Source: Eledone cirrhosa (lineage: Eukaryota). From it: 64,000 nt of DNA. The stretch lies in contig OZ024740.1 of the NCBI GenBank assembly GCA_964016885.1, positions 82,088,001 to 82,152,000 on the forward strand. The letters are read 5' to 3'. Of the stretch, positions 1 to 64,000 are shown piece after piece (the first letter of the stretch is position 1; every line of letters begins with the position of its first letter). A model generated the notes under the pieces. It did not search any database, was not told the DNA's origin, and saw only the letters and a list, made by a program, of their open reading frames with translations. Made by a program: the position numbers and the translations under genes.

Positions 1-729
1 CTTGTAAAAATTATCTCCTGTGATTATTCATGTTTATTTATATGTTAATCAATTTCTAGTTATTATAAAATGCTCGGATCTACACGTTACAATCTTAGAG
101 CTTATTTTGCGGGTGATATAGCACCTGTTGGTCTGGCATGACACCAATGATTTTGATTTAGATTAAATTCATTTGATTTATCTTAATTTGGGATATAGAT
201 ATATAAATACGGCTCCTTAATTGTAGAGCTAACTCTGTTGAATGGACTCGACTGCTGTTTCTAGTTGTCGATAACCCTATTCACGCCACTGGGACGAAGC
301 TAGTATGGTGTGTGTAATTCTAGTAAGTATAGCACGTGCTGCTGGCCAGTCGCTGATTTGAACTTGAAGTGTAAACACGCATCGCTGGAATTTCTTCCTT
401 GTTGAAAATCCAAGTCTCCACTTCCGTGGTTTACCATCCGATTAATTGGTGAAATATATTTCTTTAATGGAATATATACAGGGAAGATTAATCATATTAT
501 AAAGTATATATTTTTGAAGTTCTGGTCAACTTTATTTAGTTACCTACCTAGCTATGTGTGGTTACACACTTGTAAAAAATGTCTCCTGTGATTATTCATG
601 TTTATTTATATGTTAATCAATTTCTAGTTATTATAAAACGCTCGGACCTACTCGTTAGAATCTTAGAGCTTATTTTGCGGGTGATATGGCGCATTTTGAT
701 TAAATTCATTTGATTTATCTTAATTTTGG

Positions 730-730
<1 letters not shown>
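1..730 (+). repeat. ~568-bp tandem unit (1.3 copies visible, runs off window start) carrying a hammerhead ribozyme; retrozyme/pLTR-like
   Basis: 1-~190 recurs at 569-~730 (cttgtaaaaa...ctcctgtgattattcatg) and ends in (TA)n; HHR at 393-487. Confidence 0.8.
393..487 (+). ncRNA. Type I hammerhead ribozyme, U3-A8 core variant
   Basis: Stem I tcttccttg/cagggaaga (9 bp); core TTGAAAA 402-408; stem II (t)ccaa/ttgg(t); GAAA 451-454; stem III tatatttc/ggaatata; AUA triplet, predicted cut after 478. Confidence 0.8.
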
Positions 731-784
<54 letters not shown>

Positions 785-785
785 T

Positions 786-856
<71 letters not shown>

Positions 857-940
857 TATGTATATATATATAGGTGTGTGTGTATAATGTATACATATAT
901 ATTTTTTTTTTTTCTGTATATATGTATGTATGTGTGTATG
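730..940. repeat. (TA)n/(TG)n microsatellite, representative of dozens across the window
   Basis: Direct inspection. Confidence 0.98.
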
Positions 941-1596
941 TGCCTGCAGGGTATCCAAAATCCTCCTCCTCGCCAAGTAAACATGGTGAGGTTGCCGGTA
1001 TAGTCGCGACGACCCGACCATGCGACAGGTTGTACTGCGTTACCTGTTACCTATAGCACTCAAGATTGACCCGACATAATGAGGGTGATTTGGGACACCT
1101 GCAGAACAAAAATACAAAATCTGACAACGGGCGGAACACCACATATAAGTCAACGGCCATCCCAAAGGTTGTAAATATGTATATACACATGTACATATGT
1201 ATGTATACGTGTATATGCAGGGGTGGATGTGTATGTATATGCGCGAGGACAGAAATAGTCGGGCTGGACACCCGATCGCGCGGTTAAACCAGTGGGAGTG
1301 AAGGATCCCTAGCCTTAGTCACGGCATTCTTCTAGAAGTGAACTCAGGAAATTGGGATAACTCCGATATAAAACCTGCGGCTCAGTAGTTACCGATGATG
1401 TTGATCTTTTCTTATTTTCGAGTTATAGCTACTGTCGCTCAGAAAGTGGGATTGGCTCAGTGCACAGTCTTCCGCCACTTTAAATAATATCTTCACGCAC
1501 AGGCATTGCACGATAGAATTAATTAATAATTATTAATAATGGTATATCGTGCAACGGCCATACTCGATAACGAGGGGCAGCCGTCATATGTGTATG

Positions 1597-1660
<64 letters not shown>

Positions 1661-2094
1661 TATATATTGAAAGGATAACATATACATATATATAGTATAT
1701 ATATATATATACTATACTTATGTATGCGTGCGTGTATTTATTATTAGCTACTTAGCAACTTCTGATCTCTTAAATAGACCTGTCCTATAATATATATCCG
1801 TAGAGAAAAGGAAATTGAACGGATATTTTATGTAAATCTAATAACAGAGGCACTACTAAATTCGTTATTGCATACTGCTGTATAGATATATTTCGTTCAC
1901 TATCTGATTACCTATTTTAAAAGACGATCATCTTTTTATAATTTTATATGCTCACTGTTGTACCCAAAATGCAGTCACAACCACACATCTAGAAGCACGT
2001 GCACACACACACATCCACACAAACACACACAAACACACACACACACATCCACACAAACACACACAAACACACACATATATATATATATATATAA

Positions 2095-2167
<73 letters not shown>

Positions 2168-2177
2168 AACAAGTAAG

Positions 2178-2270
2178 ACCCCGACGGCTGAGCTCAAGCC
2201 GTTTCGACGGCTAATTCTGTACTGAATGAAAATTTATTCTGGTATTTAAATAGCCGACTTATCAAGGGGT
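2178..2270 (-). ncRNA. Type I hammerhead ribozyme, U3-A8 core variant
   Basis: Minus strand: acccc-TTGATAA-gtcggcta...tagccgtc-GAAA-cggc(ttgagctca)gccg-TC-ggggt; GUC triplet. Confidence 0.82.
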
Positions 2271-3627
2271 AATTCCATATATGGTCAAAGAGATTATCAC
2301 CAGGATTGGTCACCTCACAAGTTAGTAGTAAATCTGTGATGGCAAGTTCGTGGGGGATGGGGTAGCTAAACCTGCCGGTGGGAGAAAAAGGCAGAGGGGG
2401 TGGAGTAGACCCATTCATGCGTTGGTAGTGCCAGCTACAGCTGGGTGTGAGGTCAAAGAGGAAACTGGGGAGGGGGAGGGGGAGGAGGTCGAAACGGTAA
2501 GTAGAACAATGAAAGGTAAAACTATAAAAGGTACTGAGAGAGAAATAAAATAAGCAAAATCTGGTTACTAAGACATAAATCTCTCGCTATTGCTAGGCTA
2601 AAGAAATACATAAATAAATAAATAAACAAATAAGTGAATAAAAGAATAGATAAATAAATTTTAAAAATATATATATATATATATAATGTAGAATAAAAAA
2701 ATAAATAATAATAATAGAAATAAACTAGGTGGGACGGAAATAAAGGGACACTTATACGAGGTATAAGTGCGTGTATCGTACGGTGACGGGTCAACAAAGG
2801 CCAGAATACTAAAGTGACTACCACGAAAATAATAAAGGTTTCTACCCCAATCACAGGGCCAGCAACCACCCAGTGCAAGAAAGTAAACTAGTACGAGAAT
2901 ATAATTCAGGGTCCCGCAAAAAAATACTAGTGCTAACTCTCAGGGTACCGCCACGAAACAAAAAGTCTTATACAAGCTACATGAAAGATCGTACGAAAAG
3001 TAAAGAACGGAAAATTAATACAGGAACACCCCCCCCCCCCAAAAAAAAAGGGAAACAGAAGAAAGAAATACTGGATAAACGAGAAATTAAAGCAAAGATA
3101 CCACTAAGAAATATAGAAGGCACGGAAAAAAGGGACGTATATATGGCACGTATATATATATATATATATACGTTCAGCGCATCGGTAGGGGTTCTCCTAC
3201 ATGGATATAGAGTAGTGGCCGTACTCGAAAACGAGTTGGCAGCCACCATATGTATATATATATATATATATATATATTATTCTTCATTCTTTATATATAT
3301 ATATATAATTCTTCACTCTTTCACCGTATATATATATAGAGAGAGATATCTGTGCGTTGTCATTTTGCAAATATTGAACTTAAAAAAATCTACCCGCACA
3401 GTTTGCTTTTCTTTTAAGCTTCATTATCAGTTATTAAATAATCCATCCGTTAGTTCTTTCTCACGCATTCCTTGAGTACTTCCATATTCGATTTCTTCTG
3501 TGTTTCCTCCTGTTTCTAGTCTTACGTTGTATATTACACCCTCACTTTCTGTATATAAGGAGTCAGCGACCGAGTGTGTGTGTGTGCTATGTCTGATGAT
3601 CCCGTGATTGTGATTGCTCACCATTTA

Positions 3628-3680
<53 letters not shown>

Positions 3681-3690
3681 GATAGATATA

Positions 3691-6335
3691 TTTCTTTATT
3701 AGCCACAGGGGCACAAAAGAAGGGGACAAATACGAAGGGGGAAGTTTACATACAATAAAAACGTGTAAAATGTTATCACAGATGGAATTTAAAAGTTAGT
3801 CGATTTTCCCCAATAGAGGGAGACAGTTTATATGGGTAACACATACCCCCGAAAAAAAATGTGCAACCCTCATCTCCAGGAGTACGAAGAGCTTGTACTC
3901 CTTTCCTCTCCTCCTCCTTTTCCTCAACCTACAGGCTGATATAGAGAGAAGGCCCATTCACTCGGGCCATTCTCGCTACTTTCACCCACCTTTCATAAAA
4001 CTTGCTGGGGTACAGCACCTCTCTCTCCATTCTGATTCTTCTTCCAAAGTGATATTTGAAAAAAAGAATCAGTTGTTGGCCGGAGAGAAAGGTGTCTGAC
4101 CTCAGCCCTTTCAACCTTGTCCACCATACAACCTCTTTCGCCATAGCTATCACACAAAGGAAAACCGCCTCTCCTTCGTTTTTGAAGGAGGGTGGCGGTT
4201 TGATCATGACAATGGATTCGGTGGTCAACTGGATTGGTCCCACCCGCGACAATAGTCGTTCTACATAGCCCCACAGGTCAGTGACGCCCGGGCAGTGTAT
4301 GAATGCGTGCGCGACGGTTTCTTCGTCTCGCACGCACCTCGGACAGATCTTTTTTGCAGGGTCCCTGCCCGGGCGCCCATGTCTGTAGAGCTTGTCTCGA
4401 ACTGGTAGAGCTCCTCGGTAGCACTGCCAGGCCAGGGACTTTTGGAAGTTGTCCATCGGTCCCGGGCGGAAGGTCCTACCGAACAGACTGGCCAGTTCAT
4501 CTTCCTCCACGCCTAGAGTTTCACCGAGCGCATCGTCGCACTTGCTGCGGACCAACCCTCTATAGAATGACGAAGTGGAGTCTCCACTGATCGCCGGGTC
4601 CGCCTGCCAGAGGGCTGTGAGCGCCTGAGCACATTCGATGTGCCAGTCGCCCATTTTCCTCGGTCTCTGCTTGACCCAGGACTGCAGCTCGGTCAGCGAG
4701 ACGAGTCGTGGGAAGGCTCGCCTCACGAACGGGGCCCACACCGGTTGTCCGGTGAGGAATACGTAGAGATGCCGCAGCCTGAGCGCGTGTTTGCGCATCG
4801 TCAACCACGGCATCCCCAGCCCTCCGTTAGAAGGGTGTTGGCAGCAGATGGATCTTCTTACCAAAGGAGCCCGCCTCTTCCAAAGGAATCGGAAGAGGGC
4901 GCGCTCCATTTTGGCGAGCGTTTGGGCTGGACAAGGCACGACGGTCAAGCGGTAGTAGATGGCCGGACGCTATAAAAGTGTTCGCCACCTCCGCTCAACC
5001 TTTCAAGGATAGTTTGCACTCGGCCCACTTCTGGGTGAGTGCAAACACCTTGGCCGTCACTTCGTTCCAGTTCTTCTCCACCTGGAGGTCCGGACCAAAC
5101 CAGACCCCGAGCAGCTTTACCGGTCCTTCCGTCCAGCGTCCGACGACGCCATCGGAAGGCATCGGTCTGCCTCTCCACGATCCGAGTTGCAAACCGATGG
5201 ACTTGCCCCGGTTCAGCTTCGCTCCTGTGAGACTTTCGTATTCCTTTAGTAAGGTGCCGACTTCCTCGATTTGCGAGGCGCTCGACACCATTACTGTCAC
5301 GTCGTCGGCGTAGGCCGACGCCGCTTTCCGCAGTCCCGGTTCCAGAGGGATGCCCTGCAATAGCTCCAGCTTCCGCAGTAGTGGCTCGAGAGTCAGTACG
5401 TACAGAAGGGAGGAGAGAGGGCATCCCTGTCGAATGGATCGCGTAATATGGAACGGCTCCGAGAGGTAACCGTTCACCTTGACCCTTGAGCAGATGTTGC
5501 TGTTGTGCATTGCAGCAATCCAGCCCCTGAACACGGGTCCGAAGCCTGCCGCCTCGAGCAACGCATCCAGGTAACGATGGTCAACCCTATCGAAAGCCTT
5601 AGACTGATCCAAGTTGATCAGGGCCCCACCGAAGCCGGGTTTACACCCTACCCTCTCTATGATGTATCGCATGAGGTGGAGGTTGTCGTGTATGGACCTG
5701 GTCGGGATCGCGCATGTCTGCGCTTCTCCCACCAGGTTCTCGACGACAAGCGCCAGCCTCTTTGCCAACACCTTGGCCAAAATCTGTAACTCTGTGTTTA
5801 GCAGAGTTATGGGCCGGAAGTTGCCTATGTCATCCCCCTTATTCTCGTCCTCCCTGATTAGTGTGACCACGCCCCCGGTTACAGAACTGGGAATTCTCCC
5901 GTTCTGTTGCCAGTTGCAGTAGACCGCTTCCAGGAGACCGGAGAATAAGTCCGGCATTGTTACGTAAAATTCGTAGGGTAGACCGTCGAGACCTGGAGAT
6001 TTGCGTTTGCCGCATTGGCTCAGCGCGTCCCCTATCTCAGTGGCTGAAATCGGCTTTTCGCAGAACTTCGCCTCACTGTCCGAGAGTCGCGGTAGGCCGT
6101 CGAGGTATGGACCGAAATCCATAGCCTCTTCCGGCGCGCCGCTCCCCCCGAACAGTTGAGCAAAGTGCCGCTGAAAAGCCGCACACATCTGCTTCGGCTC
6201 ACGTATCACGCGTCCGTTTTGGTCCTTCAAAGACCGAATCGTGGACTTGTTGCCACTTTTTGCCTCCGTCACTCGGGCCCAGCTAACAGCTTTGGCTCCC
6301 TCGTTTCCCAGAGCACGTATTTTGCTTCTGACTGC
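3691..6335 (-). mobile_element. 5'-truncated Tx1/L1-clade non-LTR retrotransposon (RT + C-terminal Cys-rich domain), disrupted
   Basis: ORFs 4995-6476 (KSPGLDG, FRPITLLN, LDQSKAFDRV, RQGCPLS, YADD) and 3929-4948 (CPRC...H...HC); stop/frameshift at ~4970-4995; 3' AATAAA next to (TA)n; clearly homologous to 56396-59815. Confidence 0.93.
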
Positions 6336-6775
6336 TGCTAGTGATAGTTGCGGCCGGTTTGACCTACCTCCCTCTGCCTCTATCTTTACTTCGGCCCTTG
6401 AAAAAATTGATTCCACTTCATTCACTCTCATCTCAGGAACAGTTTTGGATAGCGCTAGTTCGTAATTTAAATTCAAGAATTTTATATTCTTCGAATGAAA
6501 AGAACCTTCTGACGAGAATCTTTCTTTGCAACGAAGGCCGTATGGTCTCCGTTTATTTTTGGGATTCGAAACCGATCGGTAAAGGTAACTATAGTAGGTA
6601 AAGTCAATTTTTTAAAATTTATTTTAAAACTTTTTCATTATTTGCTAAACCTTGTTTATATATGTTCTAGCTCGTTAATTTATTAACCTGCCATTGAACC
6701 ACATTGGCATTTGGTTGGACAATACATGCGTCCCTTAGCGCCTTGTGCGTGAAGGAACACATATCCTATTATTAT
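6330..6775 (+). repeat. Solo diverged copy of the 483-bp hammerhead repeat
   Basis: Colinear with the unit at 28.4-32.7 kb; ends in (TA)n. Confidence 0.95.
6504..6586 (+). ncRNA. Type I hammerhead ribozyme (483-bp family)
   Basis: acctt-CTGACGA-gaatct...ggattc-GAAA-ccgatcgg-TA-aaggt. Confidence 0.88.
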
Positions 6776-6794
6776 TATATATATATATATATAC

Positions 6795-9700
6795 ATATCT
6801 ATCTAAGGCGGGTAAAATTCCCGAGATCCATGGACGAGTTCTCTCCAGCGGTCTCTGTCCCTCATTATCGCTGCCATATCCTGCATCTCCAACAGACCAG
6901 TGTCTGTCCTTAGGGCATCAACATATGTTAACCTTGGTCTTCCTCTTCTAGTGTGTCCATGTAGGGGCTCCCAAAGGAGCACTGAGTGCAATGTCAACTC
7001 TGGATGTCGGTGAGCATGTCCAGCCAACCTCAGTCTTCTCTGTGTCACTTTTGAGCTGACTTTTGGGATGCTCCCATACAGCTCTGAGTTTTTCATCCTC
7101 AGTGTATACTGATTAATGTTCAGAGCTATTCTCAGCATTCTCGTGTAGCACCCATCCACCATCTGAGTGAGTCTCTTGGTCAGTGTCCAAGTCTCAGACC
7201 CATACAGCAGCACAGACTCCACTACAGCAATGATGAGGCGGATTTTCAGGTCTCTACGAAGGTCTGACTTCCACACCGATCTCAAGCTGTGACACGCCGC
7301 CCAGGCCTTGCTCTTCCTCTCAACCACATCATCTTCCGTATTCCCAATCTTTGCTCCCAAATACAGGAAGTCCTCAACCAATTCCAGCGGCTTCCCGCCT
7401 ACATTAGTGATCCCCTCTGGCTTCTCAACATTCTCTACCAGATATTTTGTTTTAGTCTCATTCATTCTCAGCCCCACACTCATCGACACAGTCTCAACCT
7501 CCCGCATCAAATCCCCTGCATCCTTCACTGTATTTGTCACCAAAACTATGTCGTCGGCAAACTCAGCATCCGATACCTTTTTCGCCCCAACTCTCCTGCT
7601 CTGAGCCGGTGCCACAGTAAAGCCAGAGTCCTGGTGTTTCTCCAGTACAAGGCGCATACAATAGTCCACTACGATGATAAAAAGGTAGGGAGCCAATGTA
7701 TCTCCCTGGAGCACTCCAGCCAGTATCTCAAAGAACTATGTCATCCCATCAGGTGTAATGACTTGGGCTTTGGTGTTGGTGTAGAGCAGTGATATCAGGT
7801 CCACTATCCTCTTGGGGATTCCATAAGCCTGTAAGATCTTCATCAGGCAGTAACGGTCCACAGAATCAAAGGCCTTCCTAAAGTCAATGAAAACCATGAC
7901 CGCAGGAAGGCACTTTGCTCTAGCTCCCTCTAATATCCTCCTCAGCATCAGGATGTGACTGGTGGTTGATCTACCCTCTCTGAAGCCGTTCTGGTTGTCC
8001 CTGAGCTTCTTCTCCATCTCAGGCTGGATCCTGTTAAGAATCATCCTGTTGAGGGTCTTTGCCACAAGTGACGACAGTGAGATCCCCCGGTAGTTGTTGG
8101 TGTTAGAGAGATCTCCCTTCTTTGGCACTGGGACGATGTTACTGATCCTCCACTGATTCCGGGCAACTCCTTTCTCCAGTGCCCCGTTACAGAACCCCAG
8201 GATGATATCATCAAAATCACACCTCTTCATCACCTCTGATGCCACTCCATCCTCTCCATGAGCCTTGCCCTCCTTGATCTTCTTCTTGGCTCTCTGAAGC
8301 TCCTCTCTGGTGAAGGGCTCTGTCTCAACATCCAGTTCCTCAAACAGCCGCCTGATCTCCCCAGTGCTCTGGGCTGTGGAGGGTGGCTCTCCTAGTAGGG
8401 TCCTAAAATGGTCTAGCCATTTCCTCTTCCTATCCTCGGGCCCCGTTCCCTGGATCTGACTCGAACACCTTTTCTTCCTCCCTGTGATCTCGTTGATGAT
8501 CATCCAGCTCTCCTTACATCCAGATCTGTCAACCGCTCTCTCCACACTTCTGATCTTCTCTATCAGTGCCTCCTCTCTGACCTCAGTGTAAGCGGTACAG
8601 AGCTCTTCCCTCATCACCTCCACAGTCTCCATCCTCTTCTCCGAAGGATCAGCATAGAATTGGTCCCTGGCAGCTTTCAGGTGTTCTCTGGCTGCACACA
8701 CTTTTGGGTTTGCAGAGCTGACGTGCTTCCCTTTGTTCTTTTTCCTCGGCACCAGGGTTTCACTTGCTTTCGCCACTGCATTGGTGAAGTGCCCGTACCT
8801 CCTCGTCACACTCTCCTCAGTCCATCCAATCTCTCTCTCCTCTGACTCTCCACACAGAGCACTAAACCTGTTTCTCACTTCCACTGTGAACCTCTCCTGT
8901 AGCTTATCATCTTCCCTAAAAGCTCCCCAGTCATAGATTGTTCTCCGGGGCTGAGCTTTGCTCTTTCTTAAGCTCACGCGGACCTCACTCATAACAAGCC
9001 GGTGGTCACTACCCAGTGTACTGAAATAGCTGTATGGTTCCGTGTTCAGAACACTATTCCGCCACTTTTTCCTCACCAGAATGAAATCAATCTGGGACTT
9101 GGACAGGTGCATATCTGAGATGTAGGTCCACATCTTCCCCAGATTCTTCCTAAACCTTAGGTTGGTCGCCATCAAGTTCGCCTCCAGCAAGGTGTCTCTC
9201 AGTAGTCTTCCATTTCGGTTGGTGTTGGTATGGAAGTACCAGCAAGGATCTTCACTGCCCTCCTTACTCAGATGTGCATTGAAGTCCCCCAAAACAAGCA
9301 GGATATTGTGTGCCTGAGTGGTGTTGACAGCTCTACACACCTCCTCATGGAACTCCTCCGCATTCACATCACTGTCCCCCTCGGTTGGACTATAGGCTGA
9401 GATGACTCTCAGTCTTGGGTTTCCATTGAAGGTCACCCTCAACACTCGCGGGGAGATAGGCATTATTTCCCTCACCAACAGATTGGTTTTTGCACTGAAC
9501 ACAAAACCCACTCCTCCTACTGCAGCGTTTGTTGTGTTCTTCACTGCCGATGTAGTGATGAGCTGGCTCTTCCTCCCGATCATCACACTCCTCACGGGCT
9601 CATCGTGTAGAATCCTGTGTTCTTGGATCGCAAGTATCTGTATACCACTCTCCTCGAACAGATGTCCCAACTCCTCTCTCTTCTCCAGCGTTCGAATAGT

Positions 9701-10112
9701 CCTCACATTCAAAGTGCCCATTTTGATGGCTCTTCTGCAGGACAAAACTGCATTCTTTATATTTGTCTCAGAGACAGCTGATCCATCATCCACTGGCCCT
9801 CTCTGTGGCTCTAAGCCAGCAGAGTCATAACGACCAGGCTGATCCTTGACAGTGTAATTAGGGGCTCTAACCCTAGTGCTGTTAGATCGACTCTCCATAT
9901 TTCTTTTCAATGGCTGACAATACCTTTCCGGCGCCACTCGAGTAAGGTAGTTATTTAACCCATAACTGGAGCCCTAACAGGTACTACCACCCCGGGCCAG
10001 GGCAGACCTGGGAGTCATGACAACTAAGGGGTAACTCCACATTCCCCACATCTCCTGAACTCCCGAACTGGAGCCTTGCCACTGGATGTAGTTTAATGTC
10101 ATACCCAGGACA
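6795..10112 (-). mobile_element. Near full-length RTE-like LINE, single APE-RT ORF with one frameshift
   Basis: 7736-9937: TLNVRT, IQEHR, YSPT, GDFNA, QIDF, SDH (APE) then RT NYRGISL, QNGFREGRST, FIDFRKAFDS; 6803-7714: QGDTLAPYLF, FADD, FLYLG; frameshift ~7735; ~170-bp 5' UTR. Confidence 0.93.
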
Positions 10113-10136
10113 TATATACATATATAAATATATTAT

Positions 10137-10280
10137 TGTGTCATTTCTCTGTTGACTGCTGCTGACATGATCCTCGGACGCATCATATTGGATAGTCTGT
10201 TCAAACTGACAGAAACATTTTTCCTGAATGCCAATGTGCTTTTCGATTCTTCAGAGGTACACATGACATGGTCTTCCACG
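10137..10280 (+). pseudogene. Short RTE/BovB-type RT relic
   Basis: Manual translation resembles ISLL...ILGRIILD...FPECQCAFR..RGTHDMVF. Confidence 0.6.
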
Positions 10281-10600
10281 AGTTATACTCTGGTATCATA
10301 GTGGTAGCATCTGCTAAAGCTTAGATGATAGATTCTTGTTCTCTCATATATTTTCTCCCCATGGCAAAGTCATTGTCAATAGGGTGTGAATTACAATATG
10401 AACAGGGCAAAAACTTTGAAGCTGGTCTTCAAAACGGCAGAACTATACAACAAAGCATTTCGACGTTATATAATGTATGTGAATGTTGCCAAGATAAAGC
10501 TCTAATCCAGCTTAGACACGCATAATTATGGCACATGTAGAGGTGCATTTTGTGAACCTCTTAGTGTAAACTCTCGGTCAGTTTCCCTATATTAAAGTCA

Positions 10601-11600
10601 CTAGCTGACGTACCCAGCTTCGCCCGGGTAAACCGATGATAAGAGAAGGCAGGTAAAAGTGAAAATGACTGTATTGGGTGTTTGTCTGATTACAGTATGA
10701 GGCGAGTCCGTGGTGTCTGGGTGATACAAAAAACAGTAAAAAAAATCTTCCAGATATATCAAATTCTTCGTTTGTGCATAGTATATGAACAATTCTAGGT
10801 GCTCTCACCTAGAATAGTGACCTCTAGGAGATGGTTCATGTTCTGCCTGACTGATTGCATAGACGTGGTTGTTCCACGTTTCTCAAAAGGATGATGGAAG
10901 TTCCAATCTTTTATAATATATGTAATGTAGCTATAGATAATTAATATAAAAGATGATGCTCAGCCAGTTCATTTTCAACCATCGCAGCACGCTGTCGCTG
11001 CTTGGCTCCAGTGTTTTGTTGGCGTTGTTCAGCCAGCTCCTCTTCATTCATGGCGGCAGGTCTTCGCCTCTGAAGTTCGGCGTTCCTATGGCGCTGTTCG
11101 GCCCGTTTTTCTTCCTTCCTGGTTGCACGCCGTCGCTGCCGTAGTTCATTGTTTGATAAAGTCGAATTGCTTTTATTATCAGTGTTCATTTCGAGCAATT
11201 GTCAAACAATGACACAATAATAAACATAACAGATGTCCGTCAATGTAAAAAAAGGTCCCTATTTACTGCCCTCACATCTCTGTGTATGTTAGACTGACAG
11301 ACAGGCACACAGTCGATTGTGGAACGCCGCACATGCACACACATACTCGCATGGAAATGCGCACACCCACGCAAACTTACACACGCATCCGTGCACTTAC
11401 ACACACGCACACACTCACACATGTCGATAGTTTTTACTTTCTGTGGAACGCTGCCCGCACGCACACACACATAAACATACGCGCACGTACATACACACGC
11501 ACACATGTTAATAGTTATTGCTTTCCTTCCCCTCTTATATCCACACACACATCACACACATGTCTCTACACTGACACATATACTTAGTGTATCCAACACA
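10601..11600 (-). mobile_element. Internally deleted Helitron (5' boundary uncertain)
   Basis: Minus-strand 3' end cccgggcgaagctggg hairpin + CTAG at 10602-10605; helicase relic KIGTSIILLRNVEQPRLCN at ~10855-10910; R/E/Q-rich RepHel N-terminal-like ORF 10941-11198. Confidence 0.75.
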
Positions 11601-12827
11601 GTGTTCACTCTGCCTCTCTGTTTCTTACTCTCCCATCTCACTCCCTCATTGGCATTATGCATATTAATTTAAGTTTGTCGCCGTTGAGGTGGGTGGAGTC
11701 GTTTGAAACCTATGAACCAAGGATAATCGAGAATTATGACACAAGGAATACTGACATTGTTGAAATTAATATATATATTTTGTCAAACAAAATGCGCAGG
11801 CCAAAAGCAAATCAATATCACAAATATTGCATATAACATTCTTGTACATCAAGACTTTGACATTAACAGATCAATCCTTTAAATGAATGTCAAGGATTTC
11901 AAAGCAGTGTTACTCTCAACTATGCTTTACGATTGTGATACTCTGTTTACGACCATTAGAACGATCCAAGCGAATGAAACGGGGGCTAGGCATCCCCTAC
12001 TTTATTTGGAAAGATCATATTGCAAACATTAAGATCCTCCTCAAAACGTTTCTGTACAGCATTGAATACACGATACAACGCACTCCAGTGAATTTAGCAG
12101 GGTATAGACCCAAAACGCCTCCTACAATTTAACCGAAGACAACCGTCGTTGGAGGTCATGCTAATGACGAAAGCTTGCTGTAGACCATGGTCATCCCAGA
12201 TAGATTTTGTGTGTTTGCGTGTGTATGTGTGTATGTATGTGTGTGTCTCTGTGTGTGTGTGTGGAAATCATTTCCACAAAATCAACAATTCGTATGACCA
12301 AGACATAGATTCTGAGGGAATGCAAAGTGATTTGCTTATTAAAAAATGAAATGTTTCATTTTATTTAAATGTATATAATAAATATGTGCATCAATTTCAC
12401 AACGGAATCTAAGAAATGTACTTAATCATTTCAATAAACCAACTCTGTGTCTCTTAAGTCAGGATTTCCTGGTAAGTTTGCCTCATTAATATCCTAGTTA
12501 ATTATGATTAATATAAATAAATTACAGGCTGCAATTAGGTTTTGTCTTAGTTTAATGCTCTTCGAGGTGATCAGAGACAGTCTTGGCATGCGTGTTTCCA
12601 AAGTACATACGATTTTCCAGTATTTTTGATCATTTAAAGGTACGCTATATGTATGGATCCACACACATTACTTTTCGTACCAATCAATCTAAAGTAAATC
12701 CACCTTAGCATTATATTATTGCTAAATAGACTTAAATTCGGTAAAGGGATATGTGTATACTTTTGTATAGAAAATGCAAATATACTACAATCTCTTTGTT
12801 TATATTATTTTGATATAATATCAAAAC

Positions 12828-13045
12828 ATGGTTTCTAATTTAGGCACGAGGCCAACAATGTTTGAGGAGGGTAGAGTCATTTAAATCGAATCCAGTGCAT
12901 TACTGGTACTTTATTTTATCGATCCTGCAAGGATTACAGGCAAAGTTAACCTCGGCGGGATTTGAATTCAGAATGTAAATGGCGGTAACTGTATGCCTCA
13001 AAGCATGTTGTCCGACTCTCTACAAACACTGCCAATGCACCGCCG
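12828..13045 (-). mobile_element. tRNA-derived SINE (resembles an abundant octopus family)
   Basis: Minus strand ggcggtgcattggcag (A-box-like)...gaattcaaatccc (B-box-like), then gccgaggttaactttgcc...gataaaataaagtaccagt; degenerate second copy ~15345-15450. Confidence 0.7.
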
Positions 13046-13361
13046 AAGTATAACAATAAACATTATTGCATGAAACATTATGAAATCCTTTGCTATGTCT
13101 TTAGGTGGTATATATCAGCAGATATACGCAAATATAGCAGCTAAATTTAGATTTTTAATAAAAACACTTATTTAGTGGTAGTGTACGAAAGGTTAAAAAA
13201 ATCAGGGCATATGAATTGTTTGGAGTGTAAATCATTGATTGAAGTCGTTGCCATAGTGTAGCTGTAGCGTTAGCTACAGTGAATACTTCTTGTACTAGTC
13301 GAAGTAGGCTTGTTTCAAATAATTCTAATAACAACATCAAGATTGTGAATGAACCTTGATA

Positions 13362-13430
13362 TGGTATCACCATGCTTATCACCATGTTTATAACCATATT
13401 TATCACCATGTTTATAACCATGTTTATCCC
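13362..13430. repeat. 12-bp minisatellite (ccatgtttatca-like) x ~5
   Basis: Direct inspection. Confidence 0.85.
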
Positions 13431-13519
13431 CATTCACTTCCTAAATAAGTACACTTTTCATATTTCAAGGGTACCAATAATTTAGTACACTTTCGTCAGA
13501 TAAAATACAATATTTGGTT

Positions 13520-13700
13520 TAGTACAATGGGATTGATGAGTTAATATCTATACAACAACTACAACGGTACGCGATGGCGCCCACCCACAGCCCCGGCGGA
13601 CATAATGGAGAAGGCGTTTCTCCGGAGGACAGCAAGGTAGACGCGCTGGAAAACCCACTCCAACTCGCGGGGCTCACACCTGCGGCCGGCCAGCTCAGCG
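13520..13700 (-). mobile_element. 3' fragment of the CRE-like element at 24.2-26.9 kb
   Basis: Colinear with 24172-24352 (acaatgggattg...ctacaacggtacgcgatgg...gccagctcagcg). Confidence 0.9.
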
Positions 13701-14715
13701 GAGATATTGAATCCTACATGTCACGTTCTCGGCATTTAGTAAGTCAAAAAATGGACACACAAGTTGGGATTTGGGATTTGAGAAGAGAAACAGCAGCTTC
13801 AATCAGCAGCTTCAATCAAATACAAACTCGTATTTTCGATATTGTCGGAGGTGTATACAGTGGGAACATAAATTTGCATTTGCAACGATGTCGATGCTCT
13901 ATTGCAAGGTATAGACAGTTAAAGCCATATGAAATGCTGGAAGATGCTGTTTGCTCGATTAGATGTTAGACGTAAAGTGGTGTAGGAGTATGACGACAAT
14001 GAAGCATAAATAATCATAGAACATCTGACTGTTCAAAAGTATCAAAATATTTGTTGACAGTTATTTCAATACTTTATAGTTGACTTTCCTATCAAGGATA
14101 TAACAATAACTGGAACATTGGCGATAAGAGTCCGGTCAGGCCTTTTTAGAAAAGAAGTGTAGTTGACAAACACACATAACTTAAAACTTTCCTAAAGAGC
14201 TATAACAAATATAACTTCCTCTATTGAAGAAGAACAGATAAAAATGTTGAAAGAGGTTTCAAATTTCAAAGAAGCAATTTTGCGTTAATTTAACATGCGA
14301 AGATTGTGATGAGAATGCCCAGTGTTCTCAGTGTGCACTCTGTGTCTCATTATTCAATAAATATTTTTTTTCGACTTGCGAACTAATGATCTCTCAGAAA
14401 TCACACAGATAAACATAGTTCTGAACAGTTGAATGTCCTGGCGAATGCATCAAAGAATAGGTTCATTGGCCAAAACAATTTTTTACATTCACATCGACAC
14501 CTCATTTGGGCGACGTGTTGCCATACACGACTAACAGGGTGATGTTACCATGGAGATGTCTCGGACATGGAAACAATTGCAGCAGCTAATTCAACGTTAA
14601 CAAGATAAGAAACGATTGTAGGTATATTATAATAGACAATTGAGGAAAGAACAGAGGCAGAATCAAATCACTGTGGTTATATGCTACAATCATTGGCGAT
14701 AGATCACAGCGAAAG

Positions 14716-14930
14716 AGCGTGGTGTAGTCGACAGTGTACTAGGCGTACGATCGTAAGATATTGATTTCGATTCCTGAAGCAAGACACTCTATTCCATGCT
14801 GCTCCAAACCAGTCAGCTGGGGAACATCTGTTTCATCTGTAAGTAAAGGGGCTAGAAGTTTCAGATATTTTGTCACACTGCTCATCAATAAGAACCACCT
14901 TGAGATCGCCCATCCGTGTAGAATGGACAT
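14716..14930 (+). mobile_element. Degenerate tRNA-derived SINE
   Basis: A-box-like tggtgtagtcg, B-box-like atttcgattcc, followed by gcaagacact core typical of V/Meta-type SINEs. Confidence 0.55.
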
Positions 14931-15460
14931 CAAGTTTCACGTTAGTTTCACGAGCAAGCTACTTCGTTGATTGGAGCACACGTCAGCGGAAACGACGGAA
15001 GTCCAGCAATAACATATAACAGTAGATTATTTTACTACATTTATTGTATATTTATACACGGATGAATCAACATATGAATATTTAATAATTGTGTTTTATT
15101 AGAATAAAGTAAGATCAACCTTCGGCACTCTCAAAGTAGTAGAAAATCATATTTCCCATTGCCGTTACAATTTGTTTCTTAGTGGTAATAATTATAACAT
15201 AGGTGCGCCGGTCATGTTCAATTCCGTATGACTTGCATGTAACATCAATTCGGTAATTGTTTTCTGTGGTAAACAAACATCTTACATACATTGAACAACA
15301 TGATCATCCAGAATGTGAAATATGAAATCAAAGAAGCAGTGAAATTGTACATTTTTTTTATTGATCCCCGCCAAAGTTTTAATGGTGTAGTGGAGCTCAT
15401 CTAGATTTGAACTCAGGACACAGAGACGCGGATCCTTCTCTGTACGGACTCTCTCACATC

Positions 15461-15528
<68 letters not shown>

Positions 15529-15534
15529 CACACC

Positions 15535-15579
<45 letters not shown>

Positions 15580-16160
15580 CGCCGCACCATTCAGCCTAAG
15601 GCCTTGTGGAAAAAAGTGATGAGGCATCAAATGTCCTGCTAACAACACCCAAAACCATGACACTTGCAGGAAATTGTGTGTGCATTACTTTTGGAACCTC
15701 AGAAGGGTCTGCACATAGCCACCTGTCATTTCTTCTGTTAGTTTTGTGGGCAAATCACACCATCTTCTGATGGATTTTTAAACTTGTTTCTTTTGTTTTT
15801 TCTGACATGAATTGACCTGTCCTCGTCACGTAAGATTTGTATCTGATGTCTTCATGCACAACATTTCTGATTGTTTTTTTCTGACACACCAACATTTTTT
15901 GCAATTGACCTCATTGATTTTCCGGGATTGTCATCAATGTTTTGCTTAACTTCCTGAATAAATTCAGGTATCCTGATAGAATCAGAGCGTTTGGAATGTT
16001 TTTTAAAGTTTTGATACAGGTAATACGCTTCAATCATCTTTCTCTAACTAACATCGAATCTTGTGGACAAAAATCTTGCAACTTTCAGAAAACGAGAAAA
16101 TTCCAAATCACCATGCTTAGCCTTCAAAGCCACAATCACAGCATGCCTTTTCATTTCATT
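15580..16160 (-). pseudogene. Tc1/mariner-superfamily transposase relic
   Basis: Fragments MKRHAVIVALKAKH, RIPEFIQEVKQNIDDNPGKSMRSIAKNVGVSEK (HTH), GHLMPHHFFPQGLRLNGAAY; many frameshifts. Confidence 0.75.
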
Positions 16161-16245
16161 AGTAAGCATAGTTATTTTTATTGTTATTTTCTGAAAAGGA
16201 AGTTCAATCATAATTATTCAAATAAATTAATGACTAAAAATACAT

Positions 16246-16424
16246 CAATAATTCATTGCGAACATAAGAACAGGCGAATTTTGACGAGGAGAAAAAGACA
16301 GCGTTTTGACCGTACGAGTGTAAGCGAGAAGAATGACCGCGTACAGTGCTCTCTCTCTCCCTCTATATATATATATATATCAGTGGTGCGGACAGTATTT
16401 GAGGAAATACTGTCCGCACCACTG

Positions 16425-16460
<36 letters not shown>

Positions 16461-16565
16461 CACTGTACGCGGTCATTCTTCTCGCTTACACTCGTACGGT
16501 CAAAACGCTGTCTTTTTCTCCTCGTCAAAATTCGCCTATTCTTATGTTCGCAATGAATTATTGAC
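16246..16565. repeat. ~320-bp near-perfect palindrome
   Basis: Arms tcaataattcattgcgaac.../...gttcgcaatgaattattga, centred on cagtggtgcggacagtattt-gagg-aaatactgtccgcaccactg. Confidence 0.95.
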
Positions 16566-17740
16566 TTGATATTTTTTCCTTTTTTCCTCTCTTTGCCACC
16601 AATTTCGTTCAAATTTTAAAGCGAAATAGAATTTATCATTGCACATCATGTAATTGCGTTATATTTTGATTCTTTGGTTCAGGAACGGCGTGGCAGCCGC
16701 TTAAATATTCTAAAATACCACCTTTTCGCTCAAATTTCCGCCTTTTCGGCTCTAGCTCCCACATTTTTCAACCGATTTCGTTCAAATTCAAATCTACGGC
16801 TCCACCTCACACATAAATCAATTTATTTGGTTCAACTTTTATACTACAAAATAACCCATCATTAGCTCCCACATTTTTCAACCGATTTCGTTCAAATTCA
16901 AATCTACGGCTCCACCTCACACATAAATCAATTTATTTGGTTCAACTTTTATACTACGAAATAACCCATCATTAGCTCCCACATTTTTCAACCGATTTCG
17001 TTCAAATTCAAATCTACGGCTCCACCTCACACATAAATCAATTTATTTGGTTCAACTTTTATACTACGAAATAACCCATCATTAGCTCCCACATTTTTCA
17101 ACCGATTTCGTTCAAATTCAAATCTACGGCTCCACCTCACACATAAATCAATTTATTTGGTTCAACTTTTATACTACGAAATAACCCATCATTAGCTCCC
17201 ACATTTTTCAACCGATTTCGTTCAAATTCAAATCTACGGCTCCACCTCACACATAAATCAATTTATTTGGTTCAACTTTTATACTACGAAATAACCCATC
17301 ATTAGCTCCCACATTTTTCAACCGATTTCGTTCAAATTCAAATCTACGGCTCCACCTCACACATAAATCAATTTATTTGGTTCAACTTTTATACTACGAA
17401 ATAACCCATCATTAGCTCCCACATTTTTCAACCGATTTCGTTCAAATTCGAAACTTCGGCTCCACCTCACACATAAATCAATTTATTTGGTTCAACTTTT
17501 ATACTACGATGGAGCCTATCATCGTACATCATATAGTAGCTTTACACTTTGCATTTTTTGTCCAGGGACGGCGTGATAGCCGTTTAACTGTTCAAAATAC
17601 GATTTTTTCCAGCTCCCACATATTCCATACAATTTCACTCAATATTTCGCTACACCTTACGACCGATTTTCAAGAAACTGCTTTTCATCAAAGCAGATAT
17701 TATTTTACCTACCCAGGCAACGCTGGGTACTGCTGCTAGT
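16460..17740 (+). mobile_element. Non-autonomous Helitron-like element with internal tandem array (5' boundary uncertain)
   Basis: 3' hairpin cccaggcaacgctggg followed by ctag|t at ~17736-17740. Confidence 0.7.
16753..17508 (+). repeat. 110-bp tandem repeat x ~6.9
   Basis: tagctcccacatttttcaacc at 16753, 16863, 16973, 17083, 17193, 17303, 17413. Confidence 0.97.
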
Positions 17741-17743
17741 ATA

Positions 17744-17788
<45 letters not shown>

Positions 17789-17789
17789 T

Positions 17790-17985
17790 TAATGTAGACG
17801 AGATTCTACAGGACTGACTAGAACTGTTTCATTCGTGAGAAATCATGAGGAAGCTCCTGATGATTTCTCACGAATGAAACAGTTTTAGTCCTGTAGAAGC
17901 TCTTCTATATTAACACTTTTATACTCTGCTATCTATTCAGTACCTTACTTATTGTGGTTACCTCCGATTCAACCCGGAATAACTT
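17790..17985 (+). mobile_element. Short hammerhead-bearing dispersed repeat with inverted 5' arm; HHR at 17852-17901
   Basis: agctc-CTGATGA-tttctcacgaat-GAAA-cag(ttttagtc)ctg-TA-gaagct; homologues at 23587-23735 (-) and 36147-36283 (+). Confidence 0.7.
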
Positions 17986-18006
17986 ATATATATATATGTG
18001 TATATG

Positions 18007-18079
<73 letters not shown>

Positions 18080-18146
18080 GTGTGTGTGTTTACTTATATA
18101 TATATATATATATGTATATGTTTATATATACACACACACACATATA

Positions 18147-18182
<36 letters not shown>

Positions 18183-19427
18183 TGTATGTATGTATGTATG
18201 TATGTATGTGTGTATGTATGTATATATGTATGTATGTGAACGTGTGTGTTGGGGGTGTATGATTCAGTAAGGAAAAAATCGATTCATGTAAAATGTTTAA
18301 TTGACGTTAATCACTTTGTTTATGCATTCTTTGTTTTATATGAATTTGGGACATGTGATGGGATACATTTTTCTAATTTTTTATTCACTCCTTTATGTAA
18401 ATTTGCAGTTAGAGTTATATTCAAGCATAGCCGTACAATTTTATAAATTCTATCAAATGGAAATCGCTTCTAATTTTTATTTATCATATTATGTTTATAT
18501 AAAATTTATTATTTCCGTGTGAATTTGTTTAAAGTATTAAAATAATAATTTCCAAAACGATTCTTTTTTTTTTCTGAAACAAAACAAAATTTAATGCATC
18601 CGGATCATTAAACATATATCATTAAAGAGAGAGAAAATGAAAATATATTTTTTCGTTCCAATTCTATTTATTATTTACTAAATATCTATTCAGAAAACAA
18701 TAAAATAAATATACATGCTTAGTTTACATTGCTATTACATATTTTAATTCATTTCAACTGTAACCAATAAATAGATATTTGAAGAAGTTTTAAACGATAT
18801 TTTTCAAATAAATAAAATCATTGAAAAATAATTATTGATTTAACTAAATAGGTTTCTGAAAACTTCAATTTTTTTCTCGTATATTATACTCATTTATACA
18901 ATTTTTTGCATAATTGACATCAATATATTATTGGTATGTCTAGGAAAACAGCTTCTTCATAACAGTCGTCTACTTACGTCTGGTATCACTATTTCTGTTG
19001 GCACCCTATCATTCTTGTATATATCAGATACTCTTCTGTCGATCATTTTTTTTGTCTGCGTTCTAATCCAAGTTTTGCTTTATTAAACATTGCTCTCATC
19101 GTGTAAATCGCCCCTTATCTTTTGCTAATTCTGACCAAAGAGTTTCCATGTTGCATTAGAGAGGACGTTTCAATTACGATTTCTAGACGAGACAATCTTT
19201 AATTATTTTGAACAGCTACCTGTATTTAAATCTTTGAGATACATTACGGATAATTGACTTCCCTAAAGATGCGTTGAGATGCGTTCTACCACTTACGGTG
19301 CCAGAGTAAACGACAGAAATGTTATAATACCTTTCTAGCGTTAAATATTAATCCGGTTTTCAATTATTTCGCATTTGCACATACCTTTATACATACATGC
19401 ACATACACATACACATACACGCACACA

Positions 19428-19504
<77 letters not shown>

Positions 19505-19578
19505 GGAGAGAGAGAGAGAGAAATAAACGCACACGTGAATACACATACACGCAAACAGGACACACACAAACGCACATA

Positions 19579-19659
<81 letters not shown>

Positions 19660-19664
<5 letters not shown>

Positions 19665-21377
19665 AATGCAGTTCGGGTTTGTGTCAAGCAAAAGTACCAC
19701 GACACTCTTTTCATTGTACGACAACTACAGGAGAAGTACCTAGCGAAAAGTAAACCACTATACTTAGCTTTTGTCGACTTGGAGAAAGCCTTCGACAGAG
19801 TCCCCCGTTCCATTATCTGGTGGGCTCTTAGAAAACTAGGTGATGATGAATGGCTTGTGAGAGCTATACAAGCCTTGTACAAAGAAACAGTCAGCAAGGC
19901 TAGAATTAACAACGAATATAGTGAAGAGTTTAGCGTAAAAGTTGGTGTTCATCAGGGCTCCGTTCTTAGCCCCCTACTATTTATTATTGCACTTCAGGCT
20001 ATAACAGTGGAGTTCAAGACCGACTGCCCGTGGGAACTCCTATACGTAGATGATCGAACGCCCATAGCTGAATCAATGGCCGAACTAGAGAAGAAATTCC
20101 AAACATGGAAGCACGGCCTAGAATCAAAAGGCCTTAAAATTAACCTGTCGAAGACTAAAGTTCAAGTTTGTAGGAAGGAAAATAGGGCGCCGGTCCCATC
20201 CGGGAAATAGCCATGCTCAGTGTATAGGAAAAGAGTAGGTAGAAACTCAATGTTATGTCCCAAATGCAAAGTATGGGTGCATAAAAGATGTAGTGGGATC
20301 ACAGGTAAGCTAACTAAGAACATAGATTTCATATGTGGCCGGTGCTCTGGTGCAATAAGTAGCAGCAAGTGCCCACTGAATACTAGCTCATTCCATTGCA
20401 CAGATGGTTCTATATAAATAGTGGACAGCTTCCGTTACCCGGGTGACAACATCAGCAGTGGGGGAGGGTGCTCTGATAGAACAGTAGCTAGAGTCAGAAC
20501 TGGATGGAAAGAGAGCTTAAACCACTATTAGCCGCTAAAGGGTTCTCCCTAAAAATGAAAGGCAGGCTGTATGATGCCTGCATACGAACAGCAATGTTGC
20601 ATGGCAGTGAGACGTGGGCATTGTGTGCAGAGGATATACGCAGACTGGAGAGGAACGAAGCTTGCATGCTCCGCTGGATGTGTAATAGTAATATACGTGA
20701 ACAGCAAAGCATAAACGAACTAAGGGAAACATGAGAAATAAGAGGGATCAGATGTTGTTTACTCGAGAGAAGGCTACGTTGGTATGGTCACGCGATGCGC
20801 ATGAAAGACGACAGCTGTATAAAAAAGTGCATGGCAATAAAAATAGACGGTAGCCACGGAGTAGGCAGACCCAGAAAAACCTGGGACCACTTGATAAATT
20901 CTGACCTCACACACTTACACCTCTCCAAGACAATGTCACTGGACCGAGAGCTTTGGCGCTACACAGTAATAGAGAAGAACCGCCTTACCAAAGTACAAAG
21001 TGAAACCTACAGTCAGTAGGCATCTCTAACAAAATACACCCCGTCCCACTACCGACACCCCATCCACACCACCCCTTTCAATGTAAAGTTATGTTGGTAC
21101 CACAAAATCCAGCCCGAAACAAATGAGGTCGGGTAGGTGTCACGACAAAAAACACACAGTCCACGCTGTAATGTGGTCATGTAGGTAACACGGTAAAAAC
21201 CTCCCAGTTCCACACTGTAAATGTGATTGGTGTTAGGAAGGGCATCCAGCCGTAGAAAACCCGCCAGATAGTCATATGCGAGCAAGACAACCACTCTTGC
21301 CTCAAGTGGGAAAACTCCCGTCCAAACCCATGCAAGCGTGGAATATGGACGTGAAACGATGATGATGATGATGATGA
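19660..21377 (+). mobile_element. 5'-truncated, degenerate RTE-clade LINE with (GAT)n tail
   Basis: EMQFGF, VDLEKAFDRVPR, VGVHQGSVLSPLLF, YVDD, Cys-rich insert CPKCKVWVHKRC..CGRC, GSETW, GRPRKTW; stops and frameshifts. Confidence 0.9.
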
Positions 21378-21393
21378 TATATATATATATATA

Positions 21394-22362
21394 TCTATAT
21401 ATATAAAACTGTGGTTGTCTGTCTGTCTATCGATTTTTGGCACACATTTCCTCTTAGAATCTCTGACGGAATTGCACCGAAATTGCTATACTTGTACATT
21501 GAGCTCTAGCGAAGACATCGGAAAAAAAATATTTCAAATTGACCCACCCTATGTGACGAAATCGAATATAATGTATCGAGTTTTGAGCGTAAGTTATCAG
21601 TTATTTCCCTTTGTTCTGTTTACATTGAGCGTCTTCCGTAAAAAATTACGCTGGCTTTCTCAGCGTTTAAAATGAGATTAACACAATACACGAACAGTTG
21701 TCGAGCCAGCAAAATATTGACCTGCAAAATTCATCAGTTCGAACACTAAGCTTCCGTTTTGCTTCATTTCCATTTAAAAGCATTTTAAAACAATATTTTT
21801 ACTTGAAAACAAGTCTATTTAAAGACTACGTAAAACAAGCAAATATTTCCTCGTTAGGCGTGCAGACAAACAGTCGTGCAGACAGACAGTCGTGCAGAGA
21901 GGTGATATACGCGTGCAGACAGACAGTCGTGCAGAGAGGTGATATAGGCGTGCAGACAGACAGTCGTGCAGAGAGGTGATATATGCGTGCAGACAGACAG
22001 TCGTGCAGAGAGGTGATATAGGCGTGCAGAGAGGTGATATAGGCGTGCAGACAGACATAACTGATAATTTGGTTACGCTAATGTTTTTCTCTGCGTTGCA
22101 GTGTTTACATTTTCGATCTTTGTTAATAAATAACCAGTGAAGTTTCTATCCCCAGCATCCTCTTTTGTGATAACATTCGGGTTATCGTTATGTTTTCTTA
22201 ACTTCATAAGGCATATTGTTGGTTGAGGGAATATTAATCAAAAACACCACATGCAAGTCTGCACAGTAGACACTACAGTTTTTAAGCCAAGAAAGAAACT
22301 TAACATTGTAACTTTAACACAGCTACTGAGCGACCCCGAGCAACGCCGGGATTTACTGCTAG
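21394..22362 (+). mobile_element. Non-autonomous Helitron with internal ~37-bp minisatellite (21857-22057)
   Basis: 5' tctatatatataaaac...(gtct)n; 3' hairpin cccgagcaacgccggg + ctag|t. Confidence 0.8.
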
Positions 22363-22586
22363 TATACGTTAAAACAATGAAATAAAAAGTCAAGTCATTA
22401 GAGATATACTTCACTGCTTTACGATCGTTTCTAGATGGTGATAATACATTGTATCTATACTCAGTTATTGATCTATGTAAGTTTACAAACTATCAGCTAG
22501 AGAGAATATATACTTACATGCATATCACCAGCTGTTTTCATTGAGTTCTTCATACAGAATAGACCCCACAACTTACAGTGGATACC

Positions 22587-22630
<44 letters not shown>

Positions 22631-22849
22631 TATATATATATAAGTATGTATGTATACGTACATACATATATGTATACAGACGTACAGTTGTATGTATATA
22701 TATACATACATGTACACATATATATATGTACGTATCGGTTTACCGAACATTTATTATAATGTTCGGTTTGTCTGTAAACAAACAGCTCGAATTAAGCCGT
22801 TCAGTGTTTAGCAACCATCGTTGCCCTTTTGCTCAACACTGACAAAGGA

Positions 22850-22892
22850 ACGGTGTACTAGTTTCAAGCTCATTAGCTATCGTCAGCATCGT
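22850..22892 (-). ncRNA. Minimal type I hammerhead (same family as the 51.7-52.6 kb repeat; element ~22630-22921)
   Basis: Minus: acgatg-CTGACGA-tagc(taatga)gctt-GAAA-ctag-TA-caccgt. Confidence 0.75.
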
Positions 22893-23083
22893 AAACCTTC
22901 CTGCCAGAGATTAAACGTCTATATATATAAGGCTCTGATACCATCAACACTATAAACACAGAGCTGGCATATCTAAGAACTGACTAACTGCCTGATGAGT
23001 TCATAGCCCTTCAATGGCTATCATCGAAATTTATATACTAGTAAATAAAGGATTATGAGTTCATGCAATTGACTTATGTTTCG

Positions 23084-23115
<32 letters not shown>

Positions 23116-23119
<4 letters not shown>

Positions 23120-23540
23120 TAAACGGAATAGAAAATGCTGACAAATTGTTCACAGTTGAAAAATGGTTTAATTAGGAATAAAAGAGTATTAGTGACTGTA
23201 TGGGTAGTATTCAGTTGTGGTTTTAAGTTTTTTAATTTTTACCGGTTGCGCATTTCTAAATGCTTTTCAAAAATAATTTTGAGATAGAGTGTCCGTGCTG
23301 TTTGCTCTGATCTGAGCAAACAGCACGGACACTCTATCTCAAAATTATTTTTGAAAAGCATTTAGAAATGCGCAACCGGTAAAAACTTAAAAACTTAAAA
23401 CCACAACTGAATACTACCCATACAGTCACTAATACTCTTTTACTCCTAATTAAACCATTTTTCAACTGTGAACAATTTGTCAGCATTTTTTATTCCGTTT
23501 ACCAGTATATAATAACTTGTGTGTTACACCTCTATTCTTT

Positions 23541-23545
<5 letters not shown>
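23116..23545. repeat. ~190-bp-arm palindrome between (TA)n tracts; each arm has a degenerate minimal hammerhead-like motif
   Basis: Centre ~23310; motif TTGAAAA-gcatt(taga)aatgc-GCAA-ccgg-TA at 23351-23381. Confidence 0.9.
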
Positions 23546-23586
<41 letters not shown>

Positions 23587-23588
<2 letters not shown>

Positions 23589-23735
23589 TAAGTTATTCCG
23601 GGTTGAATCGGAGTTAACCACAGTAAGTAACGTACTCAATACATAGCAGAGTATAAAAGTTTTAATATAGATGAGATTCTACAGGACTAGAACTGTTTCA
23701 TTCTTGAGATATTATCAGGAATCTGACTGTCCAAG
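23587..23735 (-). repeat. Copy of the 17.8-kb hammerhead repeat family, core mutated (CTGATAA)
   Basis: Minus: gattc-CTGATAA-tatctcaagaat-GAAA-cagttctagtcctg-TA-gaatc. Confidence 0.75.
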
Positions 23736-23782
23736 TAAATATATATATATGCATATAGGGAGAGAGAGAGAGAGAGAGAGAG

Positions 23783-23863
<81 letters not shown>

Positions 23864-24171
23864 CACACGTGAATACACATACACAAAAACATCCACCTAC
23901 GCGTATGTTATAACGAGACTAACAAGTGACACAGAAAATCTGAAACGATTTCATGTGGGTAAGATGATACAGTATCCGTATATATGTAAATTCCCGACTT
24001 GTGTCGGCGATACATTCAGATGCAGAAGATAATAAATACATCGGTTAAGTATTGACAACGTTATTATATGTAGTTGCCTATACTTAACCAATGTAATTAT
24101 TAGCTTTTGTACTTTACGCGCATCTGAAAATTACTGGCATTGTGCCAAAACTTGAAATTATTATATATCAT

Positions 24172-26880
24172 TAGGACAATGGGATTGGTGAGTTAATATC
24201 TGTATACAAAAACTACAACGGTACGCGATGGGGCCAACCCACAGCCCCGGCGGACAGAATGGAGAAGGCGTTTCCCCGGAGGACCGCACGGGAGACGCGC
24301 TGGAAAAGCCATTCCAACTCGCGGGGCTCACACTTGCGGCTGGCCAGCTCAGCGCCTATGGTGGTGAGTAAGGAGGTAGCCCTGGGGCCGAGGACACCAG
24401 AAGTTTCCACTCCCAGGGCTACAACCGCAAACTTGTCGGAGAGCGACCGGTATTTGAGGAGTTAGGCCACCTCAGCCCGACGCCCAGCAGAACTTTGGTC
24501 AGTCGCAGATTGCACCAGGTTGCGGCTGCAGAAAGTGTCGGTGCAAGTGGCATCCCAGACGAGGGGTTTTCCACCGCGGAACGGGAAGATGGTCATGCCA
24601 TCTGCCCTTTTGCCGTCCCCTAGATCCAGCCCCACCGGCTCTAGCTGGGAAGGGAAGCCTTCAGCGTTCAAGCCAGGCTTAAGGACCTCGTTGAGGACAG
24701 CATGGCGTGGAATGCTGCCATCACTGTGGCGACAGGAAAGCTGGTAGACGCCGAAAGAGTCCACGGCGGAACCGCAGCGACATTGGTGTGGCTGGCAGAT
24801 CCGGAGTCCGAGTCTCAGCGAAACGCCGATTCGCATGCTATGGTTGTCTAACTGCGTGCCAGTGGAGAAGGAGGGCATGGAGCCAGGCACAACTGTGGGG
24901 TTTGGAGGCCGCACGAAAACAAGCAAGGCGCTGCTTGTCGAGCTGGCGCGTGAGCCTGTCTGAGGCCAGGCTGCACAGGATGGCATCCTAAGTACGTTGG
25001 GGTGACTTGACGTCAATAGGGGGAGAAGGAGAAGGGACGTCTACTGGGCTAACTCCCAGCCGGTGCCACGTCTCACAGGCGGCCTCACGTTCTCTGAACA
25101 GAGAGGGTTCTGTTGTGTTTTGAAGAATCCTGCTGACGAGGACGCGGCACGAGGTTACCGACGAAAGATGGCCGGCAAAGCTATTGCGATCGGGGACAGG
25201 AGGCCAAGGTTGCTATACCTGACAGTTAAAGTGGACAGTTGCCACCCTATGTCGTCAAACTTGACGTTGCATATCCCCTCAGATGCTGCTCGGATACAAG
25301 TATCGAGGTCAGTGAGGTGAGATATCTGGGTGTAGCATGGAGCCCCGCGGAGTGTATAGAGGAGCTTCGGCATGGCGAAGCAGTTCCTCAGCAGAAAGAC
25401 AGCTGGTCAATACCAAGGGCGAACAGGAGGGGTCCCAAAGGGTCGCCCTGTCATACCCCAGTAGCCGAGGGTATGACCGTTTCAGTAGCAAGGAGCATGC
25501 TCGGGGCTCTATATGACAGGTAAGCCAGCAGGTAGGTAGAGGTTGCTGGGCTGAGGCAGGCCTCGAGCAGATGATTCCGGCGTAAAGATTTGAAGGTATT
25601 CCTAATGTCGAGTTGACAATGGAGTCCCTGGATGCCGGTTGCCATGGGCTGCTGTTGAAGAACTGCCTGGTTGCATGAGCGGCCCCCTCACAGCCATCGG
25701 ACACGCCGACACCCAGTTGCACCGGACTAAACTCCTCACCCAGTTCGTGTGTTAAGGACTTGCAGATCACCTTGACAGCTAGCCTCTGTAAGACATTGCC
25801 ACAGCAATGGGGCGTATTCCACCCTCTTTCTTCCCGAGAGCGGTGAGGCTGGCCGAAAAAAAAGAAGCCTCGGGTGTAAGGGTCCAGGGCACCATGAAGG
25901 AGACTATTGGTGAGCACCACAATTGCACACAGTAGGCGGCGCCCGGCCTCAGCGGAGAGGGGGATGTCAACTCCTTGAGGTGGCCTGGTCGGAGACCATC
26001 AACACCTCCGCAGCTGCTAGCTGGGAAGGACCTGATGGCGGACATGATGTCTGCATCAGTAGCCACAGGGAGCAAGTGGGGGTTGGGTGCGGGTATGGGT
26101 CTGAGATCAGTGGGTGGCTCAGGGTGTTTGAGCCGCAGAGCAGCTAGGACCTCCTCGGTGGGTTGGAGGACAGTGTCCTCTGAGGCAACACCTCTGACTG
26201 CGGCCGAGACATCACCCATGATAAGCTTGGCGTTTACCTGGTCACGCAAATGCTTGGCGCTGGCCTCGGGGGTGGAGGATAGGTGGTACCTGATGGTGGG
26301 GTGTGTGGCGTCCCTGACACGCTTGGAATGGGCGCTTGCCCAAAGGATGAGACATTGGCCTTGACGAAGGCTGCTGTTGACCAGCGACGCTCGAGCGTCA
26401 GGCAGCTCGCTGTGCCACCCGGTGGTGTGCTAGACGGCTGTGGCTGGGAAGACGTGGGGAAGAGGCAGCTCCTGCATCACCACACTGCGAGGGCATTGGA
26501 AGCTCGACGGATCAATCCAAAGCAGGTGAGGTGGTGGAAGCAGCCGCACCCCAAACAGTTCCGGCTCCTCTTTCGTTTGTTAGTGGTGCTGCAAGTGCTG
26601 CAGGTGTAGGCTTGGAAGGGTGGTGGAGTGGGCGTGGGGCTGGGGACTGGGGAACCAATCGGCATCAGGGATGGGTGACTGGTGTGTGTGGGTGGAAGGG
26701 AAAGTGCTGGTAAGAGGGCCACAAAGCTCACCTATATATATGGAGGTGTCAGAAAACAAGAGAGAAAAGAAGAGGCGCTGGAGGGGAGTCACTGATGCTG
26801 GGGCTGGCTTCCTCTTGTTAATGGTAGAGTTGTTGTTGTTAATGACACTGTTGTCGTCGTTGCCTTCCTCTTGTTAATGG
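24172..26880 (-). mobile_element. CRE-like non-LTR retrotransposon (RT + restriction-like endonuclease), degenerate and internally deleted
   Basis: N-terminal Cys/His finger; GVDGLRPGHLK, GGIRPIAV, QLGVGVSDGCEGAAH, QGDPLGPLLF; C-terminal CRCG..LSC..RHAVLN and RADGMTIFPFRGGKPLVWDATC; Y-x-DD region not found. Confidence 0.85.
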
Positions 26881-28178
26881 TGAAGATATAGAGCGAAATA
26901 CAAAATCCACCAGCAGACAATTATATAAAAAAAGTATATAGAAATAAAGTTAACATTTCTGTCTGGGATATAAATATTTGTTTTACATTTTCGCAAACAT
27001 CGTAACGATATTCTCAAAGGACGCGCTTACAATATTTGAATGTAACTGAACCGTCGTGTCATTTAACTTGAAAGGTGGAGTAAAGTAAAAGGAGAATAGT
27101 GAATTTGGAGTGTCAATCCCTTGTGTTTTTTTGTTTTTTTTTTTGTTTTTTTTTCAATACCGAACTTACAGTTTTCCAGGATTTATAGACTCATTTGTGT
27201 TTATTTTTCTTTCAAAAGGAATGGAGGCGTTTTGACTCCTCATGAAATGATGTTCGTCATCTATGGCTTATTCATATATATTATTTCATCCAAAAGTAGA
27301 AACAATTATTTCATAACTCTATAGAACGTTTAGAATGTTTGTGCAGTGGTCTGTGTCCAGCCAGGTTTGTACAACAGGTAAGAAAAATGATGATTCGGTT
27401 TCTTCTGATAGGAGCCTCTTCCACGTCAGAAGATTGAAGCGTGTTTTCTTGTCTTCTTCAATACTTTCATAAACGGCTTCGGGGATTTAAAACTTATGTT
27501 TCCATTGGTGCTTCCATTTCCACATGGTTCTACTCGGGAATTACCGGTAGATCTCATAAAACACTGTGATCTAATTTGCTTGTTGTCTATGTGAAATGTG
27601 TGGTCAGCGAATATTTCAGTCGCTGAAAGGCATATGAAAAAAGAATGTGTAGAATAATTCAATAATTACAAAAAATGTATTTATATTTCATTTTAAATAT
27701 TGTTTTCAATTCCAGATATAACATTTTGATATATCTTATTAGTAATATATATCTAAGAAATCTTGATTATATAAATCGGAAATATAACAGAACGTTATTC
27801 ATTTCTGATTTTGACGAATACAGCAAATACATATGTGATGACAATTTTACGATTTTCCAGTTTCTCTCCTTTCCTTTTTAACTCAAACCAAATCACATGA
27901 AACTGTCGTGGATTTATGAAACAGTTACTTTTGTTGTTGAATTTGCCGTCGTGTTGGCGTCTGGGTGTTATTATCTCAAAAATAAAATTATATATCGATA
28001 TCAGGTATGTTCTGAATGACGTTAAAGCAGAAACGACTTCTGCATAATCATTTGACCTGCTAAGACAAGCAGCCAAATTTTGATAAAATCATACTATATC
28101 CTCTTTATAAAAAAACGAAGGACGTAATTTCGTCTCTCTGTCTCTCTCTCTTTCCCTCTTCATTTCTCTCTCTCTCTC

Positions 28179-28244
<66 letters not shown>

Positions 28245-28253
<9 letters not shown>

Positions 28254-28414
28254 CGTCCTTTCACGCACAAGGCGCCAAGGTACGCATGTATTGTCCAACC
28301 AAGTGCCAGTGTGGTTCAATGGCGGGTTAATAAATTAACGAGCCAGAACAAATATAAACAAGGTTTAGTAAATAATGAAAAAGTTTCAAAATAAATTTTA
28401 AAAAATTGACTTTA
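28245..28414 (-). repeat. Inverted ~170-bp segment of the 483-bp unit at the array's left end
   Basis: Reverse complement of taaagtcaatttt...ggacgtatttcata; abuts (TA)n. Confidence 0.95.
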
Positions 28415-31400
28415 CGCCTTGTGCGTGAAAGGACGTATTTCATATTACTACTACCTCCACAAACGTTGAGAACAAACCGGGTCATTCCGACTGCTGCTGA
28501 TAACAGCGGTGGCTAGTTTGACCTACCTCCTTTTGCCTCTATCTTTACTACGGCCCTTGATAAACCTGTTCTACATCACCCACTCTCATCCCAGGAACAG
28601 TCTTTGATAGCGCTAGTTTGTGATTTAAATTCAGGAATTTTATATTCTTTGAATGAAAAGAACCTTCTGACGAGAATCTCTCTTTGCAACGAGGGCCGTA
28701 TGGCCTACGTTTTATTTTTGGGATTCGAAACCGATCGGTAAAGGTAACTATAGTAGGTAAAGTCAATTTTTTAAAATTTATTTTGAAACTTTTTCATTAT
28801 TTACTAAACCTTGTTTATATTTGTTCTGGCTCGTTAATTTATTAACCCGCCATTGAACCACACTGGCACTTGGTTGGACAATACATGCGTACCTTGGCGC
28901 CTTGTGCGTGAAAGGACGTATTTCATATTACTACTACCTCCACAAACGTTGAGAACAAACCGGGTCATTCCGACTGCTGCTGATAACAGCGGTGGCTAGT
29001 TTGACCTACCTCCTTTTGCCTCTATCTTTACTACGGCCCTTGATAAACCTGTTCTACATCATCCACTCTCATCCCAGGAACAGTCTTTGATAGCGCTAGT
29101 TTGTGATTTAAATTCAGGAATTTTATATTCTTTGAATGAAAAGAACCTTCTGACGAGAATCTCTCTTTGCAACGAGGGCCGTATGGCCTACGTTTTATTT
29201 TTGGGATTCGAAACCGATCGGTAAAGGTAACTATAGTAGGTAAAGTCAATTTTTTAAAATTTATTTTGAAACTTTTTCATTATTTACTAAACCTTGTTTA
29301 TATTTGTTCTGGCTCGTTAATTTATTAACCCGCCATTGAACCACACTGGCACTTGGTTGGACAATACATGCGTACCTTGGCGCCTTGTGCGTGAAAGGAC
29401 GTATTTCATATTACTACTACCTCCACAAACGTTGAGAACAAACCGGGTCATTCCGACTGCTGCTGATAACAGCGGTGGCTAGTTTGACCTACCTCCTTTT
29501 GCCTCTATCTTTACTACGGCCCTTGATAAACCTGTTCTACATCATCCACTCTCATCCCAGGAACAGTCTTTGATAGCGCTAGTTTGTGATTTAAATTCAG
29601 GAATTTTATATTCTTTGAATGAAAAGAACCTTCTGACGAGAATCTCTCTTTGCAACGAGGGCCGTATGGCCTACGTTTTATTTTTGGGATTCGAAACCGA
29701 TCGGTAAAGGTAACTATAGTAGGTAAAGTCAATTTTTTAAAATTTATTTTGAAACTTTTTCATTATTTACTAAACCTTGTTTATATTTGTTCTGGCTCGT
29801 TAATTTATTAACCCGCCATTGAACCACACTGGCACTTGGTTGGACAATACATGCGTACCTTGGCGCCTTGTGCGTGAAAGGACGTATTTCATATTACTAC
29901 TACCTCCACAAACGTTGAGAACAAACCGGGTCATTCCGACTGCTGCTGATAACAGCGGTGGCTAGTTTGACCTACCTCCTTTTGCCTCTATCTTTACTAC
30001 GGCCCTTGATAAACCTGTTCTACATCATCCACTCTCATCCCAGGAACAGTCTTTGATAGCGCTAGTTTGTGATTTAAATTCAGGAATTTTATATTCTTTG
30101 AATGAAAAGAACCTTCTGACGAGAATCTCTCTTTGCAACGAGGGCCGTATGGCCTACGTTTTATTTTTGGGATTCGAAACCGATCGGTAAAGGTAACTAT
30201 AGTAGGTAAAGTCAATTTTTTAAAATTTATTTTGAAACTTTTTCATTATTTACTAAACCTTGTTTATATTTGTTCTGGCTCGTTAATTTATTAACCCGCC
30301 ATTGAACCACACTGGCACTTGGTTGGACAATACATGCGTACCTTGGCGCCTTGTGCGTGAAAGGACGTATTTCATATTACTACTACCTCCACAAACGTTG
30401 AGAACAAACCGGGTCATTCCGACTGCTGCTGATAACAGCGGTGGCTAGTTTGACCTACCTCCTTTTGCCTCTATCTTTACTACGGCCCTTGATAAACCTG
30501 TTCTACATCATCCACTCTCATCCCAGGAACAGTCTTTGATAGCGCTAGTTTGTGATTTAAATTCAGGAATTTTATATTCTTTGAATGAAAAGAACCTTCT
30601 GACGAGAATCTCTCTTTGCAACGAGGGCCGTATGGCCTACGTTTTATTTTTGGGATTCGAAACCGATCGGTAAAGGTAACTATAGTAGGTAAAGTCAATT
30701 TTTTAAAATTTATTTTGAAACTTTTTCATTATTTACTAAACCTTGTTTATATTTGTTCTGGCTCGTTAATTTATTAACCCGCCATTGAACCACACTGGCA
30801 CTTGGTTGGACAATACATGCGTACCTTGGCGCCTTGTGCGTGAAAGGACGTATTTCATATTACTACTACCTCCACAAACGTTGAGAACAAACCGGGTCAT
30901 TCCGACTGCTGCTGATAACAGCGGTGGCTAGTTTGACCTACCTCCTTTTGCCTCTATCTTTACTACGGCCCTTGATAAACCTGTTCTACATCATCCACTC
31001 TCATCCCAGGAACAGTCTTTGATAGCGCTAGTTTGTGATTTAAATTCAGGAATTTTATATTCTTTGAATGAAAAGAACCTTCTGACGAGAATCTCTCTTT
31101 GCAACGAGGGCCGTATGGCCTACGTTTTATTTTTGGGATTCGAAACCGATCGGTAAAGGTAACTATAGTAGGTAAAGTCAATTTTTTAAAATTTATTTTG
31201 AAACTTTTTCATTATTTACTAAACCTTGTTTATATTTGTTCTGGCTCGTTAATTTATTAACCCGCCATTGAACCACACTGGCACTTGGTTGGACAATACA
31301 TGCGTACCTTGGCGCCTTGTGCGTGAAAGGACGTATTTCATATTACTACTACCTCCACAAACGTTGAGAACAAACCGGGTCATTCCGACTGCTGCTGATA

Positions 31401-32676
31401 ACAGCGGTGGCTAGTTTGACCTACCTCCTTTTGCCTCTATCTTTACTACGGCCCTTGATAAACCTGTTCTACATCATCCACTCTCATCCCAGGAACAGTC
31501 TTTGATAGCGCTAGTTTGTGATTTAAATTCAGGAATTTTATATTCTTTGAATGAAAAGAACCTTCTGACGAGAATCTCTCTTTGCAACGAGGGCCGTATG
31601 GCCTACGTTTTATTTTTGGGATTCGAAACCGATCGGTAAAGGTAACTATAGTAGGTAAAGTCAATTTTTTAAAATTTATTTTGAAACTTTTTCATTATTT
31701 ACTAAACCTTGTTTATATTTGTTCTGGCTCGTTAATTTATTAACCCGCCATTGAACCACACTGGCACTTGGTTGGACAATACATGCGTACCTTGGCGCCT
31801 TGTGCGTGAAAGGACGTATTTCATATTACTACTACCTCCACAAACGTTGAGAACAAACCGGGTCATTCCGACTGCTGCTGATAACAGCGGTGGCTAGTTT
31901 GACCTACCTCCTTTTGCCTCTATCTTTACTACGGCCCTTGATAAACCTGTTCTACATCATCCACTCTCATCCCAGGAACAGTCTTTGATAGCGCTAGTTT
32001 GTGATTTAAATTCAGGAATTTTATATTCTTTGAATGAAAAGAACCTTCTGACGAGAATCTCTCTATGCAACGAGGGCCGTATGGCCTACGTTTTATTTTT
32101 GGGATTCGAAACCGATCGGTAAAGGTAACTATAGTAGGTAAAGTCAATTTTTTAAAATTTATTTTGAAACTTTTTCATTATTTACTAAACCTTGTTTATA
32201 TTTGTTCTGGCTCGTTAATTTATTAACCCGCCATTGAACCACACTGGCACTTGGTTGGACAATACATGCGTACCTTGGCGCCTTGTGCGTGAAAGGACGT
32301 ATTTCATATTACTACTACCTCCACAAACGTTGAGAACAAACCGGGTCATTCCGACTGCTGCTGATAACAGCGGTGGCTAGTTTGACCTACCTCCTTTTGC
32401 CTCTATCTTTACTACGGCCCTTGATAAACCTGTTCTACATCATCCACTCTCATCCCAGGAACAGTCTTTGATAGCGCTAGTTTGTGATTTAAATTCAGGA
32501 ATTTTATATTCTTTGAATGAAAAGAACCTTCTGACGAGAATCTCTCTTTGCAACGAGGGCCGTATGGCCTACGTTTTATTTTTGGGATTCGAAACCGATC
32601 GGTAAAGGTAACTATAGTAGGTAAAGTCAATTTTTTAAAATTTATTTTGAAACTTTTTCATTATTTACTAAACCTT

Positions 32677-32683
<7 letters not shown>
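28415..32683 (+). repeat. 483-bp tandem array (~8.8 near-identical units), each with a type I hammerhead; retrozyme-like
   Basis: Exact 483-bp period (ORF track repeats at 28548, 29031 ... 32412); only two substitutions noticed (~28580, ~32065). Confidence 0.98.
28662..28745 (+). ncRNA. Type I hammerhead ribozyme, first of 9 copies (+483 bp each)
   Basis: Stem I acctt/aaggt; CTGACGA 28667-28673; stem II gaatct/ggattc capping two small hairpins; GAAA 28727-28730; palindromic stem III accgatcggt; GUA triplet, predicted cuts after 28740, 29223, 29706, 30189, 30672, 31155, 31638, 32121, 32604. Confidence 0.92.
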
Positions 32684-32711
<28 letters not shown>

Positions 32712-33106
32712 TGACGTAAAATAAGAAAATTATAAAATTAACTTACTTACTAAAATTTCACTCCCAACTAATTAGTTTATGAAATGGAATAAATATACTT
32801 TCCGAAGAAAATAAAGAGAATCATTTCGTCGTCAGGGAAGACTATTCTCAGCTAAGTATCCAGGCAAAGCGAGGAATCTGGAAACTTATACAAAAATAAT
32901 TCAGTGGATAGAAAATAGCAAAGCGTGGACTGAATTCCTAGCCATTGAGAAAATCACTGCCTCTGCGTCGGTGGCAAATTCAAAAAGAATCAATCACGTG
33001 ACATCGAGGTCAATCAGAGGAAAGTGGTTTGTTAATAAGACAGCGGCCTGCCTGCTACCATAGCGGCAGTCTTGGCCAATATTGCTCGACAAATAATTTG
33101 GAGATA

Positions 33107-33352
33107 ATTATAAAGAATTAATATCTAGTAACATATATATACATAAAGATGCATATCAATGCTAGCAAATATATAGGTTTTGTCTTAGTAACTTTGTGGG
33201 TCAATGCATGGGGTTGCAGAACAATAATATGATTTTACGTCTCTCATACTGCAACCCCATGCATTGAACCACAAAGTTACTAAGACAAAACCTATATATT
33301 TGCTAGCATTGATATGCATCTGTATGTATATATATGTTACTAGATATTAATT

Positions 33353-33360
<8 letters not shown>
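33107..33360. repeat. Inverted repeat, ~110-bp arms and ~30-bp spacer, abutting (TA)n
   Basis: taaagaattaatatctag...ggttgcag / ctgcaacc...ctagatattaattcttta. Confidence 0.93.
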
Positions 33361-33410
<50 letters not shown>

Positions 33411-33413
<3 letters not shown>

Positions 33414-33624
33414 AACCAGTAAGACCCCGACACTGAGCTCAAGCCGTTTCGACGGCTAATTCTGGAATTAGCCGTCGAAACGGCTTGAGCTCAGAATTAG
33501 CCGTCGAAACGGCTTGAGCTCAGCTGTCGGGGTCTTACTGGTTCCTATTACCCACTCTACTACCTCAAGTATTGAGTACTTTGGTGCGTTATGGTCCACC
33601 TGGTTCCTTACCACATTTCCTTCG

Positions 33625-33627
<3 letters not shown>
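33411..33627 (+). repeat. Rearranged (inverted + duplicated) 3' half of the hammerhead family at 2178-2270
   Basis: gaattagccgtcgaaacggcttgagctca occurs twice direct and once inverted. Confidence 0.9.
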
Positions 33628-33671
<44 letters not shown>

Positions 33672-33839
33672 CATATACTATAGACTGGAAATCAGGAAAT
33701 ATTAATCAAGACTTGCAGAACATTAATGAGGAATTCATTGATCAATCTTAAGCAAGTCCTGTCTATTTTCTGCCTAATTTCCAGTCATATATACATATAT
33801 ATATATAGATATGTATATATTGATTTATTTATATATATG

Positions 33840-35200
33840 AGAGAAAATACTAGTATCCGTCGTATGTAGGCTAATTCAGCTGTATGTAAAATGGATGTGC
33901 GTTACAAAAAATGAAGAGACAACCTATGTAACATGAATATCTTGATGATATCGTGTATATCACGTAAATTCCAAGGTGTATCCACAGAGTAATATAATAC
34001 AAAGTGTATAATCAGGATAAACTAGGAAACATTTTTGGAAGTTGGAAAGTATTTTATTATACATTAGTTTTTCTAACACTTGTTTCATTACAGTTAAGCA
34101 ACCCCCTACGAAAACTAATTACTATTTAATCCACGATCTCACAATGCTTAGTTAAGTGAAGAATATCAGAGCGTTTTGGGAGATACTGAAGTCATTGGAG
34201 GAGTTTCTGCCTGTATAGTAAATTATGTACGTAGGCAGATCTATCAAAGGTCACATACTAGATCATTTATATGTACATTTAAAACAATACGCAAATATAC
34301 ACGCATGCCTACAATACATTGGTATACAAATTGAAGTCCTGGTAAACGAACAGGAAAGTAACCAATATATTGTAAAAGTGGGTCATTAGCAGAAATAGGA
34401 GTATAGAATTATATTTTGTGAGCGTTCAGACATTGCCCATTGTAAGTTGCAATTCTCGAGGGGCGTTGACCTGGTAAAATCGTTAGGAGAGATAAAGTAT
34501 TTAAGAGACAAGAGCTAATGTACTACACAAGATTTATGGTAAAAGAACAAAGGAAAGACTGATTATTAGGAGATATCGTAGTTGATATCTAATTTAGGCT
34601 CGTTGATGGCGCCAAGGAAGATGTGGAGTGTGAGGTAGATTGTTGACAGCTTGAATTAAATTGATATATATAGCTGTAATAAATGTCTGTTAATGTAATA
34701 AATGTCTGTTAATGCTGAAATTATCGTGAAAAGAGTCGCAGAGATGCTGGATCGAATCTAATATGGTTATGATAGTTGGTGCTGTATGCATTATAGATCC
34801 TATAGATTTTGCAGAGCGTACCAATTGTTTTAGGCTCACATCGGCACATCATTTGGGTGACTCGTGTTGAAGGGGAAACAACTACAACTAGATCATATAA
34901 GTTGACACGTCGTTGAGCCCATTATCTAAACGATAGTGTAGTGCAAGGGATCTAAATTTTAGTTGATGCTGAGGAAGTATAAATGCGATATATTTGTATT
35001 ACCATAGGTAGTGTTATAGAACATATATAAATATATGTAGATTAATCAGCATTATAGAAAAGTTTATTCTATCAAGAATTATGTGAATACATAAGATTGA
35101 AATAGTATGGCTAGTATGATGAAAAGGTTCTCCGGGTTTTATTTTGGCAATTAAAAATGCTGTCATGCCTTCAGTTATTGTCCAGTAATAATCTACAGAG
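33840..35200 (-). pseudogene. Possible highly decayed Penelope-like RT relic
   Basis: Only acagacatttattac (TDIYY, PLE thumb-like) at ~34675-34710; weak. Confidence 0.25.
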
Positions 35201-35575
35201 CAAAGTTCGCAAATCTGTCATTTCCTCTGATTCGGCCGAGCATATCGTAAACTCGCCCATGATAACTTATGAAAGTAAGATTAAATCATTCTTTTTATCG
35301 AACTAGAGAGAGAGAGAGTGGGAGAGTGAAAGAGAGAGATGAGAGATAGACACACACACTGCAATATATCAATGTGTGTATCTAGAACTAACCAATATAC
35401 AGTAAATGGCATATAAAAGGATTTTCGTGGTTTTTACGGAAATATTTTTATGTAGGCTTTTAACACCATGGAATGTAAACCAAAACGAATAGGGTATGGT
35501 GACATTATACAAACGTACCTACATAACACTCAATCTTACTCTCTCTCTTTCACACATACACACACTCACATACAA

Positions 35576-35608
<33 letters not shown>

Positions 35609-36146
35609 ATTAGTATATTGTAAAGCAAATCTCTTAAAAGCAGATAGAATTATAGATAATATATATTATGTGAAACATTAAACGTCATGGAAAGCACAAA
35701 GTCACACGTATAGATTTATTCAATAAGATATCAATAATAAGTAAATAATTTGTAAATAAATATAAAAAAGAATTTGTTCTCCATATGTGAAAGTAGAGCA
35801 CATCAGAGCATGTTATTTTAGTTTAGAACATAACGGAAATAATTGCGACAATGTATGCGCATACAAACGAATACATATATTTGACAATGGTTCCTTACAG
35901 AAACAAAGGGTTTTGTTAACAGCATGGATTCAGAAGAAGTTCGATATACCTATAGCATATATATTCACTGAATATTGCAAAATATAGCATGATATTAAAG
36001 GAAAAAAATAAACATACACAAGCACACAGACACACATACATACACTCAGACCGACACCCTCCCACACAAAGAGTCACACACATACACACAGAGGCACGCA
36101 CACATATATGTGTATATATATATGTATATATATATATATATATATA

Positions 36147-36280
36147 TCAGATTCCTGATGATTTCTAAATTAAACAGTTCTAGTCCAGTAGAATCTCATC
36201 TATATTAAAACGTTTTACTCTGCTAAGTATTGAGTACCTTACTTACAGTGGTTACCTCCGATTCAACCCGGAATACCTTA

Positions 36281-36283
<3 letters not shown>
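36147..36283 (+). repeat. Copy of the 17.8-kb hammerhead repeat family (stem II/GAAA damaged)
   Basis: gattc-CTGATGA-tttctaaatt-aaa-cagttctagtccag-TA-gaatc, downstream sequence shared with 17900-17985. Confidence 0.75.
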
Positions 36284-36347
<64 letters not shown>

Positions 36348-36352
<5 letters not shown>

Positions 36353-36728
36353 TAAAAGGAATTCCAACTTCGATTTACTCGCTTTGTTTACAATCCTTTA
36401 AAATTATAATGATATTATAATGAAATAGTATGGTAGAATATTAAATGTTAAGTGTTAATTGAAAAAGTACTTTCATGCTTTCGCAATCTTCAGGTTCATA
36501 TTCAGTTGTGACAGTCAAGTTTGCAATTTTCAAATGTAATGAGATGGGTAAATTCTGTGCCTTATATTCAGTAAAAAAAATGGGCTCCAGAAACTGAAAG
36601 TACTTGTTCAATTAACACTTAACATTTAATATTCGACCATACTATTTCATTATAATATCATTATAATTTTAAAGGATTGTAAATAAAACCAGTAAATCAG
36701 ACAAAGTTCGAATTCCTTTTATTAATAT
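36348..36728. repeat. Inverted repeat (~130-bp arms, ~120-bp spacer) overlapping a minimal hammerhead
   Basis: ttaataaaaggaatt...gtactttca / tgaaagtac...aattccttttattaa. Confidence 0.9.
36460..36498 (-). ncRNA. Minimal type I hammerhead candidate
   Basis: Minus: tgaac-CTGAAGA-ttgc(gaaa)gcat-GAAA-gtac-TT-tttca; the other arm reads gttca, which would restore stem I. Confidence 0.62.
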
Positions 36729-36807
36729 AATCTTCATATAATCTTAAACAATAGCGTAAGGTCTTCGAAATGCTTTTAATTAAGCATAGAGTGTATTGCA
36801 AAATACA

Positions 36808-36912
<105 letters not shown>

Positions 36913-36914
36913 AA

Positions 36915-37530
36915 CGTTTGAATATGTATAATAAAGCCAAAACAATGCAGGTATGGACATAGAATAAAGAATGTAAATTCAAAAGATATTGTTGACAATT
37001 AGTGTTTTACCTTAGATTTATTTAAATGTCCTTAATTTTTGAGATAATATCTCTTCTTCAGAGGGAAATAAAGGTCTCAAACCACCGTTCTAAATAGCTT
37101 GCCAAGTCATCCTGACAGGAAATGGCATAGAGTATCTGTTCTATCTCTAATGTCAAAGAGTTAAAATTAGGTGGATAAAGAGTAGTCTTCCATTAAAAGG
37201 GGTTTGTTTTTGTTTCTTTTTGTTTTTTTATATACATGCCTGTTTAAGTGTGTGGGAATGCATGAAGGTGTAAGTATATGAGTGTGTGAGTGTGAAAAGA
37301 TAAGTCTATTCGTAAATGTGGGGGATAGCTGTTATCTGGTGTTAAAACTGGTTTTGTGTGTGTATGTGGGAGAGAGAATAAGTGGAGGTGTAAGCGTGTG
37401 TGTGTGTGTGCGTGCGTGCGTGTGTGTGTGTGAGGGTGTGTGTGTAAATATGGGGCTAGAAGCTCTATTAGGTTATAAATTGGGTGTTAAGTTCTAGTCT
37501 ATTATTGATTGGTGGTTGTGTTTTATCTAT
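36915..37530 (-). mobile_element. Possible 3' end/pLTR of a Penelope-like element
   Basis: Minus strand begins IDKTQPPINNRLELNTQFIT* (resembles GIY-YIG C-terminus of PLEs); degenerate CTGAAGA motif at ~37025-37065. Confidence 0.4.
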
Positions 37531-37532
37531 AA

Positions 37533-40428
37533 CTAGCTGAATGACCCGGCGTTGCCCGGGTTACTGCTGTTTTATTCAGATTAGGAAACAATAAATATGA
37601 AGAATTTTTTTCCTCATATTCACTTTACATAAAATATGTCAAAGTTGTAATGATAATAGAATTTAGAAATGAAAATCTCTTCAACTCAGTTTTACCATCT
37701 TCTTTTCTCAACCAAGAAACCCACAAAAATCACAAAAAGGAACACAAAAAAAAAATATATATTAAGAATAGCAAACAGAAATCTTAATAAATTTTCTGTC
37801 GAAAACAAAAAACAGCCAAAGAACAGTTTTTTTTTAACGGATGATAAAGTACTGTAAAGTTGTTGGAAGAGCCTGATAGAATGAGATGAGCAACAGCCAG
37901 AAGCACAGCAGCAGCAGTATTTCGAACTGTCCACCATTTAGGATCGTAATATTCAGTTTCGATATCAGATTTATGAGAGAGGTATAACGTGAATTATTGA
38001 GTTTTATCGATTTTTTTGCGTAATTGGGGATCAATTTTAAATATATAAATTCTGCATGACCTAATTGAAGCTATTTCGAATATTGATGAGTAATTTTCCT
38101 TTGAAGGAGGTGTTTTTTTTTATCGTATAGAAAAGGAACATGCACACACACTCGCTTTTATAGATAATGATATATATATATATCTGTATGTGAGTGTGTG
38201 TATGTGTTTGTATATATATAAACTCTTTTTGTGTTAAATCATCTCAGTGTTAATGCACGTTACAGGACCTCTTTGTAGATTATGTTGCGGGTCATACCGT
38301 TGGGTGTGTATGAAAAAAGGGAGTCCTTACTCCCAACTCGCGAGCAGGCAACATAAAGTTGGCCATGAGCAAAGCAGGGTTCTTTGAGATGAATGCCCGC
38401 CACGGACAAAGTTTGACCCTGAGATTTGTTTATGGTGATCGCGAAGCAGGGCCTTACGGGAAACTGATGTCGCCTAAAACCTATCGGGATGTCCGTGGTC
38501 GAAGGTTGGATGCTTAGCCTTGGGATCATGACCGTCTCACCTTTACCACAACCAGTTAAGATGGTTGCTTTAATGAGATGGTTCGTCATTGATTTGACTA
38601 CCATTCGAGTGCCGTTGCACTGTTTTGGGAGCGCATGTTACGCATAAGCATAATCGGACTGCCGACCTTGAGCTTCAGGATGAGTGGTGGGAGACCTGGG
38701 GGGTCAAGGCTATTCAAAAACTCTACTGGGTAATCCGTCGCCTCCTGTGGATCGGTGACGCGGTGCGTTGTTTGTGTCCAACCGAGCACGGCGGGCTGTT
38801 TGATGTTCTGCGGCACGGGAGGCGGCGATGGATACAGCGTTCTGGGACCTTCGGATGGCTGTCTGTATCTCGGTCTGTGATGCTCTGGCAGCTGCCTTGG
38901 AGGCGGAGTCCTTGGACCTTCGGATGACTGTCTCCTGGTCGGTTTCTGCGGCACGGGAGGCCGCGGTTCAAGCAGCGTTCTTTGACCGTCTGGTGGCTGT
39001 TTGCTGTTTAGTTTCGGAGGCCCTTGCAGCAGCAGTAGTTGCAGCATTCCTAGCCCTACGAAGAGCTCTTTGGCTGTCAATCTCTGCTGCCCTAGAGGCG
39101 GCTGCTGCAACTGCATTCCGACAATTACGAATGGCACGATTCGAAGCGGTAACCGTAGATAGAGAAGCGCTGGGTTGGGCTGTGCTAGGGGTATTTAAGT
39201 TTGAAAGCGAAGTAACAGGGGTTTGTGGCCAAAAATGCAGTCCGGCATCCGTAGACTGCTCATTCAATCGCCTCTTTTTTGAAACAACAGACGATGTTTT
39301 ACTACGGCTAAGGATACTCTTTCTTTTCAGTGGCATGGTTGCAATAGTACAGTAAACAGTAAAGGGGAAGCAGGTTTAGAGCAAAGGCAAAAAAGCGAAG
39401 GTGATAAGCAGTATTTTGGGGAAGGTAAAAAAAAGTGACAAATTGTTACAATTTTAAGCAAGAAAAAAGTAAACAAAAAACGTACTGGGAATGGCAAAGT
39501 CCGAAAGCGAGGTCACAAAATGTAATGCGGTGAGAGTGAAGCACACGTCTACACAGTAGCCTAACCAAGTAGCAAGTGTAGCGTTTGAAAACCAAAGCTT
39601 TGCAAAGCGTCCATGAAATTTTTTTTTTGATTCAAGGCGAAAATTTGTCCACTTCTCGACCGAAAGAAAGCAAAAACTGACTCAACTGGTGCCAAGTGGT
39701 CAGAACTGGCAGGAACTGGTTTGTGTCTATAACTGTGTCTAACTGGTTTGTAACTATAGCAACAGTGGTTCCCTCGGTCTCAAAGACCAAAGTAAGTGGG
39801 GAGGGGAAGGTAATGTTACTGTAACACCAACACCGTTTCTCTCTATATTCCTCGTTCAATAAAGAAGGGGGAGGGGGAAGGTAATGTTACTATAGCAACA
39901 GTGGTTCGCTCACTGACCAAAGTGGAGAGGGGAATGTAATATATCTGTGACCCCAAAACTTCTCTCTCTATCTTCCTCTCTCTCCCTCTAAAGAAGGGGG
40001 AAGGGGAAGGTAATGTTACTATGAGACCTGTTATTCCTGTCTCTCTATATACGAAGTAGAGATTCGACCTCGATCTTCACTCTCGACCGAATTTCGAAAT
40101 GATTCGAGTACGGCAACAAAATTTAGACTCTTTTCTACCCATATTAGCAAAAAAAACGGGTCAAAAAACTCAAAAGGAAACATTTTTCACGCGTGCATAA
40201 AATGCAACCTCATCTCCCGATTTCACCCCAAAATAGACAAAAATGTGGATCGCGGGTCCCTGGGTGGACCTATCAAAAAACAAAGTAGCCTAAGCAATGT
40301 AAAGGGTCATGAGGAATGAGGTATGCAAATTTGAGCGTCATCGGGCGAGCGGTGTAGACGCCAACCTCGAATAAGGTAGCATCCACACACACACAGACAA
40401 ACACACATCCTCTGTTTTATATATATAG
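37533..40428 (-). mobile_element. Internally deleted Helitron retaining RepHel N-terminus and PIF1-like helicase C-terminus
   Basis: 5' tctatatatataaaacagaggat at 40428; 3' cccgggcaacgccggg + CTAG at 37533; 38260-38750 [64 protein letters not shown]; possible second 5' end near 38170. Confidence 0.9.
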
Positions 40429-43400
40429 ATACTCGGATTTATTTCCTAGAGTGGTTAAATTATTTGTGACTAATCCCGGTATTTAAAAAAAAAAGACCGC
40501 GATGATATTGCCTTTTGTTGAACTCCTCTTGTAGAGTTTTCTTTCGGAATGTTTTTGACTGTTGTTTCATGTAAACAAACATTTGTCTCATTCTGACGTC
40601 ACCAGCCCTGTTTCCCACATGTGCGTTTATTTTAATAATTACGCATGATGTTAAACTAACCTGCTTTTAAATTCCCTTTTTGGCGCATTACCAGTGAGAC
40701 CTTGGTTACCATGTTGAGCTCTGCTAATGAACAAAATCCATGAGTTACCATCCCCAGTGAAAGTTTTCGTGAATTAGTCTTTTCTAGTCTATGCAGAACT
40801 TTTGAAATTGTCCCAAATTGAAGGTTGAGTACTGTAGACTTTGTTTTATCATGAGTTAAGGCTCTATTGATTTTTCCCTGGATTTCTCTAAATTCTGTTG
40901 GATAAATCTATATCCTGATTACTTTTGAATTGAGTCTGAATTATTTTTCCCATGTCTTATGTTAACTATTTTCCCATTTTGAAGCTATAGTCACATATAT
41001 GTTATGGAAGACTGTTAGCTTCTCGCTACAACAATTTCTATACTTTTCATTTATATATACTCGGTTTTATTTCCTATAGTGGTTCAATCATTTGTGACTA
41101 ATCCCGGTATTTAAAAAATAAATAAAGCGATGATATGGCCTTTTGCTGAACTCCTCTTGTAGAGTTTTCTTTCGGAATGTTTTTGACTGTTGTTTCATGT
41201 AAACAAACATTTGTCTCATTCTGAGGTCACCAGCCCTGTTTTCCACATGTGCTTTTATTTTAATAATTACGCATGATCTTAAACTAGCCTGCTTTTAAAT
41301 TCCCTTTTTGGCATATTACCAGTGAGACCTTGCTTACCATGTTGAGCTCTGCTGATGAACAAAATCCAAACGTGACCATCCCCACTGAATGTTTTTCTGA
41401 AATAGTCTTTTCTAGACTATACAGAGCATTTGAAATTGTCCCAAATTGAAGGTTGAGTACTTTAGATTTGTTTTATCATGAGTTAAGTCTCTATTGATTT
41501 TTCCCTGGATTTCTCTATATTCTAATGGATAAATCTATATCCTGATTACTTTTGAATTGAGTCTGACTTATTTTTCCCATATCTTATGTTAACTATTTTC
41601 CCATTTTGACGCTATAGACACATATATGTTATGGAAGACTGTTAGCTTCTCGCTACAACAATTTCTATACTTTTCATTCATATATATATACTCCGATTTA
41701 TATCCTAGAGTGCTTAAATTATTTGTGACTAATCCCGGTATTTAAAAAAAAAAAAGACCGCGATGATATTGCCTTTTGCTGAACACCTCTTGTAGAGTTT
41801 TCTTTCGGAATATTTTTGACTGTCGTTTCATGTAAACAAACATTTGTCTCATTCTGACATCACCAGCCGTGTTTTCCAAAAGTGCGTTTATTTTAATAAT
41901 TACGCATGATGTTAAACTAGCCTGCTTTTAAATTCCCTTTTGGCATATTACCAGTGAGACCTTGGTTACCATGTTGAGCTCTGCTGATCAACGAAATCCA
42001 AACGTGACCATCCCCACCGAAAGTTTTCGTGAAATAGTCTTTTCAATACTAGACCAAGCATTTGAAGTTGTCCCAAATTGAAGGTTGAGTACTTTAGATT
42101 TGTTTTATCATGAGTTAAGGCTCTATTGATTTTTCCCTGGATTTCTCTAAATTCTGTTGGATAAATCTATATCCTGATTCCTTTTGAATTGAGTCTGAAT
42201 TATTTTTCCCATATCTTATGTTAACTATTTTCCCATTTTGACGCTATAGTCACATATATGTTATGGAAGACTGTTACCTTCTCGCTACAACAATTTCTAT
42301 ACTTTTCATTTATATATATATACTCGGATTTATTTCCTAGAGTGGTTAAATTATTTGTGACAAAACCCGGTATTTGAAGAAAAAAAAGACCGTGATGATA
42401 TTGCCTTTTGCTGAACTCCTCTTGTAGAGTTTTCTTTCGGAATGTTTTTGACTGTTGTTTCATGTAAACAAACATTTGTCTCATTCTGGCGTCACCAGCC
42501 CTGTTTTCCACATGTGCGTTTATTTTAATAATTACGCATGATGTTAAACTAGCCTGCATTTAAATTCCCTTTTGGCATATTACCAGTGAGACTTCGGTTA
42601 CCATGTTGAGCTCTGCTGATCAACGAAATCCAAACGTGACCATCCCCACCGAAAGTTTTCGTGAAATAGTATTTTCAATACTAGACCGAGCATTTCAAGT
42701 TGTCCCAAATTGAAGGTTGAGTACTTTAGATTTGTTTTATCATGAGTTAAGGCTCTATTGAATTTTCCCTGGATTTCTCTAATTCTGTTGGATGAATCTA
42801 TATCCTGATTCCTTTTGAATTGAGTCTGAATTATTTTTCCCATATCTTATGTTAACTATTTTCCCATTTTGGCGCTATAGTCAAATATATGTTATGGAAG
42901 ACTGTTAGCTTCTCGCAACAACAATTTCTATACTTTTCATTTATATATATATACGCAGATTTATTTCCTAGAGAACTTAAATTATTTGTGTCTAATCCCG
43001 GTATTTTTTTTTAAAAAGACCGCGATGATATTGCCTTTTGTTGAACTCCTCTTGTAGAGTTTTCTTTCGGAATGTTTTTGACTGTTGTTTCATGTAAACA
43101 AACATTTGTCTCATTCTGACGTCACGAGCCCTGTTTTCCACATGTGCGTTTATATTAATAATTACGCATGATCTTAAACTAGCCTGCTTTTAAATTCCCT
43201 TTTTGGCATATTACCAGTGAGACCTTGGTTAACATGTTGAGCTCTGCTGATGAACGAAATCCAAACGTGACCATCCCCACTTAAAGTTTTCGTGAAATAG
43301 TCTTTTCTAGACTATACAGAGCATTTGAAATTGTCCCAAATTGAAGGTTAAGTACTTTAGACTTTGTTTTATCATGAGTTAAGGCTCTATTGATTTTTCC

Positions 43401-46400
43401 CTGGATTTCTCTAAATTCTGTTGGATAAATCTATATCCTGATTACTTTTGAATTGAGTCTGAATTATTTTTCCCATATCGTATGTTAACTATTTTCCCAT
43501 TTTGACGCTATAGTCACATATATGTTATGGGAGACTGTTACCTTCTCGATACAACAATTTCTATACTTTTCATTTATATATATATACTCGGATTTATTTC
43601 CTAGAGTGCTTAAATTATTTGTGACAAAACCCGGTATTTGAAGAAAAAAAAGACCGTGATGATATTGCCTTTTGCTGAACTCCTCTTGTAGAGTTTTCTT
43701 TCGGAATGTTTTTGACTGTTGTTTCATGTAAACAAACATTTGTCTCATTCTGGCGTCACCAGCCCTGTTTTCCATATGTGCGTTTATTTTAATAATTACG
43801 CATGATGTTAAACTAGCCTGCATTTAAATTCCCTTTTGGCATATTACCAGTGAGACTTCGGTTACCATGTTGAGCTCTGCTGATCAACGAAATCCAAACG
43901 TGACCATCCCCACCGAAAGTTTTCGTGAAATAGTCTTTTCAATACTAGACCGAGCATTTCAAGTTGTCCCAAATTGAAGGTTGAGTACTTTAGATTTGTT
44001 TTATCATGAGTTAAGGCTCTATTGATTTTCCCTGGATTTCTCTAATTCTGTTGGATGAATCTATATCCTGATTCCTTTTGAATTGAGTCTGAATTATTTT
44101 TCCCATATCTTATGTTAACTATTTTCCCATTTTGGCGCTATAGTCAAATATATGTTATGGAAGACTGTTAGCTTCTCGCAACAACAATTTCTATACTTTT
44201 CATTTATATATATATACGCAGATTTATTTCCTAGAGAACTTAAATTATTTGTTTCTAATCCCGGTATTTTTTTTTAAAAAGACCGCGATGATATTGCCTT
44301 TTGTTGAACTCCTCTTGTAGAGTTTTCTTTCGGAATGTTTTTGACTGTTGTTTCATGTAAACAAACATTTGTCTCATTCTGACGTCACGAGCCCTGTTTT
44401 CCACATGTGCGTTTATATTAATAATTACGCATGATCTTAAACTAGCCTGCTTTTAAATTCCCTTTTTGGCATATTACCAGTGAGACCTTGGTTAACATGT
44501 TGAGCTCTGCTGATGAACGAAATCCAAACGTGACCATCCCCACTTAAAGTTTTCGTGAAATAGTCTTTTCTAGACTATACAGAGCATTTGAAATTGTCCC
44601 AAATTGAAGGTTAAGTACTTTAGACTTTGTTTTATCATGAGTTAAGGCTCTATTGATTTTTCCCTGGATTTCTCTAAATTCTGTTGGATAAATCTATATC
44701 CTGATTACTTTTGAATTGAGTCTGAATTATTTTTCCCATATCGTATGTTAACTATTTTCCCATTTTGACGCTATAGTCACATATATGTTATGGAAGACTG
44801 TTACCTTCTCGCTACAACAATTTCTATACTTTTCATTTATATATATATACTCGGATTTATTTCCTAGAGTGCTTAAATTATTTGTGACAAAACCCGGTAT
44901 TTGAAGAAAAAAAAGACCGTGATGATATTGCCTTTTGCTGAACTCCTCTTGTAGAGTTTTCTTTCGGAATGTTTTTGACTGTTGTTTCATGTAAACAAAC
45001 ATTTGTCTCATTCTGGCGTCACCAGCCCTGTTTTCCATATGTGCGTTTATTTTAATAATTACGCATGATGTTAAACTAGCCTGCATTTAAATTCCCTTTT
45101 GGCATATTACCAGTGAGACTTCGGTTACCATGTTGAGCTCTGCTGATCAACGAAATCCAAACGTGACCATCCCCACCGAAAGTTTTCGTGAAATAGTCTT
45201 TTCAATACTAGACCGAGCATTTCAAGTTGTCCCAAATTGAAGGTTGAGTACTTTAGATTTGTTTTATCATGAGTTAAGGCTCTATTGATTTTCCCTGGAT
45301 TTCTCTAATTCTGTTGGATGAATCTATATCCTGATTCCTTTTGAATTGAGTCTGAATTATTTTTCCCATATCTTATGTTAACTATTTTCCCATTTTGGCG
45401 CTATAGTCAAATATATGTTATGGAAGACTGTTAGCTTCTCGCAACAACAATTTCTATACTTTTCATTTATATATATATACGCAGATTTATTTCCTAGAGA
45501 ACTTAAATTATTTGTGTCTAATCCCGGTATTTTTTTTTAAAAAGACCGCGATGATATTGCCTTTTGTTGAACTCCTCTTGTAGAGTTTTCTTTCGGAATG
45601 TTTTTGACTGTTGTTTCATGTAAACAAACATTTGTCTCATTCTGACGTCACGAGCCCTGTTTTCCACATGTGCGTTTATATTAATAATTACGCATGATCT
45701 TAAACTAGCCTGCTTTTAAATTCCCTTTTTGGCATATTACCAGTGAGACCTTGGTTAACATGTTGAGCTCTGCTGATGAACGAAATCCAAACGTGACCAT
45801 CCCCACTTAAAGTTTTCGTGAAATAGTCTTTTCTAGACTATACAGAGCATTTGAAATTGTCCCAAATTGAAGGTTAAGTACTTTAGACTTTGTTTTATCA
45901 TGAGTTAAGGCTCTATTGATTTTTCCCTGGATTTCTCTAAATTCTGTTGGATAAATCTATATCCTGATTACTTTTGAATTGAGTCTGAATTATTTTTCCC
46001 ATATCGTATGTTAACTCTTTTCCCATTTTGACGCTATAGTCACATATATGTTATGGAAGACTGTTACCTTCTCGCTACAACAATTTCTATACTTTTCATT
46101 TATATATATATACTCGGATTTATTTCCTAGAGTGCTTAAATTATTTGTGACAAAACCCGGTATTTGAAGAAAAAAAAGACCGTGATGATATTGCCTTTTG
46201 CTGAACACCTCTTGTAGAGTTTTCTTTCGGAATGTTTTTGACTGTTGTTTCATGTAAACAAACATTTGTCTCATTCTGACGTCACCTACCCTATTTTTCC
46301 ACATGTGCGTTTATTTTTATAATCACGCATGATGTTAAACTAGCCTGCTTTTAAATTCTAATTTTGGCATATTACCAGTGAGACCTTGGCTTCCATGTTG

Positions 46401-49400
46401 AGCTCTGCTGATGAACAAAATCCATGAGTTACCATCCCCACTGAACGTTTTCGTGAAATAATCTTTTCAGGACTATAAAGAGCATTTGGAATTGTCTCAA
46501 ATTGAATTTGAGTACTTTAGACTTTGTTTTACCATGTGTTAAGGCTCTATTGATTTTTCCCTGGATTTCTCTAAATTCTGTTGCATAAATCTATATCCTG
46601 ATTACTTTTGAATTGAGTCTGAATTATTTTTCCCATATCTTATGTTAACTATTTTCCCATTTTGACGCTATAGTCACATATATGTTATGGAAGACTGAAA
46701 GCTTGTCGCTACAACAATTTCTATACTTTTCATTTATATATACTCGGATTTATTTCCTAGAGTGGTTAAATTATTTGTGACTAATCCCGGTATTTTTTTA
46801 AAAAAAGACCGCGATGATATTGCCTTTTGCTGGACTCCTCTTGTAGAGTTTTCTTTCGGAATGTTTTTGACTGTTGTTTCATGTAAACAAACATTTGTCT
46901 CATTCTGACGTCACCAGCCCTGTTTTCCACATGTGCGTTTATTTTAATGATTACGCAAGATGTTAAACTAGCATGCTTTTAAATTCCCTTTTTGGCATAT
47001 TACCAGTGAGATTTTGGTTACCATGTTGAGCTCTGCTGTTGAACGAAATCCTAACGTGACCAACTCCACTGAAAGTTTTCTGAAATAGTATTTTCAATAC
47101 TATACCGAGCGTTTGAAGTTATCCCAAATTGAAGGTTGAGTACTTTAGACTTTGGTTTATCATGAGTTAAGGCTCTATTGATTTTCCCTGCATTTCTCTA
47201 AATTCTGTTGGATAAATCTATATCCTGATTCCTTTTGAATTGAGTCCGAATTATTTTTCCCATAGCTTATGTTAACTATTTTCTCATTTTGACGCTATAG
47301 TCGCATATATGTTATGGAAGACTTTTAGCTTCTCGCTACAACAATTTCTATACTTTTCATTTATATTTATATATACGCGGATTTATATCCTAGAGAGCTT
47401 AAATTATTTGTGACTAATCCCGGTATTTAAAAAAAAAAGACCGTGATGATATTGCCTTTTGTTGAACTCCTCTTGTAGAGTTTTCTTTCGGAATGTTTTT
47501 GACTGTTTCATGTAAACAAACATTTGTCTTATTCTGACATCACCAGCGCTATTTTTCCACATGTGCGTTTATTTTAATAATCACGCATGATGTTAAACTA
47601 GCCTGTTTTAAATTCCATTTTTGGCATATTACCAGTGAGACCTTGGTGTTACCATGTTGAGCTCTGCTGATGAACAAAATCCAAACGTGACCATTCCCAC
47701 TGAAACTTTTCGTGAAATCGTCTTTTCAAGACTATAACCGAGCATTTGAAGTTGTCCCAAATTGAAGGTTGAGTACTTTAGATTTGTTTTATCATGAGTT
47801 AAGGCTCTATTGATTTTTCCCTGGATTTCTCTATATTGTGTTGGATAAATCTATATCCTGATTACTTTTGAATTGAGTCTGAATTATTTTTCCCATACCT
47901 TATGTTAACTATTTTCCCATTTTGACGCTATAGTCACATATATGTTATGGAAGACTGTTATCTTGTCGCTACAACAATTTCTATACTTTTCATTTATATA
48001 TATATATATACTCGGATTTATTTCCTAGAGTGCTTAAATTATTTGTGACTAATCCCGGTATTTAGAAAAAAAAAAAGACCGCGATGATATTGCTTTTTGC
48101 TGAACTCATCTTGTAGAGTTTTCTTTCGGAATGTTTTTGACTGTCGTTTCATGTAAACAAACATTTGTCTCATTCTGACGTCACCAGCCCTGTTTTCCAC
48201 ATGTGCGTTTATTTTAATAATTACGCATGATGTTAAACTAGCCTGCTTTTAAATTCCCTTTTTGGCATATTACCAGTGAGACCCTGGTTACCATGTTGAG
48301 CTCTGCTGTTGAACGAAATCCTAACGTGACCATGCCCACTGAAAGTTTTCTGAAATAGTCTTTTCAATACTATACCGAGCATTTGAAGTTGTCCCAAATT
48401 GAAGGTTGAGTACTTTAGATTTGTTTTATCATGAGTTAAGGCTCTATTGATTTTCCCTGGATTTCTCTAAATTCTGTTGGATAAATCTATATCCTGATTA
48501 CTTTTGAATTGAGTCTGAATTATTTTTCCCATATCGTATGTTAACTCTTTTCCCATTTTGACGCTATAGTCACATATATGTTATGGAAGACTGTTACCTT
48601 CTCGCTACAACAATTTCTATACTTTTCATTTATATATATATACTCGGATTTATTTCCTAGAGTGCTTAAATTATCTGTGACAAAACCCGGTATTTGAAGA
48701 AAAAAAAGACCGTGATGATATTGCCTTTTGCTGAACACCTCTTGTAGAGTTTTCTTTCGGAATGTTTTTGACTGTTGTTTCATGTAAACAAACATTTGTC
48801 TCATTCTGACGTCACCTACCCTATTTTTCCACATGTGCGTTTATTTTTATAATCACGCATGATGTTAAACTAGCCTGCTTTTAAATTCTAATTTTGGCAT
48901 ATTACCAGTGAGACCTTGGCTTCCATGTTGAGCTCTGCTGATGAACAAAATCCATGAGTTACCATCCCCACTGAACGTTTTCGTGAAATAATCTTTTCAG
49001 GACTATAAAGAGCATTTGGAATTGTCTCAAATTGAATTTGAGTACTTTAGACTTTGTTTTACCATGTGTTAAGGCTCTATTGATTTTTCCCTGGATTTCT
49101 CTAAATTCTGTTGCATAAATCTATATCCTGATTACTTTTGAATTGAGTCTGAATTATTTTTCCCATATCTTATGTTAACTATTTTCCCATTTTGACGCTA
49201 TAGTCACATATATGTTATGGAAGACTGTTATCTTGTCGCTACAACAATTTCTATACTTTTCATTTATATATATATATACGCGGATTTATATACTAGAGAG
49301 CTTAAATTATTTGTGACTAATCCCGGTATTTAAAAAAAAGAAGACAGTGATGATATTGCCTTTTGTTGAACTCCTCTTGTAGAGTTTTCTTTCTGAATGT

Positions 49401-50100
49401 TTTTGACTGTTGTTTCATGTAAACAAACATTTGCCTTATTCTGACGTCACCAGCGCTATTTTTCCACATGTGCGTTTATTTTAATAATCACGCATGATGT
49501 TAAACTAGCCTGTTTTAAATTCCATTTTTGGCATATTACCAGTGAGACCTTGGTGTTACCATGTTGAGCTCTGCTGATGAACAAAATCCAAACGTGACCA
49601 TTCCCACTGAAACTTTTCCTGAAATCGTCTTTTCAAGACTATAACCGAGTATTTGAATTTGTCCCAAATTGAAGGTTGAGTACTTTAGATTTGTTTTATC
49701 ATGAGTTAAGGCTCTATTGATTTTTCCCTGGATTTCTCTTAATTCTGTTGGATAAATCTATATCCTGATTACTTTTGAATTGAGTCTGAATTATTTTTCC
49801 CATATCTTATGTTAACTATTTTCCCATTTTGACGCTATAGTCACATATATGTTATGGAAGACTGTTAGCTTCTCGCTACAACAATTTCTATACTTTTCAT
49901 TTCTATATATATACTCGGATTTATTTCCTAGAATGCTTAAATTATTTGTGACTAATCCCGGTATTTAAAAAAAAAAGGCCACGATGATATTGCTTTTTGC
50001 TGAACTCCTCTTGTAGAGTTTTCTTTCGGAATGTTTTTGACTGTCGTTTCATTTGTCGGTTCATTAGTTTCTCACTACAACAATTTCTATACTTTTCATT
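40429..50100 (+). repeat. ~632-bp tandem array (15 units + deleted 16th), each with a hammerhead motif; higher-order structure
   Basis: Unit starts ~40431, 41059, 41690, 42322, 42953, 43586, 44216, 44849, 45479, 46112, 46742, 47375, 48010, 48642, 49278, 49913. Confidence 0.97.
43241..43322 (+). ncRNA. Type I hammerhead ribozyme (632-bp family, intact version; same at 44504-44585 and 45767-45848)
   Basis: gctctg-CTGATGA-acgaaa...tttcgt-GAAA-tagtct(tttct)agacta-TA-cagagc; AUA triplet, predicted cut after 43316. Confidence 0.9.
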
Positions 50101-50131
<31 letters not shown>

Positions 50132-50411
50132 GTAATATATATATATATATGTACATATATATATGTATATATATGTTTATATATATGTATATATATGTAT
50201 ATATATATATATGCTATATATATAAATGAAAAGTATAGAAATTGTTGTAGTGAGAAACTAATGAACCGACAAATGAAACGACAGTCAAAAACATTCCGAA
50301 AGAAAACTCTACAAGAGGAGTTCAGCAAAAAGCAATATCATCGCGGTCTTTTTTTTTATAATACCGGGATTAGTCACAAATAATTTAAGCATTCTAGGAA
50401 ATAAATCCGAG

Positions 50412-50420
<9 letters not shown>
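49905..50420. repeat. Palindrome at array end: deleted ~190-bp unit, ~120-bp (TA)-rich centre, inverted copy
   Basis: 50222-50413 is the reverse complement of 49912-50102. Confidence 0.95.
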
Positions 50421-50442
<22 letters not shown>

Positions 50443-50444
<2 letters not shown>

Positions 50445-51074
50445 GTATATGTGTGTGTCCGCATGTATCTGTGTGTTTCTAAATATATTGTTCATAACTT
50501 CCTCTGGTCGAGTAACCTTTGAAGTGTGGTGACTGCTGGAAAGCTGCCATTACTCATACTTCTCGCCTCCTTCACCACCTCTTCTACGTCTCCGATATAA
50601 ATACCCCCTCCGCCTCCGTGGTATTTTCTTCGGGGTTATAAGAGGCTTAGCTCTGTTTCTCGACCGTTGTATCACGTGACTATCTCCCCCTCCGCCTTTT
50701 GGGATTCTTTCTCACGTCATATAGACGCGCTTTTGAGGCTAGTAAAATGAGGTATCCTCTTGATAAGTCGGCAGACCTCGCAAGAGCTCTATATCTTTAT
50801 GATGTATTGTTTTTGTCTATGCCACGAAACTATATAGTCGAGGAATCTAGGAACAGTTTAGGTATGATACATTTTATTACTAATTATATCTAAATGTTTC
50901 TTCTCTCTTCATAATGTATTTTCGCTCTGATACTGGCTCAGTCTAATTCAACCGAAATGGTCTGTCCCAGTCATTCATAGAGCAACATCGGTAAGGTTGG
51001 CACCATTAACTCACGGTTGAATGTGGATGCATTCATGTATATGTGTGTGTCCGCATGTATCTGTGTGTTTCTAA

Positions 51075-51081
<7 letters not shown>
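50443..51081 (+). repeat. 592-bp unit with ~45-bp terminal direct repeat and internal hammerhead; retrozyme/pLTR-like
   Basis: atgtgtgtgtccgcatgtatctgtgtgtttctaaatatatt at ~50449 and ~51041. Confidence 0.8.
50755..50844 (+). ncRNA. Type I hammerhead ribozyme, U3-A8 core variant
   Basis: tcctc-TTGATAA-gtcggcagac...gtctatgccac-GAAA-ctatatag-TC-gagga; palindromic stem III; GUC triplet, predicted cut after 50839. Confidence 0.82.
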
Positions 51082-51146
<65 letters not shown>

Positions 51147-51379
51147 CATATATATATATAAGTTTCGGAATTAAGAGTATTCCGCAGTTCACAGTAATAA
51201 CAATAATATTAGCTTCAAGAAGAATAGAGAATTTTCTTCTGAGCTCAAATAGAAATATATTACACCAAGAGAAGTGTAGGGTTGAACTGGAGGCATTGGA
51301 AGATGCGGAGGATTGTGCGGTGGAGGGGTAGGGTAGAAGGTGGTCGTTGATGGGGAAGGGGAGACGGTGGATGGGTGGT

Positions 51380-51708
51380 GGAGTGGTGGACAGCACGGGC
51401 GCTAGTGAGGGCGGTGTAGTCGATGGTAACCTCTGCGCATGAAATGGCTGACTGAAGGGATTGAGACTCAAAGTCACCATCTCGGCTGCAAACGCGGCGG
51501 GTCCTGAGGAGTTGGGAGTAGGAATAAAGTGTTTAGTGTGTGTGGGGTGGGAGGAGGTGAAGTCGAGGTAGGAGTGGGAGTCAGTGGGTTTGAAGAAGGC
51601 GGAGGTGACGAGGGAGGGGTCGGAGGTGTCAATGGCGACGGAGATGTTTAAGAATTGTTCGTGGGTGGAGAAGATAGAGGTGGTGAAGTGGAGGGTGGGG
51701 TAGTTATT
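51380..51708 (-). pseudogene. Penelope-like element reverse transcriptase fragment (palm end/thumb)
   Basis: Manual translation PTLHFTTS...FLNISV...TSAFFKPTDSHSYLDFTSSHPTHTKHFIP / YSQLLRTRRVCSRDGDF matches the PLE KPT..H.YL..SSHP...IPYSQ..R..R.CS signature. Confidence 0.85.
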
Positions 51709-51711
51709 TAG

Positions 51712-52048
51712 GTTACAGCCGTACTAAGAGTTAGAAATGAAATTTCGTTTCATTTATTCCGTTTATCGTCTTCGGTACGCCGGCCGATTAACTCACTCGA
51801 TATGAAAATTAGTCTGCTCAGCCGTTAATATGCATAATGAAAGTATATACTTTCAGACGTTCAATCATCTGGCAGGAAGGTATACGTTGCTGACGATAGC
51901 TAATAAGCTGGAAACTAGTACAGCGTTCCTTTGTCAGGGTTGAACAAATGAGCAACGATGGTTGCTAGACACTGTGTGTCTTAATTCTGGATGTTTGTTT
52001 ACAAACACACCGAGCATTTTAATAAATGTTCGGTGAATCCATACGTAC

Positions 52049-52079
<31 letters not shown>

Positions 52080-52645
52080 CATGTATGTATATATATATAT
52101 ACATACTACTGTACGCCTGTATACATATATGTATGTACGTATACATACTTATATTTAAGTAACAGCCGTACTAAGAGTGAGAAATGAAATTTCGTTTCAT
52201 TTTTTTCCGTTTATCATTTTCGGTACCCCGGCCGATTAACTCACTCGATATGCAAATTAGGCTGCTCAGCCGTTAATATGCATAAGGAAAGTATATACTT
52301 TCAGACGTTCAATTATCTGGCAGGAAGGTATACGTTGCTGACGATAGCTAATAAGCTGGAAACTAGTACAGCGTTCCTTTGTCAGGATTGAACAAATGAG
52401 CAACGATTGTTGCTAGACACTGTACGGCTTTATTCGGGATGTTTGTTTACAAACACACCGAGCATTATAATAAATGTTCGGTGAATCCATACGTACATAT
52501 ATATATGTGTGCATGTATGTATATATATATATACATACTACTGTACGTCTGTATACATATATGTATGTACGTATACTTACTTATATTTAAGTTACAGCCC
52601 TACTAGGAGTGAGAAATGAAATTTCGTTTCATTTTTTCGGTTTAT
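51712..52645 (+). repeat. ~440-bp tandem repeat (2.1 units), each with a minimal hammerhead
   Basis: Unit starts ~51713, 52160, 52592; HHRs at 51884-51926 and 52332-52374. Confidence 0.93.
51884..51926 (+). ncRNA. Minimal type I hammerhead with palindromic stem III (second copy 52332-52374)
   Basis: acgttg-CTGACGA-tagc(taataa)gctg-GAAA-ctag-TA-cagcgt. Confidence 0.88.
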
Positions 52646-53195
52646 ATATATATATATATATATATAACCTTTTTTTAAATTCGTGATGTTGCTATACTGT
52701 TGGTTTTTTCTATACTTGCCTGGGATAGCATCTAAAAAAAGAATTAATTACAATTTGACCCTTTGGCTTATATAACGAAGAACATCATGTAACAGATTCA
52801 ACCAAGTTATTGCTACGAAAATATAAGGATTATAGGAAATACACTAGGGAGCCATTAGATAAATGATGACTGGTGACACAATTACATGCATAAATCCAAG
52901 TGAAATATCGAGCAATTAAATCAAATATCACAATTCCAGACTAATTATGTACCACCCACTGAAACTGTCAGATAGCTTCTTAGCAATATCACTACATCAT
53001 ACTTTCGATCAACACCTGGCGTAATGTATCAGACAATGTTTGGTCCAATATTTCGCCAGCATCATGGAGGTCTTTTATTTGATATTAGCCAGTTGGTTGT
53101 TGAAACCACATGTCTATATGTCTAATATATATTACGTAACGGCCAACAGACCTACACGGAGTATACCATGGATGCATTTTATCGTATTATCTCTC

Positions 53196-54409
53196 TCTAT
53201 TTATATATAAAACAGAGGATGTCTGTCTGTCTGTCTAAATCGCTAAAACTCGATAAGTACCCGACCGATTTTTTTCAGACTTTACACATACGTTACTTAT
53301 ATTTCTTGAAGTGCAATCGGCTAAAAGTTTAATTGTTTCGGTCCTAGGGCCCGCAGTAGGCGAAAAACCGCATTTTTAGGCATTTTTATGCATTTTTTGA
53401 GGCGTAACTTAAAGTTAATCCACCGATTTCCTCGAAATTTGCAGCACACATTAGTTAGTCCCATCCCATTGTTATGTACAAAAGAAATTTCCGATTCCAT
53501 TCATGGTTTCTAGAAAATTTACGAATTAGCATTAGGCATTATATGTCATTTCTATTTTCAATATAAACACTACTTAAACATCATAAGTGGCGTATAATAT
53601 TTCGTTAAAAATTTCATTTATTTATCAGAGGAAACAACACTTACTTTCTTTTAAGCAGGACCATTTTTGGGGGATTGAGGAAATGAGGAGGACCTTAACA
53701 TTTTTGTAGGCGCCCTGTGACGCTTCGTGCTTTCATCACGCACAAATCCGGGCCCTGTGTACGTCATCGTTTTATTGACACCGTAAAAGTCACGTCTGTG
53801 CTACTTCTCCGAAGACCCCTTTTGTTGCACCTACACTGCAGTATGAACGCCCTGCGCAAGTACGCCGAGCAGTGGTCGTGCTAATTCCAGGGTGACCCCT
53901 TTTGTTGCCCCTTTGTTGCTGTGTAAACGCAATGCAACCAGTGCCGCCCAGCGTTTGTGCTAATTGCACTATGACCCCCTTCTGCTGCATCTGCGTTGCC
54001 ACGCTGATTTCGTCGTCTCAATAGCTCTACTTAAACGTACATCCCTACTTGGTTTTCACACAATTGACTACGTCGCTCTTCAGATGATGTCTGTCCGGAT
54101 GACTGGGTGCGAATCTATAACATTCGAAAAGTACCTAACCGATTTTTTCTCCAAATGGAAGAAAATTTATACTCTAAGATTTAGTACGCTTAAAGATTAT
54201 CGGATGCTGATTTTCTTCAGATTTTGAACCTGCATGCAGATGTTTCAGGATTCGAGCCTGCCGGTGTTTAACGTTTCCAGTAGATGAACAATCATTCCCT
54301 GATAATAAGGGAATTCAAAAAGTACACAGCTACATTCCTCAATCTTTGCATATGCGTGTTGCTATTTCACCTTTCCTACCTCGTGTAATGCCGGGTGCTG
54401 CTGTTAGTT
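53196..54409 (+). mobile_element. Non-autonomous Helitron-like element
   Basis: 5' tctatttatatataaaacagaggatgtctgtc nearly matches the Helitron 5' end at 40428; degenerate 3' end ...aatgccgggtgctgctgttag. Confidence 0.65.
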
Positions 54410-55224
54410 ATAATATAAAGTCATAACACCCCGTCTTCGTCATTATCTCAATACCCATACTCTCCTCTGCTATGTAGCAGCATATTTGGAGCCATACTAT
54501 AAACTCGTGACAATACTCTTTATGTCAAACACATGTTCTAAAGTATGAACTGGTAATTGTTGTGGAATTAACATATCTATTTATATATATATATATATAT
54601 ATCATAGGTATTGAACGCAGTTGTAGCCACATTAGAGCAAATACCATCGATTTGTTTGAGGCGGGTCAAAGCACTCAATTGTGCAAAACGTTAATATATC
54701 TTTGTCCAAAGTAAGCACAAAGTTAAGAAAGAGAGAACAGTGCATATGCAAGTCATATTTACACAAAACTATTGTTCGTTCAATAACATCCAATATAGTT
54801 CTGCCGTGACCAAACAGGGAAGCATTATACTGTAGTAGTAAATTCCCTTGGTCATCACATGACCTCTCTGAACAGAGTAATATCATGTGGCCGAACTTTA
54901 TTCTGTTAAATTCAAGGCGAGAACAAAGGGATTTTCACGACCTCAAAAAGGCTTTCAACTAGTGTTTATCAACAAAGAATAATTTTTACTTTATTAATTA
55001 CTTCATTATATAAAATTTGGATAATAATAATAGGTCTAAATAGAAATTGTAGTCAGATTAAAGTAGATACCAATCAAATTGTTTCAGTCGATCACAAAAC
55101 ACTCAATGGGGAGAAACGGTAATTTATTTTCGGCCGGAGTAAACACAAAGTTCTGTATTCGGATTCATTGCTTGGTGCATATATTTGCACAATCAACAGA
55201 TACCTATTTTTCTGTATAAGCTTC

Positions 55225-55520
55225 AAGAGTCAAATCCTCCTCCCTAATGGTATCCAGTCCATAACAGATTCTGAGAGCCGCGGACTTCTGAGTATCCCCA
55301 CTTCCTCCTGTGCAGTAATTTCTGGCGCCACACTTGAATAGTGGAATTTCCGTATTCCTTTCAAATCTACAATATCAGATCCACGGAACATTGTTGAAGA
55401 AATACAGACTATATCTAGCCGCATCTACGAGATCCTGCTCTTTACCTGCAAGTGCTGTGATGCTCCAGGTTCCAATTAGCAAGGTTTGCACTCTTCCGAG
55501 CCGTTTTTGTGGTGTGTAGA
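55225..55520 (-). pseudogene. RTE-clade APE endonuclease N-terminal relic
   Basis: LLIGTWSITALAGKEQDLVD / LDIVCISST...VGIL.SPRL...WIPLGRRI. Confidence 0.7.
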
Positions 55521-55789
55521 TACGCAATCTTTTATGATCTATCCCACGCCTCCTAGGACATGTCGCAGGCCCATCGTCAGTTTTTGCGACATAAAATGTA
55601 GACACCAATATATGTTTCGAATAGGCCCCTCTTCTTAAGACTTCAACGTGTCGCCTTGTTAACACATGCGAAGAACGAAGCGGTTTGATTCGTTTCCATT
55701 CCTCACACCTTATGGCAATGTTGGTGGTCTTATTCTAACCATTTACAAACATGGTAATGTCACAAACCCACGAAGACTGCTTCTGTAGA

Positions 55790-56060
55790 GGTGGCATTTA
55801 CTCACCTCTTCATGGCTACATCACTGGGTTATGAGAGGTTTCTTCGGAGCAACAGGTGTCACTCATTTGGAGCAAATTTACTCAATGAATTGCGTAGCTC
55901 AGAGGTCAGAGAGTCAATTCAGATAGAGACACACCTTCTCCGAATTGAGATATTACAGTTACGAGATATGGGCATGTGTCTAAAATCTCTCAGGAAAGTA
56001 TTGCTGCAGTGATTTTACGGGCAAATTCAGCCAGCAGGAGATCCAGGTTGGATCTGAAAG
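55790..56060 (+). pseudogene. RTE-clade ORF C-terminal relic
   Basis: LLNELRSSEVRESIQIETHLLRIEILQLR resembles the RTE C-terminal domain. Confidence 0.55.
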
Positions 56061-56105
56061 GATGTTTGAAGAACCCGCCCCAAAAAGCTCTCATGAATTA
56101 GTTGG

Positions 56106-56153
<48 letters not shown>

Positions 56154-56395
56154 TTTTCTTTATTAACCACAAGGGTTCACATAAAGTAGACATTAAGGAC
56201 AGTACAGGACAATACAGGACGGTACAAATGGGCATTTCTGCGTGTAAAAAAACAGAGGTTGAAATAAAATAACAAAGAAAAATTCCCCAATAGGGGGGAG
56301 ACTTCCAAGGGACATTTGTGGAGAAAGCCCATTAAAAGACCACAGTGGCCCTGACCACCAGGGCAAGTGCCCTCTCCCAGTTTTCCACCTTTAAT

Positions 56396-59300
56396 TTACA
56401 GACACATACTCAGAGAAGGCCCATTCATTCGGGCCATACTTGCTTCTCTCACCCATCTTTCAACAAAATGCTGGGAAGAGAGCACTTCCCTCTCTACCCT
56501 GATTTTCCTTTTCAAATGAAATTTGAAAAAGTTAATCAGGGCATCACCGAAGAGGTAAGTGCTCGTCTTCAGCCCTTTCAAACGTGTCCACCATACTATC
56601 TCTTTCGCCATGGCCACCAGACAGATAAAAACTGCCTGCCCTTCCAGGCTAAAGGAAGGGGGTGGGGCAATCCTCACGATGGACTCAGCTGATAGCTGGA
56701 TCCGTCCTACACGTGACAGCAGGTGTTCGACATAAACCCACAAGTCAGCAATGCTCGGACACTGGAGGAGTGCGTGCAGGACGGTTTCGTCGCCCTGCGC
56801 GCATCTCGGACATGCCCGGCTGACGGCACCTCCATGCCTGTAGAGTTTATCCCGAACTGGCAAAGCTCCTCGGTAGCCCTGCCAGGCCAGGGATTTCTGG
56901 AAGTTGTCCATAGGCCCCGGCCCGAAAGTCCTTCCGAAGAGATTGGCTAGTTGATTTTCGTCGACGCCTAGAGTTTCTCCAAGTACGTCGTCGCTCTTAC
57001 CCTCCACTAATCCCCTATAGAACGCCAAGGTGGAGTTTCCACCGATCACATTGCCCGATTGGTCGAGGGCTGTGAGCGCCTGAAGACATTCCAGTCTCCA
57101 AGCGCTCCCTCTCGGTCTTCGCTTGACCCAGGACTGCAGCTCCGTCAAGGAGACGAGCTGGGGAAAAACGTGTCTTGCAAACGGCGACCACACCTGATCA
57201 CCGTCGAGGAAGAGGTGGAGATGTCGTAGCCTGAGCGCGTGTCTGCGCATCATCAGCCACGGCATGCCCAGCCCTCCACGTAGCGGGTGTTGACAGCAGA
57301 TGGACCGCCTGACCATCGGAGCGCGTCCCTTCCACAAGAAGCGAAAGAGCAAACGCTCCAGCGCAGTCAGGCGGGGCTTAGGACAAGGTACGACGGTCAG
57401 GCGGTAGTAGATGACGGATACGATGTACGCATTCGCCACCTCCGCTCGACCTTTTAGGGATAGCTTCCACTCGGCCCATTTCTGGGTGAGAGAAGCCACC
57501 CTGCTCGTCACCTCGTCCCAGTTTTTGTCCGTCTGGAGGTCTGGACCGAACCAGACCCCTAGCAATTTAACCGGTCCGTCCGTCCAGCGCCCGACGACGC
57601 TGTTGGACGGCATGGACCTGCCTCTCCAGGTGCCGAGCTGCAGGCCCACTGACTTTTCCTGGTTGATCATTGCTCCTGTCACCGCTTCGTATTCTCTTAG
57701 TGTAGTGCCGATCGCCTCGATGTGTTTGGCGTTCGACACCACTACGGTGACATCGTCGGCATATGCTGACACGGATCTTGCGCATCCTAGTTCGCGCGGG
57801 ACCCCCCTCAACGTCTCCAGTTTGTGCAGTAATGGCTCGAGAGTCAATACGTACAATAGGGTCGAGAGGGGACATCCTTGGCGGACCGAGCGCATGATGT
57901 TGAACGGTTCCGAAAGGTGACCGTTCACTCTCACTACAGAGCAGATGTCGCTGTGCATGGCAGCGATCCAGCCTCTGAAGACGGGCCCAAAGCCAGCCGC
58001 CCTCAGAACTGCCGCTAGGTAACGATGGTCGACCCTATCGAAGGCTTTCGACTGATCTAAATTGATCAAAGACCCACCCGTGCCAGGTTCCCTAGCTACC
58101 CTCTCTACGATGTATCGCATGAGGTGGAGGTTGTCGTGGATGGATCTGTCGGGAATGGCGCATGTCTGTGCCTCTCCCACCAGACCACCAACGACAAGCG
58201 CCAACCTCTTTGCTAGCACCTTGGCCAAAATCTTGAACTCTGTGTTTAGCAGAGTTATGGGCCTAAAATTATCTATGTTATCCCCCTTGTTCGGATCCTT
58301 TCTCAGCAGCGCCACCGCTCCTCGGCTCACAGAGCTGAGAATTCTCCCGTTCTGTTGCCAGTTGCAGTAGACGTTCGCCAAGAGGCCTCCGAACAAGTTT
58401 GGCATTTGTACGTAAAGTTCATAGGGCAGGCCATCCAAACCAGGCGATTTGCCCCTTGTGCAACTAGTCATTGCATCCCGTACTTCAGCGGTTGTTATCG
58501 GCTTTTCGCAACACTCCGCCTCAGTGGCCGAAAGCCGCGGCAGTCCGTCGAGGTAGACACTAAAGTCCATCCCTCGATCCGGCCCGCCACTGCCCCCGAA
58601 CAGTTGAGCGAAGTGTCGCTGAAAAGCTTCACACATTTGCCCGGGATCGAGTAGCATGCGCCCGTCGTGGTCCACCAAAGACCGGATCGTGGCTTTGTTG
58701 CCACGACGCGCCTCCGCCACTCGGGCCCATTCAACGGCTTTCGTCCCCTCGTGTCTGAGAGCACGCACCCTAGCTCTGACAACGCAGCCTTCGTGCTTTG
58801 CATTGAAGAATTGGTCAAGGGCCAATTTCGCCGCAAGTACGTCGGTCGCGATGCCTTTGCTAAGCGCCTCATCTAATTTTCTAACTAATTCTCCCTCTGC
58901 TCTATTTTTCTCTATTGCTAAAGTCTTACTAAACCTAATGGACTTTATTCTAATTGCTCTTTTCAGAGCAAACCACCACTTGTTGTTGACGATGGCCCCC
59001 GTCAACGCCCGCTTAACTAGTTCGCTAATCCGGTCTCTGTAGGCCTTGCGCGCTGGTAAGGACGCGTTTAGCTTCCAGTAGACGGGTCCTCGTCTATGAA
59101 GCCTATCTAAGTCAAGCACACAGATCACGAATTTGTGGTCCGTGTAGCTGACTATCTTGAATTGTGGACAGCCTATGCTAGACCTATCTATTTCCCTACA
59201 AAATACTCTATCTAGATATGATCTGGATGACCCTATGCGATTTGTCCAAGTCCACATTGGTACATTCGGGAAATTCATTCGGTACCTGTCAGACAGTTCA

Positions 59301-59815
59301 AAACGTCTGAGCAGGTTGGTGAGACTCTTGCACCCTCCTTCCCTATCCACTAATCCCACACAATCCCAGCGTGCATCTAAGATCCCGTTCCAGTCGCCCA
59401 CTAACACTAAAGAGCGGGACGTTCCAAGAAAGGTCTCCAGACGCCGGAAGAAATCAGGCCGCCCTGCTCCTGTCGGGGCATAGACGGCCACTAACCTGAA
59501 AGCTTGCCCGTCTCCGCTGGTCACGTCCAGCACCACCAACTTACCTTCTGGGTCCAGGAAGATGGCCCGTATGGCAAGATCCAAACCTCTCCGAAAAAGC
59601 ACAGCAACTCCTCCCCCCGATCCCGGACGGCTGGGAGATGCGTACACATCGTAGCCGCCGAAGATCGGTGCGAAAGCCTGTGCTTCGGAGATTCTGGTCT
59701 CGCTGATGGCCACTACATCTATGTTTAGTGACCTGAGGTCGTTGAGCAGGTGGCCCTGCTTCCATGACGACCCCAAGCCACGCGCATTTATGCTGCCTAT
59801 TCTGAGTGAGGTCAT
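56396..59815 (-). CDS. LINE ORF2: APE endonuclease + reverse transcriptase + Cys-rich domain, 1139 aa, uninterrupted
   Basis: SINARGL, ISET, VYAP, GDWN, YLDR, TDH; KSPGLDG, LDQSKAFDRV, RQGCPLS, YADD; CPRC...H...C. Confidence 0.96.
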   Translation of the reverse strand: MTSLRIGSINARGLGSSWKQGHLLNDLRSLNIDVVAISETRISEAQAFAPIFGGYDVYASPSRPGSGGGVAVLFRRGLDLAIRAIFLDPEGKLVVLDVTSGDGQAFRLVAVYAPTGAGRPDFFRRLETFLGTSRSLVLVGDWNGILDARWDCVGLVDREGGCKSLTNLLRRFELSDRYRMNFPNVPMWTWTNRIGSSRSYLDRVFCREIDRSSIGCPQFKIVSYTDHKFVICVLDLDRLHRRGPVYWKLNASLPARKAYRDRISELVKRALTGAIVNNKWWFALKRAIRIKSIRFSKTLAIEKNRAEGELVRKLDEALSKGIATDVLAAKLALDQFFNAKHEGCVVRARVRALRHEGTKAVEWARVAEARRGNKATIRSLVDHDGRMLLDPGQMCEAFQRHFAQLFGGSGGPDRGMDFSVYLDGLPRLSATEAECCEKPITTAEVRDAMTSCTRGKSPGLDGLPYELYVQMPNLFGGLLANVYCNWQQNGRILSSVSRGAVALLRKDPNKGDNIDNFRPITLLNTEFKILAKVLAKRLALVVGGLVGEAQTCAIPDRSIHDNLHLMRYIVERVAREPGTGGSLINLDQSKAFDRVDHRYLAAVLRAAGFGPVFRGWIAAMHSDICSVVRVNGHLSEPFNIMRSVRQGCPLSTLLYVLTLEPLLHKLETLRGVPRELGCARSVSAYADDVTVVVSNAKHIEAIGTTLREYEAVTGAMINQEKSVGLQLGTWRGRSMPSNSVVGRWTDGPVKLLGVWFGPDLQTDKNWDEVTSRVASLTQKWAEWKLSLKGRAEVANAYIVSVIYYRLTVVPCPKPRLTALERLLFRFLWKGRAPMVRRSICCQHPLRGGLGMPWLMMRRHALRLRHLHLFLDGDQVWSPFARHVFPQLVSLTELQSWVKRRPRGSAWRLECLQALTALDQSGNVIGGNSTLAFYRGLVEGKSDDVLGETLGVDENQLANLFGRTFGPGPMDNFQKSLAWQGYRGALPVRDKLYRHGGAVSRACPRCAQGDETVLHALLQCPSIADLWVYVEHLLSRVGRIQLSAESIVRIAPPPSFSLEGQAVFICLVAMAKEIVWWTRLKGLKTSTYLFGDALINFFKFHLKRKIRVEREVLSSQHFVERWVREASMARMNGPSLSMCL

Positions 59816-59849
59816 GTTGAAAAGGAGTGGAAAAGATGGGAAAGACCAC

Positions 59850-61834
59850 TTACCTTACTTCTCGTAGGGGAAGGACGGCTTTTCCATCCTTTTCACTGCT
59901 TGTGGCCTCCTCAGGAAGGATGTCCTTATAAATCCTCCTGGAGAGTGCTTGTCGGAAGTCTCCGATGTCTTTGGGGAATTTTTGTTTTAGTGTCATGTAC
60001 GTTTTCTGTGTGATGCGAGTGATTTGTATGTGTGGAGGTGGTGTGAATTTTGGGGTTGTTGTGTAGTCTTTTTCTGTGATGCTGGTGTTGTGTTGGATGT
60101 AGTGTAATAATTGCTTGTTGTTCAAATTTAATGCTGTGTAGTGTGTATCGTTTTGGTTGTTTTGTTTTGTTTGCGTTTGTTGTGGGTTTGTTTCTGTTTC
60201 GAATTTTGGTGACTTTTGTGATGTAGGTGATGGTGGTGCTGGGGATAATTATGGTGATGTTGTTGGTGTTTGGGTTGATGGGGTTGGTGATGCTGGTGTG
60301 GATGGTGGCATATCTGTCCTAACTTTTTTGTTTCTTAGTTTATTTGTTTCCCTCTGTATTTTGTTTTTGGAGGGGGAAGGAAGAGAATTTTTTCTTTTTT
60401 GGTTTCTTTTTTTTTTTCCGGATATCGTTTCCCACTCCTCGTCGTCACAATCTGTCTCCAGTTGTGATAGGCCGGGGAGTGGAAAATCCTCCACAGCCGT
60501 TAGTTTTGGTTGTGGTGTGGTGGATGGTGTAGGCGCTGGTGCTAGTTCTGAAGCGTTGGGTGGTGGTGGTGTTGGTTTTGCTGGTGGTGGTAGTGGTGTT
60601 GGTTTTGCTACTGTTGCTGGGGTTGTTGCTGTTATAGTTGCTTCTGTTGTTGCTGCTACAGTTGTTGCTGCCATCTCTGCTACTGGTGGTGTTGATGGTT
60701 TTGTCACTGGGGTGGGTAGGAGAGGTGGCCTCAACCTTTTAGCCTGAGGGCAGAAAGCCCTTAGGTGGGTTCCTTCACCACAAACGACACACCTAGGTCT
60801 TCTGCCCTCGACAATTACCGTGAGGTGGCTGCCATCAGTGAGGTCTATTACCGCTGGGATCTCCTCAATGCTTTTTTGGTCCGCTTGGATCAGGAGCTCC
60901 ATCCCAGATCCGGACCAGTTTTCCTGCTTTTCTTTTGCTATTGTTATTATTTTCGTGTTGGCCTCGTTGCCGGCGATGACAGCCGCTATTAGCCAGGGAA
61001 TTTCGATGGCCGGTGGAACGTGGGTCACCCTGATCTTTACGAGTCTCTGGCCACAATAGCTTGGGACGAGTGTGAAGTCGTCACTTTTTAATGGGGCCAT
61101 GGAGTGTTCTCTAGCCTCCTCTGGTGTTTCAAAGAACACATCTACGGTTCCATACTTTTGCCCACGTCTGATGTGGGTTTTTCTTGCCCACACATGTCCC
61201 AAAGCTTTTTGGATTTGGGACTCGGATGCCCGTTCCACTCGGCGCGATTTTACATTTATTGTTCTATACGACACGGTGCATAGGCGCCGATGCTCCATTT
61301 TATTAGGTGGGGGGGGGGGGGGGGGGTGAGGCTGACCCTGTACCCATCTTTCTTTACCATTTGTTTGGCATTTTCTAAATCTTCTTGAGTTACCGTGAAC
61401 GCTTCGAATTGTTTTGCTACGATGGCGAAACTGAGGGTCGGTTTTATAATGTCATTGTTGTTGTTGTTGCTAGCGTTAATATTAATTTTATTTTCAGTTG
61501 TGGTGGTGCTGACGTCAGTCGTCTTTGGTGGGGAAGAGTCCATTTTGCTTGATTTCATTTCGACGTCACGAGTTACTTTATTTTTTTCTTCTTTTGTTTC
61601 TGTCGTCGCGGTGGTGGTTGTCGCGGTGGTGGTGGTGGTGGAGGGTTTAACACCTGCAGTCATTGGTAATGGCGGGAAATGAATGTCTGCCTGAGACAAA
61701 TTTAAAATATTGCTACTGCTTATATTTTTTTTTGTGTTGGCAAACGTAGTAACATTTACAATGGTGGTGTCGGTGTGAGGTGTTATTTTGTGAGGAAGGC
61801 TTTCAGCTGCTTCGTGCAGAGGGGAATTAGCCAT
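59850..61834 (-). pseudogene. LINE ORF1 (gag-like, CCHC knuckle, Pro/Thr-rich), broken by a frameshift and an in-frame stop
   Basis: CVVCGEGTHLRAFC = CX2CX4HX4C; frameshift at G18 run 61309-61326; TAA at 60249-60251 is in frame with ORF 59850-60125. Confidence 0.85.
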
Positions 61835-62043
61835 TTTTTTTCAAAGAAATTTTTGGATAATAATAAAAGTTAAAATTTTGGGCACAAGGCCCCAATCTTT
61901 TTGGGTGTCCTTTTCGGAAAACAATGTATGTGTGCTTATAAACAGTTTACAATAAAATTTTCCATAAATGGCAATTTTTAAACAAACGGAAATAACAAAC
62001 CTTTGCGGAGTTCACGATAATACGATTTCCTACGTAGGTCGCC

Positions 62044-62076
<33 letters not shown>

Positions 62077-62127
62077 CAATGACTGAGATTCAAGGAATAA
62101 CAATGATAATAATAATAATAATAGTAA

Positions 62128-62640
62128 ACAATTTACCACATTCTGAGAAGTGGTATGAGCATAAGGCAGAGTCGGTGATAGAAAGCGATCAGGTGAAGGT
62201 GCTGTGGGATTTTAGGGTACAGACGGACAAGAAACTGGAACACAATAGACCTGACCTGGTGGTTTTGGACAAAAAAAAAAGATCGTGCCTGATTGTGGAT
62301 GTGGCCTGCGCATTCGACACAAGAGTGCAAGAGAAGGAGAGGGAAAAAATTAACCGATACCAGGAATTAAAGTGGGAGGTAAAAAGGATATGGAACTGCC
62401 ATGAAGTCAAAGTGGCCCCGATTGTCATAGGCGCAATAGGTACTATCTCAAAAATGTTTCCAGGGAGGGTTAAAGAAAATTGGCCCCACCATGCTTTTTG
62501 GAATGCTTCAAAAGGCATGCTTGCTGGGAACAGCAAGAACCCTCCGATACGTCCTGAATATCTGAGGCTGCAGGTAATGGCTTGATATTCATTTCAACAA
62601 ACTTTCCAGTTAACTAACATCAATGACTGAGACTCAAAGA
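62128..62640 (+). mobile_element. 3' fragment of an R4/Dong-like non-LTR element (RLE endonuclease) with (AAT)n flanks
   Basis: KWYEH, KVLWDFRVQTD, HNRPDLVV, IVDVA, KEREKINRY, PIVIGAIG. Confidence 0.88.
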
Positions 62641-62674
62641 ACAACAATAATAATAATAATAATAATAATAATAT

Positions 62675-63114
62675 GTGTGCTATGGGATTTTAGGATACAG
62701 AAGGACAAGAAACTGGAACACAATAGGCCTGACCTGGTGGTTTTGGACAAGGAAAAAAGATTGTGCCTGATTGTAGATGTAGCCTTCCCATTTGACACAA
62801 AGTGCAAGAAAAGGAGAGGGAGAAAATTAACCGATACCAGGACTTAAAGTGGGAGGTAAAAAGGATTTGGAATTGCCATGAAGTCAAAGTTGCCCCAATT
62901 GTCATAGGCGCACTAGGTACTATCTCAAAAAGTTTCCAAGGATGGTTAAAGAAAATTAGTCCAGCCTCGCTTTTTGGAACACTTCAAAAGGCATGCTTTC
63001 TGGGAACAGCAGAAAACCTCCGATACGTCCTGAATATCTTAGGCTGCAGGTAACGGCTTGATATTCATTTCAACAAACTTTCCAGTTAAATAACATCAAT
63101 GACTGAGACTCAAA

Positions 63115-63115
<1 letters not shown>
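62675..63115 (+). mobile_element. Second tandem R4/Dong-like 3' fragment
   Basis: Same motifs and same 3' UTR end caatgactgagactcaaag followed by (AAT)n. Confidence 0.88.
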
Positions 63116-63160
<45 letters not shown>

Positions 63161-63184
63161 TATAATAATAATATTAATAATAAT

Positions 63185-64000
63185 GATTTCTTTATTAACC
63201 ACAAGGGTTTACATAAAGTAGACATTAAGGACAGTGCAGGACAATACAGGACGGTACAAATGGGCATTTCTGCGTGTAAAAACCAAAAACAGAGGATGTA
63301 ACAAAAAAATAACAATGAAAAATTCCCCAATAGGGGGGAGACTTCCGAGGGACATTTGTGGAGAAAGCCCATTAAAAGGCCACGGTAACCCTGACCACTA
63401 GAGCAAGTGCCCTCTCCCAGTTTTCCACCTTTAATTTACAGACAGATACTCAGAGTAGGCCCATTCACTCGGGCCATACTTGCTTCTCTCACCCATCTTT
63501 CAAAAAAATGCTGGGAAGAGAGCACATCCCTCTCTACCCTGATTTTCCTTTTCAAATGAAATTTGAAAAAGTTAATCAGGGCATCACCGAAAAGGTAAGT
63601 GCTCGTCTTCAGCCCTTTCAAACGTGTCCACCATACTATCTCTTTCGCCATGGCTACCAGACAGATAAAAACTGCCTACCCTTCCCGGCTAAAGGAAGAA
63701 GGCGGGGCAATCCTCACGATGGACTCCGCTCATAGCTGGATCCCTCCTACACGTGACAGCAGGTGTTCGAAATAAACCCACAAGTCAGCAATTTTCGGAC
63801 ACTGGACGAGTGCGTGCAGGACGGCTTCGTCGCCCTGCGCGCATCTCGGACATGCCCGGCTGACGCCACCTCCATGCCTGTAGAGTTTATCCCGAACTGG
63901 CAAAGCTCCTCGGTAGCACTGCCAGGCCAGGGATTTCTGGAAGTTGTCCATAGGCCCCGGCCCGAAAGTTCTTCCGAAGAGATTGGCTAGTTGATTTTCG
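63185..64000 (-). mobile_element. 3' end of a second copy of the Tx1/L1 element (continues beyond window)
   Basis: Highly similar to 56153-56960; 3' end abuts (AAT)n; in-frame stop at ~63730. Confidence 0.95.

Follow-up and report, generated by a model that had tools for sequence, protein, structure and literature searches.

A decaying tandem array of a dispersed hammerhead family, likely a PLE-mobilised retrozyme, in Eledone cirrhosa

We analysed a window of 64,000 nucleotides of the Eledone cirrhosa genome (contig OZ024740.1, positions 82,088,001 to 82,152,000 of the forward strand), which contains a tandem array of a hammerhead-bearing unit of about 632 bp. This array is very probably a locally expanded and decaying copy of a dispersed non-coding hammerhead family, which we read as a likely non-LTR retrozyme riding endonuclease-bearing PLEs. 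On the features that can be tested from its sequence, the family would belong with the metazoan non-LTR retrozymes, a class that is already known. A preliminary description had proposed a retrozyme- or PLE-derived origin for the array, and a dispersed family with PLE-type insertion anatomy and ribozyme-shaped conservation upholds that proposal.

The array, described beforehand as about 15 ribozyme-bearing units of about 632 bp, proved to be real: positions 40429–50109 hold 15 full head-to-tail units of 628–636 bp, each bearing one predicted type I hammerhead on the + strand, and a 16th unit with an internal deletion. Three runs of one sample, in the form of contigs, also cover the array and do not bear on its expression. 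The full units (40429–49910, + strand) start at positions 40429, 41057, 41688, 42320, 42951, 43584, 44214, 44847, 45477, 46110, 46740, 47373, 48008, 48640 and 49276, with a short (TA)n tract at every junction. The 16th unit (49911–50109, + strand) has unit positions 1–143 fused to the fixed 3' end (590–635), followed by (TA)n, and lacks unit positions about 144–589. An inverted copy of this deleted unit (50215–50426, - strand; 212 nt, 97% complementary) faces it tail to tail across a (TA)n tract, and a tail-to-tail pair resembling this right end was also found at locus L165; fold-back and second priming are both possible origins of the inverted copy. Just to the right, a 50-bp direct repeat (50440–50490 and 51030–51080) surrounds an unrelated stretch of 540 bp. 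The unit is non-coding (its longest ATG frame has 54 codons) and has a GC content of 33%, and the predicted circular fold of a natural copy is 60% paired with the hammerhead still formed. The absence of likeness to the 483-bp unit of the same window was also claimed correctly (blastn with word size 7, best E only 3.8–5.0), and comparison of the 632-bp unit with the 448-bp repeat of the window gave no similarity beyond chance words.

We found the core (CUGANGA, GAAA, UH) and all three stems, with stem I as the open one, intact in 3 out of the 15 units, namely unit 5 (43241–43322, + strand, predicted cut after 43316), unit 7 (44504–44585, + strand, predicted cut after 44579) and unit 9 (45767–45848, + strand, predicted cut after 45842). 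The hammerhead of unit 5 has a stem I of 6 bp, a stem II of 6 bp with a 28-nt loop, a stem III of 6–7 bp and an AUA triplet, and the minimum-energy fold of 43241–43322 is the hammerhead itself (-24.9 kcal/mol, z -2.45, 4 of 200 shuffles equally good). The 5' end proposed earlier at 43317 is thus correct, following directly from the predicted cut after 43316. The other 12 hammerheads, all on the + strand and spanning 40718–49651, are damaged (starts at 40718, 41346, 41978, 42610, 43874, 45137, 46402, 47030, 47661, 48300, 48932 and 49568). Five out of the 15 units kept the core with 1–4 broken pairs, while in seven the core was mutated (G5A, A6U, G8C, A15.1U, U16.1G, H17G), so that the earlier wording of one motif "or a point variant" per unit held exactly for units 5, 7 and 9 and understated the damage in the rest. 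Core changes besides G8C are counted as damaging to cleavage, and the ribozyme of unit 1 carries 12 changes within 82 nt. G8C itself is reported to abolish cleavage (PMC11167929). Intact ribozymes alternate with dead ones along the array, and cleavage at two intact sites would yield a piece of 1,263 nt. The ribozyme had no match in Rfam at the gathering score or at E<=5, probably because of its 28-nt loop II. A bacterial promoter scan gave nothing above shuffles, with a model that is irrelevant here.

The DNA search of the 3.0-Gb genome of the same species returned 2,980 first-look candidates on many contigs, 39 of which were scored. An exact pattern of the ribozyme had 1,811 genomic matches and one of loop II had 1,604, both of them lower bounds on the ribozyme-bearing units; the reversed controls had 0 matches each, and therefore the ribozyme pattern is not due to chance. 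Among 75 loci sampled in order of position (the first places on contig C1), a fixed 3' base followed by (TA)n was present in 73, while full units were absent from 40 loci, single in 27 and numbered 2–7 in 8. Across all fetched loci, a TA run lay at most 22 nt from the 5' end in 105 out of 125 independent insertions. The 35 full copies measured 610–650 bp and were 79.4–99.7% identical, a range that indicates several subfamilies, some of them young. Many arrays of the family keep the ribozyme in every unit, and the young arrays are near homogeneous (14 arrays, each with 0–13 variable alleles), which is what copying a single template over and over should produce. An inverted piece of the family was also found at locus L047. 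At L019 (2455–2830) and L020 (2415–2808), the 5' end of the element is joined through microhomology to one arm of an inverted-repeat insertion from another hammerhead-bearing family.

For the conservation of the ribozyme we collected 76 rows anchored on loop II and kept 67, after dropping 8 that were truncated inside the motif and one with a damaged 5' half. Core position N7 is U in 37 copies, C in 15 and G in 15. At any one of the remaining 11 core positions, no more than 2 of the 67 rows differ, and all 11 are kept in 57. Pair 10.2–11.2 is C-G in 29 copies, U-A in 30, U-G in 4 and gapped in 4, that is, paired in all 63 ungapped rows. Pair 10.1–11.1, adjacent to the core, is U-U in 39 copies, A-U in 23 (the state of the intact units of the window), A-C in 4 and C-U in one, and never the G-C that is usual for hammerheads; U-U at this place is a documented natural hammerhead variant (PMC3088659). 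In the 56 distinct rows, 92.6% of the cells pair, and the covariation score exceeded 500 out of 500 shuffles and all slid controls, with nearly all of the signal in one pair. This signal probably amounts, as read from the alignment, to one stem II pair changed in one or two events. The covariation is modest evidence, because it comes almost entirely from one pair and the rows are related, and stems I and III are near invariant and therefore uninformative on it. Taken as a whole, the family ribozyme seems to have the conservation of a selected hammerhead, with the core kept, N7 free and one stem II pair covarying.

PLE insertions are described as having a fixed 3' end, ragged 5' ends, partial tandems, inverted pieces and microsatellite targets, and Hydra elements as inserting in (TA)n and carrying canonical hammerheads (PMC8557442); the pLTR hammerheads of PLEs are likewise described (PMC4209133). 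The family resembles the pLTRs of EN+ PLEs of the Hydra and Neptune clades, as presented in these two sources, in its fixed 3' end, 5' truncation, partial tandems, inverted pieces, (TA)n target and type I hammerhead, and differs from EN+ PLEs in having no ORF in the unit. We thus infer the likely mobilisation of the family by PLEs from its insertion anatomy and not from homology, since the pLTRs of the sampled PLEs share no detectable sequence with the unit.

The 5' ends of the insertions bear on the template that was copied. They fell upstream of the predicted cleavage site in 33 out of 73 mapped cases and many insertions exceeded one unit, which points to a circle or an uncleaved multimer as the template; from a linear monomer cleaved at both ends, only the 267 nt downstream of the cut could be copied. 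The insertion data do not distinguish between circles and uncleaved linear multimers as templates. In a purified PLE system, the main substrate was uncleaved RNA, with internal initiation and AT-rich targets (PMC11167929). The ribozyme plus 15 nt received 31 out of 104 5' ends, about twice its uniform share (p 2e-4, ignoring the length gradient and TA microhomology), and this enrichment fits stalling at the structure as well as run-off at a cleaved end. TA microhomology sets many 5' junctions. None of the 73 ends lay within 5 nt of the cleavage site, but this apparent avoidance became less convincing with the youngest subfamily, in which 5 out of 32 ends lie 2–12 nt downstream of the site.

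In the cycle that we propose, tandem copies would be transcribed from the + strand, and the ribozyme would cut the multimers into monomers of 630 nt that may be ligated into circles. A PLE endonuclease would nick a (TA)n microsatellite, and the reverse transcriptase would start at the short UA tract of the fixed 3' end and copy backwards, often crossing the cleavage site and running for more than one unit. The products would be 5'-truncated monomers, 1.x-mers and homogeneous 2–7-mers.

The ribozyme might instead be a passenger kept by descent in a family that moves as uncleaved linear RNA, which we regard as unlikely. Reverse transcription does often pass the cleavage site, insertion by the purified PLE was reported to be unaffected by ribozyme mutants (PMC11167929), and the ribozyme has only modestly fewer polymorphic columns (10 of 82) than the rest of the unit (111 of 553), in an alignment where the loop was fixed by the search pattern. 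Against this stands the nature of the differences: subfamilies up to 21% apart differ at N7, in the loops and at a compensated stem pair, and not at the other core bases.

We also searched for a PLE with a pLTR matching the unit, a relation that the preliminary description had envisaged, and found none among the families compared, one Neptune-type and two Hydra-type; no detectable sequence is shared between the 632-bp unit and their pLTRs. The TA-ending Neptune-type family, for which the genome gave 7,622 candidates, bears a minimal hammerhead and the motifs DKG and CX4CxxC; the two TA-ending Hydra-type families, with 13,203 and 11,498 pattern matches, bear the motifs DKT and CxCX5C. The clade names were given from motifs alone (PMC8557442). 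No PLE ORF adjoined the unit at the 75 position-ordered loci, and the RT and GIY-YIG ORF that lies between the pLTRs of an autonomous PLE is absent for the unit. Direct 5' junctions to one Hydra-type family occurred in 3 out of 125 insertions, and none to the other, equally abundant family. These three junctions are a weak lead only, because two of them defined the library and a target-site deletion beside a pre-existing copy explains them. Partnership with a Hydra-type family on the resemblance of 3' ends was rejected, the resemblance being not above shuffles (135–320 of 500).

A near-complete Hydra-type PLE with hammerhead-bearing pLTRs lies about 8–14 kb to the left of the window (loci L198 and L199). 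Its family has many 100%-identical copies and 758-aa open frames that recur, and thus looks recently active; the Hydra-type pLTR near the window shares U-U at 10.1–11.1 and a long stem III with the family of the array.

It is very unlikely, in our assessment, that the unit is merely the pLTR (3' UTR) of an autonomous PLE outside our sample, with the copies as its truncated insertions and no independent retrozyme. The unit does have the same anatomy as the PLE ends of this genome (hammerhead, fixed 3' end, (TA)n), a short TA tract likewise marks the tandem junction of the Neptune-type pLTR, and our reading covered only about 150 of the more than 1,800 loci. Yet tandem junctions return to position 1 of the same 630-bp unit, the 35 full copies are closed at their narrow range of lengths, none of the 75 position-ordered loci reaches a PLE ORF and the longest ATG frame of the unit has 54 codons.

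In a tree with 31 dispersed relatives, the 15 units of the window's array group as a single clade (FastTree support 0.971), with founder alleles in 14–15 of the 15 units and in 0–1 of the 31 dispersed copies. The locus would have begun as a single insertion and later expanded and diverged as DNA, first through point mutation and then through unequal exchange or slippage, which would have produced block duplications of 1,263 and 2,530 bp. Assembly from separate insertions, with different members of the family entering one another's TA tails, is extremely improbable and largely refuted by the shared founder alleles, even though a TA tract, the target of the family, lies at every junction and the units differ by up to 10%, for the 15 units are one clade whose founder alleles are near absent from the dispersed copies, and the junction tracts are short, as in 1.x-mers.

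Mean identity among the 9 distinct unit lineages is 93.4%, and it is 96.0–98.9% in five other arrays. Recent duplications inside the array are overall 99.4–100% identical. They comprise a higher-order repeat at 42217–46206 (+ strand), in which a 1,263-bp dimer of one dead and one intact ribozyme is repeated three times (99.5–100% identity), and a block at 48451–49227 (+ strand) that duplicates 45921–46697 with a shift of 2,530 bp (identical over runs of 224 and 552 nt). The suggestion that the array is older and turning into satellite DNA therefore stood locally, given the single clade and the lower identity among its lineages, and did not stand with regard to the recent duplications and to a size of 15 units, which is below satellite scale. 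The array is the longest that we found, the longest others having 7 full units, and it holds 7 out of the 42 junction matches of its subfamily. Its loop alleles had 18 genomic matches, 14 of them in the window; the other 4 are unrelated copies only 81–94% identical, and therefore no daughters of the array were seen. The array appears to be a dead end.

In this array, unlike in the dispersed copies, the ribozyme carries mutations at about twice the density of the remainder of the unit. This excess was first spotted by eye and then tested: we counted 37 distinct substitutions in the 82-nt ribozyme and 106 in the 504 nt outside it, against 27 and 159 private changes, respectively, in dispersed copies (odds ratio 2.06, Fisher p 0.011). 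It persists after merging clustered changes (ratio 1.94, p 0.002) and at G/C and A/T sites alike, the densest 82-nt mutation window begins inside the ribozyme, and the changes per site are 0.41 in core and stems, 0.57 in loop II and 0.21 outside. Elsewhere, the excess was 1.64-fold in ten other multi-unit loci (p 0.013) and 1.64-fold in 20 1.x-mers (p 0.021). A replication with a design fixed in advance, on 14 young arrays found by junction (13 of them new to the test), gave a ratio in the same direction that was not significant (1.48-fold, 13 vs 56 alleles, p 0.14; control ratio 1.22) and had little power. We tentatively raise the possibility, doubtful as it still is, that, in transcribable tandem arrays, the ribozyme of a retrozyme decays more quickly than the remainder of its unit, such arrays being actively silenced source loci and not satellites in neutral drift; the cause, just as tentative, may be selection against self-cleavage or circle release, or mutagenesis associated with co-transcriptional cleavage. 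Simple selection on a host transcript is opposed by the latest duplication, which tripled an intact unit, and by nine intact ribozyme copies of the 483-bp unit, which lie 8 kb away on the same strand; by eye, the window and 50 kb on each side showed only transposon frames and no evident host exons. No title or abstract opening that we found dealt with faster ribozyme decay in arrays, which may still be reported elsewhere. The ribozyme-focused decay is the one lead that deserves a genome-wide test.

Several other repeats and elements were detected around the array. The 483-bp hammerhead array (window 28249–32684) starts with an inverted piece of itself of 141–165 nt and is bounded at both ends by (TA)n, an inverted 5' structure of PLE type, and a diverged copy of its unit lies at about 6326–6736. 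A third hammerhead family consists of a 448-bp repeat in 2.1 copies (51705–52645, + strand) with a short palindromic stem III and cores at 51890 and 52338; it abuts, in head-to-head orientation, part of a Neptune-type PLE reverse transcriptase (51436–51704, - strand), for which the Pfam search gave no match. With a simple descriptor, loci L001–L207 yielded over a dozen further families of type I hammerheads next to (TA)n tracts, many of these families lacking G-C at 10.1–11.1, and the genome is unusually rich in PLE-type ribozymes. A 568-bp tandem repeat of about 2.1 copies (window 1–700 and 443 bases leftward), without an intact hammerhead core, is faintly similar to unit positions 93–170 (E 0.005–0.09) and is possibly a distant relative. 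Several LINE-type RT frames, among them a 1,152-aa frame at 56396–59854 (- strand) and related broken copies, lie in window 3929–9973 and 56396–61451, and we also noted a 110-bp minisatellite (16753–17509) and a helicase-like fragment (38260–38637).

Animal retrozymes are described as tandem type I hammerhead repeats that are expressed as circles (PMC7229834). The family resembles the metazoan non-LTR retrozymes of coral, mussel and axolotl in that source, being made of non-coding tandem repeats with one type I hammerhead per unit, low GC, forms from monomers to multimers and co-occurring PLEs. Its unit, known here from DNA, is longer than the invertebrate circles of 170–400 nt given there, and its 28-nt loop II and stable 6-bp stem III set it apart from the known animal retrozymes. 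The expectation that the unit would exceed known animal retrozymes in general did not hold: a vertebrate survey reports families of 51–972 bp with up to 300 units, linked to PLE pLTRs (bioRxiv 10.64898/2026.07.22.740005), and 632 bp and 15 units fall inside both ranges. Neither the unit length nor a PLE origin is therefore new, as the preprint reports both. It also gives repeat-library matches for 24 out of 57 Xenopus families, whereas for our family no sequence link to a parent pLTR was found among the PLE families compared, and in its Xenopus cleavage test only one out of 9 predicted elements cleaved. Two consecutive complete ribozymes, which the preprint takes as its criterion for "active", are absent from the window's array and present in other arrays of the family. 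The cave-cricket satellite pDo500 (PMC2808323) is similar in its tandem hammerhead unit of several hundred bases, homogenised by turnover at the DNA level, but the arrays of our family are short and dispersed and carry retrotransposition footprints. The hammerhead region of pDo500 is reported to be neither more nor less conserved than the rest, whereas that of the window's array is about twice as mutated as the remainder of its unit.

The family offers a clean test case, of invertebrate type, for how animal retrozymes move: it combines the PLE footprint in large numbers with intact Hydra- and Neptune-type PLEs in the same genome and with young, near-identical arrays for assays of cleavage, circles and mobilisation. 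Should the twofold excess of ribozyme mutations also be found in other old arrays, it would speak for selection by hosts against tandem self-cleaving loci, or for the mutation of such loci by cells.
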